Positions 1-64,000 of a DNA stretch of 64,000 nucleotides are shown piece by piece. The notes below the pieces were generated by a model that was not told the origin of the DNA, searched no databases, and was given only the letters and a program-made list of their open reading frames with translations. How positions within the stretch are numbered: position 1 is the stretch's first letter; each line of letters opens with the position of its first letter. This DNA comes from an uncultured Candidatus Saccharibacteria bacterium (GTDB lineage: Bacteria > Patescibacteriota > Minisyncoccia > Phycocordibacterales > PALSA-1337). Both the position numbers and the translations under genes were made by a program. The stretch is from contig CAZBVQ010000001.1 of the NCBI GenBank assembly GCA_964495685.1, positions 169,521 to 233,520 of the forward strand. Direction: 5' to 3'.

Positions 1-691
1 AAATAGGGCGTTGTGATGTACATATATTTGCGTGCACTGCGAATAGCGTCGACCAGCTCGGCGTAGATATGCCTGCGGCCGGGTGCCGGATAGTTGGTGA
101 TGTAGCGGAATTCACGATCACGTGCGTGTGTGCGTCTGGGGAGTGGTTTCTGGTCGGTGGCACGTCCCCACATACGGTCGAATGCATTGCTCATTTCTTT
201 GACGACTGGACCTTCGAACCTCACATTGGTATCGCGCCAATTTTTCATACTGTCGCGCACCGAAATGCTGCCAGTGTAAGAGATACGACCATCGACAACG
301 AGTGTGCGGCGATGGTTGCGGAAATACCACGAGCGGAAATTGGGGACACGGAAATAGCTCGGGATGAGGGTTTTCCAAAATACGAGGTGAATACCTCGGT
401 CACGAAGGGTGGTCACCATGTCTGATCCAAATATGGTGAAACTGCCGGCAGCGTCCCACAAGAAGCGCACGTGGACTCCTGCTGCTGCACGTTCAGCACA
501 GACGTCGATCAGTTTTTTGCCGAGGTCATCGTTTACGAAGATGAATTGTTCGAGGGATATGCTGGTCGTCGCGCGGGCACAATCGGCTAGAATGGCGTCC
601 CAGGCTTCTTTGTTCGAAGCGTAGAGGGTCCACTGCGTCGCTCTCCCTTTGGTCGAGCTATGCAGTGCAGGCATGAGTGTAGGGGAGGTCA
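1..691 (-). CDS. Phospholipase D / cardiolipin synthase family protein (N-terminal part; C-terminus beyond window start)
   Basis: Minus-strand translation from ATG at 691 reads MTSPTLMPALHSS...YFRNHRRTLVVDGRISYTGSISVRD, aligning with Cls PLD motif 1 ([21 protein letters not shown]). The ORF runs off the window so it is absent from the ORF track. The overlapping + ORF 69..425 is judged spurious. Confidence 0.7.
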
Positions 692-809
692 TAGGAGATA
701 GTATATAGGGAAAGATGGAAAAATGTAATGTCGTAGTGAAACAAAAAACTGCGTAGCACTAGGCTGCGCAGCTGTCGCGTGTCTGTCAAGACACGAGAGA
801 TCATGGGGA

Positions 810-1316
810 TCAAGGCTTCATCTTCGACGCAGTGTGCATTAATATGCAGCCAACGAAGAAGAATACAAGCCCGCAAAACATGATCATCGCAGTCCTCTCG
901 GACGGACCCTCTGCAATGCTCATTGTCGCAAGGTCGAAAATGGCCGATGAAAGTAATGATAACCAAGCAATAAAGATCGCGGACATACCAGATTGCCACA
1001 ATCTTCGAGGGGTTCCACGCCTCGGGCACGCCGGGACCTCGATATGTGGGCGCCGGGTATTATTTTTGTCCAGTGTGAATAGGGAGGCGCTTGTTAACAT
1101 ACCAAACAAGCAACCGAGCATGGTCGCTGTTTCTTTTTCAGAGCCCCTTTCCCACCAGTGGTGATAGGTTGCATGGTAGATACCAGTACCGAGCATACCC
1201 AAGAAAAAGAGGGCGGCTGATAATAGTCCCATTCTGGCCCATGGACCGATGTGACGTTTTGTTTTGCCGAAGAACTTTTTTTCGAGCAAAATCTCGAGAT
1301 CAGATTTTTCTAACAT
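810..1316 (-). CDS. Small integral membrane protein, function unknown
   Basis: 168 aa ORF with several hydrophobic helices and no recognisable motif. Confidence 0.5.
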   Translation of the reverse strand: MLEKSDLEILLEKKFFGKTKRHIGPWARMGLLSAALFFLGMLGTGIYHATYHHWWERGSEKETATMLGCLFGMLTSASLFTLDKNNTRRPHIEVPACPRRGTPRRLWQSGMSAIFIAWLSLLSSAIFDLATMSIAEGPSERTAMIMFCGLVFFFVGCILMHTASKMKP

Positions 1317-1386
1317 GACAGGATCCTTTCTGTTGAGTTCAATTACATTCTAACATGACTGATTTTAAATATGCTACCATATTCCC

Positions 1387-1836
1387 ATGGTAAATCTGGT
1401 CGACAACTCAAAAGTCCACTTCAATTATGAAATCCTCGAGAAATACGAGGCGGGTATTGAGCTCTTGGGTTTTGAGGTCAAATCACTCAAGGCGGGCCAC
1501 GGATCACTCGATGGAGCGTATGTGTTGGTACGAGGTGGGGAGGCGTACCTGACCAACCTCTTTATTCCACCATATCAGGAAAATAATACTCCCAAGGGAT
1601 ACGAACCACGAAGAAATCGTCGATTGTTGCTGGCAAAAAAAGAAATTGCGGAGCTGGCATCCAAAGAGTCAGGGAAGATGGGGTTGACAGTAGTGCCAAT
1701 TTCAATATATAATAAATCCAATCTCATCAAGGTTTCTGTCGCCGTCGTGCGTGGTAAGAAGAAGCATGACAAACGCGAGTCGATCAAGAAACGAGAGGTG
1801 GATAGAGAGGTGAGAAGGGAGTTTAGAGATCGTTGA
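1387..1836 (+). CDS. smpB: SsrA-binding protein SmpB
   Basis: 149 aa with GFEVKSLKAG..GAYVLVRGGEAYL, a typical SmpB core. It lies immediately upstream of a tmRNA gene. Confidence 0.9.
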   Translation: MVNLVDNSKVHFNYEILEKYEAGIELLGFEVKSLKAGHGSLDGAYVLVRGGEAYLTNLFIPPYQENNTPKGYEPRRNRRLLLAKKEIAELASKESGKMGLTVVPISIYNKSNLIKVSVAVVRGKKKHDKRESIKKREVDREVRREFRDR

Positions 1837-1881
1837 AAGGGAAATAATGTTCGCATTTCCTCCAGAGTTTCTGGTCGAAAA

Positions 1882-1906
1882 TTTTTTGCGACTCCGTCGC
1901 AAAAAA
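1882..1906 (+). terminator. Bidirectional rho-independent terminator (T6-GCGAC-TCC-GTCGC-A6)
   Basis: Perfect hairpin flanked by T and A runs, directly downstream of smpB. Confidence 0.6.
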
Positions 1907-1941
1907 TTGTTCGATCCGAATTTTCCTGGATAGGAAAATTC

Positions 1942-2320
1942 GGGGATGATCGGCATAGACAACCGACCATGTTCGTTCGTGCGGCGTGAGCACCAGTAAC
2001 TCATAAATCTGCTGGAAAATCTAAATGCTAAATCAACCGTTTCTCCGTATTTCGGAGCTAAGGACTTTGCATTCGCTCTTGCATAAAGAGTGCGCGTACT
2101 TCGAGGGATTCTGACTCGGAGACTACGTGTTATAACCTGAATGTAGGGAAGATGGGAGTTCTCGACCCATTGCCCGAACCAAAGAGATCGTGACGTTGTG
2201 TTTTGTCTGCTTTAGAGCAACGTCATTAAAGCGCCAGCTGGCGCTTCAAAGCTTTCTACCGCCGTAGAATCGTTCGACGCATATCAGTTGCACGCGAGTT
2301 CGATTCTCGCCATCTCCACA
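1942..2320 (+). ncRNA. ssrA: tmRNA (ssrA)
   Basis: The 5' GGGGATG pairs with the 3' CATCTCC to form a 7 bp acceptor stem (one G-U), followed by discriminator A. A T-arm GCGAG-TTCGATT-CTCGC sits just before the 3' end, and there is an internal tag-like reading frame ending TAA. The gene is adjacent to smpB. Confidence 0.8.
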
Positions 2321-2394
2321 ACATTCCATGCCTTGAACAGTCAAGGCATGATACACTAGAGTACATAGAGCACCATCGTGCTGTTCTTCGTGTC

Positions 2395-3987
2395 ATGAAC
2401 ATCCACCTCATCATCCACAATGTCGCCTCCATCTTTTCTGCGATCATTATTTTGGGGATGGGCATTTTCACGTACCTCAATGATCGACGAAGTGCCGCGA
2501 ATATCACTTTCGCACTTATGCTCGTCGGGGCATCAGTGTTCTCGATTTCACACGTCATAGGCGTCAACATCGCTGACCCCTTACTTTCACGGAGCATTCT
2601 CATGTTTAATTTGTGCATGTTTCCGGTCGGAGGATTCCTGCTCCATTCGATACTCGAGCTCGTGGGCGAAGGCAAGTCTCAGCGTTGGCTGATCATCATG
2701 ACCTATATCGTAGCCGGTCTCCTGACGGTATTTTTTGTGTGGCAACCAGATACATTCTTGCTCCCCTCGATCCCCAAGATGTATTTCCCGAATTATTATG
2801 AGCCGGGAATACTCAACTGGACGCGCCTTGTATTTCTCGATGTGATCATATTTCCATACATCCTCTATTGTCTTGCTCGTGCATATCGTAGATCTGGAAT
2901 CGGCGCCGCACGCAATCGATACGCATACTTCATTATTGCCCTTGTGTGTGGATTCTGCGTCGTGTTCATTCCCAATTTCCTTGTTGCTGATATTACCATC
3001 GACCCGCTCCTTGGTATGGTATTCGCAGTTATATGTATGATTCCATTCGCATACGGAGCTATCGCCTACGAACTCTTCAATATCAAAGTTATTGCCAAAC
3101 AGGCATTCATATATGCGATCAGCATCGCATTCGCGGGTGGGGGACTCACACTGCTCACCTGTGCAGGTATCTGGATTCGTGATGTATATCCTGGCTTTCC
3201 CGCATGGACCATCGCACTTGCTTCGGCAGTGATCGCGGTCACGGCGAGTTTCATTGTGTGGTTACGTCTTCGCGAGAATGATGTCTTGAAATATGAATTC
3301 ATCACAACAGTGACACACAAGTTCCGTACACCGCTCACACAGATACGATGGGCCACAGAAGAATTATCAGCATTGCATACGGACGATGCTGGACGTCAGC
3401 AGATACGCTATATCCAGACGGCCAATGCCAAACTGGTCGAGCTCATCGACATCCTTGCAGCCGCATCGGCCGCCGATAGTGCCAGCCATGAATATACATT
3501 TGAGCCCAACAATCTATCACGGATAACTCTCGAAGCAGTCTCACCGTATGTATCTCGAGCGGCCGAAAAACATATCACACTGGAAAGTCGTATTGATCCA
3601 GGTGTTCGAGTCATGTGTGATGCCGCCAAGATCCATTTCGTGATACAGACACTGGTCGGGAATGCTCTCGTATATACCCAGGCCGGTGGAACAATAACGG
3701 TTGTGTTGTCGGCGGATACTACACATGCAACGTGCATCGTGCGTGATACGGGTATCGGCATGAATGGGGCCGAAATTTCTCGGGTATTTTCCAAGTTTTA
3801 TCGGAGCACCTCGGCACAGAGTATTGATACCGAAGGGTTGGGTATCGGTCTGTATATGGCCAAGAAGATACTCGATCGACATCATGGCCGGATACACGCG
3901 TCATCTGCAGGTGGAGGCAAGGGGAGTGAATTCTCGTTCAGACTTCGTCGGCTGAGTGCAGATGACAGCCAGACGACAATCAGATAA
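2395..3987 (+). CDS. Sensor histidine kinase with N-terminal 7TM (HisKA_7TM-like) domain
   Basis: About 290 aa of multi-pass membrane domain, then H-box THKFRTPLTQIRW and an ATPase domain with GIGMNG...GLGIGLYMAKKILDRHHGRIHASSAGGGKGSEF. Confidence 0.85.
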   Translation: MNIHLIIHNVASIFSAIIILGMGIFTYLNDRRSAANITFALMLVGASVFSISHVIGVNIADPLLSRSILMFNLCMFPVGGFLLHSILELVGEGKSQRWLIIMTYIVAGLLTVFFVWQPDTFLLPSIPKMYFPNYYEPGILNWTRLVFLDVIIFPYILYCLARAYRRSGIGAARNRYAYFIIALVCGFCVVFIPNFLVADITIDPLLGMVFAVICMIPFAYGAIAYELFNIKVIAKQAFIYAISIAFAGGGLTLLTCAGIWIRDVYPGFPAWTIALASAVIAVTASFIVWLRLRENDVLKYEFITTVTHKFRTPLTQIRWATEELSALHTDDAGRQQIRYIQTANAKLVELIDILAAASAADSASHEYTFEPNNLSRITLEAVSPYVSRAAEKHITLESRIDPGVRVMCDAAKIHFVIQTLVGNALVYTQAGGTITVVLSADTTHATCIVRDTGIGMNGAEISRVFSKFYRSTSAQSIDTEGLGIGLYMAKKILDRHHGRIHASSAGGGKGSEFSFRLRRLSADDSQTTIR

Positions 3988-4891
3988 TATAGTTTCGTAT
4001 CATATGTATTCATACGTTTCAGTCAGACATGGTCTCGCATTCATCGCCGGCGCTATGGTGGTCGCTGCTCTGGTTATGTCAGTCGACTATCTCAATTCAT
4101 ATATCAGTCAGCATATACCCACATTCCCTTTGTGGGTGCTCCCGGGAAGTATCGGCGTTATCAGCATGCTGATCGTATTCACTGTCAGACGACGATTGCT
4201 CGAATCAGATTTTCTCAAATTTCAATTTGTCGATGTGGTCACACACAAGTTCCGTACACCACTCACGCATATCAAGTGGTCTGCTGAGGCGCTCCGATCT
4301 GAGACTGATGCACAGGCGCGAGCTCGTGCTCTCGATGTGATCGAGCAGGCAGATGGGCGATTGTTCGAGATGACCGAGAGTTTGGTCGGATTGTCACGGG
4401 CTGATGATCGGATGTATCGATATGCATTCGTCCCCGAGAATATCGTCGACGTGCTCAATGAGACATTGGCCGTCGTCGAAGATGAGGCACGCGCCAAACA
4501 CGTACGTTTCGTGTTGCATATTCAAGACCGGTTGCCGCATGTTCTGGTCGATCGCAAACGTATCCAGTTCGTCTTGCAGATGATTGTAGAGAATGCGGTT
4601 GTCTATTCGCGGGCATCGAGCAGTGTACATATCGATGTCGAGCAACGGCGTGCATTCATATACATTGCCGTACGTGATACAGGTATCGGTATTTCTCCTG
4701 TTGACATGTCGCGATTGTTCTCACGATTTTTCCGGGCTTCCAATGCAGCAGAAGTCCACACCGAAGGTTTGGGTATCGGATTGTCAGTCTCCCGTGACAT
4801 TATGAAGCGTCATGGAGGTGATCTGTGGGCCGAATCTGCTGGCACAGGCAAGGGGTCAACATTCTATATGAAGCTTCCTCTCGAGAAGTGA
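3956..4891 (+). CDS. Sensor histidine kinase (paralog of upstream kinase; start may be the ATG at 4004)
   Basis: Two TM helices, H-box VTHKFRTPLTHIKW, and G-box GLGIGLSVSRDIMKRHGGDLWAESAGTGKGSTF. It overlaps the upstream kinase by 32 nt at the annotated start. Confidence 0.8.
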   Translation: MQMTARRQSDNIVSYHMYSYVSVRHGLAFIAGAMVVAALVMSVDYLNSYISQHIPTFPLWVLPGSIGVISMLIVFTVRRRLLESDFLKFQFVDVVTHKFRTPLTHIKWSAEALRSETDAQARARALDVIEQADGRLFEMTESLVGLSRADDRMYRYAFVPENIVDVLNETLAVVEDEARAKHVRFVLHIQDRLPHVLVDRKRIQFVLQMIVENAVVYSRASSSVHIDVEQRRAFIYIAVRDTGIGISPVDMSRLFSRFFRASNAAEVHTEGLGIGLSVSRDIMKRHGGDLWAESAGTGKGSTFYMKLPLEK

Positions 4892-5007
4892 GGTGGTCAT
4901 CAGGTGGGCGTACCATTTCCTTTCTGGCCATTTTCTGTATAATCAGCCCATGACTTCATTAGGTCACCAGCAATCACATACTCCCAAGAAAGGGGGCAAG
5001 CATACGA

Positions 5008-6872
5008 TGCCGTCACGTATGAATTTCCTCAACATTGTACTTATCGTGGTACTTGGTTTTTTCCTCATTATAGGTGTGTATGCCGAATTTGGTCGTTCGG
5101 ATACTGATTCGAGTCGGGTGTCTATCTCAGTCCTAGCTACTGATATCGAAAAAGGTCAGGTGTCACGTCTCAGCGTCAACGGCGATCAGGTCACCGCTGA
5201 ATATGTCGATGCATCTGTCAAAATTGCTCAGAAGGAATCAGACTCATCTCTTTCGGAGAGTCTCATACGTTTCGGTGTGACGCAGAAACAATTGGCTTCG
5301 ACGACTATTACCGTGAATGATCCTAGCGGACTAGGATATTGGCTCGGTCAGCTCGCACCATTCTTGGCACCCATCATCTTCCTCGTATTCTTCATCTGGA
5401 TCCTCTCGCGCCAAGTCAAAGGTGCTGGCGTCCAAGCACTCTCATTCGGTCAGTCCAAGGCGCGTATCACCATGCCTGATGACAAGAAGCAGAAGGTGAC
5501 GTTCAAGGATATCGCTGGCGCAAAAGAAGCCAAGCAAGAATTGTCGGAGATCGTGGACTTCCTGAAGAATCCGCGCAAGTTCATCGAGATTGGTGCAGAA
5601 ATCCCCAAGGGTGTGCTCCTCATGGGTGCACCAGGTACCGGTAAGACACTCCTTGCTCGCGCAGTTGCTGGCGAGGCAAATGTCGCATTCTTCTCCATTT
5701 CAGGATCTGAATTCGTCGAGATGTTCGTCGGTGTAGGAGCGTCTCGTGTTCGTGATCTATTCAAGATGGCCAAGGAGGCGGCGCCAGCTATTGTCTTCGT
5801 AGATGAAATTGATGCAGTCGGTCGTGCTCGTGGCTCTGGTATGGGTGGTGGCAATGACGAGCGTGAACAAACGCTCAACCAAATTCTAGTCGAAATGGAT
5901 GGTTTCGAACCCAATGAGAAGGTCATAGTCATGGCGGCCACCAACAGACCTGATGTGCTCGACCCAGCCCTGCTTCGTCCAGGACGTTTCGATCGTCGTG
6001 TCACTATCGATCTGCCTGACAGGGGAGATCGTCAGGAGATTCTCAAGATTCATGGTGCCAAGAAGCAGTTGGCTGAGGATGTGAATATTTCCGTTGTCGC
6101 TGAGCGTACCCCTGGATTCTCTGGTGCAGATCTGGCTTCGCTCATGAATGAAGCGGCAATCCTGGCTGCGCGTGAAGACCGCAAGAAGATAGGGCAGTTC
6201 GATCTGATCCGTTCTATCGAGAAGGTCATGCTCGGGCCTGAGCGCCGTAGTCACGTCTTGTCTGTACAAGAAAAAGAGATTACGGCATATCATGAGGCCG
6301 GTCACGCTATAGTCGCCTCAGTTCTTCCGCATGCTGATCCGGTGCACAAGATTTCTATCATCTCTCGTGGACGTGCTGCTGGGTATACCTTGAAATTACC
6401 GCTGGAAGATCGCAAGCTCCAGTCGCGTAAGGAGTTCCTCGATGATATCGCCGTTTCACTCGGCGGATATGTTGCGGAGCGTATGATATATGATGATTTC
6501 ACTACTGGTGCTTCAAATGACCTCCAAGTCTCTACTTCTTTGGCTCGCGCCATGGTTACGCAGTACGGTATGTCAGAGAAGATTGGTCCGGTGGCACTCG
6601 AGAGTCCAGCGGGTAAAGTACTCTTCGGTCAGGGAGTTTCAGATCGCGATTATTCAGAGAAGGTTGCTGCCGAAGTCGATGCTGAGGTTACGCGCATCAT
6701 GACCGAGGCACGCACTCTCGCTGAGCAGACACTCAAGGAGCATGAGAAAGCGTTTGAAGCAGTAACACAGAGGTTGGTCGAGAAGGAGACGGTTGAACGT
6801 GATGAATACGAGGCGATCATTGCTGCGCACGGGATTAAGATCAAGAAGAAGGAGGAGGTGAAAGTTGTGTAG
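5008..6872 (+). CDS. ftsH: ATP-dependent zinc metalloprotease FtsH (ORF opens at 4893; ATG at 5008 with RBS-like AAGGGGG is the more likely start)
   Basis: Walker [19 protein letters not shown] and AAA SRH region, with zinc site [12 protein letters not shown] helix and a second hydrophobic segment are present at the N-terminus. Confidence 0.95.
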
Positions 6873-6924
6873 GGTTGACTTTCAAAAAATAGAGAGTAGG
6901 CTTTCCAGCGAGAAAGGATCTTTC

Positions 6925-7317
6925 ATGACTACGCGATATTTTTTTCAGTGTTGTAGAGAGTTGGTTAGTCTAAAGTGGAAAGTTGTGCTGAATCGCTCTG
7001 GTTACATATTTGTGTACAACTGGACCAACCGACTAATTGCTGATAGTACGGCATGTCTCCATCCCGCGGTTGCTGTTGCACTTGAAGTCAAAGGGTGTCG
7101 TCCTACCGGTCAGGCCGATATTGATGTTCCTGTTTCGATTAGCGTTCTCGCATTGCCAGCTGGTTTTGGTCCTCGATTAAATCAGGCTGTAGCTCGTGGA
7201 GAAGGACTTCCGAAGGATGCGATAGAAGTCAGAGAAGCGCTCTTGCACTATCTTGGTTCCCATAATCTCTACCAGCCGCCGCTCGACTCTATTCGAGGAG
7301 TGAAGATTATCGAATGA
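6925..7317 (+). CDS. Hypothetical protein (weak call)
   Basis: ORF 6865..7317 overlaps the ftsH stop. No motifs were found, and an internal ATG at 6925 is a possible start. Confidence 0.25.
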   Translation: MTTRYFFQCCRELVSLKWKVVLNRSGYIFVYNWTNRLIADSTACLHPAVAVALEVKGCRPTGQADIDVPVSISVLALPAGFGPRLNQAVARGEGLPKDAIEVREALLHYLGSHNLYQPPLDSIRGVKIIE

Positions 7318-7410
7318 CATTTCGTGGGTCTTGTCCTTAAGCGCGCCGGTGATGTTGGCGTGCTTTTTATTAGTTGTATCAATCTTCAGTTTATCCTATG
7401 ATGATGACAC

Positions 7411-7484
7411 CCGCCCCTAGCTCAGCTGGTTAGAGCATCGAGCTTATACCTCGAGGGTCCTTGGTTCGAGTCCAAGGGGGCGGA
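7411..7484 (+). tRNA. tRNA with anticodon UAU (tRNA-Ile2-like, reads AUA)
   Basis: Cloverleaf with acceptor CCGCCCC/GGGGCGG, D-arm GCTC-AGCTGGTTA-GAGC, anticodon arm TCGAG-CTTATAC-CTCGA, T-arm CTTGG-TTCGAGT-CCAAG and discriminator A. Confidence 0.7.
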
Positions 7485-7495
7485 CAAAATATAGG

Positions 7496-9961
7496 TTATT
7501 CAAAATGCGCCTCTTTTCCGTACTGCTCAGCCGCTTTCTTGAGTAGGGGATATTTGTTGAGCATCGCATCTTCACTTATTAATCTGATCGCCTCTGTTCG
7601 TGCCGCTTCGACCATCTTCAAATTTTTGAGTGCCTCCATGGCGACGTCGGAGACGCCCCATTGTCGTAGACCAGAAAGTTCGCCGGCACCACGTTGTGCG
7701 AGATCGAGCTCGGCCAGCTCGAAGCCATTCTTGGCAGTTTGGAGCGCCTTGAGACGCTCCAGGGATTTGGCGGAATTGGTTTCGGTGAATGCGTAACAAT
7801 ACGCTTGGTGACTACTGCGCATGACACGGCCGCGGAGCTGGTGGAGTTGTGAGAGGCCAAATCGTTCTGCACCTTCGATAATAATGACAGTGGCATTGGG
7901 TACATTGACGCCGACTTCGACGACTGAGGTGGCGCAGAGAATATCTATTTTTCCATTCTTGAAATCATCCATGACAGCATCTTTGTCTTCAGGTTTCATT
8001 TTGCTGTGGAGAATACCGATTTCGTAGTGCGGAAATACTGAACGTTTGAGGCGTTTTGCTTCTTCTTTGACTGACTTGGCGATGACGGCTGCCTCTTTGT
8101 CGGGATCTGGCTCATCGATACGTGGACAGATGACATAAAGTTGTCGACCAGCTTCGAGTTCGTGGCGGATTTTGGTATAAGTTTCGTCACGCTTATCAGG
8201 TCTAACAAGTTCGGTAATTATTGGCTTACGACCAGCAGGGGATTGATCGATGAGAGTAAGGTCGAGGTCGCCGTACATTGTTAATGCTAATGTGCGCGGA
8301 ATGGGTGTGGCGGTCATTGAAAGGAGATGTGGAGCGATAGTATCTTTGCGCACCAATTTCCTGCGCTGTGCGATACCGAAACGATGTTGCTCATCGATGA
8401 TGGCGTAAGCAAGATTTTTAAACTTGACTGACTTTTGAATAAGGGCATGTGTGCCTATAAGAACTGAAATGGAGCCTTCTTCAACCCACTTGAGAAGTTG
8501 CGAACGAGAAATATCGGTCCAACCCTTGGGGTTTACCTTGGAAGGAAATTTATAACAGCCGGAACCGGTGATGAGGCCAATCTGTATGGGCATGTAGGAG
8601 AAATATTTCACGAATGACTCGAATTGTTGGGTGGCGAGGATTTCGGTGGGGCACATGTAGGCGACTTGGAGTGGGCCACGGCGAAGAGCGTTTGTTACAA
8701 CCGCGACCTCAGAAGGAATACGGCTCTTGCCGACGCGCGTCAGGGCCTGCTGGCCCTGCGCTATGCTCGCGCCGTCGCGCTCCGCAGTGTCGGCTCGAAC
8801 CGATTCCTTCTGAGGTCGTGACGTCATGACGGCGTATGCGGTGGCTGCGGCAACGGCGGTCTTGCCGGAGCCGACATCTCCTTCGAGGAGGCGTGACATG
8901 GCAGAGCCGCGCTTCATGTCGGTCATAATGGCGTCGATGGCATGCTGTTGGGCATCGGTGGCGACGAAGGGGAAGCGGCGCACGAATTCACGGACATGCT
9001 CGATGTCGGTCTCAATGGTGAAAGCGGGATGCTTCTCATATTCGCGGCGAGCTTGCTGACGCGCGAGCTGGATCATAAATATTTCTTGGAATGAAAAACG
9101 TTTGCGCGCGGCGAGGGCGTCGTCATTATTCATGGGTGTATGAATCCAGATGAGAGCGGTTTTGAGGGTTGGTAGATGATATTTTTCGAGAATGTCGGCA
9201 GGAATGGGGTCGGCGAGCTGGTCGAGGATGCCACTCTTGAATACTTTTTGCAGAGAATGATACATCCAGAGAGAGGTGATGCCGCGGGATTCGCTGTAGA
9301 CGGGATAGAGATTGTGAGATGCACCCGTGTCGCCGAAGAGGGAGTCGCCGACGCCGGTAGGGAGTTTATCGACGAGTTCGAGTTTGGGGTTGGAGAAGTA
9401 GAGTTTTCCGGTAGCATTAGGGACAAGAGTCTCCTCACCCACGATCGACTCGGCTCGCACAACAGAACCGCTCGCCGAGTCGTCTTTTCTCAGCGTCGCC
9501 TGTAGCGGTATGTCTGTTCCTTGATTCCGCGACGCTTCCGAAGAGGGTTCGGAAACTCTGTCCCCAATGCCACCGCTCGCCGATTTCTTCGGTCTTCGTT
9601 CGCTGACTTTGCCTTCGATGCGTACGAGGGCCCCTTCGGGGGTCATCTTGGCGATGTAGGGCTGGTTGAACCAGGTACACTGGATGCGACCAGTCTCGTC
9701 TTCGACGTAGGCAGTGGCCATGGTTATTTTGGTGCGGAATCCTTTGCTGGCTTTGAGGCTGGTGATTTTGCCGTAGATGACGGCAGTGTCACCTTTCTTG
9801 AGTGAGTCGATGGAGCGTGCCTCAGCAGTGTCGCCGTAGCGGACAGGGAAATGATAGAGCAAATCTTCGACGGTATGAACGCTGAGCTTCTTGAGCGCGG
9901 CCTTCTGGATGGGGGTGATGCGGAAGTATTCAGAGACGGGTATGTCGGGAGTGAGGGGCAT
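7496..9961 (-). CDS. recG: ATP-dependent DNA helicase RecG (ORF extends to 10012; likely start MPLTPDIP at ~9961)
   Basis: N-terminus L..L.GVG....KL..LGI.TV.DLL.H.P.RY-like, Walker A GDVGSGKTAVAA, DEQHRFG, MTATPIPRTLALT. An in-frame insert of about 39 aa is encoded by a palindromic element at 8704..8818. Confidence 0.9.
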   Translation of the reverse strand: MPLTPDIPVSEYFRITPIQKAALKKLSVHTVEDLLYHFPVRYGDTAEARSIDSLKKGDTAVIYGKITSLKASKGFRTKITMATAYVEDETGRIQCTWFNQPYIAKMTPEGALVRIEGKVSERRPKKSASGGIGDRVSEPSSEASRNQGTDIPLQATLRKDDSASGSVVRAESIVGEETLVPNATGKLYFSNPKLELVDKLPTGVGDSLFGDTGASHNLYPVYSESRGITSLWMYHSLQKVFKSGILDQLADPIPADILEKYHLPTLKTALIWIHTPMNNDDALAARKRFSFQEIFMIQLARQQARREYEKHPAFTIETDIEHVREFVRRFPFVATDAQQHAIDAIMTDMKRGSAMSRLLEGDVGSGKTAVAAATAYAVMTSRPQKESVRADTAERDGASIAQGQQALTRVGKSRIPSEVAVVTNALRRGPLQVAYMCPTEILATQQFESFVKYFSYMPIQIGLITGSGCYKFPSKVNPKGWTDISRSQLLKWVEEGSISVLIGTHALIQKSVKFKNLAYAIIDEQHRFGIAQRRKLVRKDTIAPHLLSMTATPIPRTLALTMYGDLDLTLIDQSPAGRKPIITELVRPDKRDETYTKIRHELEAGRQLYVICPRIDEPDPDKEAAVIAKSVKEEAKRLKRSVFPHYEIGILHSKMKPEDKDAVMDDFKNGKIDILCATSVVEVGVNVPNATVIIIEGAERFGLSQLHQLRGRVMRSSHQAYCYAFTETNSAKSLERLKALQTAKNGFELAELDLAQRGAGELSGLRQWGVSDVAMEALKNLKMVEAARTEAIRLISEDAMLNKYPLLKKAAEQYGKEAHFE
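8704..8818. repeat. Intragenic GC-rich palindromic element (family A) with 16 nt terminal inverted repeats CGACCTCAGAAGGAAT, in frame within recG
   Basis: The perfect TIRs bracket a core CGAGCATAGCGCAGGGCCAGCAGGCCCTGACGCGCGTCGG that is shared with the element in comF. Local GC is much higher than the flanking sequence, and spurious ORFs appear on both strands (8614..8829, 8624..8821). Confidence 0.75.
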
Positions 9962-10075
9962 GGGGATAGTATATAGGGAAAAAGGGAGGGATGGAAAGAT
10001 TATGTAATACACAATTTCTCCACAAATTCAAAAGGCGCTTGCATTGATGCCCCGTGATATGATACAGGTATTCTC

Positions 10076-10603
10076 ATGACGATTCAGAATATTATTACAA
10101 CCATTGGTATTCCTGTTATTGTGGCCGCCCTTATCTATATAGGATGTAAGCTTCAGACGCTGGATAATGTCGAAAAGAAGATCGAGAGTATTTACGATCG
10201 TTTCCTTAAGGTCGAGGAACGAGTTGATACGCTCTGGAAAGATAAAGTGGCGCCAGCGCATTCACCTCGTCAATTGAACGAATTGGGTGTGACAATACGA
10301 GATCAAAGTGGCATTAAGGAAATTATTGACACAAAAAGGCAGACTCTTCTTGATGCTATTCGAGAACAGGATCCAAAAACTCCATATGATGCTGAGAGGG
10401 TTATATTATCGGTGGTTAATGATCTGTCCAAACATTGTCCTGAAGTGGTCGACCAACTCAAAGAGGGAGCCTTCAAAGTCGGGCAGAGTATCGATGTCAT
10501 TCTTCTTGTTGGCGGATTTTATCTAAGGGACCAGATTTTCCCCGAACTTGGTTTTTCTCTTACTGATCTTGATATTCCCAAGCCAGCTCAACCTAGTCAG
10601 TAA
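10076..10603 (+). CDS. Hypothetical membrane-anchored protein
   Basis: 175 aa with an N-terminal TM helix and no known motifs. Confidence 0.5.
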   Translation: MTIQNIITTIGIPVIVAALIYIGCKLQTLDNVEKKIESIYDRFLKVEERVDTLWKDKVAPAHSPRQLNELGVTIRDQSGIKEIIDTKRQTLLDAIREQDPKTPYDAERVILSVVNDLSKHCPEVVDQLKEGAFKVGQSIDVILLVGGFYLRDQIFPELGFSLTDLDIPKPAQPSQ

Positions 10604-11471
10604 TACGCAGTCTCTTCTTTTTCAATTCCAAGAAACCTTCTTGGAGTAATGCTTCAATGGCATCTTTGATGCGTAATGACGGTATCTTCGATTTTTGGAA
10701 ATGCGCAGAAATTTCCTCCTCCGTCCTACCTTTCTCCATAATCAGTTTTAATATCCTCGATCTCAATTCACGATTTGATCCCTTGAATGGCTTCTGCTTC
10801 ATATGATGCGCACTTCTGCGTGACGGGTTGGGAAGAGTCTTCTTGAGATATGAACCATAATCCATGAGGGCCCAGTACCATTCACGGGGATTTTTGTTGA
10901 TCCGAGGATCTTGTAGGGCCTTCTCGATGAATGGCATGAGCTGGTCGTCAGTTACTTTCTTGCAAGCTTTCTTACCCTCACGTTTCTCGATTTCAGGGAA
11001 GAAGAAATGAATGAACACCGAACGAATATTGGTCTCGATGAAGGCGATTGGCTTGTTGAATGCAAACGCAAGAATAGAGCCGGCAGTGTTGGGTCCGATA
11101 CCGGGGAGTGCACGCAGTTCGTCGTATGTTTTCGGGAGTAATGAATTGGTGGTAGTTTCTTTTCCAGGAATTTTCTTGGTCCCATTCAGGGAAATCGTCT
11201 CCGCAATACGTTTGAGATACAGTGCGCGTCTGTTGTAGCCGAGGCCCGACCATTCCTGCAAGACTTCTTTGGTCGAAGCTTTGGTAAGTGATTCCCAGTC
11301 GGGGAAGCGGGCGATGAACGAGGTGAACTTTGCAGTCACGCGATGTACCTGTGTCTGCTGAAGCATGATTTCGGAGACGACGATGTAGTAGGGCCGTGTA
11401 TCTCTACGCCACAGCATGTTGCGCTTGTGAGTGCGGTAGTAGGATCGGATGGTGGAGATGAATTTTTTCAT
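10593..11471 (-). CDS. HhH-GPD superfamily DNA glycosylase (MutY/Nth-like, no obvious Fe-S cysteine cluster)
   Basis: N-terminal YYIVVSEIMLQQTQVHRV and helix-hairpin-helix LPGIGPNTAGSILAFAF are typical of the EndoIII/MutY family. Confidence 0.75.
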   Translation of the reverse strand: MKKFISTIRSYYRTHKRNMLWRRDTRPYYIVVSEIMLQQTQVHRVTAKFTSFIARFPDWESLTKASTKEVLQEWSGLGYNRRALYLKRIAETISLNGTKKIPGKETTTNSLLPKTYDELRALPGIGPNTAGSILAFAFNKPIAFIETNIRSVFIHFFFPEIEKREGKKACKKVTDDQLMPFIEKALQDPRINKNPREWYWALMDYGSYLKKTLPNPSRRSAHHMKQKPFKGSNRELRSRILKLIMEKGRTEEEISAHFQKSKIPSLRIKDAIEALLQEGFLELKKKRLRITD

Positions 11472-11588
11472 TGAGGCATAATACCTGATGGATAGAAAAT
11501 ATGTTAATGAAAACTACTCCTTGGTAGGAGCAGTTTTCATCTCTGAGGTATCTTTTGAACATCGATCAGGGGAGAGGGCAGTGATGAA

Positions 11589-12074
11589 TTATTTACCAGA
11601 AATTGTGAAGTAATCCTTGCTACGGCCGACCAATTCTCTTCCACTTGAAGGATAAATTTCAATTTTGTACTTGTTGTTTGTTTCAGCGGGTGTGATTGTC
11701 CACTTATAGCTTCCGGTGGGGGATATATCCGAGGCAATGATCCTGGTAGAAACCTTATTGTTAGGTGCTGTTGATTGCAGGCTAATCGTGAGCGGGTCAT
11801 TGCCAGAATAGTTAGCCCAACGAATATCATATGTCTTGCCAACCTCTAGTTGTTCTCCGCCCACGGGATAAGTTATTTGAATGTGCCCTTCCTCTGGAAC
11901 GTAACTTGCGCCCTTACCAAGATTCGAATCTCCGACAGTAGTCGATTGGTCACTTGGGATTTGCGGGGATGAGTTAGAGTTAGTTGCTCGGTCTGCTGAT
12001 TTATTGGAAAAAATAAAGTAGCATCCAACGCCAAGGGCAATAATTACCACTATAATCCAAACTATTTTGCTCAT
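11589..12074 (-). CDS. Membrane-anchored extracellular protein, function unknown
   Basis: N-terminal TM helix followed by a Ser/Thr/Asn-rich beta-type domain. Confidence 0.5.
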   Translation of the reverse strand: MSKIVWIIVVIIALGVGCYFIFSNKSADRATNSNSSPQIPSDQSTTVGDSNLGKGASYVPEEGHIQITYPVGGEQLEVGKTYDIRWANYSGNDPLTISLQSTAPNNKVSTRIIASDISPTGSYKWTITPAETNNKYKIEIYPSSGRELVGRSKDYFTISGK

Positions 12075-12107
12075 AAAATCTATATAATTTATTTATAGAC
12101 GTTCTAG

Positions 12108-12506
12108 TTACATCTGAGGTGCAGTCGGAGCAGATGCTTTCTTGCGAATAGCCCATGCGCCAGGGCCAGAAACGATGAGGCCGAGAAGTGCGGCGAGGAC
12201 GGCCATCGGGACAGTGACCATCTGAGGTGCGTTGATGGCGACCAAGATGGTGGCAACGATCATGATAATAGCGAGGACTGATGAAGCGAGGCAGTTCCAG
12301 AGGCCGAGGACGACGAGGATGCCGCCGATGAATTCTGCGTATCCGACGATGTAGGCGAGGAATGCGGGGATGCCCATTGAGGCGAAGTAGCCGACGGTCG
12401 AAGTCATGTCAGCGATCTTCATCCAACCGGTGTAAATGAAGATACCACCGATGATGAGGCGGATAAGGAGTAATGCGAGGTTCTTGCTTGTAGGGGACAG
12501 TGACAT
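12108..12506 (-). CDS. DoxX family membrane protein
   Basis: LLLIRLIIGGIFIYTGWMKI and a 4-TM topology typical of DoxX. Confidence 0.75.
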   Translation of the reverse strand: MSLSPTSKNLALLLIRLIIGGIFIYTGWMKIADMTSTVGYFASMGIPAFLAYIVGYAEFIGGILVVLGLWNCLASSVLAIIMIVATILVAINAPQMVTVPMAVLAALLGLIVSGPGAWAIRKKASAPTAPQM

Positions 12507-12568
12507 GATGATGAATGATTAAACTACTAAGGAATAATGGGGAGATTGTAGCATATAAAAAGTATCTG

Positions 12569-12655
12569 CGGAGACGGTGGGATTCGAACCCACGAGGGAG
12601 TTTCCCCCCTAACACCTTAGCACGGTGCCGCTTTCGACCACTCAGCCACGTCTCC
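12569..12655 (-). tRNA. tRNA-Ser (GCU)
   Basis: Class II tRNA on the minus strand: GGAGACG acceptor, anticodon loop GTGCTAA (anticodon GCU), long variable arm, T-arm GTGGG-TTCGAAT-CCCAC. Confidence 0.85.
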
Positions 12656-12763
12656 AACGAATATAGGGCGATACCACGCCATTCTTGCACAAAAACGTCT
12701 ATGTATCAACGAAACCCTCGCAATTCCGCCGCATTTTGGCTATGATTCACTGTGCCCGAATCT

Positions 12764-12848
12764 GGAGAGATGGGTGAGTGGTTTAAACCAGCGGTTTACT
12801 AAACCGCCGACCTGCAAAGGTCCGCGAGTTCGAATCTCGCTCTCTCCG
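12764..12848 (+). tRNA. Class II (Ser-type, G73) tRNA with apparent anticodon ACU (unusual)
   Basis: GGAGAGA acceptor, D-arm, anticodon arm GCGGT-TTACTAA-ACCGC, 18 nt variable arm, T-arm GAG-TTCGAAT-CTC, discriminator G. The anticodon positions 34-36 read ACT. Confidence 0.6.
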
Positions 12849-12989
12849 CAGACGTTAGTTAGTCAATCGCTTAGAGAAAGGTGTCAAGTGGCACGAAACA
12901 AATTATATTTTGCATGGTATGATGACTACAAGTTCTGAGTAAGAAATGCTCTAAATTTAAAAACCTATTTTATCTAACATAAAACTAAT

Positions 12990-13934
12990 ATGAGGTTCAC
13001 AAAGATTATTGTGGCAGTTATCGTGGTCGTGGCTGTAGTTGGTTTTGTTGCTTGGGATACTAATTTGATACCGAAAGACTCTTTCCGTACATCAAATAAT
13101 GAAAATACCCCGATTACCACAGATGATACAAAGTCACCATCTTCCAATCAGAGTATTGAGTCTCGGCAAATGAGTTTCGAACAAGCTAAAAAGGTATCGA
13201 TAACAGCACCTTCAGGGAATGATATTCTTGAACCAGGCAAGCCGGCCGTGGTTGTTTTCTCACCAGTCCAGGGGGCCGTATCTTATGAGATAACAATTAC
13301 CATTCCTGCATATACAGATCGCTCACGTAATCTTGTAAGTGCAGACAAGGTCGATACGTTGTTTAAGGAAGTTACATCAGAAACAACTCACACAATAATT
13401 GTACCCAAGACAATTGCTTATCAAACATCGGAAAATGGCTATAACGGAGAAAAGATTATTGTCAGAGCCCTTGATCGTGATGGCAAACAATTGATGATAA
13501 ACGGAATCCAACAGGGAAAAGCATACGAGATCCCTGCAGTGGATGAAAAACAGATAAAGATCCTTTCTTTACCTACTCAGCAGAATCTTTTGGACGCAGA
13601 TACGTATGTTCTCGGAAAAGAAGGTGGAACGATTACGCTCAAATTTGGAGCATTACAACTCCCATCTGTCAAAAGGAAAGTTGTCTTCGTGTGCCCATCA
13701 GAAGTAAATTCAATAATTTCAATAGACGGAATTAGCTGTGGTGGCCCTCAAGCGACCCCCCTCGAGTTCGGTGCGGAGGCATTCACTAAGAAAATGATCG
13801 TGAAAGGAAATCCTTTTCCAGGGCGAGATACAGCAATCGCATTAATGGTCTCCTATTATGATAGTAAAGGGAATCGGATCAGTTCTCGGGGTATAGATGA
13901 TCAGTCTTGGTTGTCAGTAAAGATTTCTAAATAA
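12990..13934 (+). CDS. Hypothetical secreted/membrane-anchored protein
   Basis: 314 aa with an N-terminal TM/signal anchor and no known motifs. Confidence 0.5.
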   Translation: MRFTKIIVAVIVVVAVVGFVAWDTNLIPKDSFRTSNNENTPITTDDTKSPSSNQSIESRQMSFEQAKKVSITAPSGNDILEPGKPAVVVFSPVQGAVSYEITITIPAYTDRSRNLVSADKVDTLFKEVTSETTHTIIVPKTIAYQTSENGYNGEKIIVRALDRDGKQLMINGIQQGKAYEIPAVDEKQIKILSLPTQQNLLDADTYVLGKEGGTITLKFGALQLPSVKRKVVFVCPSEVNSIISIDGISCGGPQATPLEFGAEAFTKKMIVKGNPFPGRDTAIALMVSYYDSKGNRISSRGIDDQSWLSVKISK

Positions 13935-14005
13935 AGATTTTTATTTTCCCCAAAATAACGCTGCTATAGACGTTATAATTATTCGCTATCAACTAATCTA
14001 CACCC

Positions 14006-15163
14006 ATGAACCCCACAAGTGCCTTGCAGCAACAGTTTGCTCTTGATCCTAAGAAATTTTGGAAGAAAGTTATAGAAAAGCTCACGGCACTTTATATTCT
14101 GGGAGCCATGGTCGCCATTGTTTTGTTGGTGATTATCTGGCAGAGCGCTGGTTCATCTGCCGATCATGAAGTAAATACTGTTTTGTGGATTGTTCTTGTT
14201 CTCGGTCTCATAGTTCTTCTCGTTATCTCTGCTTTGTATAGTTGGTACGTCAAAACATACATCAAGCGTTATTACTATGCAGGAGAGGACAATTTCATCA
14301 CCATCAAAAAGGGTGTTTTTGCTCCGACGGAGATTCATGTTCAGTGGCAGAAAATCCAGGACGTGTATGTTGATCAGGACATTCTCGATCGTATCCTCGG
14401 TCTGTATGATGTGCATATTGCCAGTGCGACAGCGTCATCAGGTATTGAGGCGCACATAGACGGAGTCAACCAGCAGTCAGCCGAAGGCTTGAAGAAATTC
14501 CTTTTGGCCAAAATTTCCGGAACGGGTATGTCGTCAGCACAAAATTCTACTGTGACGCCAGGTGTTACGCAGACCCAAAGTGCACCTGCCCAGCCGGCCA
14601 CGATCAATTTTTCTGGAGATCTGTCGAGTGATGCGTATCCTCTGTCAGGGAAGTGGACTGTCGTCACACTGATTAGTCGATTGTTGAGTTCTATAAGCTA
14701 TCCGTTCATTATCATTCTTGTCATATTCGGTAAGTCCAAGAACCTTACTATTGAAGATGATTGGCAGTACTGGGTATTGATCTGGATTGGTCTCACTATT
14801 ATTACTATGATTGGCAGAACCATCGCGCTTTTCTTGTGGAAGAAAAATTACGCATTCAAATTTGGTCCTGAAAATATTTATTATAAGGAGGGAGTCATCA
14901 GTCTTTCCGAAAAGCATATGCCGTATTCGTCCATTCAAGATGTTACGGTCCGCCAGGGTGTTGTCGAACGATTCTTTGGTCTCGCCAAAGTCGTCATCGA
15001 AAATGCTGCACAGCAATCAGTCCCCGTTGGTCGTTATGGTCAGAAAATGGCAGTTTCCTCGGGGGTGGTTTTGCAGGGATTCTCTATTGCAGAAGCCAAC
15101 AAGATTGCTGACATGTTGAAGACCAGTGTGCTCGGCAAGAATTCAGGGAAGTATGGAATCTAG
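14006..15163 (+). CDS. Membrane protein with two bacterial PH (bPH_2 / YdbT-like) domains
   Basis: Two TM hairpins, each followed by a DUF304-like segment (FITIKKGVF..IHVQWQKIQDV..GLYDVHIA and YYKEGVISLSEKHMPYSSIQDVTVRQGVVERFFGLAKVVIE). Confidence 0.65.
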   Translation: MNPTSALQQQFALDPKKFWKKVIEKLTALYILGAMVAIVLLVIIWQSAGSSADHEVNTVLWIVLVLGLIVLLVISALYSWYVKTYIKRYYYAGEDNFITIKKGVFAPTEIHVQWQKIQDVYVDQDILDRILGLYDVHIASATASSGIEAHIDGVNQQSAEGLKKFLLAKISGTGMSSAQNSTVTPGVTQTQSAPAQPATINFSGDLSSDAYPLSGKWTVVTLISRLLSSISYPFIIILVIFGKSKNLTIEDDWQYWVLIWIGLTIITMIGRTIALFLWKKNYAFKFGPENIYYKEGVISLSEKHMPYSSIQDVTVRQGVVERFFGLAKVVIENAAQQSVPVGRYGQKMAVSSGVVLQGFSIAEANKIADMLKTSVLGKNSGKYGI

Positions 15164-15204
15164 GACGCATCTATTTTTCTTTTCCCCAAAATAACGCTAC
15201 TATA

Positions 15205-16404
15205 GTGTCAATGAAAACTATTACCGACAAAGCTCGTATCGAGGAGATGTTCGCTCGTGGCACACTCGTCGAAGCGTATCCTTCCAAGGACGAGCTCATG
15301 AAGAAGCTCCTCTCGGGAGAGCGCATCAAGATCTACTATGGTCTCGATCCGACACACACCGCTATTCACCTCGGTCATGCCAAGAACATGATTTTCCTCG
15401 AGGAGTTGCGTGAGCTCGGTCATGAAGTTGTCATTCTTTTTGGTGACTTCACGGCTACGATAGGGGACCCGTCAGACAAAGCGGCTACCAGGAAACAGCT
15501 CACCACCGACGAGGTCAAGAAGAATATGTCGACATGGCTTACACAGATCAAGCCCCTGGTCAATTTCACTGACAAAGATAATCCGGCTACAGTTGTCACC
15601 AATTCCACCTGGCTTTCAAAGCTCAATTTTGCTGACGTCTTGGATTTGGCCTCAAATTTCACGGTCCAGCAAATGCTTGAGCGCGACATGTTCCAGAAAC
15701 GCCTCAAAAATAATTCACCGATTCACGTCCACGAATTTATGTATCCGCTGATGCAAGGATATGACAGTGTTGCCATGGATGTTGATGCTGAACTCTGTGG
15801 CACCGATCAGACCTTCAATGCGCTCGCTGGTCGCACGCTGGTCAAACGTTACAAAAATAAAGACAAATTCGTTCTCGCTCTCAACCTTGTTGCCAATCCC
15901 AAAACGGGTGAGCTTATGTCCAAGTCAAATGGTACGGGCGTATTCATCGATCAGCCAGCCAACTCACTTTTTGGCGCACTGATGGCGTTGCCGGATCCGA
16001 TGATTGAGCCGTTGTTCGTCAATTGCACACGTATTCCGATGTCAGAAAAGGATGGGCTCATGGCCGCCGGGCCAAGATCAGCCAAGGCACGCGTGGCTTT
16101 CGATATTGTGAAGCGACTCCATGGTGAGAAAGCAGCGCAGGAAGCAGAAAAAGCATTCGAAGATACATTCGCCAAGGGTGGTGTGCCTGATGATGTGCAA
16201 GAAGTGAAGCTTGGTGGTGATTCTGTCGCCGAAGCACTAGTCAAGGCGGGCGTCATTCCTTCCAAGGCAGAGTGGCGACGACTCATTGATGGTGGTGGTA
16301 TCAAGACCGAAGATGATGAGAAGATTACCGATTCACATTTCAAGCCGACAAAAACAATGATTCTCAAAGTGGGGAAGAGGAGGTTTGTGAAGGTTGTTGT
16401 CTAA
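15205..16404 (+). CDS. tyrS: Tyrosine--tRNA ligase (ATG at 15211 likely start)
   Basis: HIGH motif (YYGLDPTHTAIHLGH) and KMSKS motif (GELMSKSNGTG). Confidence 0.95.
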   Translation: MSMKTITDKARIEEMFARGTLVEAYPSKDELMKKLLSGERIKIYYGLDPTHTAIHLGHAKNMIFLEELRELGHEVVILFGDFTATIGDPSDKAATRKQLTTDEVKKNMSTWLTQIKPLVNFTDKDNPATVVTNSTWLSKLNFADVLDLASNFTVQQMLERDMFQKRLKNNSPIHVHEFMYPLMQGYDSVAMDVDAELCGTDQTFNALAGRTLVKRYKNKDKFVLALNLVANPKTGELMSKSNGTGVFIDQPANSLFGALMALPDPMIEPLFVNCTRIPMSEKDGLMAAGPRSAKARVAFDIVKRLHGEKAAQEAEKAFEDTFAKGGVPDDVQEVKLGGDSVAEALVKAGVIPSKAEWRRLIDGGGIKTEDDEKITDSHFKPTKTMILKVGKRRFVKVVV

Positions 16405-17258
16405 TGCGCCACCGACATCCCGCGCACGTTCTTGAAATCCGCTTTTTTCAGTGTCTCAATCGCTTGATACATAGTGCCGCCGGTAGTGATGACATCATCG
16501 ATGACGACTATAGGAGTGTTCCGGTCAAATCGTGAAGCCACTTCCTCATTCACGTCAAACAAATCATGACTGGTACGCACGCGCTCGGCGCGGTTTTTCT
16601 TTTTCTGTTCAGAATTGCGATCGACACGAGTAAGGAGATTATTTTCGCAGGTAAATAGAGATTGGTCCGCTCGGCTCCGTAGTCGATCTATTTCATTGGT
16701 GAGCAATTCACACTGATTATACCCACGCTGATGGCGTCGACGTGTCGTAATCGGCATGGGGAGCAGGAGTGTCTGGGCAGGAAGTGTTCCGAACCGACAC
16801 TGCGGAGCCTCGAGTGCCTGTTCGAGAGGCGAGCATAGCGCAGGGCCAGCAGGCCCTGACGCGCGTCGGTGAGGAACAGCTTCCTGCCCAGACACTCCCA
16901 TCTCCCTCAACATACTCCACAGCGCATACCCTGCAATCTCGACAGCTTCACGGGAACTTTTTTCTTTGATGAGCCAGATGAGACGCGATACGCGCGCATC
17001 TTTGTATGCGAACACGGAACGAGTACCGGGAAGATCGAATGCTAATCCAGAATAATCGGGCGCTGGAGGAAGTGTGCGCAGTGCGTCGACAGGATTCATG
17101 CTCAAGAGATCTTTCTCAGTATCAGAAATAGGGAATAGGGCATCCAATAGTACGTTGTATAAGATTGAGATGAATGACATGCGCCCAGTATAGCAACGGG
17201 TCTTGAAGGCGACGTCAGATTCAGGGTATAGCTTGTGAATATCGGTAGTTATTGCCAT
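16401..17258 (-). CDS. comF: ComF-family phosphoribosyltransferase-domain protein
   Basis: C-terminal PRTase motif VVIDDVITTGGT, in the ComFC/amidophosphoribosyltransferase-like family. It carries an in-frame 123 nt palindromic element (16771..16893). Confidence 0.8.
   Translation of the reverse strand: MAITTDIHKLYPESDVAFKTRCYTGRMSFISILYNVLLDALFPISDTEKDLLSMNPVDALRTLPPAPDYSGLAFDLPGTRSVFAYKDARVSRLIWLIKEKSSREAVEIAGYALWSMLREMGVSGQEAVPHRRASGPAGPALCSPLEQALEAPQCRFGTLPAQTLLLPMPITTRRRHQRGYNQCELLTNEIDRLRSRADQSLFTCENNLLTRVDRNSEQKKKNRAERVRTSHDLFDVNEEVASRFDRNTPIVVIDDVITTGGTMYQAIETLKKADFKNVRGMSVAH
16771..16893. repeat. Intragenic GC-rich palindromic element (family A copy 2) with 14 nt terminal inverted repeats GTCTGGGCAGGAAG, in frame within comF
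   Basis: Shares the core ...CCGACACTGCGGAGC...GCGAGCATAGCGCAGGGCCAGCAGGCCCTGACGCGCGTCGG with the recG copy in reverse orientation. At 123 nt it is exactly 41 codons. Confidence 0.75.
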
Positions 17259-18391
17259 TGCTACAGCGTATATTTACCTGTACACTTACCTCCATGGGCT
17301 TCTTTTCCTCACTTTTCAAGAAAGAAACCAGCGTTTTGGGCGTGGATATAGGATCATCGGCCATCAAGGTCGTTCAGATCAAGAAAAAGCGCGGTCGTGC
17401 CGTACTTGAGACGTACGGCGAGTTGGCGTTGGGTCCTTATGCGGGAGTCGAAATCGGTCGAGCTACACAGATTTCGGCTGACAAAATCATCGAAGCTATC
17501 AAAGATATTCTTAAAGAATCAAAGACTACGACGGGTATGTGCGGTGTGGCGTTACCATTATCATCGAGTCTCATTTCGTTCATTTCCATCCCTCCTGTGC
17601 CTGAGAAACAGATGAGTGACGCGATAACACTCGAAGCACGCAAATACATCCCTGTGCCCCTCTCGGAAGTCCTCCTCGATTGGTCTATTATCCCGAAGGA
17701 AGATTCGTACGTGAATGAAGATGAAGCAGTCAAATCTGAGAAACAGGGTAGCGATGTGCTCGTCGTGGCAATCCACAATCAGTACATCAATGATTATCAA
17801 GCCATCATGGCAGGGAGTAATCTCACTCCAAGTTTCTATGAGATCGAAATTTTCAGTTCTATCCGTGCGGTCGTCGATCAGGGTATCTCGACAGTGATGA
17901 TTATTGACATGGGGGCACGATCGACCAAGTTGTATATTGTCGAACGGGGCATCCTGCGTGCATCTCACATCATCAACAAAGGCAGCCAAGATATTACACT
18001 GGCATTATCGAAGGCGATGAGTATCACCGTGAATGACGCGGAAAATATGAAGCGTACCCACGGTCTCAAGGGTGGCCCTGAATATCGTGAGCTGACGGAA
18101 ATTATTACGGTCAACCTTGATTATATGTTTTATGAAGCCAACGCATCACTGCTCAACTATCAGAAGAAGTTCAACAAAAATGTCAGCAAGGTCATTCTGA
18201 CCGGTGGGGGAGTGCTCCTCAAAGGGTTCACTGACTTGGCGAAAATTAGTTTCCAAACAGATGTGGTATATGCCGATCCGTTCGGTAAACTCGAGACACC
18301 TGCTTTTCTTGCTGAAGAATTCGCCCAAGCAGGCCCCGAATTCGCCGTTGCTATCGGCGTCGCTCTCCGCCGCCTCTCAGAACTTGAGTAA
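17252..18391 (+). CDS. pilM: Type IV pilus assembly protein PilM (likely start ~17294)
   Basis: Actin-like ATPase fold with N-terminal VLGVDIGSSAIKVVQ, first gene of a pilMNOP-like set. Confidence 0.85.
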   Translation: MPLLQRIFTCTLTSMGFFSSLFKKETSVLGVDIGSSAIKVVQIKKKRGRAVLETYGELALGPYAGVEIGRATQISADKIIEAIKDILKESKTTTGMCGVALPLSSSLISFISIPPVPEKQMSDAITLEARKYIPVPLSEVLLDWSIIPKEDSYVNEDEAVKSEKQGSDVLVVAIHNQYINDYQAIMAGSNLTPSFYEIEIFSSIRAVVDQGISTVMIIDMGARSTKLYIVERGILRASHIINKGSQDITLALSKAMSITVNDAENMKRTHGLKGGPEYRELTEIITVNLDYMFYEANASLLNYQKKFNKNVSKVILTGGGVLLKGFTDLAKISFQTDVVYADPFGKLETPAFLAEEFAQAGPEFAVAIGVALRRLSELE

Positions 18392-18394
18392 GAG

Positions 18395-18490
18395 CCCTTA
18401 GCGACACTCTGCCGATATGAACTCGGTACGTATGCCTAACGCACATTTACCACAACGTAACCTTCATATCGGTAGATGTGTCGCTAAGGG
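18395..18490. repeat. Long imperfect inverted repeat (about 27 nt arms) between pilM and pilN
   Basis: CCCTTAGCGACACTCTGCCGATATGAA ... TTCATATCGGTAGATGTGTCGCTAAGGG. Confidence 0.5.
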
Positions 18491-18550
18491 CGCTGTATTG
18501 TTATACACATAGCCGTACTTTGTTCATTCCTGCTATACTTCTAGGGAACT

Positions 18551-19195
18551 ATGGAAACCAAATTCCAAACCTCATTTATCCCCAAGAGGCCACTCATACC
18601 TACAAGCGGGCTCAATCCGGCCGCGCCCAAGCGGAGCTTCAGCTATTTCATGGCGATTGCAGTGCTACTCTTCATCATTTCTATCGGTGCTGCCGGTGGT
18701 AGTTATTTCTGGAAGTCATATCTTGAGACAGCCCAGATAGGGTACAAAACCCAGTTGGCCCAACGTGAAAAACAGTTCAACCCCAATCTCATCGAAGATT
18801 TGAAGCGTCAGAACGTCAAAATAGACACAGGCAAACAGCTTCTTGCAAACCATATTGCCGTCTCGCACATTTTCGATATCATCGGTCGCCTGACCATCGA
18901 AGACGTCCGCTTCATGAGCATGGAGATGACCACTGGCGCTACCAAGAATGAAGGCATCAAGATTGCCCTCAAGGGATATGGCACCACATTGAGTGCTGTC
19001 GCGTTCCAGTCAGACGTCCTCGGTCAGCTCGAACGATACGGTCTGCGCAAGGTCGTCAAAAATCCCATTTTGAGTGATCCGGCCTTGGATACCAATGGAT
19101 TGGTAGCTTTTGGGATGACTGCCACCGTCGATCCAGTCAGTCTCTCGTATGAGAAGAACCTTGCAGCGTCGACGGCGACCACCACTTCACCATAG
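18551..19195 (+). CDS. PilN-like pilus assembly protein (single TM)
   Basis: Position after pilM, with an N-terminal TM helix and a periplasmic coiled region. Confidence 0.6.
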   Translation: METKFQTSFIPKRPLIPTSGLNPAAPKRSFSYFMAIAVLLFIISIGAAGGSYFWKSYLETAQIGYKTQLAQREKQFNPNLIEDLKRQNVKIDTGKQLLANHIAVSHIFDIIGRLTIEDVRFMSMEMTTGATKNEGIKIALKGYGTTLSAVAFQSDVLGQLERYGLRKVVKNPILSDPALDTNGLVAFGMTATVDPVSLSYEKNLAASTATTTSP

Positions 19196-19197
19196 AT

Positions 19198-19794
19198 ATG
19201 AATCGCAATATTACCGCAACAATCTTGATCGTTTTGGCAGCAGGCATATACCTGACATTTACGCGTGCCAAGTTGGCTGAAGTCAATGCTGTCCGTGGGG
19301 TCAATGACCAATATCTCTCAGCCATCGCAAATGCCGACAAACTCATCAAGGTGCGTGATATTGTCCTCAAGCAGGACCGATCGATTTCGGATACCGATCG
19401 AGATCGCCTCGACAAGATGCTCCCTGATACTGTCGACAACATTCGTCTCATTATCGATCTCAATAGTATTGCCCTGAGACATGGATTCCCTCTACGAAAT
19501 ATCAAGGCATCAGCAAATTCTGCCAAACCTACTGGTCCGGCGGTGCCTCTGCCTCAAGATGCATCTGCACGTGCGGGCGAGGGCGGTACCATACCAGTGC
19601 CGGTACTCGATACGGTGACGGTTTCTTTCGGGGTGACGGCCTCATATCAGCAATTCATCGAATTACTCAGGGATCTCGAAGCGAATCTGCGAGTGATGGA
19701 TGTCACCAGACTCACCTTGACTGCCAATCCGACCACTGCGGGCACGTATGATTTCGCGGTCGAACTCCGGACATATTGGCTCCGTCAACAATAA
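19198..19794 (+). CDS. PilO-like pilus assembly protein
   Basis: Single N-terminal TM, position in the cluster. Confidence 0.55.
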   Translation: MNRNITATILIVLAAGIYLTFTRAKLAEVNAVRGVNDQYLSAIANADKLIKVRDIVLKQDRSISDTDRDRLDKMLPDTVDNIRLIIDLNSIALRHGFPLRNIKASANSAKPTGPAVPLPQDASARAGEGGTIPVPVLDTVTVSFGVTASYQQFIELLRDLEANLRVMDVTRLTLTANPTTAGTYDFAVELRTYWLRQQ

Positions 19795-19796
19795 CC

Positions 19797-20132
19797 ATGA
19801 AACCTCAATCTCATTCAAAAAAACGCGTAGGTATCATCATTGCTGTCATCATTGTGGCGGCTCTCGGATATTTCTATATGTCTGGCGATGCGGTGCCGAT
19901 GGATACCAATACACTCGAGGTGCAGACTGCCAATGCTGATGGGGCACGTATCTTGAGTTTACTCAACCAGATCCAGTCCCTCCGGATCGATACGGGACTT
20001 TTGAGTTCACCTGCATATGTGTCATTGGTTGATTATTCAGTCAACATTCCTGAGATACCAGTCGGTCGTCCCAATCCATTCGCACCCATCCCTGGAGTAT
20101 CCATCCAGAATCAGACAGCATCACCCCGGTAG
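19797..20132 (+). CDS. PilP-like small pilus assembly protein
   Basis: TM anchor plus a small periplasmic domain; the ATG is immediately after the pilO-like stop. Confidence 0.45.
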   Translation: MKPQSHSKKRVGIIIAVIIVAALGYFYMSGDAVPMDTNTLEVQTANADGARILSLLNQIQSLRIDTGLLSSPAYVSLVDYSVNIPEIPVGRPNPFAPIPGVSIQNQTASPR

Positions 20133-20140
20133 AGGCAGGA

Positions 20141-21898
20141 TTGTTATTCGTTTATCTCACTCGCACTATGTCAGTACTCGATATTCTCCTACAGAAGAAA
20201 CTCATAACCAAGGATGATATCCGGGATATTCGCAAACAGACCGGTACGGGTGCCACGCTGGACGAGGCGCTCCTAGCACATGGTGTCAAACCTGACGATA
20301 TCATCATGGCGCGAGGGGAGTTCCTCGATATACCCGTACGGAATATAACCGAAGGGTCGATACCGTTCGATGTTCTCGAGTACATTCCCGAAGAATCGGC
20401 CGCCCATTATCGGTTCGTGCCACTGGCATTCCACGAGGGAACACTCGAGGTCGGTATTGTCGATCCTGACAATATGGAGGCACGTGACGCTCTCAACTTC
20501 CTTGCCGCTAAGAAGAATGTGCCGTACAAGATTTTCCTGATCAGCATAGATGGATTCCAGAAAATTCTGGAAATGTACAAGAATATTACAGGTGAAGTAT
20601 CGCGAGCATTGTCCGAACTCGAGACCGAATTGTCGGTCGATGCCAGTGACACGATCAAGAAAGAGAACACACAGAAGGGGACATCTGACAAGGAAAAAGC
20701 CGACGACACACTCATCATTGAAGATGCTCCGGTCGTCAAGATCGTGGCGACGATTGTCCGCTACGCAGTCGAAGGTGAAGCATCAGACGTACACATCGAG
20801 CACATGCGTGACAAGATCCGCGTCCGCTTCCGTGTCGACGGCATACTCAATACTTCACTCATTCTCCCGCCGCAGGTGCATTCGGCCGTGGTTGCACGTA
20901 TCAAGGTCCTCTCCAATATGCGTCTCGACGAAAAGCGTAAGCCCCAAGACGGCCGCTTCTCGGCACGTATCGACGGCCGTAAGATTGATTTCCGTGTCTC
21001 CACATTCCCGTCCTATTATGGCGAGAAAGTCGAAATGCGTATTCTCGACCAGGCCAAAGGGGTCCGCAAGCTGGAGGAGCTGGGTATGTCCTCGCGCAAT
21101 CTTGAGATGTTCCGTGAAGCGATCAACAAGCCATACGGCATGATCCTCATCACTGGTCCGACAGGATCAGGTAAGTCGACCACGCTCTATTCTGTGCTCA
21201 ACGAAGTTGATCGCGAGAGTTACAACGTCCTATCTCTCGAAGATCCAGTCGAGTATCAGATGGAAGGCGTCAGTCAGTCTCAGGTCAGACCGGAAATTGG
21301 ATATGACTTCAGCTCTGGTCTGCGTACGACGTTGCGTCAAGACCCGGATATCATCATGGTCGGTGAGATTCGCGACAAGGAGACGGCACAGCTGGCGGTG
21401 CAGGCCGCACTTACTGGTCACTTGGTGTTCTCGACGCTCCACACCAACAATTCCGCAGGGGTTATACCGCGCCTCATCGATATGGGAGTCGATCCGTACC
21501 TCATTGCACCGACGCTCATTCTGGCAGTAGCTCAACGTCTCGTCGGTACCCTGCCGCAGGGGAGTGGTGAACCGGTACCTGTCGACGGTAGTCTCAAGGC
21601 GATGATTGATCGCCAATTTGCCGATCTGCCAGCACAATACCGCAAAGATATATCGTTCACTGATACAGTCATGAAAATAAAGCCGACCCCTGAGTGTCCC
21701 AAGGGTACCCGTGGACGCATGGCAGTCATGGAAATGTTCATGATGGACAAAGATATCGAACAAGCCATTCTCAAGAATCCAACCGAGAGTGAGATTACCC
21801 GCATCGTTCGTGCCAAAGGCATGATCTCACTCAAGGAAGATGCTCTCATCAAAGCATTTGGCAAGCTCATCCCGATCGAAGAGGTGAATAAGCTCTGA
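20141..21898 (+). CDS. pilB: Type IV pilus assembly ATPase PilB (GspE family)
   Basis: Walker A ILITGPTGSGKSTT, and the Asp box / His box region GEIRDKETAQLAVQAALTGHLVFSTLHTN. Confidence 0.92.
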   Translation: MLFVYLTRTMSVLDILLQKKLITKDDIRDIRKQTGTGATLDEALLAHGVKPDDIIMARGEFLDIPVRNITEGSIPFDVLEYIPEESAAHYRFVPLAFHEGTLEVGIVDPDNMEARDALNFLAAKKNVPYKIFLISIDGFQKILEMYKNITGEVSRALSELETELSVDASDTIKKENTQKGTSDKEKADDTLIIEDAPVVKIVATIVRYAVEGEASDVHIEHMRDKIRVRFRVDGILNTSLILPPQVHSAVVARIKVLSNMRLDEKRKPQDGRFSARIDGRKIDFRVSTFPSYYGEKVEMRILDQAKGVRKLEELGMSSRNLEMFREAINKPYGMILITGPTGSGKSTTLYSVLNEVDRESYNVLSLEDPVEYQMEGVSQSQVRPEIGYDFSSGLRTTLRQDPDIIMVGEIRDKETAQLAVQAALTGHLVFSTLHTNNSAGVIPRLIDMGVDPYLIAPTLILAVAQRLVGTLPQGSGEPVPVDGSLKAMIDRQFADLPAQYRKDISFTDTVMKIKPTPECPKGTRGRMAVMEMFMMDKDIEQAILKNPTESEITRIVRAKGMISLKEDALIKAFGKLIPIEEVNKL

Positions 21899-21919
21899 TC
21901 TATATGATATAATGGTCCC

Positions 21920-22309
21920 ATGATTGACTCACCCAAAAAGATATTACTCGTGGATGACGACAAGTTCCTGCTCGATATGTATGCCATCAAGTTCAGCAAG
22001 GCTGGATATGAGGTCAAGACTGCTGATTCGACTGACGCAGGCCTCAAGTTGGTCCGTGACGGATTCGTGCCTACTGCTATGCTGATCGACATTGTGATGC
22101 CGGGGATGGATGGTCTCGAATTGGTCAATGTCATCCGGCGTGATCGTCTCGCACCCAATACGTCCATGATTATGCTCACCAATCAGGGCTCCCCAGATGA
22201 TATTGCTCGAGCCAAGAAGCTCAATGTCGACGGATATATCGTCAAGGCGACTACGATTCCCTCAGAAGTATTGGCAGAAGTCGAGCGTATTATTAGTAGC
22301 AAGAAATAG
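21920..22309 (+). CDS. Stand-alone response-regulator receiver domain (CheY-like)
   Basis: ILLVDDD...DIVMPGMDG...KATT has the receiver-domain hallmarks and no output domain. Confidence 0.85.
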   Translation: MIDSPKKILLVDDDKFLLDMYAIKFSKAGYEVKTADSTDAGLKLVRDGFVPTAMLIDIVMPGMDGLELVNVIRRDRLAPNTSMIMLTNQGSPDDIARAKKLNVDGYIVKATTIPSEVLAEVERIISSKK

Positions 22310-22311
22310 AG

Positions 22312-23370
22312 ATGGATTACAAAAAAGAAATCGAAGAATTGGTCGATCTTATCCTCAAGGAGGGAGCTTCAGATCTGCACTTGTCAGCGGGACGTCCGCC
22401 GATCATTCGTGCATCTGGCGCGCTGATCCCGCTCGTCAAAAAACCCACGCTATCCGAAGTCGATATGAAGGGCTTCGTCAAGGCACTTCTCGAACCAGTC
22501 AATCAGGAGCTATTGAATACAAACAAAGACGTTGATTTTTCGTACAACCTGACGGCCGCACGTTTCCGTGGCAATGTATATTATCACCAGGGCTCACTTT
22601 CTATCGCCTTGCGACTTATACCCAAGGCCATCCGTACGCTGGCCGAGCTCAATTTGCCGCCGATCCTCGAATCGTTCACTCGCAAGCCCCAAGGGTTCTT
22701 CCTCGTCGTCGGTCCGATCGGACAAGGCAAGACGACCACGCTCTCGACCATGATCGAGATGATCAATCAGACACGCACCGAGCATATTCTGACGATCGAG
22801 GACCCTGTCGAATACCTCTATGAGTCCAAGAAATCTATTATTGACCAGCGCGAAGTGCGTTTCGATACACCTGATTTCCCTAGTGCACTCACGGCGATGT
22901 TCCGTCAGGATATCGATGTGTGCATGATCGGTGAAATGCGTGACATCGCTACTATTGCGACGGCTGTGACTGCGGCGGAGACGGGGCACCTGATTTTCTC
23001 GACACTCCACACCAATAACGCCGCCCAGACTATCAACCGTATCATCGATTCATTCCCTGCAGGTCAACAGGACCAGATACGTGTCCAATTGGCCGGTTCA
23101 TTGACGGGTATATTCTCTCAACGATTGGTGCCGCGTATTTCTGGCGGTCTCATTCCTGCCTATGAACTCCTCATCAACAACAGCGCTGTCGCCAATCTGA
23201 TTCGCGAAAAACGCATCCATGAGCTCAATTCGGTCGTGGAGACGAGCTCGCAAGAGGGGATGATAGACATGAATCGGTCATTGGCCGAGCTGGTCAGAGC
23301 AGGGGAGATCACCGTCGAAAGCGCATACACCAACTCTCTCAGTCCGAAGACGCTCGAGAAGATGATATAA
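22312..23370 (+). CDS. pilT: Twitching-motility ATPase PilT
   Basis: Walker A VVGPIGQGKTTT and GEMRDIATIATAVTAAETGHLIFSTLHTNNAAQTINRIID. Confidence 0.92.
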   Translation: MDYKKEIEELVDLILKEGASDLHLSAGRPPIIRASGALIPLVKKPTLSEVDMKGFVKALLEPVNQELLNTNKDVDFSYNLTAARFRGNVYYHQGSLSIALRLIPKAIRTLAELNLPPILESFTRKPQGFFLVVGPIGQGKTTTLSTMIEMINQTRTEHILTIEDPVEYLYESKKSIIDQREVRFDTPDFPSALTAMFRQDIDVCMIGEMRDIATIATAVTAAETGHLIFSTLHTNNAAQTINRIIDSFPAGQQDQIRVQLAGSLTGIFSQRLVPRISGGLIPAYELLINNSAVANLIREKRIHELNSVVETSSQEGMIDMNRSLAELVRAGEITVESAYTNSLSPKTLEKMI

Positions 23371-23377
23371 TAGTCAT

Positions 23378-24595
23378 ATGTTATTCACGTACGAAGCGGT
23401 AGACGCCACAGGTGCACGCAAGAACGGATCCATCGAGGCCGTCAATGTCGATGTGGCTATCTCGTCGCTTCAGCGACGCGGGTTGGTACTGACGACTATT
23501 CGTGCAGCGGACGAAGGTTCTTCCTCATCGCTGCTCTCAAAAAATATCTCATTTTTCGATCGTGTGTCCACGAAAGATGTGGTGATCCTGTCGCGGCAGT
23601 TGTCGACTCTTTTCGAGGCGCAGGTGTCCGCCTTGCGCATCTTCCGGCTCTTGGGATCTGAGACCGAAAATCATGTCCTCGGGGCCAAATTGACCGTGAT
23701 TGCCGATGATCTCCAGGCGGGAAGCTCTATTTCTGCCGCTTTGGCGAAGCACCCCAAAATATTTTCAGATTTTTATGTCAGCATGGTCAAAGCTGGTGAA
23801 GAATCAGGCAAGCTCGATGAGACATTCCAGTACCTGGCTGACTACCTCGATCGTACCTACGAGCTGACTTCCAAGGTCAAGGGTGCTCTCATATATCCGG
23901 CTTTCGTGGTGGTCACTTTCGTCATCGTCATGATACTGATGTTCACCATGGTCATCCCCAAGATTAGCGGCATCCTTACGGATTCAGGGGCTGAGATACC
24001 CTCATATACCAAAGTCATACTTGGCTTGAGTAATTTCTTGGTGGACTATGGATTCATCCTGCTCGGCATAGCTATCATCATAGGATTCTTCGTGGTCCGC
24101 TATATCCGTACCCCGACGGGCAGGGCAGCATTCGACCGCTTCAAGCTTCATGTGCCTTATGTGAGTCGGCTCTATCGCAAGCTGTACTTGGCGCGTTTGG
24201 CTGATAACATGACCACTATGCTGATGTCAGGAATTCCGATGGTCCGCTCGCTCGAATTGACCGCCAATGTCATCAATAACACGGTGTATCGCGAGCTTCT
24301 GAGTGGGGCAGTGGATGCGGTCAAGGGAGGCAAGACACTGTCTGAGTCCTTGTCAGTGGATGCCGATGCGGTGCCCGGTATCATGACGCAAATGATGAAG
24401 GTGGGTGAGGAATCTGGTGAGTTGGGTAGTATCTTGAAGACGGTGGCACGATTCTATAGTCGTGAAGTAGCCACAGCCGTCGACTCGCTGGTCTCGCTCA
24501 TCGAACCGCTCATGATCGTTTTCCTCGGTGGAGGTGTGGCGGTCTTGTTGGCTTCGGTATTGGTGCCTATCTACAATATAGCCAGTGCACAGTAA
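23378..24595 (+). CDS. pilC: Type IV pilus platform protein PilC (GspF family)
   Basis: 405 aa with two GspF repeats and 3 TM segments. Confidence 0.88.
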   Translation: MLFTYEAVDATGARKNGSIEAVNVDVAISSLQRRGLVLTTIRAADEGSSSSLLSKNISFFDRVSTKDVVILSRQLSTLFEAQVSALRIFRLLGSETENHVLGAKLTVIADDLQAGSSISAALAKHPKIFSDFYVSMVKAGEESGKLDETFQYLADYLDRTYELTSKVKGALIYPAFVVVTFVIVMILMFTMVIPKISGILTDSGAEIPSYTKVILGLSNFLVDYGFILLGIAIIIGFFVVRYIRTPTGRAAFDRFKLHVPYVSRLYRKLYLARLADNMTTMLMSGIPMVRSLELTANVINNTVYRELLSGAVDAVKGGKTLSESLSVDADAVPGIMTQMMKVGEESGELGSILKTVARFYSREVATAVDSLVSLIEPLMIVFLGGGVAVLLASVLVPIYNIASAQ

Positions 24596-24645
24596 ATAGG
24601 GCCTTTTTCTTATCCACAGTATCGATGAAATCCCCCTGTGCGGGG

Positions 24646-24660
24646 GAGTGGTATAATAGG
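24646..24660 (+). promoter_or_regulatory. Candidate -10 element (GGTATAATAGG) preceded by hairpin TCCCCC-TGTGC-GGGGGA, upstream of the major pilin gene
   Basis: Extended -10-like TGGTATAAT about 70 nt upstream of the pilin ATG. Confidence 0.35.
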
Positions 24661-24728
24661 AGCATTAAACCTTACGTTTTCCTTATTGAGGTTTTACATT
24701 ATTAATTTATTAGTTGTAATTTTATTCC

Positions 24729-25253
24729 ATGAAAAAATTCACAAGAGGTTTCACTCTTATAGAATTGCTCGTCGTGATCGCTATTATTGGTATTTTGTCG
24801 TCAGTTGTGTTGGTGAGCTTGAATAGTGCTAGAAGTAAGGGTGGTGATGCTGCTGTAAAAGCAAATTTACAGGGCATAAGATCTCAAGCTGAAATCATGT
24901 ATGGTGATAATGGTTGTTATACAAATACTGGAACGGCATGCACGGGCACTACTCCAGCGGTTGTTGCTGCAGGTGCTTGCCCGGTCTCTGGTTCAGCAAA
25001 CATATTTGGTCAGACAACGATAGCTGCTCAAATTGCGGCCGCGAATAAGGCGGGTTATGGTTTTTCTGCATGTAGCGCACCAGTTAGTGGTACAGCTTGG
25101 GCAGTTGCCTCTATTCAGAAAAGTGCTACTGCTGGAGCCGCTGATTCTGGGTGGTGTGTAGATAGTACTGGAAAATCTAAGTCGATTACTGTCGCCACTT
25201 TGGATCAGGCAGGTATTACGGCTGAGGTCTCCGCGGGTGCTTGCGTGGAATAG
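24729..25253 (+). CDS. pilA: Type IV major pilin (class III signal peptide)
   Basis: N-terminus MKKFTRGFTLIELLVVIAIIGIL matches the prepilin cleavage site and N-methyl-Phe consensus. Confidence 0.9.
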   Translation: MKKFTRGFTLIELLVVIAIIGILSSVVLVSLNSARSKGGDAAVKANLQGIRSQAEIMYGDNGCYTNTGTACTGTTPAVVAAGACPVSGSANIFGQTTIAAQIAAANKAGYGFSACSAPVSGTAWAVASIQKSATAGAADSGWCVDSTGKSKSITVATLDQAGITAEVSAGACVE

Positions 25254-25281
25254 TATACATGTAGTGTATCCGACAAAAGGT

Positions 25282-25305
25282 CCCGCTTAAAGGCGGGCTT
25301 TTGTT
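25282..25305 (+). terminator. Rho-independent terminator after pilA
   Basis: CCCGCT-TAAA-GGCGGG stem-loop followed by CTTTTGTT. Confidence 0.6.
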
Positions 25306-25338
25306 ATATGAGATCATGGATTATAATACAGTGTACAC

Positions 25339-25818
25339 ATGAATCAATCACATAATCGTCTCCGCGCCTTCACCATCATCGAACTTCTGGTCACCATCGC
25401 TATCATCGCACTCCTCACTGGTATTGTGATCACCAACCTCGCCCCATCCAAGAGTAGGGCGCGTGACGTCAAGCGCATATCCGATATGGGGAATATTCAG
25501 TTTGCACTGTCGCTCTACTTCGATCGATGCAAACAATACCCGAGTTCGCTTGCCACGACCGCCAACACAGGTTGCCCGACCACTCCTACCCAGATCAGTC
25601 TTGGTAGCTTCATCTCGACTATACCCACCTCACCAGCTCCTGGGTCATACGTATATCAGACATCGGGTACGCCACCGTCAGATTACGTTCTTGCCGTATA
25701 TCTGGAGAATTACAACGAGATCCTCAAGGATGATATTGATGGCACCGTGTTCGGTAGTATTCAGTGTGGCCCGACCAATGATAGCAGCGAGCATTACTAT
25801 TGTCTCGGTCCCAAATAA
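25339..25818 (+). CDS. Type IV pilin-like protein
   Basis: AFTIIELLVTIAIIALL prepilin N-terminus. Confidence 0.8.
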   Translation: MNQSHNRLRAFTIIELLVTIAIIALLTGIVITNLAPSKSRARDVKRISDMGNIQFALSLYFDRCKQYPSSLATTANTGCPTTPTQISLGSFISTIPTSPAPGSYVYQTSGTPPSDYVLAVYLENYNEILKDDIDGTVFGSIQCGPTNDSSEHYYCLGPK

Positions 25819-25821
25819 TCC

Positions 25822-26628
25822 ATGCCATTGCTCGCGCCATCAATCCTCTCTTTCATATTCGGCGCCATTGTCGGTAGCTTCTTGAATGTCGTCTCACTTC
25901 GTTTCAACACCGGCATGACACTCGGGGGACGTTCCAAGTGCATGACTTGTGGCACTACACTCACCTGGAAAGAGCTCGTCCCTATCGTCAGTTTCCTAGC
26001 CCAGAAGGGAAGTTGCAAGCGGTGCAAGAGTACGATCTCATGGCAGTATCCGCTCGTTGAGTTCATTGCGGGCATCATTTTCGTACTTATATTCATCACG
26101 TTTCCCCCAGTATCGTATGTCGCCGCGGCGCAGACCCTCCTCTATATCATCGCCGCGTGCCTGCTTGTGGTGATTGCTGTCTATGATATCAAGCACAAGA
26201 TCATTCCTGATACATTCAATTATGCATTTGCAGCACTTGCACTCCTCACTCTTTTTGTGGGAGGGGGGAGTTGGTGGCATGTACCAGGGTTCTGGTCGCT
26301 CATTGCAGGGCCGCTCCTAGCTATACCTTTTGCACTGCTGTGGCTGGTTTCGCGGGGTCGGTGGATGGGTCTTGGTGATGGCAAACTCATGCTCGGCATC
26401 GGATGGATGACAGGTGTTGCTGCAGGTATAAACGCTATTATTGTGTCGTTTTGGATCGCGGCGGCAGTGAGTGTCGTCTGGCTTTTCATCACCTACAAGC
26501 GTTTCAAACCAAAAACTGAAGTGCCGTTCGGTCCCTACCTCATTCTTGGCATGTATCTCGTCATCCTGTTCAATATACAAGTGCTTGATGTTGCTCTGCT
26601 CAAAGATATTATATTCGGTCTCTTCTAG
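25822..26628 (+). CDS. pilD: Prepilin peptidase PilD (A24 family)
   Basis: N-terminal CxxC..CxxC zinc motif (CMTCGT...CKRCKS), multiple TM segments, GLGDGKLM motif. Confidence 0.88.
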   Translation: MPLLAPSILSFIFGAIVGSFLNVVSLRFNTGMTLGGRSKCMTCGTTLTWKELVPIVSFLAQKGSCKRCKSTISWQYPLVEFIAGIIFVLIFITFPPVSYVAAAQTLLYIIAACLLVVIAVYDIKHKIIPDTFNYAFAALALLTLFVGGGSWWHVPGFWSLIAGPLLAIPFALLWLVSRGRWMGLGDGKLMLGIGWMTGVAAGINAIIVSFWIAAAVSVVWLFITYKRFKPKTEVPFGPYLILGMYLVILFNIQVLDVALLKDIIFGLF

Positions 26629-26651
26629 AATGTGAGGTATAATAAGATGCA

Positions 26652-27359
26652 ATGAAGGTGTCGTACACATTTCCAATCTTTGATCCCAGAACGGAGTCTG
26701 GGACAAGCATTCAATCTTCGATGCGCTCCGGATTTACCTTGGTTGAATTGCTCGTGTCCGTAGCCATCTTCGCCTTGATGACTGCGCTTGTAGTCGCCAA
26801 ATACGGTGCATTCAATCAGAGTATTTTCCTAACCAATCTTGCATATGATGTGGCGCTGACAGTGCGGACGGCACAGACGTATGGGTTGAGCGTCAAGTCG
26901 ACGGCAACAACGGGTACGTATAGCTCGCCTACCTATGCGTATGGTGTCACCATCGGGACCGATTCCATAAGCTGCGCAGGATCGTCGTCCAATGCCACGC
27001 AATTTCTAATGTTTACTGATATTGGCACTACTCCCAATGCGATATGTGATGCGGGAGATACACTCGTCTCTACCTACGCACTCAAGCGCGGAGCGACGGT
27101 ATACCAGGTCTGTGCGGGTGGATCTAGTTGTACGCCTGGGTCTGGTCGACTGGATGTGACGTTCAAGCGTCCTGATCCCAAGGCGACTATCTGTTTCAAT
27201 TCCTCTTGTACGCATAGTTTCGCTCAGATCGTGCTCAAGGCCCCTGATGGTACCACCAAGGCAGTCGAAATTCGCAGCACTGGCCAGATCTCGGTCACTG
27301 ACGGATCTGTCCAAGATGCTCAGCAAGGCGGTGGAGGGGAGGAAGATAATCCTCAATAA
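26652..27359 (+). CDS. Minor pilin / pseudopilin (mature start near RSG|FTLVELLV)
   Basis: SGFTLVELLVSVAIFALM prepilin motif. The ATG at ~26721 is the likely true start. Confidence 0.75.
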   Translation: MKVSYTFPIFDPRTESGTSIQSSMRSGFTLVELLVSVAIFALMTALVVAKYGAFNQSIFLTNLAYDVALTVRTAQTYGLSVKSTATTGTYSSPTYAYGVTIGTDSISCAGSSSNATQFLMFTDIGTTPNAICDAGDTLVSTYALKRGATVYQVCAGGSSCTPGSGRLDVTFKRPDPKATICFNSSCTHSFAQIVLKAPDGTTKAVEIRSTGQISVTDGSVQDAQQGGGGEEDNPQ

Positions 27360-27373
27360 ATCTACATAGTATA

Positions 27374-28045
27374 ATGACAGTATTACATACGAGACATACA
27401 CATACGCGCACAGGATTCACTCTCGTTGAGATCATTGTGTCTTTGGCGATATTCGCCATTGTCGCTACGGTCGCTCTCGGAGCACTCGTCAAAATCGTAT
27501 CAGCCAACAAGAAGGCGCAGGCAGTCCAGGAAGCGGTCACCAGTCTCAATTTCGCACTCGATGCCATGTCTCGTGAGATGCGTGTTGGGCGCAATTATTA
27601 TTGTCAGGAAGGCACTTCATTCATGCTCGGCAGTCTCAGTCAAGACTATACCAGTGGCACGAGCGGTACTACCAAGTGTCCGGTCGGTGATGATCGTCGT
27701 AGTGGTAATGGTGTCGGCCACGTGATTGCATTCAATTCATCGAAAGTCGATCGTACGGACCCTGCCAATCCTTGTAATTTGATATATGCGTATGCACTCA
27801 CTCCAGTCGGAGCGGGGTATAGTCTGTCGAAAGCTGAACAAGCGTCCTGTGGCGACACCTCGTATGCATTCAATTCGATCGTCGATCCCAATGTGACTAT
27901 TACGGGATATTACGTGCGCGCTCTGGCGACCTATACCAATCCATATCCACGTATGACGATCAGGTTGTCTGGCTATGCTGGTGTGGCTGAGAAGGACCGT
28001 ACGTATTTCGATGTACAGACGACAGTTTCGGCACGCGTGCAATAA
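27374..28045 (+). CDS. Minor pilin / pseudopilin
   Basis: TGFTLVEIIVSLAIFAIV prepilin motif. Confidence 0.75.
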   Translation: MTVLHTRHTHTRTGFTLVEIIVSLAIFAIVATVALGALVKIVSANKKAQAVQEAVTSLNFALDAMSREMRVGRNYYCQEGTSFMLGSLSQDYTSGTSGTTKCPVGDDRRSGNGVGHVIAFNSSKVDRTDPANPCNLIYAYALTPVGAGYSLSKAEQASCGDTSYAFNSIVDPNVTITGYYVRALATYTNPYPRMTIRLSGYAGVAEKDRTYFDVQTTVSARVQ

Positions 28046-28053
28046 TTCATCAT

Positions 28054-28704
28054 ATGAATATCAATCGTATACATATCATTCGCCGCCCAGTGATTCGATC
28101 GAAGACATCGAGTATGATTCGACGTTCGGTGCCCGTGACCTGTGCCGCCTTCACGATTGTCGAGACACTTGTCGCTATCACCATATTGATGATTGCCTTG
28201 GCGGGCCCTCTGGTAGTTGCTAGTCGTGGTCTCACCGGAGCGATCGTCTCAAAAGATCAGATGATTGCGTCATATCTAGCTCAGGAGAGTATGGAAATGG
28301 TCAAGAATCGCCGAGATAACAATATTGCTCAATACGGTGATGCCCAGAACAACTGGCTTCAAGGGTTCAACTATACTGGAGATACCACTGGTTCGTGTGT
28401 GGTCGACAAGCCCTGTGATATCAACGGTATCGACAGCACATCCGTCGGCATAGGTGATTATATTCCGAGCATAGTTACCTGCGATGCGGCGACGGGCTGC
28501 ATCATCTACTATTCGAGCACGTCGGGATACAATCATTCGAGTGGTTCGGTGAGCGGTTTTACTAGGCGCATGTATTTCCAAGATCGATCAGCCAATGCGG
28601 GTAATGTCCCCGAGAAAACGGTCCACGTACTGGTCAATTGGTACGAGGGGACGGTACCATACGAAATTCATTTGACGAGCGAGCTCGTAGCTGTATCACG
28701 ATAA
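28054..28704 (+). CDS. Minor pilin / pseudopilin (start probably internal)
   Basis: AAFTIVETLVAITILMIAL prepilin-like hydrophobic N-terminus. Confidence 0.65.
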   Translation: MNINRIHIIRRPVIRSKTSSMIRRSVPVTCAAFTIVETLVAITILMIALAGPLVVASRGLTGAIVSKDQMIASYLAQESMEMVKNRRDNNIAQYGDAQNNWLQGFNYTGDTTGSCVVDKPCDINGIDSTSVGIGDYIPSIVTCDAATGCIIYYSSTSGYNHSSGSVSGFTRRMYFQDRSANAGNVPEKTVHVLVNWYEGTVPYEIHLTSELVAVSR

Positions 28705-28705
28705 T

Positions 28706-29248
28706 ATGTCCACATTGCAAACTACACATCACAGACTACACAGAGGGTACACACTCTTATTTGCAGTGATTACGTCAGCGGTTGTTCTCGGCGTGGCGGT
28801 ATTCATTGTGACGATCAGCAAGAAACAGTACGCGCTTTCGGTGACGGCACGTGATTCGATGTATGCACTCTATGCAGCAGATAGTGCCATGGAATGTGCG
28901 TCGGTCGCTGACCTTGCGACGACGACTGGTTCCAATGCTCCGGCTACAGTCGTCCTCCATTGTAACAACGCTGATTCTGCAGGTGTCGCATTCGGTGGGC
29001 CTATATCCAATCCTGATGCCACTACGTGGCCGAGTGGGTTTGGCCTCTATCAGGCGCCAGACATTCTCGTCGTGTTGAATGATGGTACATGCGCCAAAGT
29101 GACTATCACTGATGGATACTATATTGACGGAACTGTCACGAAACACAAGACAGTTGTCGACTCACGTGGATACAATTATTGTGATGGAAGTGGTCCCAAG
29201 ACCAGCTCTCGCACCGTCGAGCGCGCACTCCGCCTGACGTATAGGTGA
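28706..29248 (+). CDS. Pilin-like protein (PilX-like)
   Basis: GYTLLFAVITSAVVLGVAVF N-terminal helix; last gene of the pilus cluster. Confidence 0.6.
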   Translation: MSTLQTTHHRLHRGYTLLFAVITSAVVLGVAVFIVTISKKQYALSVTARDSMYALYAADSAMECASVADLATTTGSNAPATVVLHCNNADSAGVAFGGPISNPDATTWPSGFGLYQAPDILVVLNDGTCAKVTITDGYYIDGTVTKHKTVVDSRGYNYCDGSGPKTSSRTVERALRLTYR

Positions 29249-29258
29249 CGATTCTAGT

Positions 29259-31377
<2,119 letters not shown>

Positions 31378-31446
31378 TCAACCCCCTAAAGCTCCCTGAT
31401 TGGGTACATGTTTAAATAGATGGATATTCTATGCTACAATCGCCTC

Positions 31447-31740
31447 ATGATAACTGTGAAGGAACTAGAAAACTTGGCCAACTTGGCTCGTATCAAACTC
31501 ACTGAAGACGACAAGAAGTCGTTAGTCAAAGAGTTTGATTCGATTCTAGGATATGTCGACCAGCTCAAAAAGGCCGACGTATCTATGGACGCCGAAGGCC
31601 GTGTCGGTGCGGTCAAGAATGTGACTCGTGCTGATGAGGTAGCCACTACTTCTGCCGAAGATCGTGAACGGCTCCTCAATGAGGCGCCTGATAGGGAGGG
31701 TGATTTCATTGCGGTCAAGAAAATAATTGCACAGGATTAG
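31447..31740 (+). CDS. gatC: Asp/Glu-tRNA(Asn/Gln) amidotransferase subunit GatC (ORF opens at 31420)
   Basis: ITVKELENLANLARIKLTEDDKKSLVKEFDSILGYVDQL, a typical GatC. Confidence 0.85.
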   Translation: MITVKELENLANLARIKLTEDDKKSLVKEFDSILGYVDQLKKADVSMDAEGRVGAVKNVTRADEVATTSAEDRERLLNEAPDREGDFIAVKKIIAQD

Positions 31741-31803
31741 GGAGGGGTGACGGCTTCTTTCTGAGATTTTTAAAGTGACCACATTTTAGTCAACTTACTT
31801 CAT

Positions 31804-33279
31804 ATGAAAATAGATCTACGGAACTTAACAATAATAAAAGCGCACGAATCCTTGAAGAAAGGCGACTTTACTGCTGTTGAGTTGACGCAGGCGTATCTGG
31901 ATATGATCAAAGCCAAGAATCCAGAAATTAATGCCTATCGTGAAGTATTTTCTGATGCGTTGGATCAAGCCGGGGAAGCAGACAAGAAGATTGAAGAAGC
32001 AAAAAAGCAAGGAAGCAAAGATTTTCCTGTACTTCTTGGTATTCCGTGCGCCATCAAAGATAACATCCTGATCAAAGGACGGATTGCGGGAGCTTCTTCG
32101 AAGATACTTGAAGATTATCACGCGACGTATGACGCGACTGTCATCGAGAAGCTCAAAAAAGAGGGGGTTATCTTCATTGGTCGCACCAACATGGATGAGT
32201 TCGCTATGGGTGGATCTACGGAGAATTCTGCTTACGGAGTGACCAAGAATCCCTACGACACATCACGAGTCGCGGGAGGTTCTTCGGGTGGTTCGGCTGC
32301 TGCGGTGGCCGCTGATATGGCATTGTTTGCACTTGGTTCGGATACGGGTGGTTCCATCAGGCAACCAGCTAGCTTCTGTGGGCTTGTTGGGTTGAAATCG
32401 ACCTATGGAGCAGTTTCTCGATATGGGGTTATGGCTATGGGGTCTTCACTAGATCAGATTGGCCCTTTTGCCAAGAATGTGGAAGATGCCGCTATCATTT
32501 TCGATATCATTCAAGGTAATGATAAGAATGATGGGACAACGATAAGTAAAGATACATATAAGCGAGTAAACAAGCCCATCTCTGCCAAGGCTACGACGGG
32601 CAAGGAAGGAAAAAGCAAAAAAGTCATCGGTGTGCCGAGACATTTCTTGAAAGAAGGTATTGATGTTGGAGTCATGAAGGCATTCGAGGCATCATTGGAG
32701 AAACTCAAAGAAGTGGGGTATGAGATCAAAGAAGTATCATTGCCGAACATTGGTTATTCATTACCAGTTTATTACGTCATTATGCCCGCAGAAGTGTCTT
32801 CCAACATGGCCCGCTTCGACGGCATGCGTTTTGGTCTTCATGTAGATGGTGCTGATGGTATCGCTGACTATTTCGAATCACGTCGAGCAGGACTCGGTCG
32901 TGAAGTCGTACGCCGCATCCTTCTTGGTACCTATGTACTTTCATCTGGTTATTATGATGCCTATTACAATCGCGCCAACGCTGTGCGTGACATGATTCGT
33001 GCTGATTTCATGAAGGCGTTCGAATCTGTCGATATTATCGCTACGCCGACCGCACCATCACCTGCATTCAAGATAGGGGAGAAGACAGCTGATCCAGTGG
33101 CTATGTATCTCGAGGACATTTTCACGGTGACGGCAAATATCACCGGTATGCCCGCTATTTCGGTACCGTGTGGTACTGTCGCGAAAGATGGAGTAGATCT
33201 GCCTGTCGGCATACAATTCACTGCTCGACACGGAGACGAGAAGACTCTATTTGGAGTGGGGAGAGAGTTGGAGTTATAA
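31804..33279 (+). CDS. gatA: Glutamyl-tRNA(Gln) amidotransferase subunit A (GatA, amidase signature)
   Basis: Amidase signature GGSSGGSAAAVAA and catalytic Ser-cisSer-Lys region. Confidence 0.93.
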   Translation: MKIDLRNLTIIKAHESLKKGDFTAVELTQAYLDMIKAKNPEINAYREVFSDALDQAGEADKKIEEAKKQGSKDFPVLLGIPCAIKDNILIKGRIAGASSKILEDYHATYDATVIEKLKKEGVIFIGRTNMDEFAMGGSTENSAYGVTKNPYDTSRVAGGSSGGSAAAVAADMALFALGSDTGGSIRQPASFCGLVGLKSTYGAVSRYGVMAMGSSLDQIGPFAKNVEDAAIIFDIIQGNDKNDGTTISKDTYKRVNKPISAKATTGKEGKSKKVIGVPRHFLKEGIDVGVMKAFEASLEKLKEVGYEIKEVSLPNIGYSLPVYYVIMPAEVSSNMARFDGMRFGLHVDGADGIADYFESRRAGLGREVVRRILLGTYVLSSGYYDAYYNRANAVRDMIRADFMKAFESVDIIATPTAPSPAFKIGEKTADPVAMYLEDIFTVTANITGMPAISVPCGTVAKDGVDLPVGIQFTARHGDEKTLFGVGRELEL

Positions 33280-33286
33280 TACTCCC

Positions 33287-33901
33287 ATGCCTTCTGACAT
33301 AGACACAGTGCCAGTCGTCGATGTGGGTCTGCCACAAATCGATATTTTCTCATTCCTGGCAAAGGTATATCATCACATTGTTGACTGGTTCCCGGCCATA
33401 TTCGGTGGTGCCAAGTCCACATTCGGTGTCATTGTCGGTATTTCTATTCCAGTCTCGTTCTTTCTCTTGATAGGGATTGTGTATTGTGTTGAGCAGCTCA
33501 AGTATATTCGCAAGAAAGAAGAGCTCATGTATGACACCAAGACCGAGCCGGCGTATCAAGAAGTTGGTGCAAGTGAGAGTGATGCCAAACTAGCCCATCG
33601 TTGGGAGAATGTTATCCGTCACATCGAATCGACGAATCAGAATGATTGGAAGCAGGCGATCCTCGAAGCAGATATGATGCTCGATGATATTCTCACGGCA
33701 ATGGGGTACCAAGGTGAGAGTGTAGGAGAGAAGCTCAAGAGGGTGGCCAAGGGCGATTTTGCTTCACTTAATGAGGCGTGGGAGGCGCACAAAGTCCGCA
33801 ATCAGATAGCTCATGAAGTTGGTTTCGGTCTCACGCATTATGCGGCACTTGATGCCGTCAACAAATACAAGAAAGTGTTCGAGGAGTTTTATTATATTTA
33901 G
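33287..33901 (+). CDS. Hypothetical membrane protein
   Basis: ORF 33251..33901 overlaps the gatA end. The ATG at ~33287 is the likely start, followed by a TM helix and a soluble C-terminal domain. Confidence 0.5.
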   Translation: MPSDIDTVPVVDVGLPQIDIFSFLAKVYHHIVDWFPAIFGGAKSTFGVIVGISIPVSFFLLIGIVYCVEQLKYIRKKEELMYDTKTEPAYQEVGASESDAKLAHRWENVIRHIESTNQNDWKQAILEADMMLDDILTAMGYQGESVGEKLKRVAKGDFASLNEAWEAHKVRNQIAHEVGFGLTHYAALDAVNKYKKVFEEFYYI

Positions 33902-33962
33902 ATTTTACTTCGTTCGCTTGTTGCAGTCATGCGACTACGGCTAAGCTCACTTTGTTCGCTTG

Positions 33963-34034
33963 TTGCGGGGAGCGGAATCGAACCGCTAATTTTCAGGTTA
34001 TGAGCCTGACGGGTTACCGTTACCCTACCCCGCG
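33963..34034 (-). tRNA. Initiator tRNA-fMet (CAU)
   Basis: Minus strand: CGCGGGG...CCCCGCA acceptor with the C1:A72 mismatch typical of bacterial initiators. Anticodon loop CTCATAA with G-C pairs closing the anticodon stem, and T-loop TTCGATT. Confidence 0.8.
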
Positions 34035-34122
34035 ATAGGAGTCCATTGTGCCACAAAGAGGGCTTCAACGCAAGGTATTATTTGCGCGAACGCCTTTTTT
34101 CGTCTATTGTATGGGGGCGCAC

Positions 34123-34196
34123 GTCGGCGTAGCTCAGTTGGTTAGAGCGTGGGACTCATAAGCCCAAGGTCGAAGGTTCGATCCCTTCCGCCGACA
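34123..34196 (+). tRNA. tRNA with CAU anticodon (elongator Met, or Ile2 if lysidinylated)
   Basis: GTCGGCG/CGCCGAC acceptor, D-arm GCTC-AGTTGGTTA-GAGC, anticodon loop CTCATAA, T-arm GAAGG-TTCGATC-CCTTC. Confidence 0.8.
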
Positions 34197-34321
34197 CACT
34201 TTGTTTTTTTGCGTTTTTCTGATAGATTACTATTCGTTCCTCACTTGCGGCCATATTTCCATATAGCCGCTACGCTCGGACCCGCATCCGAACGTAGACG
34301 TTTGGATCCGTGTCCTCACTT

Positions 34322-34395
34322 GCGGCCATAGCTCAACTGGTTAGAGCACTCGCCTGTCACGCGAGAGGTTGGCGGTTCGAGCCCGCTTGGCCGCG
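34322..34395 (+). tRNA. tRNA-Asp (GUC)
   Basis: GCGGCCA/TGGCCGC acceptor, anticodon loop CTGTCAC, discriminator G. Confidence 0.85.
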
Positions 34396-34401
34396 CAGAA
34401 A

Positions 34402-35043
34402 ATGCTTGTTTCTGGAGCAAAAACATTACCAATTGACCTCGATACGTTCGGGTTCGTCGAACGTGAGTTTGTTAATGGTAAAAGATTGAAAAATCAATGC
34501 GGGCGTGATTTCTTTTACTACACACTTACGTATTATCATCCTGAGTTGTTTAGCCCGTCGGGCCTAAATCCCCAGAAAATTAGTGAGCGGGGAATCTTCG
34601 GCCTACGTATGCCACTGGGTCTGATTTGGACAGGATTGTCGTTTCGGAAGATACCAAAACTTCTTCGGTCGCATGGTTTGCGTTTATCATTGAACAGTAG
34701 GGCTGTGCGGGGATATATTTCGCTGCTTCTAGGTATCTTGCCCCTCAGGCCGCAATCATTCGAAAAGGGGATACGAGATGTAGAAGAAGCGATCGATCGT
34801 CAGTGCGCGGTCGGCATCGATATTGCCATAAGTCTTGGTGGTTTGGGTGATCATGTCATGTTCGTGTACGGATATGATGAAGAAAATCTGTATGTATTTG
34901 ATACGCACCAGGCTTTCTGGCCTGATTATGACAAACTAACACCGGCAGGCGACAATCGTTTTGTTATGAAGTTGCCCAAGTCGGTCATCAAGAAACGCTG
35001 GACCATATTCAATCGTGTGTGGCTTGTTGCGCCAACGGATTGA
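34402..35043 (+). CDS. Hypothetical protein, possible papain-like/C39-like cysteine peptidase fold (weak)
   Basis: ORF opens at 34369 inside tRNA-Asp, so the true start is likely the ATG at 34402. Cys in NQCGRDFFYY and His in GDHVMFVYGYD are spaced like Cys/His peptidases. Confidence 0.4.
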   Translation: MLVSGAKTLPIDLDTFGFVEREFVNGKRLKNQCGRDFFYYTLTYYHPELFSPSGLNPQKISERGIFGLRMPLGLIWTGLSFRKIPKLLRSHGLRLSLNSRAVRGYISLLLGILPLRPQSFEKGIRDVEEAIDRQCAVGIDIAISLGGLGDHVMFVYGYDEENLYVFDTHQAFWPDYDKLTPAGDNRFVMKLPKSVIKKRWTIFNRVWLVAPTD

Positions 35044-35101
35044 AAAGCCACGTGATTTATACTATGATGCACTAGTTCCTATTAGTGCCAATCATTCGTA
35101 C

Positions 35102-35174
35102 GCCAATGTAGCTCAGTTGGTAGAGCACTCCCATGGTAAGGGAGAGGTCATCGGTTCGATCCCGATCATTGGCT
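35102..35174 (+). tRNA. tRNA-Thr (GGU)
   Basis: GCCAATG/CATTGGC acceptor, anticodon loop ATGGTAA. Confidence 0.85.
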
Positions 35175-35264
35175 CCCTACTTCGCTTTGCTTCGCAAGGC
35201 TTCGTAGGGCAGGCCCTTTGTTGTGCTTGCTCTGCGAAGCTCTGCGCATGTAGAGCGTAGCAGA

Positions 35265-35337
35265 GCCAAAGTAGCTCAGTCGGTAGAGCACCGCTTTCGT
35301 AAAGCGGGGGTCCCCGGTTCGATCCCGGGCTTTGGCT
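35265..35337 (+). tRNA. tRNA-Thr (CGU)
   Basis: GCCAAAG/CTTTGGC acceptor, anticodon loop TTCGTAA. Confidence 0.85.
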
Positions 35338-35365
35338 CAAAGATACAGTTCACCAGTCATCATTC

Positions 35366-36250
35366 ATGGCGACAAAAGAAGAAATACAGCAGAAAATAAA
35401 TGAGCTCGAGACGGCGATGGCTTCAGCTGATTTCTGGAACGACAAAACCAAGGCGCAGGCTAGCGTCAGGGAATTACAGCAACTCAAGATGGAGCTCGAA
35501 GGTGTCGGCAAACACGACAAGGGTGACGCTATCCTCTCGATACTTTCTGGTGCAGGCGGTGATGATTCAGAAGATTTCTCGGCCATATTGCTCCGTATGT
35601 ATCGCAAATATGCCGAGAAACAAGGCTGGGGCTGGTCGGTCATTCATAGCAATGAGAACGATCACGGCGGTTATCGTAACGTCACCGTTGAAATTTCCGG
35701 TAAAAACGTGTATGGGTCGCTCAAAAACGAATCTGGCGTCCATCGTCTCGTCCGCATCTCTCCGTTCAACTCGGCACAAAAGAGGCACACATCGTTCTCC
35801 ATGGTTGAAGTTATCCCGAAATTCGAGAAAGCATCTTCCAATGATATCGTCATTCCAGAAAGTGAGCTTGAAATTTCTATCGCCAAGTCAGGCGGTCCTG
35901 GTGGCCAGAATGTGAACAAGCGCGAGACGGCCGTCAGGTTGCTCCACAAGCCGACGAATATCTCTATTCACGTTACATCAGAGCGTTCACAGGCCCAGAA
36001 CAAAGAGAAGGCGCTCGATATTCTTCGTGCCAAGCTCTGGAAGAAGATGGAGGATGATCGCAAAGCCAAAGAGCGTGGTATGCAGATATCATCGACGACA
36101 GCTATTGAGTGGGGCAATCAGATCCGCTCCTATGTGCTCCATCCGTACAAGATGGTCAAAGATCACCGTACTGATGTTGAGACGTCCCAGGTGGATAAGG
36201 TGTTGGAAGGGGAGTTGCAGGAATTTGTCGATGCGGAGAAGGAACTGTAG
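35366..36250 (+). CDS. prfB: Peptide chain release factor 2 (short N-terminus, no programmed frameshift)
   Basis: SPF motif (RISPFNS), GGQ motif ([11 protein letters not shown]), contiguous 294 aa ORF. Confidence 0.9.
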
Positions 36251-36283
36251 TTTTTTATTGAAATCAAATGGTATACTAGGTGT

Positions 36284-36964
36284 ATGATCTACTACGACAA
36301 GGTATCCAAAATATATCCGGACAACTCAGTGGGTCTTGACGCGGTCAGTTTCGGCATAGAACCCAAGGAATTCGTCACTATCGTCGGTCAGTCTGGTGCA
36401 GGCAAGACCACGCTCATGAAGATGCTTATTGCCGAGGATCGTCCTACGGACGGGGCGGTCTTTTTCGAGTCTACAGATATACACAAACTCAACAAGCGTG
36501 ATATGAGCAAGTTGCGTCGCCGTATCGGTACCGTATTTCAGGATTTCCGCCTGATTCCCAACAAGACAGTCTATGAGAATATCGCTTTTGCCATGGAAGC
36601 CGCTGGCCGTACAGATGGTGAAATCGCTGCTGATGTGCCACATGTACTCGAGCTCGTCGATATTGGTCACAAGATCTGGAATTTTCCACACGAATTGTCT
36701 GGCGGTGAACGTCAACGCGTCGCAATCGCACGTGCCATAGTGACTCAGCCCGATATCGTGATCGCTGATGAGCCTACGGGCAACCTCGATCCGGTCAACA
36801 CATACGAAATCATCCGCATTCTCCAGAAGATCAATGAGCTGGGCACGACCATCCTGCTCACCACGCACAACAAGGGTGTCGTCGATACCGTCAAAGGCCG
36901 TGTCATCACCATGGAGAAGGGGAAAGTGGTGAGGGATGATAAGAGCGGCAAATATATTTTGTAG
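36284..36964 (+). CDS. ftsE: Cell division ATP-binding protein FtsE
   Basis: Walker A GQSGAGKTT, ABC signature LSGGERQRVAIARA, Walker B IVIADEPTGNLD. Confidence 0.92.
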   Translation: MIYYDKVSKIYPDNSVGLDAVSFGIEPKEFVTIVGQSGAGKTTLMKMLIAEDRPTDGAVFFESTDIHKLNKRDMSKLRRRIGTVFQDFRLIPNKTVYENIAFAMEAAGRTDGEIAADVPHVLELVDIGHKIWNFPHELSGGERQRVAIARAIVTQPDIVIADEPTGNLDPVNTYEIIRILQKINELGTTILLTTHNKGVVDTVKGRVITMEKGKVVRDDKSGKYIL

Positions 36965-36981
36965 TCTGTTATAATACAGGT

Positions 36982-37938
36982 ATGTTATTCACTACGTTCA
37001 GGCGCATCACTCGTACGGGCTTCGTCAATTTCTGGCGCAACGGCTTCTTGTCATTTGCCGCAATTGTGGTTATCACACTTTCGCTGTGTTCATTCGGCGC
37101 ACTTATTTTCGCTGGTGCATTCGGTCGCAGCATGATCGCTGAGGTCAAGGACAAGGTGGATATCAATGTCTATTTCACCCTCGAGGCGCCTGAGCAGGAT
37201 ATTCTAGCTCTCAAGAAAGACATCGAGCATCTCGATGAAGTTTCGAAGGTCGAGTACGTCTCCCGTGATACGGCGCTCGCCTCATTCAAGGACAAGTGGA
37301 AGGATAATGCTCTCATTATGCAAGGTCTCGATGAGATTGGCACCAACCCATTCCCCGCATCACTCAACGTCAAAGCCAAGGATCCTGGGCAATACGCGAG
37401 TGTTGTCAATTTCTTGAGCAACAAAGCGCCGACGAGTGCTGATGGTAGTCCGATTATTGAGAAGGTCAATTATCAGCAGAACAAGCTCATTATTGACCGG
37501 CTTGGCCGTATTATCCCAGCGATTGAGCAGGCTGGGCTCATTGCGGGCATCATTTTCGTGATAGTAGCTATCATTGTTATTTGGAATACCATTCGACTTA
37601 TTGTCTATACAGCAAAAGATGAGATTTCAGTCATGAAATTGGTAGGTGCAAGCAACGTCTATGTCCGCGGGCCGTTGGTGGTCTCTGGCATTATGTATGG
37701 CGTAGTCTCGGGGATTATTACACTCATTTTGATGGCGGCATTTGCCTACTGGAGTGACGCTCTGGTGCTCAAATTTGCTGGTGTACAGGTGGCTTCTGAC
37801 TTCGAACTGGCCGTCAACATTCTTTCACGGTACTTTGTTCAGAATTTCGGCGCTATATTTGTGATTATTATAGGCGCAGGCATCGTTCTTGGTGCCATTC
37901 CGAGCTATATTGCAGCCCGCAAATATCTCAAAGTTTGA
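36982..37938 (+). CDS. ftsX: Cell division permease FtsX
   Basis: 4-TM FtsX-like permease with a large extracytoplasmic loop, immediately downstream of ftsE. Confidence 0.88.
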   Translation: MLFTTFRRITRTGFVNFWRNGFLSFAAIVVITLSLCSFGALIFAGAFGRSMIAEVKDKVDINVYFTLEAPEQDILALKKDIEHLDEVSKVEYVSRDTALASFKDKWKDNALIMQGLDEIGTNPFPASLNVKAKDPGQYASVVNFLSNKAPTSADGSPIIEKVNYQQNKLIIDRLGRIIPAIEQAGLIAGIIFVIVAIIVIWNTIRLIVYTAKDEISVMKLVGASNVYVRGPLVVSGIMYGVVSGIITLILMAAFAYWSDALVLKFAGVQVASDFELAVNILSRYFVQNFGAIFVIIIGAGIVLGAIPSYIAARKYLKV

Positions 37939-38018
37939 CGAATGTCGTTTTGTGATGGATGAGGACTCTTTCCACAGGGGAGAGTCTTGTTTTGCATGCT
38001 AAAATACGTGTACACGTC

Positions 38019-39866
38019 ATGAGTGTACCTGCACGAATACAACGAGCAGTGGTCATGACCGCAGTTGCCGTTTTTGGGACGGCTGTGGTTGCTTTTGCTA
38101 TCTTGGTTTTTGTCCGCCTTGTCGCACACGATACTCGTCCAGCAGAAGCGGCCAGTGTTATTTATTATCCCAACTTTTGTTTGGGTGGATGGAAGTATCC
38201 ACAGCACGCGAGTGGTCCTGCTGCGACAGTGGGGGATTACAGTGCCGATCAATTCACGGCGACCAATTCGGCATATCTAGAATCATCGACCGCGTCACAG
38301 TTGTTCTGTGGCTATTTTTCGGTGAAGAATACCAAGAATCCTCCGACCAAAGCTACGGTCACATTCAATTGGGCGTTCAAGTGGCCCGGTGATACAAACC
38401 AGAGTGAACATCCTGAGTCATACACGAGTACGAGCACCAATCCGAGTGGTATATCTCCTGCCACAGGATTTATTCAGGCCACGAGTACCTCGTCGACCAA
38501 TCCAAACAACACGGGGGCATCTTCGAACAGGGGAACGGGTCTCAGCAACACTGCCGCGGTCGGTAATGCTCTTGATTCTCAACATAATACGGCTGTAGCA
38601 TCATCCAGTCCATCTTCTGTGCCGTCTACGTCGTCAGTACCATCGACGACGACCGAATTGCCATTTGTTCCGGGTTCGACGAGTGTGACGCGTACGGAAT
38701 CTTCGACCAATCCTCCCGCTAGCTCTCCAGCTGATCCTGGTACCCCTACGAACCAACCAAACACCTCGGCAGGGGATACATCGTCGAGTTCTTCAGGTGG
38801 TAACACGATACCTTCGAACCCTACAGATGGATCAAATACCTCGAGTTCTGCAACACTCCCATCTACGCCAACTCCAGATCCGGCACCTACTCCGGCGTCG
38901 ACACCTGCACCAACCTCTGTGCCTGTATTAGATCCTGCCCCAGCACCGACACCAGCTCCAGAAGCTCCACAATCTCGTTCAGTAGGCGCATTCATCGCCT
39001 CTCTGATCGCTGAGCAGGTCCATGCCGAAGAGATTGATGCTGAAGTAGGTGCTACACAAACAGCTTCGTTCACAGATTTTCTAGAGGTGAGTTATAGCCT
39101 GGACGGTATTCGCTGGACTTCCGTTGGCCGTGTCAACAAAGACAATTGGAAGGGGTATTCAGTAGAGATTCCTGTATCTTCATGGGATGAGGTCAAGCGT
39201 CTCCAGATTATGGTGTCGGTGTTGCCGACTATCGATGAGAAACCAGATATCTATCTCGATAGCATATCGATGCGTGCGGAATACAACCGCACTGTCTCCG
39301 AGCTTGCCGCTGATGGCCTGACTGCGGTTTCCAATGCTGTTGATACACTGATCGGTGATGGCAACGGCGCTACCAATGAGTTTGATATTATTGCCGATGC
39401 ACCTCGTCGACCGCAACCAACTGAGATTCGTGAGCGCAAGCTCAAATTCCCATCAGTCGGTTCGGTCATTCGAATTACGCATGATGTATTCGATGATGAG
39501 GGTAGAGTGGCGGGCAAGGTCGCTTCCAAGAAAATAAGTGTCGATACAGCCAACGCCGGCAACTCAATGATTGTTTCTGGTCCATGTGCCAAGAAATATT
39601 TCGTGGTACTCACGTATCGTGGCAAGGATGATTATGTGAAACATCGCAGTTCCTATGTTGCCAACCAGGCACACGAATGCAAAAATGGTAGCTTCACGTT
39701 TGATCTGGCTTCACTTTCACCTGAGACACGCGATGGGGCACAGTATCTCGTCGTCGGTGAGCAGGGTGAAGAGGGAACGTGGGATGTGGTGAGCGATGTG
39801 TTCCCAGTCACGATCGAAGCCACTACGACCGTTCGGACGATTTATCAGGACAGTACAACACAGTAA
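38019..39866 (+). CDS. Large membrane-anchored surface protein with Ser/Thr/Pro-rich linker (ORF opens at 37959)
   Basis: N-terminal TM helix, central low-complexity S/T/P region with PAPTP repeats, and a C-terminal globular domain of unknown function. Confidence 0.6.
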   Translation: MSVPARIQRAVVMTAVAVFGTAVVAFAILVFVRLVAHDTRPAEAASVIYYPNFCLGGWKYPQHASGPAATVGDYSADQFTATNSAYLESSTASQLFCGYFSVKNTKNPPTKATVTFNWAFKWPGDTNQSEHPESYTSTSTNPSGISPATGFIQATSTSSTNPNNTGASSNRGTGLSNTAAVGNALDSQHNTAVASSSPSSVPSTSSVPSTTTELPFVPGSTSVTRTESSTNPPASSPADPGTPTNQPNTSAGDTSSSSSGGNTIPSNPTDGSNTSSSATLPSTPTPDPAPTPASTPAPTSVPVLDPAPAPTPAPEAPQSRSVGAFIASLIAEQVHAEEIDAEVGATQTASFTDFLEVSYSLDGIRWTSVGRVNKDNWKGYSVEIPVSSWDEVKRLQIMVSVLPTIDEKPDIYLDSISMRAEYNRTVSELAADGLTAVSNAVDTLIGDGNGATNEFDIIADAPRRPQPTEIRERKLKFPSVGSVIRITHDVFDDEGRVAGKVASKKISVDTANAGNSMIVSGPCAKKYFVVLTYRGKDDYVKHRSSYVANQAHECKNGSFTFDLASLSPETRDGAQYLVVGEQGEEGTWDVVSDVFPVTIEATTTVRTIYQDSTTQ

Positions 39867-39878
39867 TTCAGTATTCTT

Positions 39879-40505
39879 ATGAACATTACAGCCAAACATA
39901 TCCAGCGCTCGAACATTGTGGTCACGTTTGCACCGGGGAGTATTACTCTACCTGAAGCTTCGCAGATTTTCAGTCTCTACAATGCAGAGCAAACCAAAGG
40001 TGCAACATTCTCAGACACACCCTCGATGATGACACGCGTCTTCGAATTTCCTGTTGTCGGACTGCAGTGGGTGTTCGAGCCGACCAAGATCCGTCTCGAA
40101 GACAAGATGAATCGTCCGCCGCGAGACTCCAGGCTTGCGTATGAGCTGCGTCGTCTACTCGCTACGTTGTACCCAGATCGGACACCTCAGGCATACGGAT
40201 TCAACTATGATATGATTTATCGTATCGACGCCGCTATTCCGATCAAAGAAATTATGGGTGCCTTCGTCAAGTCGTCGACCTTGGAAGATGTCAAAGAGTT
40301 TGGCTGGCAATACACTGTAGTCAAAGAAAAAGGCAAACGTGCCGAAACATATTTTTTCAAGATGGTTTCGCCCATCGAATATGGTGTGCATGCCAATTTC
40401 CATTACAACGAGTCGATCTTGCCTAAAGCGGATGATTTGCAGGCAGCATTCGAACGCAAATATGCCGATGCCGACGAAAGTGTAGCTAGTATTTCACTGA
40501 CATGA
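39879..40505 (+). CDS. Hypothetical protein
   Basis: 208 aa with no TM and no motifs. Confidence 0.5.
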   Translation: MNITAKHIQRSNIVVTFAPGSITLPEASQIFSLYNAEQTKGATFSDTPSMMTRVFEFPVVGLQWVFEPTKIRLEDKMNRPPRDSRLAYELRRLLATLYPDRTPQAYGFNYDMIYRIDAAIPIKEIMGAFVKSSTLEDVKEFGWQYTVVKEKGKRAETYFFKMVSPIEYGVHANFHYNESILPKADDLQAAFERKYADADESVASISLT

Positions 40506-40534
40506 CCATGAATCCAACTTTTTCCATTTAACCT

Positions 40535-42205
40535 ATGTCCATCCAAGACGGCAAAGTATTCCTGTATATATCCAAGCGCAAGAACGCTTTTGTTGTCGGC
40601 GTACTCCTTACCATCCAGCTCATCCTTTCGGTTATTCTGTCTATCTCACTTGCGGGCAACCTCATTTGGCCCGAACAAAGCTCAGCTGCAGCAGGATCAC
40701 CCATGAAGATCGCATACGAAGGACGTCTGACGGATAGTTCTGGGAATGCACTCGGTGGTGCAGGCACGGTGTATTGCTATCGTTTCTCGATATATGATGC
40801 CTCGACTGCGGGGAACAAACTCTGGCCGGGAGGCACTCCATCCAATACGACTGCGACGACGACCGACGGAGTCTTCAATGCCGTCATCGGGCAAGCAGAC
40901 ACTCTTTCTTCGACCGTATTCGATTTCTCGACGACATCGACTGCGTATCTCCAAGTTGAAGTCAACACGACGACATCTACGTGTGGTGGATCGTGGGAGG
41001 CACTATTGCCGCGTCAGCAGGTCCTCTCATCAGGATATGCTATGCAATCTGCAAATGTGTACGGCTCCCTCCTTAAGACGGATACCGTCAACAACTGGGT
41101 ACAAGTCGGTGCTGGCGGGCAGGCCAATCCGATCGAGCTCGTCCTCGATGCCAATAATTCCACATCGGATTACGTTGGTCAGACGTGTTCAACCGTCGGT
41201 GCTATGTGGTACAACACGGTCACGACACAGGCGCTCATCTGCGTCAATGGTGTCGTAGAGTCTCTCGGCAATAGCGGTTCGACGACCATCGCTGCAGTCC
41301 AGACCAACAGCAATACACCTATCAGCAATGGTACGGTCGTATTCTCGAACTCCAACGGCGTGACCTTCGGTAACAACGCAGGCACGATCACGGCGAGTGT
41401 CAATGCGGCTGGTGCGGCATTGAGTAGCTATGCCAATGCCCTGTACAAGCTAAACAGCCAGACGCAACAAGGACTCGTCAGTACATTTGTAGTGTTTCCC
41501 TTCGTGTTGAGTGGTAATGTCTCTTTTGACTACTTACGTATTTTGAACAGTGTATCGATAGCTTCAACATCATTTGCGTCGACGGCCAACACGACATATT
41601 CTTACAACCAGGCCATCTCATTTAGAGGGGTACTTTATTCAAAGAATGTAGGTGCTAGCTCTATGTCGCTTGCCTCTGTCAGTACATTCTCGGCCGGCAT
41701 GACTTATAGCCTGAACGCGGCTTATGGCTCTGCAACGAACACGAGCCAGATCCTTACCATGGGTATAACGTATCCGATCTCGACGGGTACTTCATCATTC
41801 ACGACGGTATATAACACCAGCAACCTTTCGACCCAGGCATTGAGTACGACCAACTTTACTCGTCTTACCGGCTTCAAGTTCATGGATTTTCCATTCGCTG
41901 GGTCACTCTCAGCAGGTGACTATTGGCTAGCACTCAACGCATCGACGACCCAGACCACACAAGCAGTGGCTGCACTTTCTGCAGTACGCCTACTCTTCTC
42001 AACTATTGGTATGTCACAGGTAAATAACACTTATGCTTATTTCGGTAACTTTAATACAGGATCAGTACAGGCACAGCGTGGTGTCGGTAGTTTCACCACA
42101 GTGGGTGGTGCGTCGACGGGATCGATGGGCTTCTCCAACATTTCTTCTTCTGCCTCTCACCCAATACCGTACCTCACGTTGCAGATGAGTAACTATGCAC
42201 AGTAG
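40535..42205 (+). CDS. Large membrane-anchored beta-rich surface protein, function unknown
   Basis: N-terminal TM helix followed by about 500 aa rich in S/T/N/G/A. Confidence 0.55.
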   Translation: MSIQDGKVFLYISKRKNAFVVGVLLTIQLILSVILSISLAGNLIWPEQSSAAAGSPMKIAYEGRLTDSSGNALGGAGTVYCYRFSIYDASTAGNKLWPGGTPSNTTATTTDGVFNAVIGQADTLSSTVFDFSTTSTAYLQVEVNTTTSTCGGSWEALLPRQQVLSSGYAMQSANVYGSLLKTDTVNNWVQVGAGGQANPIELVLDANNSTSDYVGQTCSTVGAMWYNTVTTQALICVNGVVESLGNSGSTTIAAVQTNSNTPISNGTVVFSNSNGVTFGNNAGTITASVNAAGAALSSYANALYKLNSQTQQGLVSTFVVFPFVLSGNVSFDYLRILNSVSIASTSFASTANTTYSYNQAISFRGVLYSKNVGASSMSLASVSTFSAGMTYSLNAAYGSATNTSQILTMGITYPISTGTSSFTTVYNTSNLSTQALSTTNFTRLTGFKFMDFPFAGSLSAGDYWLALNASTTQTTQAVAALSAVRLLFSTIGMSQVNNTYAYFGNFNTGSVQAQRGVGSFTTVGGASTGSMGFSNISSSASHPIPYLTLQMSNYAQ

Positions 42206-42935
42206 ATATATGACTATGAAACCACAGATTGTTATCGAGAATTATCAGGGTGCACACAATGCCAATCTTCCTCAGAGTCTGGATCGGCTCGAGAAGGGGA
42301 GGACATACAAAGATTTGTCGACGATCTGTATCGTGCCGACACGTGGTGTCATTCCCGCCAAGGTGGTCCAGAATTGGATGGGCATGATCCCGACCATGAA
42401 CCAGAAGTTCACTCGTATCTTCATGATCGGCATGGAAGTGGGGGAGGCGTACAATAGGGCGATTGAGGTCATACTAGGCAATCCAGAACTATCAAAATGG
42501 AAATACATTCTTACCCTCGAGGAGGACAATTTGCCACCACCAGATGGTCTGATTAAGTTGTATGAGAATATTGAGAATTATGCAGCTCTCGGGGGTCTCT
42601 ATTGGGTCAAAGGTGAAGGCGGTCAACCTATGATTTACGGAGATCCAGCCGAACCAGAGCTCAATTTCCGACCTCAACCCCCTAGGCAAGAGATCCAAGA
42701 GTGCAATGGCCTCGGCATGGGGTTTACTCTCTTCAAAACTGAAGTCTTCAAGGATCCGAAGCTGGAAAAGCCATGGTTCAAGACGTGTAATGAGTGGAGT
42801 CCAGATGGTGGCTCGAGAGTATATACTCAAGACCTCTATTTCTTTGAAAAGATTCGAAAATTGGGATACAAGGTTGCCTGTGATACGCGAGTCAAGGTCG
42901 GACATTATGATGTCGACAATGATGTCGTATGGTAA
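42195..42935 (+). CDS. Putative glycosyltransferase (GT-A fold-like)
   Basis: Acidic EEDN motif and C-terminal TQDLYFFEKIRKLGYKVACDTRVKVGHYD resembling GT2-family C-termini. Moderate certainty. Confidence 0.5.
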   Translation: MHSRYMTMKPQIVIENYQGAHNANLPQSLDRLEKGRTYKDLSTICIVPTRGVIPAKVVQNWMGMIPTMNQKFTRIFMIGMEVGEAYNRAIEVILGNPELSKWKYILTLEEDNLPPPDGLIKLYENIENYAALGGLYWVKGEGGQPMIYGDPAEPELNFRPQPPRQEIQECNGLGMGFTLFKTEVFKDPKLEKPWFKTCNEWSPDGGSRVYTQDLYFFEKIRKLGYKVACDTRVKVGHYDVDNDVVW

Positions 42936-42944
42936 TATATTCCT

Positions 42945-43934
42945 ATGTCTCGCTACCTGGTTATATTTCAAAGTATCGTTCTGGGCGTCCTTATCATCTT
43001 GTTTGTATCGTACAAGTCTCACCAGCGATTAAATACGCCGCCTGCGATTGTGAGTACTATTTCTGCATCGACCTCACCGCTCCGCATGTCCGCATCTCCA
43101 GCAGAATATCCATATTTGAGTCCCGTTATTGTCGCTGATCACGACAGACATTTCATTATCAATTTCAAGCCCTTGCGAGACAAACTGCAGGCGACTATGA
43201 ACGCACAAAAGAACAAAACGTATGTGTATTTCTTGTATCTCAACAACGCCAGTTGGATAGGTCTCAATGAAAAAGACTATTTCACTGCCGCAAGTACTAT
43301 CAAGGTGCCACTTGCCATGTCGATCTTGAAGTTTGCTGAGAAGGGCAGGGTCAAGATGACCGATTCATATACATTGACAGATCTCGATCTCGACCCCGGC
43401 TTTGGTGATTTGTATAAGGTAGGTCCTGATGGTAGCTTCACCCTCGATGAATTTGTGCAGATCATGTTGGAACACTCGGACAACACGTCAATGCGGGCTC
43501 TCTTCACGGTCATGAATATGATAGATATCAAGACGCCACTCGATGATATATACGCGGCTATGGGATGGGAACGTCCCAATAAAGGGGACAATTTGACGTA
43601 CATTGACATCAATCTGAAGACGCTGGCGAACATGTTCGTCTCTCTCTACAACGGCACGTATATCAACATAGACAATTCGAACAAACTCCTTGAGTATCTC
43701 GCACATTCTGACTTCAAAGATCAGATACCTGCTGGTGTGCCAGATAGTGTGAGCGTTGCGCACAAGATCGGCGTCAATGAGCCTAACAATACATACTCCG
43801 ATTGTGGCATTGTGTATGTGCCCGGTCGTCCCTATATTCTCTGTGTCGGCTCGGTAGGTGTACAAAAGAAAGTGGCTGATTCATTCATTTCGAAGATCTC
43901 GCGCACTGTCTATGAATATGTTATAACCAACTAA
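42945..43934 (+). CDS. Membrane-anchored class A beta-lactamase-like serine hydrolase
   Basis: N-terminal TM helix, then STIK (S-x-x-K), SDN (EHSDNTS), and HKIG (KTG-like) motifs in the correct order and spacing. Confidence 0.65.
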   Translation: MSRYLVIFQSIVLGVLIILFVSYKSHQRLNTPPAIVSTISASTSPLRMSASPAEYPYLSPVIVADHDRHFIINFKPLRDKLQATMNAQKNKTYVYFLYLNNASWIGLNEKDYFTAASTIKVPLAMSILKFAEKGRVKMTDSYTLTDLDLDPGFGDLYKVGPDGSFTLDEFVQIMLEHSDNTSMRALFTVMNMIDIKTPLDDIYAAMGWERPNKGDNLTYIDINLKTLANMFVSLYNGTYINIDNSNKLLEYLAHSDFKDQIPAGVPDSVSVAHKIGVNEPNNTYSDCGIVYVPGRPYILCVGSVGVQKKVADSFISKISRTVYEYVITN

Positions 43935-43936
43935 TC

Positions 43937-44479
43937 ATGAGTATATTCGGAAAGTTGGATGATAAGGGTATCAAGCTCGATATTGCCTGTGGCCAGAACA
44001 AGCAACCCGGCTTTGTTGGTATTGATATTGCACCAGGTCCTGGAGTGGATATTGTCTGGGATCTCGAGCAATATCCCTGGCCGATCAAAGACAATAGTGT
44101 CAAAGAGGCGTTCGTCAGCCACTACGCTGAGCACACAAAAGACTTGGTGAAGTTTATGAATGAGGTTTGGCGCATCTGTGAAGATGGTGCCAAACTCACC
44201 ATTCTTGGACCTTACTACACTTCTATTCGTTGTTGGCAAGATCCGACACACACACGTGCTCTCTCGGAAGCGACATGGTTGTATTATCAGAAGGCATGGC
44301 GTGAGGCCAACAGGCTCGATCACTATCCGATCACCTGTGACTACGAAGTGACCAATCTCATTTTGTATTTCAACGAGCCCTGGAATCAAAAGTCAGAAGA
44401 AGCAAAGCAGTTTGCAATCAAGCACTATTTTAATGTGGTCTCGGATATCCTAGTCGAACTGAAGGTAAAGAAGATATAA
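43937..44479 (+). CDS. Class I SAM-dependent methyltransferase
   Basis: Motif I LDIACGQNKQPGFVGIDI and an acidic motif II. Confidence 0.7.
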   Translation: MSIFGKLDDKGIKLDIACGQNKQPGFVGIDIAPGPGVDIVWDLEQYPWPIKDNSVKEAFVSHYAEHTKDLVKFMNEVWRICEDGAKLTILGPYYTSIRCWQDPTHTRALSEATWLYYQKAWREANRLDHYPITCDYEVTNLILYFNEPWNQKSEEAKQFAIKHYFNVVSDILVELKVKKI

Positions 44480-44489
44480 TAGGGTAGTC

Positions 44490-45002
44490 ATGGATTCACG
44501 CATATCCAAACTTCTACGCACCAATACGGCCTTGGTGTTGTTGTGTGTTATTGCGATATGCGCACTCATCTATACGTTGAAGGGGCGAGATGGTGAAGGA
44601 CAGATACCAGTGACACATTCTGTGCCGAAAATAGTACCTATTTCGACGGATTCATCTGAAAATTCTATTCAAGATATCATGGACAAGGTCCCTGAATCCT
44701 CTCCACTCAAACATGCCCCTGCAAAAGAGACGTTTGCTCAGTTTGTGTTTCAAGGACAAGCAACCACGTCAGTTGCACTTGAATGTACCGACATATACGA
44801 CGTTGTCTTGATATATCCCATAAATATCGAATACCGTGCGACACCCGTAGGTTCAGTCTACAACCGTGCCTTTCCGTGCCAGAAGAATACGTCTATGACA
44901 CGTACGATAGATGTGTCGACGGCACCGCTACACGCTAGTACAACTTATTACATCATTCGAGCACATCAGGGGATGCGAGGGACTTGGTATGGACCATACT
45001 AG
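44490..45002 (+). CDS. Hypothetical membrane-anchored secreted protein
   Basis: N-terminal TM, 170 aa. Confidence 0.45.
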   Translation: MDSRISKLLRTNTALVLLCVIAICALIYTLKGRDGEGQIPVTHSVPKIVPISTDSSENSIQDIMDKVPESSPLKHAPAKETFAQFVFQGQATTSVALECTDIYDVVLIYPINIEYRATPVGSVYNRAFPCQKNTSMTRTIDVSTAPLHASTTYYIIRAHQGMRGTWYGPY

Positions 45003-45021
45003 ACACGTACACACGTGTCCC

Positions 45022-45108
45022 CGCACCTCCTCATTCCTTCCTGACAAGCCGAAAATGTAGCCAGCGATCAGCGCTTTGAGGCTTGGAGGGGAGGAATGAG
45101 GACGTGCG
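45022..45108. repeat. 87 nt palindromic intergenic repeat (family B, copy 1)
   Basis: CGCACCTCCTCATTCC...GGAGGAATGAGGACGTGCG with inverted termini. Nearly identical to the copy at 46584..46670. Confidence 0.8.
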
Positions 45109-45164
45109 AGGACGAGCTCCGACAAGTAAACAAATAGAGATAAACGAAGTCTCTGCTATAATAG

Positions 45165-46559
45165 ATGGCAATGAAATCGAGATTGACTCTCGCGGTCGCT
45201 TTTGTCCTGTTGTTTATATGCGCAGGCTCGCTTGGCATGTTTTGGTCCGAGAATGTCGGGGCTGTCGATGCCTCCTCGACAAGCTTTTTTGTTCGTCAAA
45301 ATATCCTGCCCGTGGGCTCCAATAGTTATCCAGGTTCGACTGGTGCGGAACCGTTTTCGACGTCTACATCATTCAAGCTGGTCGGTGCAGGTAGCGAAAC
45401 GGCTGTAGGAACATCCACCTCTTCATCATTTGGTGTCATGGGCGGATTCTTGCGCAGTCTGTACTTCGGTCCAGCGCCACTCTACAATCAGATACATTAT
45501 CATTGGCGCAACGACGATGGCTCAGAGGCGGCGGCTACATCAAAAACAAGTGGTACACCTGATACGGACATTACGTCCTTGGCAAAATCGACCACAGTGC
45601 GTCTGCGCATTGAGATCTCGAATGAAGGCGGTACGAAGCTCGGGTACGCTTCCCAGCAGTTTCGTCTCGAATATGGTCTCAAGTCGACTACGTGCGCGGC
45701 TATAGTCTCGTGGACTGACGTCGGTGCTGCATCTGGAGATTGGGATCCATCGAATTCGAGCAACTTGACTGACGGAAATGACACGACCAATATTGCCGTA
45801 TCTACGGGCGGTGTCGCTGATGAAAATCATACGTTTCTCACCCCGAATGGTGGGGCCAAGGATACGGGTAGTCAGACTGCTGCTGTCAGTGTGACGAGTG
45901 AGCAGTTTATCGAATTGGAATACTCAATTCAGGCCCTATCGGCCGCAACTGATGGGGGAACGTATTGTTTCCGTGTGACGAATGCAGGTGGAGCGACTAC
46001 TCTCTACTCATATACTGCGTATCCACAGGCAACACTCGCATCTTCTGGGGGATACTTATATTTTTCACTCGATGGATCTACAGAGGCCTTCGGTAACATT
46101 ACTCCAGCTGTGCTAGCGGCGACTTCGAGTATTTTGACGGCGAGGACAGACAATTCGACTGGTTTCAATATAACTATTCAGCGAGCAGATTCTACAGGCA
46201 CCATGTCTTCTGGCTCGGTGTATATTCCTGACAAGACTGCATGGGTCCCGGGCGTGAATACGTCATCTGCAGGTAACGCAACAGCTTCGACTACTGAGCC
46301 GCAGACGTTGCAATTTCGTATACGTAATACAGGTACCGATGCGGCCAACTACTCATCTGCATGGTGGGGAACAGACGATACGACAGCCTCTGCCTTGTTC
46401 GCGGGTATCCCATCTACGGCTAGGAATATCGTCGACAGGTCGAGCTCTGCGGTCTCTACTACGACAGCATACGTCTTGTACAACTTGACTGTGCCAGTAA
46501 CTCAGCAAGCGGGCAGTTATTCGGGTAGTATTACCTATACAATTACAGCGAACCCTTGA
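45165..46559 (+). CDS. Secreted Thr/Ser-rich surface protein with C-terminal WxL-like domain
   Basis: Signal peptide. C-terminus AWWGTDD...GSYSGSITYTITANP resembles the WxL-domain C-terminal consensus, and the C-terminal half is paralogous to 46775..47470. Confidence 0.55.
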   Translation: MAMKSRLTLAVAFVLLFICAGSLGMFWSENVGAVDASSTSFFVRQNILPVGSNSYPGSTGAEPFSTSTSFKLVGAGSETAVGTSTSSSFGVMGGFLRSLYFGPAPLYNQIHYHWRNDDGSEAAATSKTSGTPDTDITSLAKSTTVRLRIEISNEGGTKLGYASQQFRLEYGLKSTTCAAIVSWTDVGAASGDWDPSNSSNLTDGNDTTNIAVSTGGVADENHTFLTPNGGAKDTGSQTAAVSVTSEQFIELEYSIQALSAATDGGTYCFRVTNAGGATTLYSYTAYPQATLASSGGYLYFSLDGSTEAFGNITPAVLAATSSILTARTDNSTGFNITIQRADSTGTMSSGSVYIPDKTAWVPGVNTSSAGNATASTTEPQTLQFRIRNTGTDAANYSSAWWGTDDTTASALFAGIPSTARNIVDRSSSAVSTTTAYVLYNLTVPVTQQAGSYSGSITYTITANP

Positions 46560-46583
46560 TGTGGATAACCCGGGGCATACCCC

Positions 46584-46670
46584 CGCACGTCCTCATTCAT
46601 TCCTGACAAGCCGAAAATGTAGCCAGCGATCAGCGCTTTGAGGCTTGGAGGGGAGGAATGAGGACGTGCG
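46584..46670. repeat. 87 nt palindromic intergenic repeat (family B, copy 2)
   Basis: Same orientation as copy 1, and the two copies bracket gene 45165..46559. Flanked by GTGGATAA on both sides. Confidence 0.8.
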
Positions 46671-46774
46671 GGGATACGTGTGGATAAGTGCCTAGGTCTG
46701 TTACGTGATATAATAGAAGAACTGAAATTAGGTTACGTAGTATAATTATTAGTATCGTTTAGTATATCCACATT

Positions 46775-47470
46775 ATGAGGCCAATCACATATACCATGAG
46801 CCAGAAGACGAAAGAGCGTCTTCAGACATTCGGTAGTGCGTTCGTTATCACGGCGATGCTCTTTTACTCAGTCATCTATGCAGTACAGGTGCATGCCAAC
46901 GCGGTGAGTTTGACTGCTACGATTCAGACAGCTATCACATTCACGACATCATCGAATGTATTCGGTAACGTGACTCCGGGTACTATCTCGTGGGCAACGA
47001 CTACACTTGATGTGGCCACCAACGATACCAATGGCTGGCTCGTCACTCTCTCTGGTGACAACAAGACGTCAGTCAATAATAACTTACAGACTGCTGGCAA
47101 CACGGCCTCTATCACTGATCAGACAGAGTGGGTACCTGGTGCCGCTACGACGACTACTGGCAATGCCGTCGTTCGTGCCTCGCTTGCCAACTCAGGCAAC
47201 GTGCTCGCGTTCCGAGTCATGACAGCCTCGAGTAGCAACGGCACTCCGTTTACGGCAAGTAGCTGGTGGGGAACTACTGACGCAGATGGTACGGCGAAAT
47301 GGGCAGGTATTGCCAGCTCGACAGTCGCACGTACTATCGGCAACGCAGGTACTGGTTCTTATAGCGCAAGCAACCACTTGAATACAGTCCAATACTACTT
47401 GCTCGTATCGGCCACGCAGGCATCAGGTGCATATACTGCTCCCTTGACATATACTGCTACGGCGAACTAA
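46775..47470 (+). CDS. Small secreted WxL-like domain protein (paralog of 45165..46559 C-terminal half)
   Basis: SSWWGTTD...GAYTAPLTYTATAN C-terminus and an N-terminal signal peptide. Confidence 0.55.
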   Translation: MRPITYTMSQKTKERLQTFGSAFVITAMLFYSVIYAVQVHANAVSLTATIQTAITFTTSSNVFGNVTPGTISWATTTLDVATNDTNGWLVTLSGDNKTSVNNNLQTAGNTASITDQTEWVPGAATTTTGNAVVRASLANSGNVLAFRVMTASSSNGTPFTASSWWGTTDADGTAKWAGIASSTVARTIGNAGTGSYSASNHLNTVQYYLLVSATQASGAYTAPLTYTATAN

Positions 47471-47479
47471 ACTCCCCTT

Positions 47480-48412
47480 ATGAGATCCCGCCCCTCTTTT
47501 ATCGGCATCTGGACCGCCAGTGTTCTGGCGGTTTCAGCTATGCTGATCGGCGGGATACACTACGCACAAGCTGGTACTGGTCTCACGATACAGCCGATCA
47601 AGGTATCTCAAACTATGAAGCCAGGCGATCAGACTTCTGGCACGATTCGACTTTCCAATGCGAGTGATGAAGATGTTGTGGTCGAACTTTCGGTCCAGGA
47701 TTTCATTCCTGTTGCTGGTGCCGAAACATTCCAATTCGTTAGTCGTGCTCCAGGTGTGACGACTGTCCGTGACTGGATTACTTTTAATGATAAGAAGAAT
47801 TCATTCACATTCAAGCGGGGTGAGATCAAAGAAATTCCCTATGAAATAAAAGCACCACTCAATGCTGAGCCGGGCAGTCATTTCGGTGTACTTTTTTTCA
47901 AGGCAATAAAAGAGTCAGAAGCTCATTCCCAACTGAGGATTGGTACCCAGGTCGGCGTACTCGTTTTCGTTACCATTCCTGGTAAATTTGAGCAGAAGGG
48001 AACTATCAAGGGATTCGAAACCAAATCATTCTACCAAACCGCCCCCGTTTCTTTTGTGATGGAATTCGAAAATCAAGGGACGGTTCATTTCGAGCCAAAG
48101 GGTACCATTGATATCACCAACATGTTCGGGTCCAAGGTGGGATCTGTCCCTATAGAAGGCTATGCTGTTTTGCCGACGGGCGTCAAAAAGATGTCCTTCA
48201 GCTGGAATGTTGCTGGATTTCTGCTCGGCAAATACAGTGCCACGGCATCAGTGTATGATGTTGATGGCAATCTACTCTCGAAGGCATCTGCATCGTTTTG
48301 GGTCGTCCCTGTCTGGTACATAGTATCCTTCATTGTCATACTCCTTGTTCTATTCTTCGTCATTAGGTTTATCAAGAAACGTCTGAAATTCAGTATTAGT
48401 CTCAAGAAATAA
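47480..48412 (+). CDS. Cell-surface protein resembling DUF916/DUF3324 (CscA-like), with C-terminal TM anchor and basic tail
   Basis: Signal peptide, beta-rich ectodomain (GLTIQPIKVSQTMKPGDQTSGTIRLSNASDEDVVVELSV...GSHFGVLFFK), C-terminal TM helix plus KKRLKFSISLKK. Confidence 0.5.
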   Translation: MRSRPSFIGIWTASVLAVSAMLIGGIHYAQAGTGLTIQPIKVSQTMKPGDQTSGTIRLSNASDEDVVVELSVQDFIPVAGAETFQFVSRAPGVTTVRDWITFNDKKNSFTFKRGEIKEIPYEIKAPLNAEPGSHFGVLFFKAIKESEAHSQLRIGTQVGVLVFVTIPGKFEQKGTIKGFETKSFYQTAPVSFVMEFENQGTVHFEPKGTIDITNMFGSKVGSVPIEGYAVLPTGVKKMSFSWNVAGFLLGKYSATASVYDVDGNLLSKASASFWVVPVWYIVSFIVILLVLFFVIRFIKKRLKFSISLKK

Positions 48413-48426
48413 ACCTTGCACCATGA

Positions 48427-49935
48427 ATGAAAAAACTGGCCATCCTCATTGTTATAGGCGCCGTTCTCATTCCGCTCGGTCTCTACGCCAATAGTTTTAA
48501 CCTTACGGTCAGAATCTGTCAGGGGATAGATTGTGGCGACGAAACTCAGCCGTCTACGCCGACCAGCTTGTCAGTAACTGCGGTGACCGATTCGCAGGTC
48601 AATCTGGCATGGGATGCCTCGATTGATCCTGGTTCACCAGCATCGGGCATCATGTGGTATGCCGTATATCGCAATGGCAGTGTATCTCCTGTGGGTACAA
48701 CGACCGGCACCTCATATTCAGATACTGGACTGACCGAGGCGACTTCGTATACGTATACAGTGAGCGCACTCGACAATGCGTACAACGAGAGTGCGCAGAG
48801 TTCAAGTGTCTCGACAACTACACTCCTCACGCACCCTGAGATACCCAATCCTTCCAATGGTTCGCCGACGTCGCAACTTGCGGCAGGCACCACACAGACC
48901 ACGATGTCGCTCGACACGGATATAGCTGCCACGTGTCGATATGGCACTACTGCTGATACGGCATATGCGAGTCTACCCGATACGTTTTCTACTACGGGCG
49001 GAACATCGCATTCGACTGTTATTACTGGCCTTTCAAACGGGACCAATCGTACATTCTATGTGCGATGTCAGAGCTCGTATGGGGTACCGATGACGACTGA
49101 TTATATTATTTCGTTCTCCATCGCTTCGTCGGCAGGATCAAATGGCGGAGGGGGCGGCGGAGGTGGAGGGGGAGGCGGTGGTGCTGCAGGAGCCACGACC
49201 CCGATCAATCCGGTGAATGTGATCGTTCGCGGGGTGGCGTATCCGGGCAGTCACGTCAATCTCCTCAAAGATGGTCAACTTGCAGCTAGTACTCAGGCGG
49301 GACCTGACGCACGTTTCGAGATACAACTCTCTGGGGTGAGTAATGGCACGTATACATTCAGTGTGTGGGCGTCTGACAAGAATGGGGTACGATCGACGTT
49401 GTTCCCTTTCACTGTCACCCTTACATCAGGTGCAACGACGGTCATTAGTGGAGTCTTCATCGCACCGACAGTGAGTGTTGATTATGACACGATCAAGCGA
49501 GGTGACCCGCTTCACGTCATCGGTCAATCAGCGCCCAAGGCGACTGTTTCGGTCATATTCCATTCGGATACCGAAATTATTGAAGATGTGGCTACAGATC
49601 TCGATGGTATATGGACGTATGCCCTAGACACACTTCGCCTGGAGTATGGTGACCATACAGCTCAAGCTCGCTCAAAAAAAGAAAAAGATCTAAGTACACT
49701 CTCGAAAGCTATTACATTCAAAGTCGGTACACAGAGTATTGCCGCCAAGAAAGCACTAGGGTCGTTGAAGGGGGATCTCAATGGAGATGGCCGTGTCGAT
49801 CTAGCCGACTTCAGTATCATGTTGTATTGGTACAAGAGGACGCTCACGGCAAAAGCACCAACAGTCGATATGAATAATGACGGCAAAGTCGATTTGGTCG
49901 ATTTTAGTATCTTCGCGTTCAATTGGACAGGATAA
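48427..49935 (+). CDS. Secreted FN3-domain protein with poly-Gly linker, Ig-like domains and C-terminal dockerin-like module
   Basis: The FN3 region runs LSVTAVTDSQVNLAWDAS...YTYTVSALD. A 20-Gly run follows. The C-terminus carries two dockerin Ca-binding repeats: DLNGDGRVDLADFSIM and DMNNDGKVDLVDFSIF. Confidence 0.7.
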   Translation: MKKLAILIVIGAVLIPLGLYANSFNLTVRICQGIDCGDETQPSTPTSLSVTAVTDSQVNLAWDASIDPGSPASGIMWYAVYRNGSVSPVGTTTGTSYSDTGLTEATSYTYTVSALDNAYNESAQSSSVSTTTLLTHPEIPNPSNGSPTSQLAAGTTQTTMSLDTDIAATCRYGTTADTAYASLPDTFSTTGGTSHSTVITGLSNGTNRTFYVRCQSSYGVPMTTDYIISFSIASSAGSNGGGGGGGGGGGGGAAGATTPINPVNVIVRGVAYPGSHVNLLKDGQLAASTQAGPDARFEIQLSGVSNGTYTFSVWASDKNGVRSTLFPFTVTLTSGATTVISGVFIAPTVSVDYDTIKRGDPLHVIGQSAPKATVSVIFHSDTEIIEDVATDLDGIWTYALDTLRLEYGDHTAQARSKKEKDLSTLSKAITFKVGTQSIAAKKALGSLKGDLNGDGRVDLADFSIMLYWYKRTLTAKAPTVDMNNDGKVDLVDFSIFAFNWTG

Positions 49936-50858
49936 TGCCTATGATATTTTCCCGAAAAAGCATACGTATATGTACTCGAGCACTTTCCATCATTGTGGTG
50001 GCATTCCTGCCGCACGTCTTGCATGCGGCGAGTATTCAGTTCGACGGGTCGAGTCATACTGTCGGGACCAATTCACCATTCTTAGTACACCTGACTATTG
50101 ATTCCGATACGCCTGTCAATGCCATACGAGTTGTCATCGACATTCCTGAATATACCGATGTGGTCGACGTCTCAGACGGTAATTCTGTCATCAATATGTG
50201 GATAGAACGTCCGCATCTTATATCGCCGAGGCAGCTCGTATTCGCTGGTATTGTTCCGGGAGGATTCAAGGGCATTCGCGGTACACTGATCACCTTCGCG
50301 GCAAAGTCCTTCAAGGAGGGCAAGGGAAGTTTCATCGTCAATGCCTCGTCTCGGGTGTATGCCAATGATGAACATGCTACGCCGCAGACGATTACGTCTC
50401 GACCACTCGATCTCGCTTTCGTGAATGGTCGCGACAATGTAATAACAATTACCCCAGATCGCGCACCTCCCGAACCATTCAAGCCTATCCTGGTCAAGAT
50501 GCCAGATGGGGATGTGGGGAGTTGGGCGGTATCATTCGAGACGCAAGACAAAGACTCAGGGATTGCCTCGTATTCAGTAGTCGAGTCGGTCTCTAGGCAT
50601 GCCATCGATGCCACTGACACCATGCTGCGATTACCGTGGCGCGAAGTCGAAAGTCCGTACATTCTGGCTGATCAGCAGCTGCAATCATACGTCTATATCA
50701 AAGCGACTGACGTGATGGGTAACAGTCGTTTCGGATACATCGCACCCATCCACGGTCTTTCATGGTATCGAACGCCTGGAGGGTATATACTTATAGCGTT
50801 ACTCATTTTCACTGCGCTCTATGTCATCGCTCGTCGCCTACATGTGGTCACGCGTTAG
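49923..50858 (+). CDS. Membrane-anchored cohesin-like domain protein
   Basis: Signal peptide, then a beta-sandwich region with cohesin-like pattern (SIQFDGSSHTVGTNSPFLVHLTIDSD...VINMWIERP...GTLITFAAKSFKEG), and a C-terminal TM anchor. Confidence 0.5.
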   Translation: MDRIMPMIFSRKSIRICTRALSIIVVAFLPHVLHAASIQFDGSSHTVGTNSPFLVHLTIDSDTPVNAIRVVIDIPEYTDVVDVSDGNSVINMWIERPHLISPRQLVFAGIVPGGFKGIRGTLITFAAKSFKEGKGSFIVNASSRVYANDEHATPQTITSRPLDLAFVNGRDNVITITPDRAPPEPFKPILVKMPDGDVGSWAVSFETQDKDSGIASYSVVESVSRHAIDATDTMLRLPWREVESPYILADQQLQSYVYIKATDVMGNSRFGYIAPIHGLSWYRTPGGYILIALLIFTALYVIARRLHVVTR

Positions 50859-52263
50859 ACGCTCTCGCTGGGCGTCGGTTGTAATGGTTGTGGCCATTTT
50901 TCTTGTATATAGCCATGCGGTATCGGCTGCCACACTATCAGTCGTGCCACTAGGTGGATCGACCTACAGTGTCGGGCAACTTTTTTCTGTTGCCGTCATG
51001 GCGGGCGCCTCTGACGCTAGCCCGCTCAATGCGGTCTCTGGTGTATTGTCATACCCGACCAACGTGCTCCAAGTAGTATCGGTCGACAAGGGTGGCAGTA
51101 TCATCAATTTCTGGATAAGTGAACCAGCATATAGCAACGCCTCGGGTCGCGCACAGTTCGAGGGGGGAGTCTACAATCCTGGATTCGCTGGTGCCCAAGG
51201 TAAGGTGGTCACCTATCTTTTCAAAGTCAAAGCCGCAGGATCTGCCGACATTGGTTTTGCCACGGCGTCTATCCTCGCTAATGATGGACAGGGTACCAAT
51301 ATTCTCGAGCGCACGATTCCAGCGCGTCTTGTACTGACTGCTGGATCGTCTGACGAAACATCAGTGCCTGATTCGGTCGTGCCGATTCCTGGTGTGGCTA
51401 TACGTTCTGGTACACATCCAGATCAGAGCGCCTGGTACAATTCGACGATGGTGGCTCTGGCCTGGGATCTCCCTACGGGTGCGATGGCGGTGCGTACGGG
51501 TCTCGACCAGAGTATTCGTTCGAATCCGACGACGCTCGCCCCATCTCTTATTTCCGAGACGACATTCAATGTCGGTGAGGGCACGTGGTATTTCCATGTA
51601 CAGATCAAGGATGTACAAGGGTGGGGTCCGGTGTCTACGTTCAGGATCAATGTCGATACTACAGCGGTCAACCCTCCGGTTTTCGACAGATTCCCAGCTA
51701 TCCTGACCGAAGGAGAAGTTCTCTTGATATCGGGTATCGCGCCGAAGAATGCGTTGGTCACGCTCACGTTGGGGGACTCGCATGGTGAGAAACAGCAACA
51801 GTCTGCCAAAGCGGGTGATGATGGTAGATTCCAAGCAGTGTGGCAGCGTGAGTTGGGGAGTGATTCATATACCTTGAATGCGGAGGCGGTCAGTAGTAGA
51901 GGGATCAAAAGTTCTCGCAGTCAGGATATGGTCATCACAGTTCAGCCGACAGCGCTCCAGCGTGTAGCTCGTCCGGCACTCAACTACGCGACCATGTTTG
52001 CACTCGTCGCTGGTCTCATATTCCTGTGCGTTCTCTGGACCTGGTATCTGATCCAGCATTTCCGTCATTTCCGCAAGAAAGTACGTGCTGATGTGAAGCG
52101 CGCCAATCAGCTCATTCATGTCGAATTCAAGAAAGTGCTCGATCAAGCACGCGGCAAGCGTCGCCTGACCGCTGAGGAGGAGCGCATGCTCTCAATGATC
52201 CGTGAAGGTATCCATGACATCGAAGAGGAAGTGGAGAAAGATGTCCGCGAGATAGGGCAGTGA
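50821..52263 (+). CDS. Membrane-anchored cohesin-like domain protein (paralog of upstream gene) with C-terminal TM and cytoplasmic coiled tail
   Basis: TLSVVPLGGSTYSVGQLFSVAV...VLSYPTNVLQVVSVDKGGSII...GKVVTYLFKVKAAGSADIGF matches the cohesin family pattern. A C-terminal TM helix follows. Confidence 0.55.
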   Translation: MSSLVAYMWSRVRRSRWASVVMVVAIFLVYSHAVSAATLSVVPLGGSTYSVGQLFSVAVMAGASDASPLNAVSGVLSYPTNVLQVVSVDKGGSIINFWISEPAYSNASGRAQFEGGVYNPGFAGAQGKVVTYLFKVKAAGSADIGFATASILANDGQGTNILERTIPARLVLTAGSSDETSVPDSVVPIPGVAIRSGTHPDQSAWYNSTMVALAWDLPTGAMAVRTGLDQSIRSNPTTLAPSLISETTFNVGEGTWYFHVQIKDVQGWGPVSTFRINVDTTAVNPPVFDRFPAILTEGEVLLISGIAPKNALVTLTLGDSHGEKQQQSAKAGDDGRFQAVWQRELGSDSYTLNAEAVSSRGIKSSRSQDMVITVQPTALQRVARPALNYATMFALVAGLIFLCVLWTWYLIQHFRHFRKKVRADVKRANQLIHVEFKKVLDQARGKRRLTAEEERMLSMIREGIHDIEEEVEKDVREIGQ

Positions 52264-52386
52264 CGTGGTGAGTTACGCAGAATACTTGTCTCACATATCT
52301 GCACGTGTCGCGACAGTAATTCTCGGACACATTTCTTGACTAGTCCGCAAGTAGACAAAGTGCGGGAGCTTCACTAGAATGCCTGT

Positions 52387-54333
52387 ATGAAACGGAAGGC
52401 TGGGAAGGCCATTGCATCGGTACGGACTGCGACGAAAGGGAAACGCGCATCGTCGAGGCTTTCCGCCCCCGCATCTCGCCCCAAAGTGGGCAAACTCAGT
52501 CACAAATACATATTCGTTATCGGTGGTGTCATGTCTGGCGTCGGTAAGGGCGTAGCTACATCATCTATCGGTACACTCTTGGGCGCCAAGGGATTCAAGG
52601 TCAATCTGGTCAAGGTGGATCCGTACTTGAATGTGGATGCTGGCACCATGAATCCGATCGAGCACGGCGAAGTGTTCGTACTCAATTCAGGCCTAGAAAC
52701 AGATCAAGATATGGGCAACTATGAGCGCTTCCTCAATCGTGATCTGACAGGTGACGACTATATTACGAGTGGCATGGTCTATAAGCACGTGATCGAGAAG
52801 GAGCGTGCGCTCGGCTATGGCGGCAAGTGTGTTGAAGCTGTCCCACATATTCGTGATGAGATCGTCAGACGTTTCGAACATTCCGCCAAAGTAAACAAGT
52901 CAGATGTCTCCATCATCGAGATCGGTGGTACAGTCGGTGACTATCAAAACATCATGTTCATCGAGGCGGCACGCGCCCTCAAGATTCGTCACCCGCACGA
53001 TGTGGCTTTCATCATGGTTTCGTATTTGCCGACACCGGGGACGCTCGGTGAGATGAAGACGCGACCGACACAAAATGCGGTGCACCAGCTGGCTTCATAT
53101 GGTGTCACTACTGATATTGTGATTGCTCGTGCCTCGACACCGCTCGATGAGCGCCGCAAAGAGAAGATAGCAACGGCTTGCAATATTTTGTCGCGCCGTG
53201 TCATTTCGGCGCCTGATATCAAGAGTATCTATGATGTACCGGTCAATTTCGAGGCCGATAAGCTGGCAGATATCATCCTCGAAGTGTTGCATGTCGATCG
53301 GGAGACTACGTCTGCGCTCAGTAAGACACCCATCATTTCTCTTGCTGATTGGAAGAAGATGGCGCGCGGCATCAAGAATCGTGATGGGGCAGAGCTCAAT
53401 ATAGCCATCGTGGGCAAGTATTTCAATACAGGAGATTTCGTCCTGACTGATGCGTATCTATCGGTCTTGGAGGCGGTGAAGTTTTCGGCATACGCAGTCG
53501 GAGTGAAGGCCAATATTTATACGATCAATGCGAGGGATTTCGAGAATGAAAAATCATCCACCTTCGCCAAGGCTACGGCGGACAAGAAAGGCAAAGGGCA
53601 AAAGTCCAAACAGGAGACATTCCCGTATGGCAAATTGGATGACATGGACGGCATCATTGTGCCGGGTGGTTTCGGCGAATCTGGTATCGAAGGCAAGCTC
53701 AATGTCATCCGCTACGCTCGTGAGAATGGTATTCCATACTTCGGTCTCTGCTACGGTATGCAGCTCATGACCATCGAGTATGCCCGCAACGTTCTCGGTC
53801 TCAAGGGTGCACATACTGCCGAGATTGATCCGAAGTCGCCACATCTCATCATCGACATCATGCCTGACCAGAAAAAGAAGATTGCTGAGGGCAATTATGG
53901 TGGTTCGATGCGTCTCGGTCTCTATCCGGCCAAATTACTCAAGGGGTCACTTGCGCAGCGTGCGTATTCATATTTCGGCAACACCAAGCTCGATCGCCCG
54001 ACGACCACCATCAAAGAGCGTCACCGCCATCGCTACGAGGTCAATCCTGCCTATATCGAGCGACTGGAGAAGGCGGGTTTGATATTCTCGGGCAAGTCTC
54101 CCAACGGCACTCTGATGGAGATCGCTGAATTGCCCAATGCGATGCACCCCTTCTTCCTCGGTACACAGTTCCATCCGGAGCTTCTGGCACGACCACTTAT
54201 GCCACATCCTTTGTTCACGGAGTTCATGCGCGCTGCGCGGGATCGCAACAAGCAGATGGATCGTGTGGCGCTGATGCAGATCCAGGAGCCTGTTGAGGGT
54301 GATATGATTCGTAACGTTGAGGATGATTTCTAG
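52387..54333 (+). CDS. pyrG: CTP synthase PyrG (annotated ATG gives about 40 aa N-terminal extension; GTG ~52484 possible start)
   Basis: N-terminal KYIFVIGGVMSGVGKG synthase domain and C-terminal glutamine amidotransferase with GLCYGMQ catalytic Cys and the His/Glu region. Confidence 0.95.
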   Translation: MKRKAGKAIASVRTATKGKRASSRLSAPASRPKVGKLSHKYIFVIGGVMSGVGKGVATSSIGTLLGAKGFKVNLVKVDPYLNVDAGTMNPIEHGEVFVLNSGLETDQDMGNYERFLNRDLTGDDYITSGMVYKHVIEKERALGYGGKCVEAVPHIRDEIVRRFEHSAKVNKSDVSIIEIGGTVGDYQNIMFIEAARALKIRHPHDVAFIMVSYLPTPGTLGEMKTRPTQNAVHQLASYGVTTDIVIARASTPLDERRKEKIATACNILSRRVISAPDIKSIYDVPVNFEADKLADIILEVLHVDRETTSALSKTPIISLADWKKMARGIKNRDGAELNIAIVGKYFNTGDFVLTDAYLSVLEAVKFSAYAVGVKANIYTINARDFENEKSSTFAKATADKKGKGQKSKQETFPYGKLDDMDGIIVPGGFGESGIEGKLNVIRYARENGIPYFGLCYGMQLMTIEYARNVLGLKGAHTAEIDPKSPHLIIDIMPDQKKKIAEGNYGGSMRLGLYPAKLLKGSLAQRAYSYFGNTKLDRPTTTIKERHRHRYEVNPAYIERLEKAGLIFSGKSPNGTLMEIAELPNAMHPFFLGTQFHPELLARPLMPHPLFTEFMRAARDRNKQMDRVALMQIQEPVEGDMIRNVEDDF

Positions 54334-54359
54334 GCCGGGTCTGAACAAATGTATTTTAT

Positions 54360-54974
54360 ATGACTCTCAAAGATATTATTAAATTCAGCACACTACTTAC
54401 AAAGCTTCAGAATACAAAGAGGGTCATTTATGTATGCAATGAAAATCGCCTAGAAAATGACGTTGAACATAGCTATATGCTCGCTATGCTGGCATGGTAT
54501 TTCGTTGAAAGCGACCATTTGGATTTGGATGTTGCCAAGATTATACAGTACGCAATGGTACACGATTTGGTAGAAGTATATGCAGGCGATGTGTATCTCT
54601 ATGAAACCAATCAGACAATACGGAATAACAAACACAAAAAGGAACGTCAGGCCGCAGCACGTATCAGAAGAGAATTCCCGAAGTTTCAACAACTTCATAC
54701 TCTTATTCAGGCGTATGAGGGAAAAGTGGATGCTGAAAGTAAGTTCGTGTACGCCTTAGATAAAGTTCAGCCAGTTATTCAGATTTATCTTGATCGAGGA
54801 CGCACGTGGAACAAAAAGAAAATAACATTGAAAATGCTTATTGATGCAAAAAAAGACAAGGTCGCACTGTCAAAACCAGTTCGGCACGCATTTGATGAAC
54901 TCGTTTCTTTTTTGAAACATAGGGAGAAAAAGTTATTCAAATTTAAATATCATGACCCAAGAACACGAAGTTAA
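54360..54974 (+). CDS. HD-domain phosphohydrolase (YfbR-like 5'-deoxynucleotidase family)
   Basis: HD motif residues in VEHSYMLA...MVHDLVEVYAGD. The gene is AT-rich. Confidence 0.75.
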   Translation: MTLKDIIKFSTLLTKLQNTKRVIYVCNENRLENDVEHSYMLAMLAWYFVESDHLDLDVAKIIQYAMVHDLVEVYAGDVYLYETNQTIRNNKHKKERQAAARIRREFPKFQQLHTLIQAYEGKVDAESKFVYALDKVQPVIQIYLDRGRTWNKKKITLKMLIDAKKDKVALSKPVRHAFDELVSFLKHREKKLFKFKYHDPRTRS

Positions 54975-55539
54975 AGTCCTAAATATCGACGTTGCTGACA
55001 TTACACGCAAGCTCAAAAAGATTGGCGCCAAGAAGAAGGGTGACTTCTTTTATCGTTCGTGTTCCTTCGACTATGAAGGATTTCCGCTGGATAAGAAGAT
55101 GTCATGGATACGTCTGCGCGATGAGGGCGACAAGGTCCGTCTCGCGTACAAGCGTCGACTGGGTGTGAAATCCAGTAAGGGTGATGATGCTGGCATGGAG
55201 GAGATTGAGTTTGATGTTGGTCACTATGACAAAGCACGGCATTTCCTACACAAGATCGGCCTTATTCTCAAATTTGGCCAGGAGAAGAAACGTACTCGCT
55301 GGGTCAAAGGGAATATTGAGTTTGATATAGATACGTGTCCACGACTGGCGCCTTATCTGGAAATAGAAGGGAAGACCGAGGCTGCGATGAAGCGGGGCAT
55401 CAAGCTACTGGGCATAGATCCCCAAAATTGTAGGCGTTTTTCGACGACACAGCTTTATGAGATGCAAGGTATTCGCGACAAGGACTACATTTCCATGACT
55501 TTCGATGAGTTTGTGAAGAGAGATGGTAAGCGGAAATAA
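54952..55539 (+). CDS. CYTH-domain protein (CyaB-like triphosphate tunnel metalloenzyme / class IV adenylyl cyclase family)
   Basis: N-terminal EHEVKV (ExExK motif), WIRLRDEGDKVRLAYKRR, and C-terminal acidic IEFDID...LEIEG. It overlaps the HD gene by 23 nt. Confidence 0.75.
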   Translation: MTQEHEVKVLNIDVADITRKLKKIGAKKKGDFFYRSCSFDYEGFPLDKKMSWIRLRDEGDKVRLAYKRRLGVKSSKGDDAGMEEIEFDVGHYDKARHFLHKIGLILKFGQEKKRTRWVKGNIEFDIDTCPRLAPYLEIEGKTEAAMKRGIKLLGIDPQNCRRFSTTQLYEMQGIRDKDYISMTFDEFVKRDGKRK

Positions 55540-55575
55540 TTCTAGGTCGGGCCTAGAATTTGCTACAATATAGCC

Positions 55576-56454
55576 ATGACTATTGGCATCGGTATCGGTC
55601 TCGCATTTGTCGCCATGCTCTGTTGGGGTTTCGGCGATTTTCTTATTCAGAAGTCCACTAGGAAGCTCGGGGATTGGGAGACACTGTTCATCATTACTGG
55701 GATTGGCGCTGTTCTGCTCCTGCCGTTCGTCTGGCATTCACTCGGTCAACTCTGGCAGGCGGATAGCCACGTCTGGACAGTACTCATCGGTGCGTCACTC
55801 GTCCTATTCGTTGCTGCATTACTCGAATTCGAGGCTCTGCGTCGTGGTAAGCTGGCGGTCGTCGAGCCTATTTGGTCTTTCGAAATACCTGCGGCAGCGG
55901 TACTGGCCTACCTATTCTTGGGAGAACATATCACCTGGTTCCAGATCGTCCTAGCTGTCATGCTCATTGTCTCGCTGGCGTTCGTTTCATTCCGCGGCAA
56001 GAAATTTACACTTAGATTTTTCATCGAGCGTGGCGTCATCATCTCGTTCATCTCCGCGATCGCCATGGGCTGTGCCAACTTCTTCATGGGATGGGGTGGG
56101 CGAGTGGCTGATCCGCTCATGGTCAACTTCTTCACTGACGTGGCGCTGATGCTCATGTGTGGTCTCTATCTAGTCATTCATGGCAAGCTCGGCTCAGTCT
56201 TTTCGGATATTCGCCACGGCTTCGCTACAGTTATACCCATGTCTATTGCCGACAAGGCCGCTTGGGTGGCGTATGTCTTCTCCATGTCGCTTATCCCGAT
56301 CGCGGTAGCTACGGCACTCTCGGAAAGCTATATCATCATCGCGGTACTCCTCGGCTTGTTCGTTAACAAGGAGCGACTTCAGGGACACCAGAAAATAGGG
56401 CTTATTACAGCCATTATAGCGGCCATTGTTCTTGCTTCTACGACATCAGTATAG
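55576..56454 (+). CDS. EamA/DMT-family transporter
   Basis: 10-TM protein with duplicated EamA-like halves. Confidence 0.75.
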   Translation: MTIGIGIGLAFVAMLCWGFGDFLIQKSTRKLGDWETLFIITGIGAVLLLPFVWHSLGQLWQADSHVWTVLIGASLVLFVAALLEFEALRRGKLAVVEPIWSFEIPAAAVLAYLFLGEHITWFQIVLAVMLIVSLAFVSFRGKKFTLRFFIERGVIISFISAIAMGCANFFMGWGGRVADPLMVNFFTDVALMLMCGLYLVIHGKLGSVFSDIRHGFATVIPMSIADKAAWVAYVFSMSLIPIAVATALSESYIIIAVLLGLFVNKERLQGHQKIGLITAIIAAIVLASTTSV

Positions 56455-56502
56455 CCACTTGTCAAGAGTGAGGAAATAGGGTAGTATAAATGGCCGTGAT
56501 CT

Positions 56503-57006
56503 TTGAATGTCAGTCAACCCTTCGGAGGAACCATAAAGACAATACAATTCGTCGTGGGAGGAGCAGTGTTCGTGATCTGCGAAATTCTGTTCTGGCCCTC
56601 ATTCTATTCAGTTGGATTTCATGAGGTGCTCAGCAAATACGATCTTACCACCGCCTTCTGGATGCTCTTTTCAGCGGAATTGGTGCTGACGTTCCTGTGC
56701 ATCCTTGTGTATGATGCGTTCAAGAGAGACCTGTTCGGCATCGAGCACGCCAAGCAGTACCTCAAGAAGCACCTACACATCAACAACGGCTGGACGGCCC
56801 GCAAAATGCTGTTCACGCTACTGTCGTTCGTCGGACTTTTCTTCCTCGTGTCGGCACCTGGTCTGACGCTGTGCTTCCGCAAGGAAGGGAAACGGGGGAT
56901 TCATCTCGGTGGATTCTTCTTCATCCTCGTGGTGGTCCTAATCAAGACGTATGTGTATTCCCGGATCCACATCCACTTGTCGCCTTTTTACAAGGTTGTA
57001 CATTGA
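56503..57006 (+). CDS. Hypothetical integral membrane protein
   Basis: 167 aa with 4 predicted TM helices. Confidence 0.5.
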   Translation: MNVSQPFGGTIKTIQFVVGGAVFVICEILFWPSFYSVGFHEVLSKYDLTTAFWMLFSAELVLTFLCILVYDAFKRDLFGIEHAKQYLKKHLHINNGWTARKMLFTLLSFVGLFFLVSAPGLTLCFRKEGKRGIHLGGFFFILVVVLIKTYVYSRIHIHLSPFYKVVH

Positions 57007-57025
57007 CCATCTTGTCCTTTCTTCA

Positions 57026-57060
57026 CCCCGCCTCGCGAGTCCTCGCAAGGCGGGCGTTTT
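57026..57060 (+). terminator. Rho-independent terminator
   Basis: CCCGCCTCGCGA-GTCC-TCGCAAGGCGGG followed by CGTTTT. Confidence 0.55.
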
Positions 57061-57062
57061 GT

Positions 57063-58004
57063 ATGCTATATTTGCTTTGCTTATACCCCATGTTCACCAT
57101 CCTGCTTTTCTATAAATACGTCGAAATCACCGACCCCCAAGCTCTGGCTGACACCCAGCGAGCTCTCTGTGAGCGACTCTCTCTCCGTGGGCGCATCATT
57201 GTGGCTCATGAAGGCATCAATGCTACACTCGAAGGTACCACCGAAATGATCACTGCATACTGTGCTGAGCTGACCGCTGATCCACGGTTCGCCGATGTGC
57301 ACCTCAAGAAGAGTGTCGGCACCGGCAAAGCATTCCCCAAGCTTTCTATCAAAGTCAGAAAAGAAATCGTCACCCTCGGACTTCCTGCAACGCGAGATAT
57401 CGATCCGCGTACCACCACAGGGAAGTACCTCAGTCCACAGCAGTTGCAGGAATGGTTCGCCGCCGGCAAAAAGTTCAAGATCGTCGATATGCGTAATGAC
57501 TATGAGCACAAGGTCGGGCACTTCAAGGGCTCCGTCCTGCCACCACTCCACAATTTCCGTGACTTGCCCAAGGCGCTTCCGACATTGGAGCCCCTCAAAC
57601 ATGAGACCGTCCTCACCGTCTGTACTGGTGGTGTGCGCTGTGAGAAGGCTTCTGGCTTCTTGGTCAAGAATGGCTTCACTGATGTCTACCAACTCGCTGG
57701 CGGTATCGTGAGCTACATGGAGCAGTTCGAACGCTCCGCCGACGGTAGTCGTCCTGCCCAGAATTTCCTCGGCTCGCTCTACGTCTTCGATGATCGGGTG
57801 ACTATGGCATATGCCTCACCAGTCGAGCGTCCCGTCATCGGGAGCTGTGCCGTCTGCGCCGCGCCTACCGAGACCTATATCAACTGCGCCCATGACGTCT
57901 GTCACAAACATTTCCTCGTCTGTGCCGGCTGCGAGCGAGAGGGGATGCTGTGCCCTGATGGCGATCATTCCAGCGTTGTCGGCTTGAATAAAGTGTCAAA
58001 ATAG
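57063..58004 (+). CDS. trhO: Rhodanese-domain tRNA uridine(34) hydroxylase TrhO/YceA family (ORF track start 56871 is an overextension)
   Basis: FYKYVEITDP...LRGRIIVAHEGINATLEG signature of UPF0176/YceA, a rhodanese active site CTGGVRCEKAS, and a C-terminal Cys-rich tail. Confidence 0.85.
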   Translation: MLYLLCLYPMFTILLFYKYVEITDPQALADTQRALCERLSLRGRIIVAHEGINATLEGTTEMITAYCAELTADPRFADVHLKKSVGTGKAFPKLSIKVRKEIVTLGLPATRDIDPRTTTGKYLSPQQLQEWFAAGKKFKIVDMRNDYEHKVGHFKGSVLPPLHNFRDLPKALPTLEPLKHETVLTVCTGGVRCEKASGFLVKNGFTDVYQLAGGIVSYMEQFERSADGSRPAQNFLGSLYVFDDRVTMAYASPVERPVIGSCAVCAAPTETYINCAHDVCHKHFLVCAGCEREGMLCPDGDHSSVVGLNKVSK

Positions 58005-58128
58005 CGTATTTTGTATGGGTTCGTTACAAAACGCCCTAAACTTGCTCTGCTTCCCGTGCTTGCACTGCGAAGCTTGAGTGAAGCGAAAGCGTAGCAGCCC
58101 TCCTTCGCCAAGGCTACGGAGGATACAA

Positions 58129-58199
58129 TGCGGGATCGTCTAATGGTAGGACACAGCTCTCTGAAAGCTGGTATCTTGGTTCGAGTCCAAGTCCCGCAG
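58129..58199 (+). tRNA. tRNA-Gln (CUG)
   Basis: U1-A72 acceptor (TGCGGGA/TCCCGCA), D-arm of Glx type, anticodon loop CTCTGAA, discriminator G. Confidence 0.8.
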
Positions 58200-58219
58200 C
58201 AATAATTAAAACCTATACA

Positions 58220-58912
58220 ATGCAACTATTTTTATCAGGTGGAGGAGATAGCGACAAATCATTTGAATACGATAAAAAATTTATCGAAGCAATTGATACA
58301 ACAAAACCAGTTTTATATATCCCCATCGCAATGCCGCAAGAGACCCATTCTTATGGAGACTGTCTGAAATGGGTTAAGAATAATTTCAAACCTTTTTCGT
58401 TCGATAATTTTGTCATGTGGACAGAGGAAGATTTGAAGATCAAGAAAATTGAAGATTTTAAACAATTTGGTGGGATTTATATTGGCGGCGGGAATACTTT
58501 TAAACTTCTAAAAGAACTAAAGGAATTTGGAACCGTAGAAATACTTATTGAATTGGCAAAACAAAATATTCCAATTTTTGGCGGAAGCGCCGGTGCAATC
58601 ATTTGGGGTAAAACAATATGCACGGCAATTGGTTATGACGACAATGAAGTCCGACTATCCGATTTCTCTGCTTTTAATAAGGTATTTGGTTATGAAATAT
58701 GGTGCCATTATTTAATTGAATCAGAAAAGAGCAAGGTCATCGAATACATGTCCAAATACAAACTTAAAAAAGTAATTGTGATGCCTGATGATGCAGGGAT
58801 AATTGTTAGGGAATCTTCAATTGAATTCGTTGGACCCGCAGCCTCGTGGATTTTTGATGAAGAGGGAGTAAGAGAAATAAAAGCTGGAAGTGTAATTAAT
58901 GTTGTTGCATAA
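58220..58912 (+). CDS. Peptidase S51 family (dipeptidase E / cyanophycinase-like)
   Basis: LFLSGGG...IYIGGGNTF...GGSAGAII motifs. AT-rich, lying immediately downstream of tRNA-Gln. Confidence 0.75.
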   Translation: MQLFLSGGGDSDKSFEYDKKFIEAIDTTKPVLYIPIAMPQETHSYGDCLKWVKNNFKPFSFDNFVMWTEEDLKIKKIEDFKQFGGIYIGGGNTFKLLKELKEFGTVEILIELAKQNIPIFGGSAGAIIWGKTICTAIGYDDNEVRLSDFSAFNKVFGYEIWCHYLIESEKSKVIEYMSKYKLKKVIVMPDDAGIIVRESSIEFVGPAASWIFDEEGVREIKAGSVINVVA

Positions 58913-59048
58913 AATGCAGACCGAGACACATCGTTTCAATATATAAAATTATGCTAGTGTACTTTTACAAGGTCTTACCCCATTTGGTTCTAGACCGAAG
59001 AACACAGCACGAGTCAACGTAGTATCGAGGCTTAGACCGGAGAGCCTC

Positions 59049-59082
59049 AAACAAAAATATCCCTTGAGGGATATTTTTGTTT
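59049..59082. terminator. Perfect 34 nt palindrome AAACAAAAATATCCCT-T-GAGGGATATTTTTGTTT (bidirectional terminator)
   Basis: Lies between the convergent S51 peptidase and recombinase genes. Confidence 0.65.
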
Positions 59083-59088
59083 CCCTCG

Positions 59089-60387
59089 TTAAGACTTAGA
59101 AAGACTTATTACTTTTTTTGTTAGGATCAGCTTACTTTTCAAGTTTGATAGAAGTTCACGTTTTTCTTCCGCTGTGCCCTCCGTGAGTACATGCTCCGCG
59201 TACTGTTTAGGATTATATTCGACTGCAATCTTTGGTTGTTTGATTCCATAGAATTGCTTTTGAAATCTCATCATTCGATCCTGTTCCTGATCAAACTTTC
59301 TTTTTATAAGTTTCTCGTCAATCTCGACTTTCTCAATTAAGGTGACTAGCTGTTTTATCAGCTCTTCCTCACGAACATATCCGCATTTGCAGCTAAGATC
59401 TTTTGATCTATTGCACCCATAGTATATGTAGTGAGCCTCGCCACCATTGGCAAGTTTCTTCCATTTCTCATCTGCCACCACTCCTGACCCGCACAATCCG
59501 CACGTCATGATTCTCGAGAAAGCGAACTCTTTCCGTTCATGGACGATATCTGACCGTTTTAGATGTTCTTGGACTTTCTCATATAGTTCACGAGTGATGA
59601 GTGGCTCATGTCGGCCTGTATACCAATTGCCACTCTTAGCTGGGTACTCGAATTGTCCGTAGAAAAACGGCGTTTGAAGCAATCGATAGATATTGCTCAG
59701 CGTCAGTGGTTTATTGCTTGTCGCGCTTCTAAAGTTTAGGTCGAACTTCAGCCAGTTGTATATTTTTCTGCCTGACCATTTTTCGTGCGCTACTTTCTCA
59801 AACATTCTCCTCATGACCGGTCCTCGTTCCGGATCGATGATCACGTATCCTTTTCGGTCAAGACGCTTCTCGTTTAGATATCCCGTAGGTGCAGGGGCTG
59901 GCCATAGACCCATCTCACAGCGAGTTCTAAGACCTCGCTTCACGTTTACGCTTTTGTTGTCATTTTCAAGCTTCGCCTGACTACATAGGATCATGAGAAG
60001 AAACTTATCGCTTGGCGAGTTTGTGAATTTTTGTCCGTACGTTTTTATCTCAATTAGTAGTTTCTGATCCATTAGGTCCACAAGGCTACCTAGATCGCCC
60101 GCATTTCTTGAAAGGCGGTCAGGATGCCATACCAGAATGCCGTTATATCTACCTGTCTGAATATCGGACAAAATCTCCTTGAATACAGGGCGCTGACCTG
60201 ATTCCTTGGCTGAGTGCGCTTCACGACGGATATCGATAATATCCATTCCATCACGCTCAGCGATCTGTAACATCTCTTTTACCTGTGAATCGATTGAAAG
60301 GGCTTGTTTTTCCTCCGCCTCGGTCGACTTGCGGGCATAGAGAACGTACTTCATTTTCACCGGTTCGATTTTTTGTTTGTTTTCCAT
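59089..60387 (-). CDS. Large serine recombinase (serine integrase)
   Basis: N-terminal resolvase catalytic domain (YARKST...SIDSQ), a recombinase domain, and a zinc-ribbon CGLCGS...C.C. Confidence 0.88.
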   Translation of the reverse strand: MENKQKIEPVKMKYVLYARKSTEAEEKQALSIDSQVKEMLQIAERDGMDIIDIRREAHSAKESGQRPVFKEILSDIQTGRYNGILVWHPDRLSRNAGDLGSLVDLMDQKLLIEIKTYGQKFTNSPSDKFLLMILCSQAKLENDNKSVNVKRGLRTRCEMGLWPAPAPTGYLNEKRLDRKGYVIIDPERGPVMRRMFEKVAHEKWSGRKIYNWLKFDLNFRSATSNKPLTLSNIYRLLQTPFFYGQFEYPAKSGNWYTGRHEPLITRELYEKVQEHLKRSDIVHERKEFAFSRIMTCGLCGSGVVADEKWKKLANGGEAHYIYYGCNRSKDLSCKCGYVREEELIKQLVTLIEKVEIDEKLIKRKFDQEQDRMMRFQKQFYGIKQPKIAVEYNPKQYAEHVLTEGTAEEKRELLSNLKSKLILTKKVISLSKS

Positions 60388-60492
60388 ATACCATCAAGGG
60401 ATGACGAATATTGCCGTGAAAGTCTAGACCTGTTTATGCTCTTTCAAATTGTCTAAATTTGTGGGATTATTCAGATATCTTTTGTAAAGATT

Positions 60493-61134
60493 ATGAATGA
60501 TATTTGGATATACATAAAAGATGTTCTACACAGTCTTAGTAAACTAGTAGAAAATCATCCGGCGCTATCGTCAGGATTTTTTACTATCCTTGGAGCAGTA
60601 TTGAGCATAATATTCGATTTGAAAAAGAAAGTAGAAACACAAACCACAAAAATAAAATCTCGGATTAAAACAAGAAATTTTACTTTTATATTCGGTAGCA
60701 ATAACAACGTATCCCAAGCATCTTCGCATGGAGAAATTGCGAGACAACAACCTGCGGTTGTTTCAGCCACGGATTACAACGGTCCCTTGTCGAATACTCA
60801 GCGTGAAATTTGTAGGAGAGTGAAGTCATTGTCAATTAAATATTCCTCGCAGATAGATATTGAAGCGTCTTTTGATGATTCAATAAGAACTCTAAATTCA
60901 AATGAGGTTAATTTGGCGGCGGGTAAGTTTGTTCAACTATTTAACATTGTTTCATCGGGTCTGACCGTTATAGCGCAAAGTAATAATGCTATTGATGAAT
61001 TAAATCAGCTTGTTACTTTGACGAACGGACTTCATGGTTTGATTGGAACTTCAACAGACCAAGATTCATTCAAGAGACAGATTTCAAGTTGCGAATCGAT
61101 GTTATGGAAACTGTTAGTCAAACTGCCCATATGA
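60493..61134 (+). CDS. Hypothetical single-TM protein (island cargo)
   Basis: 213 aa with one TM helix (FFTILGAVLSIIF). Its stop overlaps the next gene's start (ATGA). Confidence 0.5.
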   Translation: MNDIWIYIKDVLHSLSKLVENHPALSSGFFTILGAVLSIIFDLKKKVETQTTKIKSRIKTRNFTFIFGSNNNVSQASSHGEIARQQPAVVSATDYNGPLSNTQREICRRVKSLSIKYSSQIDIEASFDDSIRTLNSNEVNLAAGKFVQLFNIVSSGLTVIAQSNNAIDELNQLVTLTNGLHGLIGTSTDQDSFKRQISSCESMLWKLLVKLPI

Positions 61135-64000
61135 ACCAACTTCAAATTCACAAAAAAATAGATGATTTTTTCCAAAGTGGTGTTACCAACGCCTCTATTT
61201 TGACTGCGCGTGAATTGATCAACCATAACGCTGATGCAAAGAGGTATTTCTTTTCAAAAGCGAATGAGACTTGGTTGAAATGGTTTATAGATAATGATCT
61301 TTTCACTGAACTTAAAAAGAAAGCCGATGACCCTACAACATATGGTTACCGCATAACCGAATTGGAGTATCTGACTCGCATGGCTGAAAAGGAGCCGAAG
61401 ATAGTTGCCGATATTATACTTTCAGTTCCTATCTCAAAAGAGACATTTAATCCTGAAGTAATCGATCGATTCTTTTGGGTTACTAGTTTGCTTCCTCTTG
61501 AGCAGATAAAAACCATATTACCGAAGATGCTTTCGGACGGATGGCTGCCGCTCATGTCTCACTTCGGCCGTTCGGGGTATGAGTATCAAAAAATGGTTGA
61601 GAAAGTATCTCAAGCAAAGGATTATGATGCCGCGCTTAGTCTTGCCCGAGTCATCCTAACTGTAAGACCGAAAACTGACTTCGAAAAGTCTGAGCGTTTC
61701 TCAATATCCGATAACTTCTTTTACCTTAGAGATATAAGTGAAACGGGTATATTTGAATTATTGGTTGCCGACGATAATTCAAAGAAAGAAGAATCTCTGA
61801 AGTTGCTGTTAGAGACTATTACCACGATTGTGGGTCTCGGCAAGGACCCTGAAGAAGCTGTTTTCGCGAAAGCGGAACCTTTTTATCTCCTTGACGTTGA
61901 TATCTTCACGTTGGAATTGGATACAGATAAACGCTCTCACATGAGGGAGGATATTCAGAACCTTGTTGCGACATACAAGATATTAATTCGACAAACTCTT
62001 GGTTCTCTCTGTGATAATGCTATCCAAGCAAAGAGGATTTACACATCATATGTAGCCACATTGCCAGATAGCCGTACCTGCTACAGGCTTAAATTATACG
62101 CCGCCACACGCTGTGTCGATGTATTTAAATTAGAAATTACGGAAGCCTTGTTCCGTGTGTTCAGTGTCGGTGAAAGGTATTTTGAGATTGAAGGTGGGGC
62201 CGAGTATCATCAGGCGCTCATTGCTTCGTTTGGATCCCTAGATCCAAAGACAACTCAACGTGAATACATAAAAAGTGTTATTGGATACTTTGGTGCCCAT
62301 CTCAATGATGCTGATAAGGAAAAATGGAGAAAGAGAGACGGTCGCGAGATCCTGTCGTATATAAAAGAATATATCCTACCCGAGGAGAAGGGCGCTGTCG
62401 AAAATATTTTTGGTACCCTGCTCGCTAGCGATAAAGTCAAACCTCGTCCGTCGGTTGGCGAGGTTGTGAGTGGAACGGTCAATCACAAGCCCCCTTTTAA
62501 TCCGGGCGATTTCAGTATTGCTGAATTGATTTCTCTCCTTAAGACCGACGCCACACCCAAAAAACTTGAGGAAAAGTATAGAGGCGATGATTTTCTAAAT
62601 CCTCGAGGTGCGGAAGGTCTGGCGGATGCTATAAAAACTGATTTCAAGAAACGCAGATCTGAATATTTTGCAAAACTCGATCAATTCTTTGATCGAGACG
62701 GTATTGATGCTAGCTATGTCTACTCTGTTCTCCAGCAAATCGATAACATGTTCAGGGAGAAGGAGGTGTTTACTGATGGTGAATGTATCCAGCTTATTAA
62801 CTTCTTTGATCTCATAAAGAAATCGGGAGAAAAAAAGGAATTCGAGCCAGCTGATGAAAAATCATATATCGCGGATTGGATTACCGTGCATAAAATGGTT
62901 GCGGACATTTTATTGGACATTCTTGCTGTGGTAAAAGATTCTAAAGTATTTAAGGAGAATCGAGACAAGATTTTAGGTATTATTAAATATCTACTCACAA
63001 TTAAATCTAGTCCTAACACAGATGATGATAAGCGTGAATCCAATGAACCTGCCTTAGTAGCTGTTAATTCGGTAAGAGGTCAAGCATATAGAGCATTTGT
63101 CCAGTTTACGTATAACGATGGTAATAATCAGTTATCTAAAGACGTGAAGGAGATATTTGTACAAGTACTTAATAACGACAAATCAAATGCAGTCAGGTTC
63201 ACGTTGGGTCAATTTCTATCTTCCTTTTACTATCGAGATATTATCTTCATAAAGGGACTGTTATCTAAAATCTTTCCGACTGATTTGGTAGGTGAAAAAC
63301 AGTACTTTGCGACATGGGAAGGATACCTCTCGGTATCTCTCTATAAAGAATTGTTTGTAGAACTTAAAGACTATTATCTCTATGCAGTTAAAATAGATCC
63401 AGAAAAATATCCTGAAAGAAAGTATCTGAAAGGACTTGATGAATCCTTGGCGACTCATTTGGCTCTTGCTTACATGCATTTTGATGACTTTAAAATTGAT
63501 GATCCACTTTTTGATTTATTCTGGAAGACACGTAATGAGACTAGGCACTTCGAGTTTATCTCTTTTATCGGAAGACACTGCATTAATCAAAGTCGGACAG
63601 AAGATTCTTGGTTTGAGGAAAATGGTGTTAGTAAAGAAAAGATAATTAATTTCTGGAATTGGATCATAACTACAGATATTTCAATAGAACCAAAAGCTTT
63701 TGCCGGATTTGGTTTTTGGATAAATCCTGATGTTGAAATTATTGAGGATAAAACGGTTATTAAGAATCTTCCTGCAACACTTAAAAAATCTGAGGGCGAT
63801 TTCGATTGGGATTATGGACTTACGAAGAGAATAACAAGATTTGCCGAATTGGATCCTAAATCAACGCTTGAAGTTATTAGGGCATTTCTACTGTTGAACG
63901 ATGAGCTTAGCCCACATAGGAGATCTCCAATGTTTAGTTTAGATAGAGAAATCAAGGATGCTCTTGAGATTATCTACAAGAATGCCTCGTTGAAGAATGG
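61131..64000 (+). CDS. Very large hypothetical alpha-helical protein (at least 956 aa, continues beyond window end)
   Basis: Uninterrupted + frame from ATG 61131 to the window end, AT-rich, no recognisable catalytic motifs. Not in the ORF track because it lacks a stop within the window. Confidence 0.6.
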   Translation, partial: MNQLQIHKKIDDFFQSGVTNASILTARELINHNADAKRYFFSKANETWLKWFIDNDLFTELKKKADDPTTYGYRITELEYLTRMAEKEPKIVADIILSVPISKETFNPEVIDRFFWVTSLLPLEQIKTILPKMLSDGWLPLMSHFGRSGYEYQKMVEKVSQAKDYDAALSLARVILTVRPKTDFEKSERFSISDNFFYLRDISETGIFELLVADDNSKKEESLKLLLETITTIVGLGKDPEEAVFAKAEPFYLLDVDIFTLELDTDKRSHMREDIQNLVATYKILIRQTLGSLCDNAIQAKRIYTSYVATLPDSRTCYRLKLYAATRCVDVFKLEITEALFRVFSVGERYFEIEGGAEYHQALIASFGSLDPKTTQREYIKSVIGYFGAHLNDADKEKWRKRDGREILSYIKEYILPEEKGAVENIFGTLLASDKVKPRPSVGEVVSGTVNHKPPFNPGDFSIAELISLLKTDATPKKLEEKYRGDDFLNPRGAEGLADAIKTDFKKRRSEYFAKLDQFFDRDGIDASYVYSVLQQIDNMFREKEVFTDGECIQLINFFDLIKKSGEKKEFEPADEKSYIADWITVHKMVADILLDILAVVKDSKVFKENRDKILGIIKYLLTIKSSPNTDDDKRESNEPALVAVNSVRGQAYRAFVQFTYNDGNNQLSKDVKEIFVQVLNNDKSNAVRFTLGQFLSSFYYRDIIFIKGLLSKIFPTDLVGEKQYFATWEGYLSVSLYKELFVELKDYYLYAVKIDPEKYPERKYLKGLDESLATHLALAYMHFDDFKIDDPLFDLFWKTRNETRHFEFISFIGRHCINQSRTEDSWFEENGVSKEKIINFWNWIITTDISIEPKAFAGFGFWINPDVEIIEDKTVIKNLPATLKKSEGDFDWDYGLTKRITRFAELDPKSTLEVIRAFLLLNDELSPHRRSPMFSLDREIKDALEIIYKNASLKN

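What the first reader, a model, noticed from the sequence alone, without database searches (positions are those of the whole stretch)
8704..8818. RPE-like palindromic element inserted in frame inside recG
A 115 nt GC-rich element bounded by perfect 16 nt inverted repeats (CGACCTCAGAAGGAAT) sits inside the RecG helicase core. It lies between the Walker A motif and the following conserved segment and preserves the reading frame. The result is an insert of about 39 aa (…SRPQKESVRADTAERDGASIAQGQQALTRVGKSRIPSEV…). The same core sequence occurs in comF, which argues for a mobile or proliferating palindromic element that tolerates being translated. This resembles Rickettsia palindromic elements, which are rarely documented outside Rickettsiales.
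Basis: seen in the sequence. Interest (0 to 1): 0.72.

Follow-up and report, generated by a model that had tools for sequence, protein, structure and literature searches.

The report
In-frame palindromic repeat element in recG
A 115-base GC-rich hairpin-forming repeat sits in frame inside the RecG helicase gene of a Patescibacteria (candidate phyla radiation) bacterium, and copies of it occur in other genes and in related genomes, so it behaves like the "selfish DNA inside genes" known from Rickettsia but has a conserved folded core and stems partly copied from the host gene.

Summary
Window 8704-8818 is a 115-nt, 67% GC element with perfect 16-nt inverted arms. It lies in frame in recG between Walker A and motif Ia. 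A second copy lies in comF (16766-16898), in the opposite orientation.

The RPE-like reading is supported as "works like", not as family membership. Fourteen copies from Paceibacteria genomes and metagenomes share a 64-76-nt three-way-junction core and subterminal repeats (AAGGAAYCGG.../...TTCC). Beyond these, each copy has its own perfect stem.

The stem extensions overlap conserved host codons. Examples are RxKKP in the RecG wedge and YPPAD in a glycosyltransferase. One arm is therefore an inverted copy of host flank.

The arms co-evolve: there are two compensatory double substitutions between orthologous copies. G:U and A:C counts show no strand bias, and coding copies use three different frames. 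This points to a DNA-level palindrome, not an RNA or a selected peptide.

The closest RecG ortholog has lost the element, leaving a scar. AlphaFold predicts a disordered loop. There is no target-site duplication, no transposase in the window, and no Rfam match.

The best mechanism (inferred, not shown) is a non-autonomous palindromic repeat kept perfect and extended by replication template switching.

Novelty: a new variant of a known kind.

The parts
7496..10012 (-). recG ORF (838 aa), the host gene of the element
   Evidence: ORF; Pfam RecG_wedge, DEAD, Helicase_C, RecG_dom3_C; Patescibacteria RecG homologs, 60-83% identity
8704..8818 (-). Family-A palindromic element as delimited by the perfect inverted repeat (115 nt, 67% GC). 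The 'forward' orientation (CCGACA...GCGCGTCGG) is the minus strand, which is the sense strand of recG. It encodes RPQKESVRADTAERDGASIAQGQQALTRVGKSRIPSEV.
   Evidence: I7; covariance-model hit 128.8 bits
8803..8818 (-). 5' arm in recG sense (CGACCTCAG + AAGGAAT). CGA CCT are the host Arg-Pro codons conserved in orthologs (S-R/K-P). AAGGAAT is the element's conserved subterminal repeat.
8704..8719 (-). 3' arm in recG sense (ATTCCTT + CTGAGGTCG), the exact reverse complement of the 5' arm
8730..8793 (-). Conserved core. P2 (GCCGAC/GTCGGC) closes a three-way junction with hairpins P3 and P4.
8769..8780 (-). P3 hairpin, short subtype (GCGC GACG GCGC). It is replaced by a 22-nt hairpin in the comF copy and in the L017 and L018 copies.
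8737..8761 (-). P4 hairpin (GCGCAGGGCC AGCA GGCCCTG A CGC) with an AGCA loop and a bulged A. The stem covaries among copies.
16766..16898 (+). Second family-A copy (133 nt) with perfect 19-nt arms GGAGTGTCTGGGCAGGAAG. It is antisense to its host gene comF and in frame (GVSGQEAVPHRRASGPAGPALCSPLEQALEAPQCRFGTLPAQTL).
   Evidence: I5; 111.5 bits
16794..16869 (+). Core of the comF copy (long-P3 subtype). It is identical to the recG copy over 15 + 41 nt.
16401..17258 (-). comF (ComF-family phosphoribosyltransferase) ORF, host of the second copy

Best explanation
The feature is one copy of a small, non-autonomous, GC-rich palindromic repeat family. I call it family A. It is specific to Paceibacteria (Patescibacteria) and lives at the DNA level.

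Shown:
- The element has a conserved 64-76-nt core that folds as a three-way junction (P2, P3, P4).
- It has conserved subterminal inverted repeats (AAGGAAYCGG... / ...CCGRTTCC).
- Outside these, it has a further perfect stem of 6-18 bp that is different in every independent copy.
- Copies sit in permissive, predicted-disordered loops of RecG (two sites), ComF and a GT4 glycosyltransferase, in either orientation and in three different reading frames. Another copy abuts the dnaB stop codon.
- The copy-specific stem overlaps host codons that are conserved in orthologs without the element. One arm is therefore host flank, and the other arm is an inverted copy of it.
- The arms change in concert.
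- Cores can be identical within a genome (both L002 copies; the two window copies outside P3), while positional orthologs in other genomes differ. This is not universal: the two copies in L018 differ.
- The element can be lost by deletion, leaving a scar.

Inferred:
- The insert is transcribed and translated with RecG as a roughly 28-38-aa surface loop and is tolerated rather than useful.
- The perfect arms are made, corrected and extended by intramolecular template switching during replication. In this process the nascent strand folds back on the hairpin and copies its own flank. This explains the lack of a target-site duplication, the inverted host-flank copies and the paired substitutions.
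- New copies arise either through an unidentified trans-acting enzyme that recognises the conserved core, or through template switching or gene conversion between copies.
For: Repeat family and mobility:
- The 40-nt core occurs exactly twice in the window.
- Further copies lie at a second recG site (the wedge domain) in L001, L002, L004, L012 and L018, and at the helicase site in L002, L016, L017, L018 and L019.
- Another copy lies in a GT4 glycosyltransferase (L006). Another lies between recR and dnaB (L009).
- Covariance-model scores for these copies range from 70 to 130 bits.

Presence and absence:
- The closest RecG ortholog, P0001/L003, lacks the core but keeps the right-arm remnant CGTACTCCTGGAGGGG.
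- The closest ComF ortholog, P0125/L015, lacks the element.

Structure:
- 89% of pair cells are paired, against 73% in shuffles.
- 23 of 35 pairs show double changes, a level reached by 0 of 500 shuffles.

DNA level rather than RNA or peptide:
- G:U pairs (18) and A:C pairs (12) show no strand bias.
- Coding copies use frames f0 (recG), r0 (comF) and r1 (GT4) and give unrelated peptides.
- Compensatory changes are non-synonymous, for example GGCCAGCAGGCC (GQQA) to GGCGAGCACGCC (GEHA).

Host-derived arms:
- The L002 wedge left arm CGTGCGAAGAAACCTGTA encodes RAKKPV. It matches the site in L016 that lacks the core (CGGACGAAGAAACCTGCG, 14 of 18 nt), and L016 has no inverted copy.
- RRxKKP is conserved in orthologs without the insert.
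- The L006 arm covers the GT4 YPPAD motif.

Concerted arms:
- The orthologous wedge copies in L001 and L002 differ at two left-arm positions, both synonymous. Both are matched by complementary, non-synonymous right-arm changes.
- In the window, the left arm CGACCTCAG differs from the ortholog consensus CGNCCNAAG by three clustered changes. These make it the exact complement of the right flank CTGAGGT (present in the L002 copy; CTGAGAT in L016).

Within-genome identity:
- The L002 wedge and helicase cores are identical over 64 of 64 nt. The window and L002 helicase-site cores differ at 5 of 64 nt.

Tolerated loop:
- In the AlphaFold2 model, residues 402-437 have pLDDT below 50 and no secondary structure, between confident helicase elements.

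No nearby transposase:
- Pfam scans of all 61 window ORFs found none.

Published precedent:
- In-frame RPEs (PMC10969869).
- Conversion-maintained coding palindromes (PMC6649704).
- Template switching that creates and maintains perfect hairpins and produces compensatory pairs in one event (PMC8794818, abstract seen).
Against: - Copy number is low. There are only 2 copies in 64 kb. Exact-pattern scans found 2 loci among 185,579 species genomes and 6 true loci in JGI metagenomes (5 distinct places). An HMM of the insert peptide found essentially no other host proteins. Active proliferation is therefore modest.
- No transposase, no target-site duplication and no parent insertion sequence were found, so how new copies arise is unknown.
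- The junction nucleotides (CATAGCGCA, TGACGCGCGTCGGC, GCCGACA) are strongly conserved across lineages with very different GC content. This is more than a passive palindrome needs. It hints at recognition by a protein or at an RNA function that I could not identify.
- Translation of the insert is inferred only from frame preservation.
- Template switching is inferred from mutation patterns in a handful of copies. Selection for pairing could give the same pattern.
- One apparently empty site (the L016 wedge) contains TTTCGGAGC, a possible remnant of an older copy.
- The AlphaFold model is only of moderate quality (mean pLDDT 62).
Confidence: 0.7

Rival explanations
1. The core is a functional structured RNA, such as a ribozyme, a protein-binding motif, an RNase III or processing site, or a small RNA. 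It would be carried in mRNAs and intergenic transcripts, and the variable outer stem would be a P1 helix maintained by selection on RNA folding.
For: There is a three-way junction with invariant junction nucleotides and covarying stems. This includes UGC/GCA changing to UAC/GUA at the P3 base and GGCC/GGCC changing to GGCG/CGCC in P4. All recG copies are in the sense orientation. The fold is very stable as RNA, with z = -10.
Against: The comF and GT4 copies are antisense to their host genes, and the L009 copy is antisense to both neighbouring genes. G:U (18) and A:C (12) counts show no strand preference. Both strands fold equally well. There is no Rfam match even at E up to 10. By eye, the junction does not fit the hammerhead core, because C3, G5 and A6 are not conserved. 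A perfect 22-25-bp stem inside a coding region would be expected to harm mRNA stability and translation.
Confidence: 0.12
2. A structure-specific enzyme (a transposase or recombinase encoded elsewhere in the genome) integrates the core into the apex of pre-existing hairpins or quasi-palindromes. This would resemble IS1397, which targets the loops of REP palindromes. The copy-specific perfect arms would then be the split target hairpin, not a product of later template switching.
For: Every independent copy is bracketed by a unique inverted repeat with no direct target duplication. Long perfect intergenic palindromes without a core exist in this genome, for example 29258-29299. Removing the core from the L009 copy leaves a perfect 18-bp hairpin right after the dnaB stop codon. 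The window arms CGACCTCAG/CTGAGGTCG resemble the P4 hairpin of another family (GACCTC AGCA GAGGTC in L018 comF). The conserved junction sequence would suit protein recognition.
Against: The site lacking the core (the L016 wedge) shows the host half of the arm but no palindrome. Orthologous helicase-site copies have different, imperfect outer stems, whereas the window's is perfect. This shows the arms were remodelled after insertion. A 36-nt perfect palindrome pre-existing in conserved coding sequence is unlikely. No candidate enzyme lies in the window.
Confidence: 0.12
3. The insert is a host-beneficial protein segment. On this view the peptide ...RDGASIAQGQQALTRVG... was recruited as a functional RecG loop, and the nucleotide palindrome is incidental.
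For: The peptide is conserved in many RecG orthologs at two sites. The insert has persisted across a clade of about 80%-identical RecGs.
Against: The same DNA in comF and in GT4 is read in other frames and orientations, giving unrelated peptides. Nucleotide changes are compensatory for pairing but non-synonymous. The insert is predicted to be disordered. It was deleted in the closest ortholog P0001 and in P0005 and P0007. It was replaced by an unrelated hairpin insert in a 99.6-100% identical strain.
Confidence: 0.04
4. The element is an intervening sequence that is removed from the mRNA (intron-like) or skipped by the ribosome (translational bypass, as with the 'byp' palindromes of Magnusiomyces mitochondria). 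It would then not appear in the protein.
For: A stable hairpin brings the two flanks together. Bypassed palindromic inserts are known (mentioned in PMC6649704).
Against: All coding copies, from at least five independent insertion contexts, keep the host frame open with no stop codon. An excised or bypassed element would not need this. The copies occur in both orientations. The inverted-repeat-bounded length (115 nt) is not 3n, and removing it would shift the frame.
Confidence: 0.02

Closest known systems
Rickettsia palindromic elements (RPE-1 to RPE-10; Ogata et al. 2000, as summarised in PMC10969869)
   Same: Both are palindromic repeats of about 100-150 bp, present as several families. Both insert in frame into unrelated housekeeping genes as well as into intergenic DNA. 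Both are tolerated as extra peptide loops, occur in a reduced-genome host-associated bacterium, and have no associated transposase.
   Different: The host phylum differs (Patescibacteria, not Rickettsiales). No sequence relationship was shown. Here the centre (a three-way-junction core) is the conserved part, while the outermost arms are copy-specific, perfect and partly host-derived. According to PMC6649704, RPE arms decay with time. Here the arms are kept or made perfect. Copy number appears much lower.
Bacterial MITEs (for example Correia/NEMIS, ERIC, and Nezha-type elements)
   Same: They are small and non-coding, have terminal or subterminal inverted repeats, fold into long hairpins, occur in multiple copies and occasionally form in-frame fusions.
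   Different: There is no direct target-site duplication and no parent insertion sequence with matching ends. The outermost inverted repeat is not conserved between copies. It is an inverted copy of the flank.
Coding palindromes of Nematomorpha mitochondria and template-switch-generated hairpins (PMC6649704; PMC8794818)
   Same: Both are perfect inverted repeats inside functional protein-coding genes whose arms evolve in concert. Conversion by replication template switching is the proposed cause. Gain and loss is dynamic.
   Different: The mitochondrial palindromes have no shared mobile core, and both of their arms encode conserved protein. Here a conserved GC-rich core recurs at unrelated sites, and the arms lie in variable loops.
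GC-rich palindromic clusters and hairpin elements of fungal and sponge mitochondria (for example yeast var1 GC clusters, recalled from memory; sponge repetitive hairpin-forming elements, PMC2800124, title and abstract only)
   Same: They are short GC-rich hairpin-forming mobile repeats in compact genomes and are sometimes inserted in coding regions.
   Different: They occur in organelles, and the sequences are unrelated. The yeast clusters are reported to make short direct flank duplications (from memory, not checked).
REP/BIME elements with RAYT transposases
   Same: They are palindromic repeats recognised as DNA hairpins. They are maintained without an adjacent transposase at each copy.
   Different: REPs are 20-40 nt, extragenic and highly abundant. 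No RAYT (Y1 transposase) was found in the window.

Membership tests
Rickettsia palindromic elements (RPE) | Palindromic repeat of about 100-150 bp present in several copies per genome | tested here: met
   The two window copies are 115 and 133 nt. There are two copies within the single recG gene of L002 and of L018.
Rickettsia palindromic elements (RPE) | In-frame insertion into unrelated protein-coding genes at structurally permissive sites | tested here: met
   Hosts are recG (two sites), comF and a GT4 glycosyltransferase. All remain open in frame. In the AlphaFold model the insert residues 402-437 have pLDDT below 50. The GT4 insert lies between the two Pfam domains. Translation itself is not testable here.
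Rickettsia palindromic elements (RPE) | Sequence homology to an RPE consensus, and occurrence in Rickettsia or Rickettsiales | tested here: not met
   The organism is Patescibacteria/Paceibacteria. There was no match in Rfam, plasmids or phages. RPE consensus sequences themselves were not available for a direct comparison.
MITE (miniature inverted-repeat transposable element) | Terminal inverted repeats conserved among copies | tested here: inconclusive
   The subterminal AAGGAAYCGG.../...CCGRTTCC repeats are conserved in the GC-rich lineage. The outermost 6-18 bp of the stem differ in every copy.
MITE (miniature inverted-repeat transposable element) | Direct target-site duplication flanking the element | tested here: not met
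   The flanks of the window recG, window comF and L002 wedge copies show no direct repeat. They are inverted instead.
MITE (miniature inverted-repeat transposable element) | A cognate autonomous insertion sequence or transposase with the same ends | tested here: not met
   There is no transposase among the 61 window ORFs. The only recombinase is a large serine recombinase in an AT-rich island at 59089-60387. The rest of the roughly 700-kb genome could not be read.
REP/RAYT | 20-40-nt extragenic palindromes plus a Y1 (RAYT) transposase gene | tested here: not met
   The elements are 115-135 nt and mostly intragenic. There is no Y1_Tnp hit in the window.
Known structured RNAs and self-cleaving ribozymes (Rfam 15) | A significant covariance-model match | tested here: not met
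   The gathering-threshold scan of the window returned only tmRNA and tRNAs. A scan at E up to 10 over 8600-8920 returned nothing.
Integron attC sites | Conserved R''/L''-L'/R' core sites at the ends, a variable centre, and a neighbouring integrase | tested here: not met
   The architecture is the opposite, with a conserved centre and variable ends. There is no integron integrase in the window.
Template-switch (quasi-palindrome) conversion products | Clustered multi-nucleotide changes that make one arm the exact complement of the other, and paired substitutions arising together | tested here: met
   Between L001 and L002 there are two paired complementary substitutions in an 18-bp stem. Three clustered changes in the window's left arm create the complement of the right flank CTGAGGT (present in L002; CTGAGAT in L016). 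The L016 left side ACCTTTGCCGAC is the exact complement of its right side. The mechanism itself is not testable here.

The most novel reading that the evidence does not exclude
Family A, together with look-alike families at the same protein loops, may represent a transposase-independent, self-templating class of mobile DNA. On this reading a conserved cruciform-forming core seeds itself at new sites. It then grows by replication template switching that copies host flank in inverted orientation. This process continually writes new perfect hairpins, and new peptide loops, into essential genes of Patescibacteria. Alternatively, the invariant junction is the recognition site of an undiscovered structure-specific nuclease or recombinase.
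Probability: 0.25. Interest if true: 0.8.

Novelty: new variant of a known kind. Interest (0 to 1): 0.6.

Why it matters
Repeats that insert in frame into essential genes are textbook-rare and are essentially a Rickettsia story. Finding the same behaviour in Patescibacteria points to convergence in unrelated reduced genomes. Several hairpin-insert families occupy the same loops of RecG and ComF.

This offers an explanation for part of the lineage-specific insertions that make candidate-phyla-radiation proteins hard to align and annotate.

The unusual anatomy gives a concrete natural system for asking whether replication template switching can create, perfect and extend hairpins inside genes. 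That anatomy combines a conserved folded core with perfect stems that are partly inverted copies of conserved host codons, and paired substitutions between orthologous copies. The same system could show whether such hairpins can spread without a transposase.

Practically, these inserts break assemblies. One MAG has a 100-N gap exactly at this site. They can also mislead homology-based annotation.

Tried and rejected
- Rfam scans at gathering threshold and at E up to 10 found no family. By eye, the junction CUGCGGA...GAGCAUA resembles a hammerhead core. I rejected this because C3, G5 and A6 vary among copies.
- A scan of viral contigs and blastn against plasmids and phages found nothing.
- A word-indexed protein search with the 44-aa insert peptide returned no candidates.
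- An HMM of the insert peptide against 1.84 billion representative proteins gave only one real extra hit, a 92-aa fragment (P0121). The element is therefore rare in this frame outside RecG.
- The exact-pattern scans were stricter than hoped. They found 2 genome loci and 9 metagenome loci, of which L007, L008 and L011 are chance matches in GC-rich genes.
- I considered a strand-specific RNA or single-stranded-DNA function based on G:U wobbles. A full count gave 18 G:U against 12 A:C, which is not significant.
- I considered the idea that the host-derived arm always lies on the same side of the element. It held for recG and comF, but the GT4 copy in L006 breaks it.
- I first scored L006 as intergenic. 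It is in fact in frame in a glycosyltransferase.
- I considered that P0001 is a never-occupied empty site. I rejected this because it retains the right-arm remnant, so it is a deletion derivative.
- I considered adaptation of the element to stay open in all frames. Three of six frames are open across the 115 nt, which is what 67% GC predicts. This is my own calculation from the translations.
- I considered transposition as the cause of the difference between L001 and L018 at the helicase site. The mismatches cluster just downstream of the insert, which fits a recombination tract or allelic replacement, and L001 has an N gap there.
Full report
**1. The observation**

- Window 8704-8818 carries CGACCTCAGAAGGAAT and its exact reverse complement 83 nt apart (pair I7).
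- The 115 nt are 67% GC, in a window of about 50% GC.
- The element lies in the minus-strand ORF 7496..10012. That ORF is RecG by Pfam and by homology to Patescibacteria RecG proteins.
- Read in the recG frame, it gives RPQKESVRADTAERDGASIAQGQQALTRVGKSRIPSEV, between GSGKT (Walker A) and AYMCPTEILA (motif Ia).
- The second copy (16766-16898) is in frame in a ComF-family ORF. It has different perfect 19-nt arms, and it is inverted relative to its host gene.
- The recG element folds at -84 kcal/mol as RNA (z = -10) and -48 kcal/mol as DNA (z = -8.3).
- It is the most over-structured 120-nt stretch of the whole window.

**2. Anatomy**

- Aligning the two window copies and ten copies from related DNA shows a conserved core. 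Its layout is GCCGACA-YTDCGBAG-[P3 hairpin]-GAGYATA-GCGCA[P4 stem, AGCA/AGTA loop]TG-A-CGC-GC-GTCGGC.
- P2 (GCCGAC/GTCGGC) closes a three-way junction with hairpins P3 and P4.
- P3 comes in a short subtype (GCGC GACG GCGC) and a long subtype (CCNCGAGTGCCTGTTCGAGNGG). The window has one of each.
- Outside P2, the GC-rich lineage shares subterminal repeats AAGGAAYCGGYYCRAG / CRAGRRBCGDRTTCC.
- Outside these, the stem continues perfectly for 6-18 bp with a sequence unique to each independent copy:
  - CGACCTCAG (window recG)
  - GGAGTGTCTGGGC (window comF)
  - CGTGCGAAGAAACCTGTA (L002 wedge)
  - GGCCG (L004)
  - CCAGCGGATAATTT (L006)
  - GGTTAAAAGTCTGAAGTC (L009)
- The structure is strongly supported. 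89% of pair cells are paired against 73% in shuffles, and 23 of 35 pairs show double changes, a level reached by 0 of 500 shuffles.

**3. Organism and distribution**

- RecG and ComF homologs place the window in Patescibacteria/Paceibacteria, near Taylorbacteria and Parcubacteria.
- The identical ComF protein is on a 700,686-nt contig.
- Exact-pattern scans found the core in 2 loci of the species-genome collection and in 6 true loci of JGI metagenomes (5 distinct places). Three further metagenome hits were chance matches. None were found in viral contigs, plasmids or phages.
- A covariance model built from ten copies recovered only these and four more in fetched recG loci. It found no further copy in the window.
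- The host contexts are:
  - the recG helicase site (window, L002, L016, L017, L018, L019)
  - the recG wedge domain (L001, L002, L004/L005/L014, L012, L018)
  - comF (window)
  - a GT4 glycosyltransferase between its two Pfam domains (L006)
  - the recR-dnaB spacer, overlapping the dnaB stop codon (L009)
  - a bare core without a stem (L010)

**4. Insert or ancestral segment?**

- In the RecG alignment, P0002, P0003, P0004, P0006, P0015 and P0022 carry ...SIAQ(G/S)QQALTRVG... at the helicase site.
- P0003, P0004, P0007, P0013 and P0016 carry it at the wedge site.
- Many orthologs have neither, and some have no loop at all (P0011, P0012, P0018, P0035).
- The closest ortholog, P0001 (83% identity; L003), lacks the core. 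Its DNA reads CCCG|TACTCCTGGAGGGG. This is the L002 sequence minus AAAGGAAT...AGTCG, and it keeps the right-arm remnant.
- The helicase-site copy is therefore ancestral to this clade and was later deleted in some members.
- The closest ComF ortholog, P0125 (L015), lacks the comF copy.
- Two essentially identical strains (L018 and L001; flanks 100% and 99.6% identical) carry different hairpin inserts at the helicase site. The L001 assembly has a 100-N gap exactly there.

**5. At which level does it act?**

- Peptide: the same DNA is read as RDGASIAQGQQALTRVG in recG (frame f0), PHRRASGPAGPALCSPL in comF (r0) and ADARQKSTGFCAMSPATRLRNVG in GT4 (r1).
- Differences between copies preserve pairing but change amino acids. 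Examples are GQQA to GEHA, and TA...S(AGC) to IT...S(AGT).
- AlphaFold2 gives residues 402-437 pLDDT below 50 with no secondary structure, between confident helicase elements.
- The peptide is therefore not what is conserved.
- RNA: the element is sense in recG but antisense in comF, in GT4 and next to dnaB. G:U (18) and A:C (12) counts show no strand preference. Both strands fold equally well. Rfam has no match.
- Excision: every coding copy keeps the frame open. The 115 nt bounded by the inverted repeat is not a multiple of three.
- The evidence fits a double-strand-symmetric, DNA-level palindrome that is transcribed and translated along with its host. Translation is inferred.

**6. The unusual part: the arms**

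- The L002 wedge left arm CGT GCG AAG AAA CCT GTA encodes RAKKPV.
- RRxKKP is conserved in orthologs with no insert.
- The L016 wedge site, which lacks the core, reads CGG ACG AAG AAA CCT GCG (14 of 18 nt identical) and has no inverted copy downstream.
- The right arm TACAGGTTTCTTCGCACG is therefore new DNA, an inverted copy of host flank.
- The L006 arm CCAGCGGATAATTT covers the glycosyltransferase YPPAD motif, and its inverted copy encodes QNYPLG.
- The window arm starts at the conserved Arg-Pro codons of S-R/K-P.
- There is no direct target duplication.
- The arms evolve in concert.
  - Between the orthologous wedge copies of L001 and L002, two left-arm substitutions (both synonymous) are matched by the complementary right-arm substitutions (both non-synonymous). 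By my estimate, the chance of this placement is below 1e-3.
  - In L016, the left side ACCTTTGCCGAC is the exact complement of the right side.
  - At the helicase site, orthologous copies share an outer stem A(A/G)G(T/C)CCC / GGGG(C/T)T with an internal loop.
  - The window lacks 6 nt on the left. Its left arm CGACCTCAG differs from the ortholog consensus CGNCCNAAG by three clustered changes.
  - These changes make it the exact complement of the right flank CTGAGGT (present in the L002 copy; CTGAGAT in L016).
- These are the signatures described for template-switch mutations, which create and maintain perfect hairpins (PMC8794818). The same process was invoked for perfect coding palindromes in Nematomorpha mitochondria (PMC6649704).

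**7. Mobility**

- The same core at unrelated sites shows copying.
- Cores within one genome can be identical. The L002 wedge and helicase cores match over 64 of 64 nt. The window recG and comF copies match over 15 + 41 nt.
- Positional orthologs differ. The window and L002 helicase-site cores differ at 5 of 64 nt.
- The short-P3 and long-P3 subtypes alternate at the same orthologous site.
- This indicates recent intragenomic copying or gene conversion between copies.
- No transposase is encoded in the window.
- How new copies arise is unknown. I consider two routes: template switching or conversion between copies, or an unidentified enzyme that recognises the invariant junction.

**8. Comparison with known systems**

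- The element works like Rickettsia palindromic elements. These are in-frame, tolerated, multi-family palindromic repeats in a reduced genome (PMC10969869).
- It is not shown to be a member of that family.
- It fails the MITE criteria of a direct target duplication and a cognate insertion sequence.
- It is unlike REP/RAYT elements, integron attC sites and any Rfam family.
- Its distinguishing features are a conserved centre, variable perfect ends, and host-derived arms.

**9. Verdict**

- It is a new variant of a known kind, in a phylum where I found no published description.
- The mechanism (template-switch maintenance and extension) is inferred from a small number of copies and needs a genome-wide census and population data.
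- Interest: 0.6.

Noticed in passing
window 9409-9575 (-), recG residues ~142-202: The window's RecG carries a second, unrelated in-frame insert in the wedge domain (SEPSSEASRNQG...RKDDSASGSVVRAESIVGEE). It folds into a long imperfect hairpin (DNA fold z = -5.2). It has AlphaFold pLDDT of about 25 and is shared with P0001, P0002, P0005, P0011 and P0012. It is probably an older, decaying palindromic element of another family.
   Followed up: partly
window 45017-45113 and 46578-46676: Two copies of another ~99-nt hairpin repeat share a core (AAGCCGAAAATGTAGCCAGCGATCAGCGCTTTGAGGCTT) and have slightly different long stems. They flank the 464-aa ORF 45165..46559, which has no Pfam match. Both are intergenic.
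   Followed up: partly
window 18391-18494: A ~104-nt near-perfect hairpin (31 paired bases per arm; z = -8.1) starts at the stop codon of the pilM-like gene 17252..18391. It may be a terminator or another palindromic element.
   Followed up: no
window 29258-29299: A perfect 42-nt palindrome with no spacer (TCCCAGGCCCGGCCTAGAATT|AATTCTAGGCCGGGCCTGGGA) lies between ORF 28706..29248 and the NAD-dependent DNA ligase gene 29302..31377.
   Followed up: no
window ~58000-64000: GC content drops from about 50% to 35-43%, directly after a tRNA at 58129-58199. The region contains a large serine recombinase (59089..60387, minus strand) and a 970-aa ORF with no Pfam match that runs to the window end. This looks like an integrated mobile element or prophage at a tRNA.
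   Followed up: no
window 52387-54333: The CTP synthase is 648 aa. Its GATase domain match spans 264 residues for a 190-position profile, so it carries about 75 extra residues. This may be another lineage-specific in-frame insert.
   Followed up: no
L018 4596-5366 (comF), insert around 4880-5010; also ComF proteins P0131, P0138, P0141, P0146, P0150, P0159, P0168 and P0132, P0134, P0137: The same ComF loop holds a different palindromic insert family in other Paceibacteria ('DTPSTSAEVAAGS...SPKRPENS' or, apparently in the other orientation, 'GNRFSGRFGG...TSAEVDGVSRK'). It folds at -108 kcal/mol with the same architecture. Its P4 (GACCTC AGCA GAGGTC GACGG) parallels family A (AGGGCC AGCA GGCCCT GACGC), which suggests a superfamily. 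Its stem also overlaps the host VVVIPMP codons.
   Followed up: partly
L001 (reverse complement) 4297-4396 and 4452-4590: A MAG labelled Saccharibacteria has a 100-N gap exactly at the recG helicase insertion site, with 55 nt repeated on both sides of the gap. After the gap comes an unrelated hairpin insert (CTGGCGAG...CTCGCCAG, -64 kcal/mol) where the 99.6-100% identical strain L018 has family A. This indicates allelic polymorphism and assembly breakage at these hairpins.
   Followed up: partly
L002 1340-1420: At the helicase site in L002 there is a partial tandem duplication of the element's left half (CCCGAAAGGAA-CTGGCCATTGCCGACATTACG followed by CCCGAAAGGAA-TCGGCTCGAGCCGACATTACGG). This shows slippage-type rearrangements within the element.
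   Followed up: no
window 12569-12655 (-) and 12764-12848 (+): Two long-arm (85-87 nt) tRNA genes lie on opposite strands, oriented away from each other (divergent), and form a 30-nt 80% inverted repeat. In addition, tmRNA (1942-2321) lies next to smpB (1387-1836), and a type IV pilus gene cluster spans about 17250-28050.
   Followed up: no

What the first reader, a model, noticed from the sequence alone, without database searches (positions are those of the whole stretch)
16771..16893. Second in-frame copy of the same palindromic element inside comF, with different termini
A 123 nt element (exactly 41 codons) has 14 nt terminal inverted repeats GTCTGGGCAGGAAG. These differ from the recG copy, yet the internal approximately 55 nt core is shared, including the hairpin CAGGGCC-AGCA-GGCCCTG. 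This suggests a family whose conserved core is structural, with variable arms. Both strands of each copy yield spurious ORFs with shared peptides (RRASGPAGPALCS).
Basis: seen in the sequence. Interest (0 to 1): 0.6.

Follow-up and report, generated by a model that had tools for sequence, protein, structure and literature searches.

The report
Coding palindromic repeat inside comF
A GC-rich, hairpin-forming DNA repeat of about 130 bases sits in-frame inside the comF gene of an uncultured ultra-small (CPR/Patescibacteria) bacterium, with sister copies in recG. It is a counterpart of the Rickettsia palindromic elements, but its outer arms are built from the host gene's own codons.

Summary
Window 16771-16893 is a foldback element inside comF (minus strand, aa 122-163), but its perfect inverted repeat is 19 nt, not 14 (16766-16784 / 16880-16898, 133 nt in all). 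It shares two identical blocks (15 and 41 nt) with a 115-nt copy in recG (8704-8818).

Six more copies occur in recG of four related Patescibacteria, at two loops. The nearest ComF homologs lack the insert. AlphaFold gives pLDDT below 50 only for the N-terminus and residues 126-159, inside the insert, so it is a tolerated loop.

All copies are in-frame and stop-free, so they are translated, not spliced.

The structure covaries strongly: 24 of 45 pairs change on both sides, and 0 of 500 shuffles reach that. G:U and A:C mismatches are equal (11 vs 10), which points to DNA-level complementarity.

The outer arms are site-specific and overlap host-conserved codons. In orthologous copies, synonymous changes in the host arm are mirrored by amino-acid-changing ones in the other arm. 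There is no target-site duplication and no conserved terminal repeat beyond AGGAA/TTCC.

Best reading: an RPE-like selfish coding palindrome whose arms are kept complementary by arm-to-arm copying, such as template switching. It is a new variant of a known kind and moderately interesting.

The parts
16766..16898 (+). Complete foldback element in comF (133 nt): 19-nt perfect outer arms plus a 95-nt spacer. The family's 'forward' orientation is on the + strand here, so it is antisense to comF.
   Evidence: I7: 19 nt, 100% complementary, 95 nt between arms; fold z -8.4 as RNA, -9.7 as DNA; covariance model R1 124 bits
16771..16893 (+).
16766..16784 (+). Outer arm, copy-specific. On the comF strand it encodes the LPAQTL codons that align with the host loop motif of insert-free ComF homologs.
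   Evidence: AlphaFold gives confident structure again from residue 160
16880..16898 (+). Outer arm, copy-specific. On the comF strand it encodes G-V-S-G-Q-E at the end of helix 103-123.
16794..16808 (+). Conserved block 1, CCGACACTGCGGAGC (5' half of stem C plus junction), identical in the recG copy
16807..16830 (+). Hairpin A, variable in sequence and length between copies (24 nt here, 12 nt in the recG copy, longer in L020)
16829..16869 (+). Conserved block 2 (41 nt, 100% identical to 8730-8770). It contains hairpin B (16838-16862, loop AGCA) and the 3' half of stem C (GTCGG).
   Evidence: (I1); hairpin B covaries between genomes
16401..17258 (-). Host gene: comF/ComFC-type phosphoribosyltransferase-family protein, 285 aa. 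The insert is aa 122-163.
8704..8818 (-). Sister copy in recG (115 nt, 16-nt perfect arms). It is read in the forward frame as RPQKESVRADTAERDGASIAQGQQALTRVGKSRIPSEV.
   Evidence: I11; 134.6 bits
7496..10012 (-). Host gene recG. The copy sits between helicase motif I (GDVGSGKT) and motif Ia (PTE).

Best explanation
This is one copy of a small family of GC-rich foldback repeats, about 115-165 nt long, found in a narrow group of Patescibacteria (CPR; Parcubacteria/Paceibacteria by the names of homologs). The copies sit in-frame in permissive surface loops of conserved proteins: the ComF loop just before the first strand of the PRTase fold, and two loops of RecG. They are translated as disordered stretches of about 35-45 aa. 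Functionally this is the CPR counterpart of the Rickettsia palindromic elements: a selfish or neutral passenger, not a host device.

The unit that is copied between sites and homogenised within a genome is the centre. It comprises stem CCGAC/GTCGG enclosing a variable hairpin A and a conserved hairpin B, bracketed by AGGAA...TTCC.

The outer 'terminal inverted repeats' are not transposon ends. They differ at every site. One arm overlaps host codons and the other is its mirror image. I infer that they are kept complementary by DNA-level arm-to-arm copying, either replication template switching or intra-palindrome gene conversion. The same process can invert the spacer and can extend the palindrome into the flanks.

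Shown: the anatomy, family membership, absence from close orthologs, in-frame translation requirement, covariation, host-codon overlap of the arms, spacer inversion between species, and intragenomic similarity of cores.

Inferred: the copying mechanism, and the absence of a host function.
For: Family and anatomy
- There are 8 copies with the same three-way-junction fold: 2 in the window and 6 in L020, L031, L032 and L033.

Insertion, not ancestral sequence
- The nearest ComF homologs lack the insert.
- Minimal RecG forms have 32 aa between GDVGSGKT and PTE, against 80 in the window.
- The alignment to the solved RecG 1gm5 breaks exactly at both loops.

Tolerated loop
- The ComF AlphaFold model has mean pLDDT 80. 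Only residues 1-23 and 126-159 fall below 50. The insert is flanked by helix 103-123 and strand 163-167.

Translated, not spliced
- All 11 analysed inserts keep the frame and have no stop codon.

Pairing is maintained
- 88.9% of cells are paired, against about 37% when the partners are slid.
- 24 of 45 pairs change on both sides. 0 of 500 shuffles reach the observed score.

The complementarity is at the DNA level
- Among non-Watson-Crick cells, G:U = 11 and A:C = 10.

The arms are host-derived and co-converted
- At recG site 1, the left arm is the conserved SERRAKKP codons.
- L033 differs from L020 by two synonymous changes there (CGG>CGT, GCA>GCG).
- Each is mirrored in the right arm by a non-synonymous change (P>H, L>S).
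- In the window recG copy both arms changed in concert relative to orthologs, from EGAE to SEVA.

Not a classical MITE
- The outer arms of the two window copies are 28% identical.
- The flanks are inverted complements, not direct repeats.

Spacer inversion
- The ComF inserts of L020 and L022 are reverse complements of each other between conserved arms: 94/111 identical as reverse complement against 72 when read directly.

Intragenomic copying
- The L033 recG site-2 core is 91% identical to L033 site 1, but only 72% identical to its ortholog in L020.
- The two window copies share blocks that are 100% identical.

Literature
- Template switching is documented to homogenise inverted-repeat arms, invert spacers and create or maintain hairpins (abstracts of PMC8604942 and PMC8794818, listed).
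- RPE properties come from PMC10969869.
Against: - No copying event was observed directly, and no polymorphic (empty versus filled, or flipped) site was seen within one population. All cluster members of the window's ComF carry the insert.
- Only about 200 kb of related sequence could be searched, and all copies found are in recG or comF. Those are the genes used to fetch the loci, so copy number and the intragenic fraction are unknown.
- Public scans gave no further copies.
- A peptide-profile search of 1.84 billion representatives found one extra protein, P0126.
- Several unpaired positions (ATA junction, AGCA loop, bulged A) are invariant in all 8 copies. Arm-to-arm copying does not explain this. 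It suggests sequence-specific recognition by something.
- Frame arithmetic does not discriminate between the two border models. Both a 123-nt unit and 114 nt (spacer plus one arm) are multiples of three.
Confidence: 0.6

Rival explanations
1. A classical non-autonomous transposon (MITE) with about 14-nt terminal inverted repeats, moved by a transposase encoded elsewhere in the genome. Under this reading the different termini are just diverged subfamilies.
For: - The size is short, there are terminal inverted repeats, and there are several copies at unrelated sites.
- A short conserved end, AGGAA...TTCC, is present in all 8 copies.
- A Y1 (RAYT-like) transposase flanked by hairpin repeats exists in a relative, L029.
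Against: - The outer arms of the two copies in the same genome are only 28% identical, while the centre has blocks that are 100% identical.
- The perfect repeat runs into host-conserved codons.
- There is no direct target-site duplication.
- No homolog of the L029 Y1 transposase is found in the 64-kb window by tblastn.
- The L029 repeats are unrelated in sequence.
Confidence: 0.12
2. A host-beneficial nucleic-acid signal embedded in coding sequence. It could be an mRNA structure (an RNase III-type processing or stability site, or a translational pause) or a DNA site bound by a specific protein, and it would be conserved because it regulates recG and comF.
For: - The fold is very stable and there is strong covariation.
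- Unpaired junction and loop bases are invariant in 8 copies, from species whose recG third codon positions are only about 50-60% identical.
- One orthologous pair has an 86/86 identical core against 82% in the host gene (P about 5e-8).
- Both host genes act in DNA recombination or uptake.
Against: - There is no strand asymmetry in wobble pairs (G:U 11 vs A:C 10).
- The comF copy is antisense relative to the recG copies.
- Close relatives lack the element at the same sites: L030 at recG site 2, L032 at recG site 1, and P0006/P0007 in comF.
- The same loops hold unrelated inserts in other lineages.
- Most orthologous cores are no better conserved than the host gene.
- There is no Rfam match.
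Confidence: 0.12
3. An intragenic inverton: the segment between the inverted repeats is flipped by a recombinase to switch between two protein isoforms.
For: - The element is an inverted-repeat-flanked segment inside genes.
- The flipped comF and recG copies of the window would both stay open.
- A spacer inversion did occur between two related species at the ComF loop.
Against: - 4 of 11 copies acquire a stop codon when flipped, no better than control frames.
- All RecG copies seen in 120 homologs use one orientation and frame.
- All database members of the window's ComF cluster have the same orientation.
- The insert is a disordered loop with no obvious isoform function.
Confidence: 0.06
4. 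Not mobile at all: these are lineage-specific loops that became palindromic in place through template switching. On this reading the recG and comF segments resemble each other only through later gene conversion.
For: - The arms are host-derived.
- Copy number is low and every copy is in one of three loops.
- There is evidence for intragenomic homogenisation.
Against: - Gene conversion needs pre-existing similarity. The comF copy is absent from the closest ComF homologs, yet it carries the full 56-nt identical core. This means the core was copied into a new site at least once.
- P0126 carries the peptide in yet another protein context.
Confidence: 0.07
5. An assembly artefact: a fold-back chimera created by the assembler.
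For: Palindromes do disturb assembly. The scaffold gap of 100 N in L021 (12170-12269) falls where the recG site-2 copy is expected.
Against: The same ComF sequence is present in 5 contigs, from ENA, NCBI and JGI sources. Related copies occur in independent assemblies, always in-frame.
Confidence: 0.01

Closest known systems
Rickettsia palindromic elements (RPEs)
   Same: Both are palindromic repeats of about 100-150 bp, present in several copies. Both are inserted in-frame in unrelated housekeeping genes, add a conserved peptide to the host protein, and are compatible with its fold (PMC10969869). In both cases the host is a reduced-genome, host-dependent bacterium.
   Different: - The phylum is different (Patescibacteria) and sequence relatedness was not tested.
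- Far fewer copies were seen here.
- The outer arms are site-specific and overlap host codons.
- The arms co-vary at the cost of amino-acid changes.
- A spacer inversion between species is documented here.

Whether RPEs share these last features was not checked.
Coding palindromes in Nematomorpha mitochondrial genes (PMC6649704)
   Same: Both are long perfect inverted repeats embedded in functional protein-coding genes, with both arms translated, so stringent secondary structure and coding coexist (abstract).
   Different: In Nematomorpha both arms encode conserved protein regions and no shared mobile core is described. Here the arms flank a repeated core and lie in a dispensable loop.
Hairpins made and maintained by template switching (PMC8794818; PMC8604942)
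   Same: Both show homogenisation of inverted-repeat arms, multi-nucleotide compensatory changes arising in one step, and spacer inversion. These are the signatures seen in the arms and in the ComF loop of L020 versus L022.
   Different: Those studies describe a mutational process, not a repeat family. It does not by itself explain how the core reached comF.
MITEs and REP/RAYT elements
   Same: Both are small, non-coding-capacity, hairpin-forming repeats. A RAYT with REPs exists in a relative.
   Different: Here there are no conserved terminal repeats beyond AGGAA/TTCC and no direct target duplication. The element is longer than REPs and intragenic rather than extragenic, and no RAYT is present in the window.
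Intragenic invertons
   Same: Both are segments bounded by inverted repeats inside a coding gene, and both orientations can be open.
   Different: There is no evidence of reversible switching. Flipping introduces stop codons in 4 of 11 copies.

Membership tests
RPE-like coding palindromic repeats (functional class) | Repeated palindromic unit of about 100-150 bp with a shared sequence | tested here: met
   There are 2 copies in the window and 6 in relatives, scoring 91-140 bits with model R1.
RPE-like coding palindromic repeats (functional class) | Inserted in-frame in protein genes and absent from orthologs | tested here: met
   All copies are in-frame and stop-free. The insert is absent from the nearest ComF homologs and from minimal RecG forms.
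RPE-like coding palindromic repeats (functional class) | Insert lies in a surface loop compatible with the host fold | tested here: met
   AlphaFold gives pLDDT below 50 only for residues 1-23 and 126-159, and the flanking secondary structure is intact. This is a prediction only.
Rickettsia RPE families proper | Sequence homology to one of the described RPE families | not tested
Rfam found nothing, and neither did blastn against plasmids and phages.
MITE | Terminal inverted repeats conserved between copies | tested here: not met
   The outer 16 nt per side are 28% identical between the two window copies. Only AGGAA/TTCC is shared.
MITE | Direct target-site duplication | tested here: not met
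   The flanks GGAGT/ACTCC are inverted complements. The recG flanks are CG/CG, which is self-complementary and therefore uninformative.
MITE | Cognate transposase in the genome | not testable with these tools
   Only 64 kb of the 521-kb contig is held. There is no Y1 transposase homolog in the window, and other transposase families were not screened.
REP/RAYT | Extragenic palindromes of 20-40 bp associated with a RAYT gene | tested here: not met
   The element is 115-133 nt and intragenic, and the window has no RAYT.
Intragenic inverton | Inverted-repeat-flanked segment inside a gene | tested here: met
Intragenic inverton | Both orientations present in one population | not testable with these tools
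   There was no access to reads. All ComF cluster members have one orientation.
Intragenic inverton | Both orientations preserve the reading frame without stop codons | tested here: inconclusive
   7 of 11 copies stay open when flipped, similar to the control frames.
Intron or intein (removed after transcription or translation) | No requirement for frame and open reading (intron); Hint-domain splicing motifs (intein) | tested here: not met
   All 11 inserts are in-frame and stop-free. The insert is 41 aa with no domain hit, and Pfam finds only PRTase families in ComF. No Rfam intron or ribozyme was found.
Known structured RNA (Rfam 15) | Score at or above a family's gathering threshold | tested here: not met
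   There were no hits at the elements at gathering thresholds. In E-value mode only chance-level matches appeared, at E 0.65-4.9.

The most novel reading that the evidence does not exclude
The element could be a new kind of self-propagating palindrome that needs no transposase. On this reading a conserved two-hairpin seed is copied to new sites and then grows outward by replication template switching, conscripting host codons as its arms. Alternatively, the invariant unpaired bases of the seed could be the recognition site of an undescribed CPR enzyme, such as a nuclease or recombinase acting on hairpin DNA. That would make these coding palindromes the footprint of a new mobility or DNA-processing system in bacteria that depend on DNA uptake.
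Probability: 0.2. Interest if true: 0.8.

Novelty: new variant of a known kind. Interest (0 to 1): 0.55.

Why it matters
Coding palindromic repeats have mainly been described in Rickettsia. Finding the same phenomenon in Patescibacteria, another lineage with reduced genomes and dependent lifestyles, suggests it recurs under genome reduction and is not a Rickettsia curiosity.

Full-text searches combining CPR names with 'miniature inverted-repeat' or with 'palindromic' and 'in-frame' listed no paper on such elements in CPR.

The copies give an unusually clean natural record of how a DNA palindrome and a reading frame co-evolve. Synonymous changes in a constrained arm are mirrored by amino-acid changes in the free arm. 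Spacers are inverted between sister species, and cores are homogenised within genomes.

There are practical consequences too. These inserts inflate and diversify conserved proteins such as RecG and ComF in CPR genomes, break assemblies (a scaffold gap falls where one copy is expected), and can mislead alignment-based annotation and phylogeny.

Tried and rejected
- **Genome scan.** The hairpin-B pattern scanned against 185,579 species genomes gave 18 loci. All were chance matches in high-GC Proteobacteria and Actinobacteria with unrelated flanks.
- **Other DNA searches.** Two metagenome scans with exact and degenerate core patterns gave 0 hits. A viral-contig scan gave 0. blastn against plasmids and phages gave none.
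- **Six-frame peptide query.** Searching a six-frame peptide concatenation of both copies against 5.8 billion proteins returned only ComF itself.
- **Peptide profile.** A peptide profile searched against 1.84 billion representatives gave one true extra hit (P0126) and four repeat-protein false positives. Clustering at 50% identity hides inserts in conserved proteins.
- **Rfam.** Nothing was found at gathering thresholds or in E-value mode.
- **Mobilising enzyme.** A RAYT-like Y1 transposase with flanking REPs was found in relative L029, but there is no homolog in the window and its repeats are unrelated.
- **Ultra-conserved core.** This idea holds for one orthologous pair (86/86). It does not hold in general, because other orthologous pairs are 72-91% identical, like the host gene. 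I dropped it in favour of intragenomic copying.
- **Selection for invertibility.** The idea that both orientations are kept open was not supported.
- **Frame arithmetic.** I used it to try to decide between a whole 123-nt element and a spacer plus one mirrored arm. Both fit for the comF copy, and older copies fit neither cleanly.
- **Other long local inverted repeats in the window.** 45017-45113, 46578-46676, 29258-29299 and 18391-18494 are intergenic and unrelated in sequence.
Full report

Yes. Window 16771-16893 reads GTCTGGGCAGGAAG ... CTTCCTGCCCAGAC. The perfect inverted repeat is in fact 19 nt long: GGAGTGTCTGGGCAGGAAG / CTTCCTGCCCAGACACTCC at 16766-16784 and 16880-16898. There are 95 nt between the arms, giving a 133-nt palindrome.

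The element lies inside a 285-aa ORF on the minus strand (16401-17258). That ORF has weak PRTase-family Pfam hits at its C-terminus, and its homologs are named ComF/ComFC. The element occupies residues 122-163, in-frame and without a stop codon.

The sister copy is in recG (ORF 7496-10012, minus strand) at 8704-8818. It has 16-nt perfect arms, CGACCTCAGAAGGAAT, with 83 nt between them. The two copies share a 41-nt block at 100% identity (16829-16869 with 8730-8770) and the 15-nt block CCGACACTGCGGAGC. The outer arms and one internal hairpin differ.

The motif CAGGGCC-AGCA-GGCCCTG occurs only at these two places, against 0.01 expected. Both copies fold far better than shuffled controls, as RNA (z -6.7 to -9.9) and as DNA (z -8.5 and -9.7).

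On the chromosome the two copies are inverted relative to each other, while both host genes are on the minus strand. RecG therefore reads the element 'forward' (...ADTAERDGASIAQGQQALTRVG...) and ComF reads its reverse complement (...RRASGPAGPALCSPLEQALEAPQCR...).

**2. Source and relatives**

The identical ComF is encoded on five public contigs. The one retrieved is ENA ERZ27309394 k141_127337 (521,699 bp), and the longest on record is 700,686 bp. Named homologs of ComF and RecG come from Patescibacteria: Parcubacteria, Paceibacterota and Taylorbacteria. The gene neighbourhood is typical of these bacteria, with a type IV pilus cluster and an aminoacyl-tRNA synthetase (tRNA-synt_1b family).

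**3. It is an insertion**

In an alignment of 24 ComF homologs, the closest ones lack the segment. These are P0006 at 66% identity, P0007, and P0008-11, 14, 16 and 17. The loop between the GYALW helix and the (V/I)IPMPIT strand is otherwise 12-18 aa.

An AlphaFold model built on that alignment has mean pLDDT 80. Only residues 1-23 and 126-159 fall below 50. The insert is bracketed by helix 103-123 and strand 163-167, so it is a disordered excursion of a surface loop just before the PRTase fold.

For RecG, 120 homologs range from 718 to 864 aa, and nearly all the length variation sits in two loops. Site 1 lies between RIEGKVSERRxKK and LYFSNPK. Site 2 lies between helicase motif I (GDVGSGKT) and PTE. 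Minimal forms have 21 and 32 residues across these landmarks, where the window's protein has 80 and 80. The alignment to the solved RecG of Thermotoga (1gm5) breaks at exactly these two places.

**4. It is a family**

A profile of the two window copies found six more copies in related genomes:
- L020 15784-15892 (recG site 1) and 16514-16660 (site 2)
- L031 4741-4860 (site 2)
- L032 2378-2486 (site 2)
- L033 620-728 (site 1) and 1393-1498 (site 2), plus a partial tandem piece at 1349-1385

All fold into the same architecture. A long outer stem leads to an inner stem beginning AGGAA/TTCC, then stem CCGAC/GTCGG, then a three-way junction with a variable hairpin A and a conserved hairpin B with loop AGCA. 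A covariance model built from the eight copies scores them at 91-140 bits. It found no further full copy in 198 kb of held sequence.

The family peptide ASIAQ(G/S)QQALTRVG appears at site 1 or site 2 of about 14 of the 120 RecG homologs, always in the same orientation and frame. The comF copy is the only one seen in the opposite orientation.

Searches outside this clade gave almost nothing:
- The genome-collection scan gave only chance matches in high-GC genomes.
- Metagenome, viral, plasmid and phage searches were empty.
- A peptide profile searched against 1.84 billion representatives found one more protein, P0126.
- Rfam has no matching family.

The family is real but, as far as I could search, small and confined to a narrow lineage. 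These negatives are weak, because the collections evidently do not hold these genomes.

**5. The structure is maintained, and at the DNA level**

I tested a 45-pair structure on the eight-copy alignment.
- 88.9% of cells are standard pairs, against 29-38% when the partners are slid by 1-3 columns.
- 24 pairs show changes on both sides.
- 0 of 500 shuffles reach the observed covariation score.
- Hairpin B alone shows CAGGGCC/GGCCCTG, CAGGGCG/CGCCCTG and CAAAGCC/GGCTTTG in different copies.

Among non-Watson-Crick cells, G:U (11) and A:C (10) are equal. A structure selected in RNA from one strand should tolerate G:U but not A:C. The symmetry, together with the antisense comF copy, points to complementarity kept at the DNA level.

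**6. The 'terminal repeats' are not transposon ends**

Going outward from the centre, the sequence becomes progressively copy-specific. The centre is shared, the inner 6-bp stem differs with compensation, AGGAA/TTCC is shared, and the outermost 10-19 nt are unique to each site. The outer arms are 28% identical between the two window copies, against 85% for the core. The flanks are inverted complements, not direct repeats, so there is no target-site duplication.

The outer arms overlap host codons. At recG site 1 the left arm is the conserved SERRAKKP coding sequence, which is present in RecGs with no insert.

The orthologous site-1 copies of L020 and L033 differ in that arm by two synonymous changes, CGG>CGT and GCA>GCG. 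The L020 states are shared by relatives: CGG by L032 and GCA by L031. Each change is mirrored exactly in the right arm, where it changes the amino acid (P>H and L>S).

In the window's recG copy, both arms differ in concert from the orthologs, turning IPEGAEVI into IPSEVAVV and making the stem perfect. In comF, the arm next to the beta-strand encodes LPAQTL. This aligns with the (S)(F/L)PxP motif found in both filled and empty ComF loops.

One arm is therefore largely host sequence, and the other is its mirror.

**7. Dynamics**

- **Spacer inversion.** ComF proteins of another subclade (P0012, 13, 15, 18, 19, 22, 35, 40) carry a different palindromic insert at the same loop. In three of them (L020, L022, L024) the DNA was examined and the right arm is the conserved VVVIP codons. 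Between L020 and L022, whose genomes have RecG 94% identical, the spacer is inverted: 94/111 identical as reverse complement against 72 when read directly. The covariance model hits the L024 insert at 55 bits on the opposite strand, so this second family is probably a distant relative.
- **Intragenomic copying.** The L033 site-2 core is 91% identical to L033 site 1 but only 72% identical to its ortholog in L020. The window's two copies share blocks that are 100% identical, although their arms are unrelated.
- **Loss.** L030, the closest RecG to the window's (89% aa), has only RPKTRTPGGAE at site 2, and L032 has no family copy at site 1.
- **Hot spots.** The same loops hold unrelated inserts in other lineages, including the window's own recG site 1.

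**8. Translated, not spliced**

All 11 inserts examined keep the host frame and contain no stop codon. An element removed from the RNA would not need to. Flipping would keep the frame open in 7 of 11, which is no better than control frames. So there is no sign of selection for invertibility.

**9. Best explanation**

This is an RPE-like selfish or neutral coding palindrome. Survivors are seen only where a disordered loop is tolerated.

The copied unit is the two-hairpin centre. The arms are generated and kept complementary by arm-to-arm copying during replication, that is, by template switching or intra-palindrome conversion. That process is known to homogenise inverted-repeat arms, to invert spacers, and to create and maintain hairpins (PMC8604942 and PMC8794818). 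It accounts for four things here: the perfect arms in host codons, the multi-nucleotide concerted changes, the G:U/A:C symmetry, and the L020/L022 inversion.

Two things remain unexplained. First, how the centre reached comF. Second, why unpaired junction and loop bases are invariant in all eight copies. The latter leaves room for a sequence-specific factor.

My confidence in the overall reading is about 0.6. My confidence in template switching specifically is lower, about 0.4.

**10. Rivals**

- **Classical MITE (0.12).** It fails on conserved terminal repeats and on target duplication.
- **Functional RNA or DNA signal (0.12).** It is favoured by the invariant unpaired bases and by one 86/86 orthologous pair. 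It is disfavoured by the antisense copy, the wobble symmetry, the frequent loss, and the ordinary conservation of the other pairs.
- **Inverton (0.06).**
- **In-place origin without mobility (0.07).**
- **Assembly artefact (0.01).** It is excluded by independent assemblies.

**11. Comparison with known systems, and novelty**

The closest known kind is the Rickettsia palindromic element (properties from PMC10969869). Coding palindromes of Nematomorpha mitochondria (PMC6649704) are a second analogue. From my own knowledge, mitochondrial GC clusters and double-hairpin elements of fungi are also similar in spirit. I did not check them.

Full-text searches combining CPR names with 'miniature inverted-repeat', or with 'palindromic' and 'in-frame', listed no paper on such elements in CPR.

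I rate this a new variant of a known kind. The sequence family and the phylum are new, and the arm behaviour (host-derived, co-converted) is not part of the usual MITE or RPE description.

**12. Limits**

Only 64 kb of the source genome and about 135 kb from relatives could be read, and those loci were fetched through comF and recG. Copy number, the intragenic fraction, and the presence of a mobilising enzyme therefore remain open. No read-level, transcript or protein data were available.

Noticed in passing
window 9412-9592 (minus strand, recG site 1): The window's recG carries a second, unrelated insert of about 55 aa (DRVSEPSSEASRN...DSASGSVVRAESIVGEE) in the wedge-domain loop. It is shared with P0130, P0131, P0134, P0140 and P0141. 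It is only weakly structured (DNA fold z -1.9). In L020 and L033 the same loop holds a copy of the comF/recG family instead.
   Followed up: partly
window 45010-45113 and 46578-46682: Two intergenic copies, 97% identical, of a different palindromic repeat of about 100 nt. Its arms are about 39-40 nt at about 80% complementarity with a 19-nt loop. They flank ORF 45165-46559, a secreted-looking repeat protein.
   Followed up: partly
window 29258-29299; also 54320-54352 and 55532-55564: A perfect 42-nt palindrome, TCCCAGGCCCGGCCTAGAATT|AATTCTAGGCCGGGCCTGGGA, lies between two ORFs. Related half-sites (TTCTAGGCCGGGYCT) occur at two other gene ends. It may be a terminator or a REP-like motif.
   Followed up: no
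window 18391-18407 / 18478-18494: A 17-nt inverted repeat (94% complementary) with a 70-nt spacer lies directly after the pilM-like ORF, in the intergenic region.
   Followed up: no
L020 10001-10771, L022 10001-10798, L024 10001-10843 (comF): A second palindromic insert family occupies the same ComF loop in another subclade. Its right arm is the conserved VVVIP codons. Its spacer is inverted between L020 and L022, and the central hairpin again has a CTGCTG/CAGCAG loop. Model R1 hits the L024 copy at 55 bits.
   Followed up: partly
L029 960-1547: A RAYT-like Y1 transposase gene (PF01797) sits inside the pilus cluster of a relative. It is flanked by REP-like hairpins, GTACGCAGGTCTACCCTGCGGA. They are unrelated in sequence to the element studied.
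   Followed up: partly
L021 12170-12269: A 100-N scaffold gap in NCBI assembly GCA_964412585.1 falls where the recG site-2 palindrome is expected, about 730 nt after the site-1 copy at 11450-11558. It splits the recG gene call in two. The palindromes seem to break assemblies.
   Followed up: partly
L033 1349-1385: A partial tandem duplication of the left part of the element (AAGGAACTGGCCATTGCCGACATTACG) lies just upstream of the full recG site-2 copy. It adds KELAIADITKPKTR to the protein.
   Followed up: no
P0126 (92 aa; no DNA fetched): This is the only extra protein found with the family peptide (MTLADTAQRDGASIAQSQQTLTRVGENRV...). The ORF seems to start inside an element, so it may be a miscalled gene or a copy in another context.
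   Followed up: no
RecG homologs P0144/P0145, P0146/P0148, P0224/P0225, P0183-P0247 (sites 1 and 2): Several further recurrent insert families occupy the same two RecG loops across Patescibacteria. Examples are AGGESSLDLSE.KRRHP.GWADGGQSTLAP, and LDRSNAKPLLKPSQK.VRS at site 2. Insertion into these loops is a clade-wide phenomenon, not a peculiarity of this genome.
   Followed up: no

Follow-up and report, generated by a model that had tools for sequence, protein, structure and literature searches.

A pilus system of CPR bacteria, named Pam, was first reported in 2026 as a preprint (10.64898/2026.03.03.709456). In Ca. Mycosynbacter amalyticus, it comprises the pilins PamA and PamB and the chaperones PamC and PamD (10.64898/2026.03.03.709456). 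Pam pilins consist of a nine-strand N-terminal domain (NTD), a linker that serves as the donor strand, and a truncated Ig-like C-terminal domain (CTD), and they assemble through donor-strand exchange, while the PapD-like chaperones bear a C-terminal transmembrane (TM) helix (10.64898/2026.03.03.709456). The PamA and PamB structures are listed as 25PZ and 25QA in the supplement of that work, which finds Pam pilins for the most part in Saccharimonadia and in Microgenomatia, leaving Parcubacteria unmentioned (10.64898/2026.03.03.709456). CPR bacteria have no outer membrane (10.64898/2026.03.03.709456).

WxL (csc-type) clusters are the surface-protein gene sets of Lactobacillales and Listeria, in which the WxLIP protein combines DUF916 (PF06030), DUF3324 (PF11797) and a C-terminal TM helix (PMC10599100, PMC1534035; PDB 9i1y, 9i25). 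Their commonest type comprises one WxLIP together with one small and one large protein that share a C-terminal domain (PMC10599100). An AlphaFold2 prediction for WxLIP has a hairpin strand of its DUF916 domain inserted into the WxL domain (PMC10599100). WxL systems are not known to form filaments.

Gene content of the locus

The locus lies in a 64-kb stretch of DNA that is called the window here. Three adjoining genes on the + strand, in the order A (large), B (small) and C, are followed by D, E and F.

45165..46559, + strand: gene A, large secreted subunit, 464 aa (ORF; hydrophobic N-terminus), with a signal peptide followed by a variable N-terminal part (aa ~34-295) and, at the C-terminus, a conserved pilin-type domain
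46050..46556, + strand: C-terminal pilin-type domain of A, aa ~296-464 (BLASTP against B; NF058581 in orthologues)
46775..47470, + strand: gene B, a small subunit that is highly conserved, 231 aa (ORF; family; AlphaFold2 model), with a long signal peptide that has VHA at its end (aa 1-41), then an N-terminal extension (aa 42-53) and a pilin-type domain (aa 54-231)
47480..48412, + strand: gene C, membrane-tethered two-domain chaperone-like protein, WxLIP homologue (DUF916 + DUF3324 + TM), 310 aa
47576..47983, + strand: domain 1 of C, DUF916-like beta-sandwich, aa 33-168 (model; hhalign and HMM alignments to WxLIP DUF916)
47993..48307, + strand: domain 2 of C, DUF3324-like beta-sandwich, aa 172-276 (model; hhalign to WxLIPs)
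48311..48412, + strand: C-terminal TM helix of C, aa 278-301, and basic tail RFIKKRLKFSISLKK (model helix; hydrophobic stretch 269-304)
48427..49935, + strand: gene D, secreted FnIII/bacterial-Ig protein with a C-terminal dockerin (Pfam)
49923..50858, + strand: gene E, N-terminal cohesin-like domain and C-terminal TM anchor (TM 284-309)
50821..52263, + strand: gene F, cohesin and Ig-like domains, TM aa 385-414 and a charged cytoplasmic tail

A and B share a pilin-type domain

Residues 305-463 of A align with residues 59-231 of B at 31% identity (E 4e-17, composition-adjusted BLASTP), confirming that the two are paralogues with a common C-terminal domain, as the original prediction had it. The shared domain had been put at about 70 aa, but the alignment of A and B extends it to about 165 aa. 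The two C-terminal endings that had been read, GSYSGSITYTITANP and APLTYTATAN, were verified in the sequence. B has 358 relatives at 56-84% identity; mean column identity is 60% in the B family and 51% among the large-subunit C-terminal domains (n = 30). Thr, Ser and Ala abound in A and B, with Thr making up 18.6% of B.

The shared domain appears to be related to the Pam pilin domain. When the NCBIfam model NF058581 (CPR_Pam_pilin_C), which has a naming cut-off of 55 bits, is run against B, the match covers model positions 3-147 of 148 at 22 bits (E 1.3e-4). Matches to the same model are also given by 39 of 40 B-family members, with E down to 2e-7, and by 27 of 30 orthologous large-subunit domains, with E down to 3.7e-6. 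These matches are consistent and of statistical significance, yet all, that of B included, stay below the cut-off. The A of the window reaches only E 0.15. None of 10 real WxL proteins is matched by it.

On the other hand, the domain is not detectable as a WxL domain. PF13731 (WxL) hits neither A nor B, one of 40 B-family members (E 0.064) and none of the 30 large-subunit domains, and a local WxL HMM finds no match within the 64-kb window. With hhalign, the probabilities of the shared domain against real WxL proteins are 0.3%, 2.45% and 1.0%. Real WxL proteins carry GWxL and a C-terminal LTWxLxDTP, and the A/B domain lacks this dual Trp-x-Leu motif. The hallmark Trp residues had been thought to be substituted. 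This is so at the second site, where both A and B have Tyr (LTYTA, ITYTI) as against LTWxL of WxL proteins, but at the collinear first site B keeps Trp (NGWLVTL, GWLV), while A has Phe (GFNI).

In a Foldseek search with the B model, the best matches are all subunits of donor-strand filaments, namely FimF/FimG, CfaB, FimA, the PapG pilin domain, PapA, Caf1, TasA and archaeal cannulae, and these matches are weak (best E 5e-3, TM about 0.3-0.5). The WxL chain of 9i25 does not appear among the top 50. The pilin-type domain of A and B would be an incomplete Ig-like fold that needs a partner beta-strand. The N-terminal extension of B has alternating hydrophobic residues (AVSLTATIQT), among which V44, L46 and V50 are nearly invariant across the B family, and it is unpaired in the AlphaFold2 monomer model (pLDDT 79). 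This extension is a candidate donor strand.

C is a WxLIP homologue with a chaperone-like fold

C begins with a hydrophobic signal at residues 5-26. Its AlphaFold2 model (pLDDT 84.8) has beta-sandwiches at residues 35-166 and 174-275 followed by a helix at 278-301, in agreement with the signal peptide, beta-rich ectodomain, C-terminal TM and basic tail that had been recognised in the sequence. Domain 1 ends in a long conserved beta-hairpin with strands at 132-144 and 155-166 and the motif AEPGSHFGVxFFKA, which may be the donor strand of C.

Homology to WxLIP was assessed at the level of the protein, its relatives and its superfamily, which at 50% identity forms 11,527 clusters. PF06030 (gathering score 27.3) gives C on its own 15.4 bits and matches 26 of 44 close relatives; of the 124 superfamily members at greater distance, 89 are matched by it (best E 4.9e-11) and only 1 by PF11797. 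The proposed DUF916/DUF3324 type was established by profile comparison: the solved structure of E. faecium WxLIP1 (EfmWxLIP1; 9i25_C, 9i1y_A) is hit by the superfamily profile with E 7.4e-9, and when the superfamily is aligned by hhalign with nine WxLIPs from Firmicutes, the result is 99.07% (E 1.4e-18) over 229 columns, which cover both domains (query 30-263). C is the sole ORF of this kind within the window.

When the C model is searched against the PDB with Foldseek, the WxLIP structures 9i1y and 9i25 come out on top (E about 1e-10), followed by the chaperones CfaA (E 4.9e-10), Caf1M, FimC and CsuC (about 1e-8 to 1e-7). RbmA, a matrix scaffold and not a chaperone, also ranks high. By model and Foldseek matches, C is a PapD/FimC-like protein with a C-terminal TM helix, and it is a WxLIP (DUF916/DUF3324) homologue with a chaperone-like fold.

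The gene order recurs across Parcubacteria

A search of related genomes for conserved synteny, which had been proposed as a check, returned the order of large variable subunit, conserved small subunit and chaperone in 47 Parcubacteria species. C has B upstream of it in 38 of 39 loci from these species, and in 31 of 34 loci the shared domain is encoded once more, by a gene further upstream. The large subunits at the position of A (30 species) range from 352 to >1,700 aa, with a conserved C-terminal domain and N-terminal parts that are unrelated to one another. Downstream of C, a D-like gene is present in 32 of 37 species loci, E in 26 of 34 and F in 28 of 31. At one locus (L003), the A-B-C core occurs in a different genomic context and without D, E and F.

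D, E and F pair a dockerin with cohesin-like domains

D contains fn3 (31.0 bits), Big_6 (28.9 bits) and Dockerin_1 (30.2 bits) domains, each above its Pfam gathering score, which is 22.9 for Dockerin_1 (PF00404). The N-domains of E and F are paralogous, and Pfam Cohesin (PF00963, gathering score 24.1) matches 20 of 36 such domains (best E 8.6e-11). F of the window falls just under the gathering score (21.1 bits, E 3.8e-4). With the E/F cohesin profile, the cohesins 5m2o and 5aoz of cellulosomal scaffoldins are found at E 0.002-0.003. The locus thus carries a dockerin on one protein and a cohesin on a partner. Like cohesin-dockerin surface scaffolds of the cellulosome type, it has a type I dockerin (in D) and cohesin domains with membrane anchors (in E and F); unlike them, it has no glycoside hydrolases, and the pair is coupled to a pilus-like module.

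Comparison with described systems

The locus resembles the Pam system in its CPR host with a single membrane, in Sec-exported subunits whose pilin C-terminal domain matches NF058581 end to end, and in a PapD-like protein of two beta-sandwiches with a C-terminal TM helix, C being compared with the chaperones as the preprint describes them. In both, the genes form one operon, which encodes neither an usher nor a dedicated machine to span the envelope. It differs in that all NF058581 matches stay below the naming cut-off, the lineage is Parcubacteria, a single chaperone stands in place of two, and dockerin and cohesin genes follow instead. Moreover, B is a one-domain protein (strand and C-terminal domain) rather than of the NTD-linker-CTD type; only A is two-part, and its N-terminal part is hypervariable. 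No equivalents of PamR, PamT and PamE were recognised here. With the PamT model NF058579, weak matches are seen in 2 of 40 B-family members, where the best E is 6.7e-5, and in 3 of 30 large-subunit domains, where it is 0.32; the NCBIfam scan gives no Pam-family match for D, E or F. The window contains no F1 ATP-synthase signature motifs, although pam operons typically have ATP synthase genes nearby.

With WxL clusters, the locus shares a WxLIP-like protein (C, with homology along both domains), its C-terminal TM helix, one large and one small protein with a common C-terminal domain beside it, and a predicted strand-insertion mechanism. The order of large, small and WxLIP-like genes is also seen in WxL clusters of Listeria (L053) and E. 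faecalis (L054). Nevertheless, the closeness of small, large and WxLIP genes is a likeness of architecture, the shared domain being no WxL domain: C stands for the WxLIP protein, but two PF13731 proteins are not found. The second Trp-x-Leu motif reads Tyr-Thr-x here, no LPXTG or sortase partners are present, the host is a CPR bacterium and not a Firmicute, and C stays below the gathering score of PF06030. The proposal of a WxL-like cluster therefore stands for C and for the gene order and fails for the shared domain (PF13731, hhalign).

Chaperone-usher pili (Fim, Pap, CFA/I, Caf1, Csu) are comparable in the chaperone fold of C and in the weak resemblance of the B model to FimF/G, CfaB and FimA. 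The layout also recalls FimH and FimA, in that the putative tip adhesin has an additional N-terminal domain, while the putative major subunit consists of one domain and an N-terminal extension. In contrast, there is neither outer membrane nor usher here, and C is membrane-anchored, not soluble. Among the genes called from 35366 to 54974, no usher was matched with Pfam and NCBIfam, and HMMER searches found no sequence likeness to chaperone-usher pilins or chaperones.

Proposed assembly and alternative explanations

We propose that A, B and C constitute an usher-less, chaperone-assisted surface-fibre module of the Pam-pilus and WxL-cluster kind in a single-membrane Parcubacteria bacterium, with a probability of about 0.6. 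From the models of B and C, which are of monomers only, and from the comparisons above, we infer strand complementation and polymerisation, and likewise the subunit order and the part played by D, E and F. A, B and C would be exported by Sec. C, held in the membrane by its C-terminal helix, would cap newly exported subunits by lending them a strand, probably from the hairpin that ends its DUF916-like domain, as with PapD/FimC-type chaperones. Subunits would then join by donor-strand exchange, so that B builds the shaft, A sits at the distal end as the adhesin, and the base is tethered via C. B is proposed as the shaft builder, and putatively as the major fibre subunit, because it is small and very conserved and has the alternating-hydrophobic extension. 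A is proposed as the distal adhesin, a putative tip or adhesin subunit, because its N-terminal part is wholly different between species. D, with its dockerin, and the membrane-anchored cohesins of E and F would probably combine into a cohesin-dockerin scaffold, either working with the fibre or anchoring it. Several observations speak against the fibre reading: the NF058581 matches below the cut-off and the E 0.15 of A, the weak Foldseek matches of B, the missing PamR-like and PamT-like proteins and F1 motifs, the high rank of RbmA among the matches of C, and WxLIP as the nearest solved relative of C, from a system not known to form filaments.

A surface complex of the WxL type that does not polymerise is a possible alternative, if a rather doubtful one. 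Here C in the membrane would hold A and B in stable 1:1 strand-insertion complexes, with A acting as a binding protein and no pilus being formed. C is indeed nearer to WxLIP, its closest solved relative, than to anything else by sequence and structure, the gene order is that of real Listeria and Enterococcus clusters, and a WxLIP with one small and one large protein is the commonest type of WxL cluster (PMC10599100). In addition, the shared domain has motifs collinear with WxL, L.ID..F, GW.L and a C-terminal L.VP...Y..LT[W/Y]...P. However, no statistical test (PF13731, hhalign) identifies this domain as WxL, the WxL chain of 9i25 is outside the top 50 Foldseek matches of B, and the Pam pilin model that matches the domain matches 0/10 real WxL proteins. 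The very high conservation of B and its extension also suit a self-assembling subunit better.

It is unlikely that the six-gene operon is a cohesin-dockerin (cellulosome-like) or S-layer-like scaffold, to which A, B and C would be accessory Ig-fold proteins without chaperone-subunit chemistry. The dockerin of D above the Pfam gathering score, cohesin in 20/36 E/F N-domains and the retention of D, E and F downstream in most species agree with a scaffold, but the A-B-C core without these genes at L003 argues against it, and the likeness of C to chaperones and WxLIP and that of A and B to pilins would be left unexplained. Hardly credible at all is that the likeness of A and B is an artefact of low complexity and the cluster meaningless. 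Although Thr, Ser and Ala are frequent in A and B, the E value of 4e-17 was obtained with composition-adjusted BLASTP, and therefore the likeness is not due to Thr/Ser-rich composition. Invariant columns other than Thr and Ser, including W, D, R, G, Q and Y, and synteny kept in 47 species likewise refute this explanation, so that the outcome named beforehand as fatal to the original prediction did not materialise.

The surface-fibre module of A, B and C is best read as a divergent variant of the Pam-type fibre, in a Parcubacteria family that falls below naming cut-offs and is labelled 'hypothetical protein' in the sources. The earlier notion of an undescribed variant applies to this family but not to the Pam system, which had already been described in 2026. 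The module links Pam pili with WxL clusters, until now treated separately, via a chaperone superfamily of about 11,500 clusters. We suggest tentatively that WxL clusters, Pam pili and the present Parcubacteria operon are one ancient usher-less donor-strand system of single-membrane bacteria. If so, the WxL domain would be a diverged pilin-type incomplete Ig fold and WxLIP a true PapD-like assembly chaperone. WxL proteins might then form short fibres, and the system would be among the most widespread for surface assembly in monoderms, mostly unannotated.

Palindromic repeats around A

A is flanked by two copies of a palindromic element of ~94 nt, which form a direct repeat (D1) with 97% identity.

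45019..45112, no strand assigned: palindromic element of ~94 nt, upstream copy flanking A (direct repeat D1)
46581..46674, no strand assigned: palindromic element, second copy, in the A-B intergenic gap (direct repeat D1; RNA fold)

The element was not found in related loci. Each copy makes a hairpin, and the RNA fold of the downstream copy has -65.3 kcal/mol with z = -8.1.

Genes A, B and C and their genomic setting

The module under study consists of three adjacent, co-directional genes:

45165-46559, + strand: gene A, ORF of 464 aa, large subunit
46775-47470, + strand: gene B, ORF of 231 aa, small subunit
47480-48412, + strand: gene C, ORF of 310 aa, membrane-tethered chaperone-like protein

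Both A and B carry an N-terminal hydrophobic signal. When compared by composition-adjusted BLASTP, residues 305-463 of A align with residues 59-231 of B at 31% identity (E 4e-17). Thus, A and B are indeed paralogues with a common C-terminal domain, as the original prediction held, and low-complexity composition is ruled out as the source of their likeness. The domain had been put at about 70 aa, whereas its length is about 165 aa. The layout foreseen for C is also found in its sequence, as a signal and a beta-rich body are followed by a C-terminal hydrophobic helix and a tail, RFIKKRLKFSISLKK.

The window also encodes prfB, ftsE, ftsX, CTP synthase, tRNAs and a tmRNA, and is therefore chromosomal DNA. 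Incidentally, ARAGORN places a tRNA-Ser with anticodon ACT at 12764-12849 and a tRNA-Ile with anticodon TAT at 7411-7485; A34 in a serine tRNA is unusual among bacteria.

Relatives of B and C come exclusively from metagenome-assembled genomes (MAGs) of the Parcubacteria group, including Kaiser-, Taylor-, Adler-, Sung-, Ryan-, Azam- and Portnoybacteria and Paceibacterota, and are called 'hypothetical protein' where the sources name them at all. The operon is also carried, at 50-65% identity and with the synteny of Taylor- and Kaiserbacteria genomes, by many MAGs recorded under the title 'uncultured Candidatus Saccharibacteria bacterium' (L007, L008, L013 and others). This title looks like a generic label and is no evidence for Saccharimonadia.

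Conservation of the module

The module is widespread in Parcubacteria. Using profile A1 as a query on one genome per GTDB species, 47 loci were found, and neighbours were counted at those with sufficient flanking DNA.

Neighbours of the C gene in related loci
B-like gene immediately 5' of C: 38/39 loci
Second gene with the shared domain at its end, farther 5': 31/34 loci
D-like gene (dockerin protein) 3' of C: 32/37 loci
E-like gene (membrane-anchored cohesin protein) 3' of C: 26/34 loci
F-like gene (second membrane-anchored cohesin protein) 3' of C: 28/31 loci

The large upstream protein ranges from 352 to more than 1,700 aa, and its C-terminal domain is the only conserved part. The N-terminal parts are sometimes unrelated across species; in one example, a shared domain of 41% identity (E 6e-25) stands beside a Gly-rich N-terminus.

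In most of the 47 genomes, the D-E-F trio (48427-52263 in the window) directly follows the chaperone gene. D combines FnIII and Ig domains with a dockerin that exceeds the gathering score. E and F have a common N-terminal cohesin domain and TM anchors; the Cohesin model matches 20/36 of the E/F N-domains (best E 8.6e-11). The gene ends overlap by 13 nt (D/E) and 38 nt (E/F), suggesting translational coupling. Locus L003 has A-B-C in other genomic surroundings and lacks D, E and F, so that A-B-C is the core.

Duplication of the module also occurs, since B-like genes flank the chaperone gene on both sides at one locus (L036:5214-5840, 6961-7587) and another (L030:729-1577) has, a few kb upstream, an additional C-like paralogue that has diverged strongly (26% identity).

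C is a WxLIP homologue

WxLIP is the protein of WxL clusters that combines DUF916 (PF06030), DUF3324 (PF11797) and a TM segment. By itself, C reaches only 15.4 bits (E 0.02) on PF06030 (WxLIP_PGBD, formerly DUF916), short of the gathering score of 27.3. The signal rises steadily with the evolutionary depth of the relatives. PF06030 matches 26/44 close relatives of C. An exhaustive HMMER search with the C-family profile returned 11,527 cluster representatives at E <= 1e-3. From the best 150 of these (all E <= 1e-42), 124 superfamily sequences were sampled, and PF06030 hits 89 of them, the best at E 4.9e-11. This large family is missed at current Pfam and NCBIfam cut-offs.

In sequence searches of the PDB, the diversified superfamily profile A3 alone reached WxLIP, hitting the solved chains 9i25_C and 9i1y_A of E. 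faecium WxLIP1 at E 7.4e-9; A, B and C singly and profiles A1, A2 and A4 gave nothing meaningful. For profile-profile comparison, nine real WxLIPs were taken from Listeria, Enterococcus, Lactococcus, Lactiplantibacillus, Levilactobacillus, Latilactobacillus and Melissococcus plasmid records, the clean plasmid clusters being used and an E. faecium contig with many frameshifts (L052) left out. Against these, the diverse C superfamily scores 99.07% in hhalign (E 1.4e-18, 229 columns, both domains) and the narrow C family 94.4% (first domain). The B family as a control scores 2.6%, with the alignment confined to signal peptides.

AlphaFold2 folds C (pLDDT 84.8) into a pair of beta-sandwiches with a TM helix at 278-301. 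When this model was compared with the PDB by Foldseek, WxLIP structures came first (E about 1e-10) and the chaperone-usher chaperones CfaA, Caf1M, FimC and CsuC next; RbmA ranks high as well. No match to a Pam chaperone model appeared in an NCBIfam scan of the C family. Because the profile matches, hhalign and the structural comparison agree, C is a WxLIP homologue with PapD-like chaperone architecture, and its proposed assignment to the DUF916/DUF3324 type holds. Tandem or fused chaperone-like units also occur in the superfamily: P0254, P0257, P0273 and P0309, of 500-800 aa, contain two or three stretches that match.

Shared domain of A and B: matches to the Pam pilin model below its cut-off

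The shared domain had been taken for a WxL-like domain, which the searches do not support. In Pfam, PF13731 (WxL) matched neither A nor B; it matched 1/40 members of the B family (E 0.064) and 0/30 C-terminal domains of the large subunits. When ten real small WxL proteins were aligned and used as the hhalign target, the B family reached 0.3% and the large-subunit domains 2.45%; a merged 70-sequence profile of the shared domain gave 1.0% against 13 WxL domains. None of the three tests is significant. The hhalign alignment is limited to the final ~25 columns (L.VP....Y...(I/L)T(Y/W)....P). Greedy alignment gives a collinear result with the additional pairs SLTF/L.ID..F and TN..GW.VT/D.RG..GW.LSV, at a level that is statistically unsupported; this is the resemblance noted earlier, a lead rather than evidence of membership.

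On the other hand, NF058581 (CPR_Pam_pilin_C), the NCBIfam model of the Pam pilin C-terminal domain, matches B over model positions 3-147 of 148 (E 1.3e-4), below the NCBI naming cut-off of 55 bits. The same model matches 39/40 members of the B family (best E 2e-7) and 27/30 large-subunit domains (best E 3.7e-6), every one under 55 bits, and reciprocally 0/10 of the real WxL proteins. The AF2 model of B has a pLDDT of 79. Its Foldseek matches are weak (best E 5e-3), and the leading ones are almost all donor-strand-complemented filament subunits, among them FimF/G, CfaB, FimA, the PapG pilin domain, PapA, Caf1, TasA and archaeal cannulae. The top 50 do not include the WxL chain of 9i25.

Pam pili are known from cryo-EM filament structures of the saccharibacterium Ca. 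Mycosynbacter amalyticus, in which PamA and PamB build the filaments. Both proteins combine a beta-sandwich NTD and a linker strand with a CTD of truncated Ig-like fold, which takes up the linker strand of the neighbour, and PamC and PamD of the same operon are PapD/FimC-like chaperones with a C-terminal TM helix, unlike Gram-negative ones (2026 preprint 10.64898/2026.03.03.709456). The window likewise has pilin-type domains and a TM-anchored two-Ig chaperone. It differs in that B is without the NTD, there is a single chaperone instead of two, and equivalents of PamR, PamT and PamE were not recognised. A search of the window for F1 ATP-synthase signature motifs found none, which suggests that it lacks the ATP synthase neighbourhood. 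The lineage differs too, as Parcubacteria do not appear in the text of the preprint, which also makes no mention of WxL or DUF916 (10.64898/2026.03.03.709456).

Our literature search found no paper joining DUF916 with Patescibacteria, and met WxL together with chaperone-usher only in two general papers, one reviewing surface-colonisation proteins and the other on secretome prediction. The window module is a divergent, unannotated variant of the recently described Pam type; the predicted undescribed status holds in part.

A probable chaperone-assisted fibre, or a WxL-like surface complex

We conceived that A-B-C forms a chaperone-assisted, usher-less surface fibre, to which we assign a probability of about 0.6. 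Strand complementation by C would cap the exported subunits. Conservation in C peaks in the long hairpin that ends domain 1 (strands 132-144 and 155-166, motif AEPGSHFGVxFFKA). This hairpin lies where PapD-like chaperones have their F1-G1 donor hairpin, and hhalign aligns it with the corresponding WxLIP segment (consensus MPxxxFxGxxLGGL). B may polymerise via its own N-terminal strand. After its signal peptide it reads AVSLTATIQT-AITFTTSS, with V44, L46 and V50 nearly invariant in a family of 60% mean column identity, and residues 42-53 are unpaired in the monomer model. A would then be the variable distal adhesin, while the base could be kept at the membrane by C and perhaps also by the cohesin-dockerin proteins D, E and F. 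What the analysis shows is the homologies, folds and synteny; the insertion of strands, polymerisation, subunit order and the part played by D, E and F are inferred from these.

The module could instead act as a WxL cluster does, without polymerising, C just keeping A and B on the surface. The analogy with csc-like clusters was right for the architecture. Real WxL clusters also run large protein, small protein, WxLIP, and their commonest type is one WxLIP with two WxL proteins (PMC10599100). LPXTG or sortase partners are absent from the Parcubacteria operon, whose shared domain matches the Pam pilin model, below the naming cut-off. We regard this alternative as the main rival, less likely than the fibre.

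Several of the Firmicutes clusters used for comparison (L053-L059) contain small LPXTG proteins, and NCBIfam NF053819 (EF0750_LPXTG) is matched by 7/10 small WxL proteins (best E 8.2e-7); in the single per-protein table, the match falls within the N-terminal signal and Pro-rich region.

Parcubacteria are abundant, uncultured and ultrasmall, and are thought to live on other cells, while their means of attachment are, to our knowledge, largely unknown. The operon is a candidate attachment organelle conserved in 47 species-level genomes, and its putative hypervariable tip protein could determine host specificity. Through the homology of C to WxLIP of enterococci, listeriae and lactobacilli, the chaperone superfamily ties CPR Pam pili to the WxL virulence/adhesion clusters of Firmicutes, suggesting that both work without an usher, yet by the strand-complementation chemistry known from the chaperone-usher pili of Gram-negative bacteria.

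Palindromic element and other neighbours

A palindromic element of ~94 nt lies on either side of gene A:

45019-45112 and 46581-46674: direct copies, 97% identical

Each copy forms a very stable hairpin (-65 kcal/mol, z = -8.1), and the window holds these two copies only. The element was not found in the related loci, so it is ruled out as a conserved regulatory part of the module. It may have come as a MITE-like insertion, may serve as a terminator or RNA stabiliser, or may be where recombination swaps the variable large-subunit gene.

Farther upstream, 40535-42205 encodes a 556-aa Ser/Thr-rich protein with a weak match, below cut-off, to NCBIfam Bdello_MAT_N (E 3e-5), a mosaic adhesive trimer fibre protein. 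A 'tail fibre-like protein' is a typical neighbour of pam operons (10.64898/2026.03.03.709456). The close relative L001 has a 540-aa gene at the matching position, a candidate counterpart.
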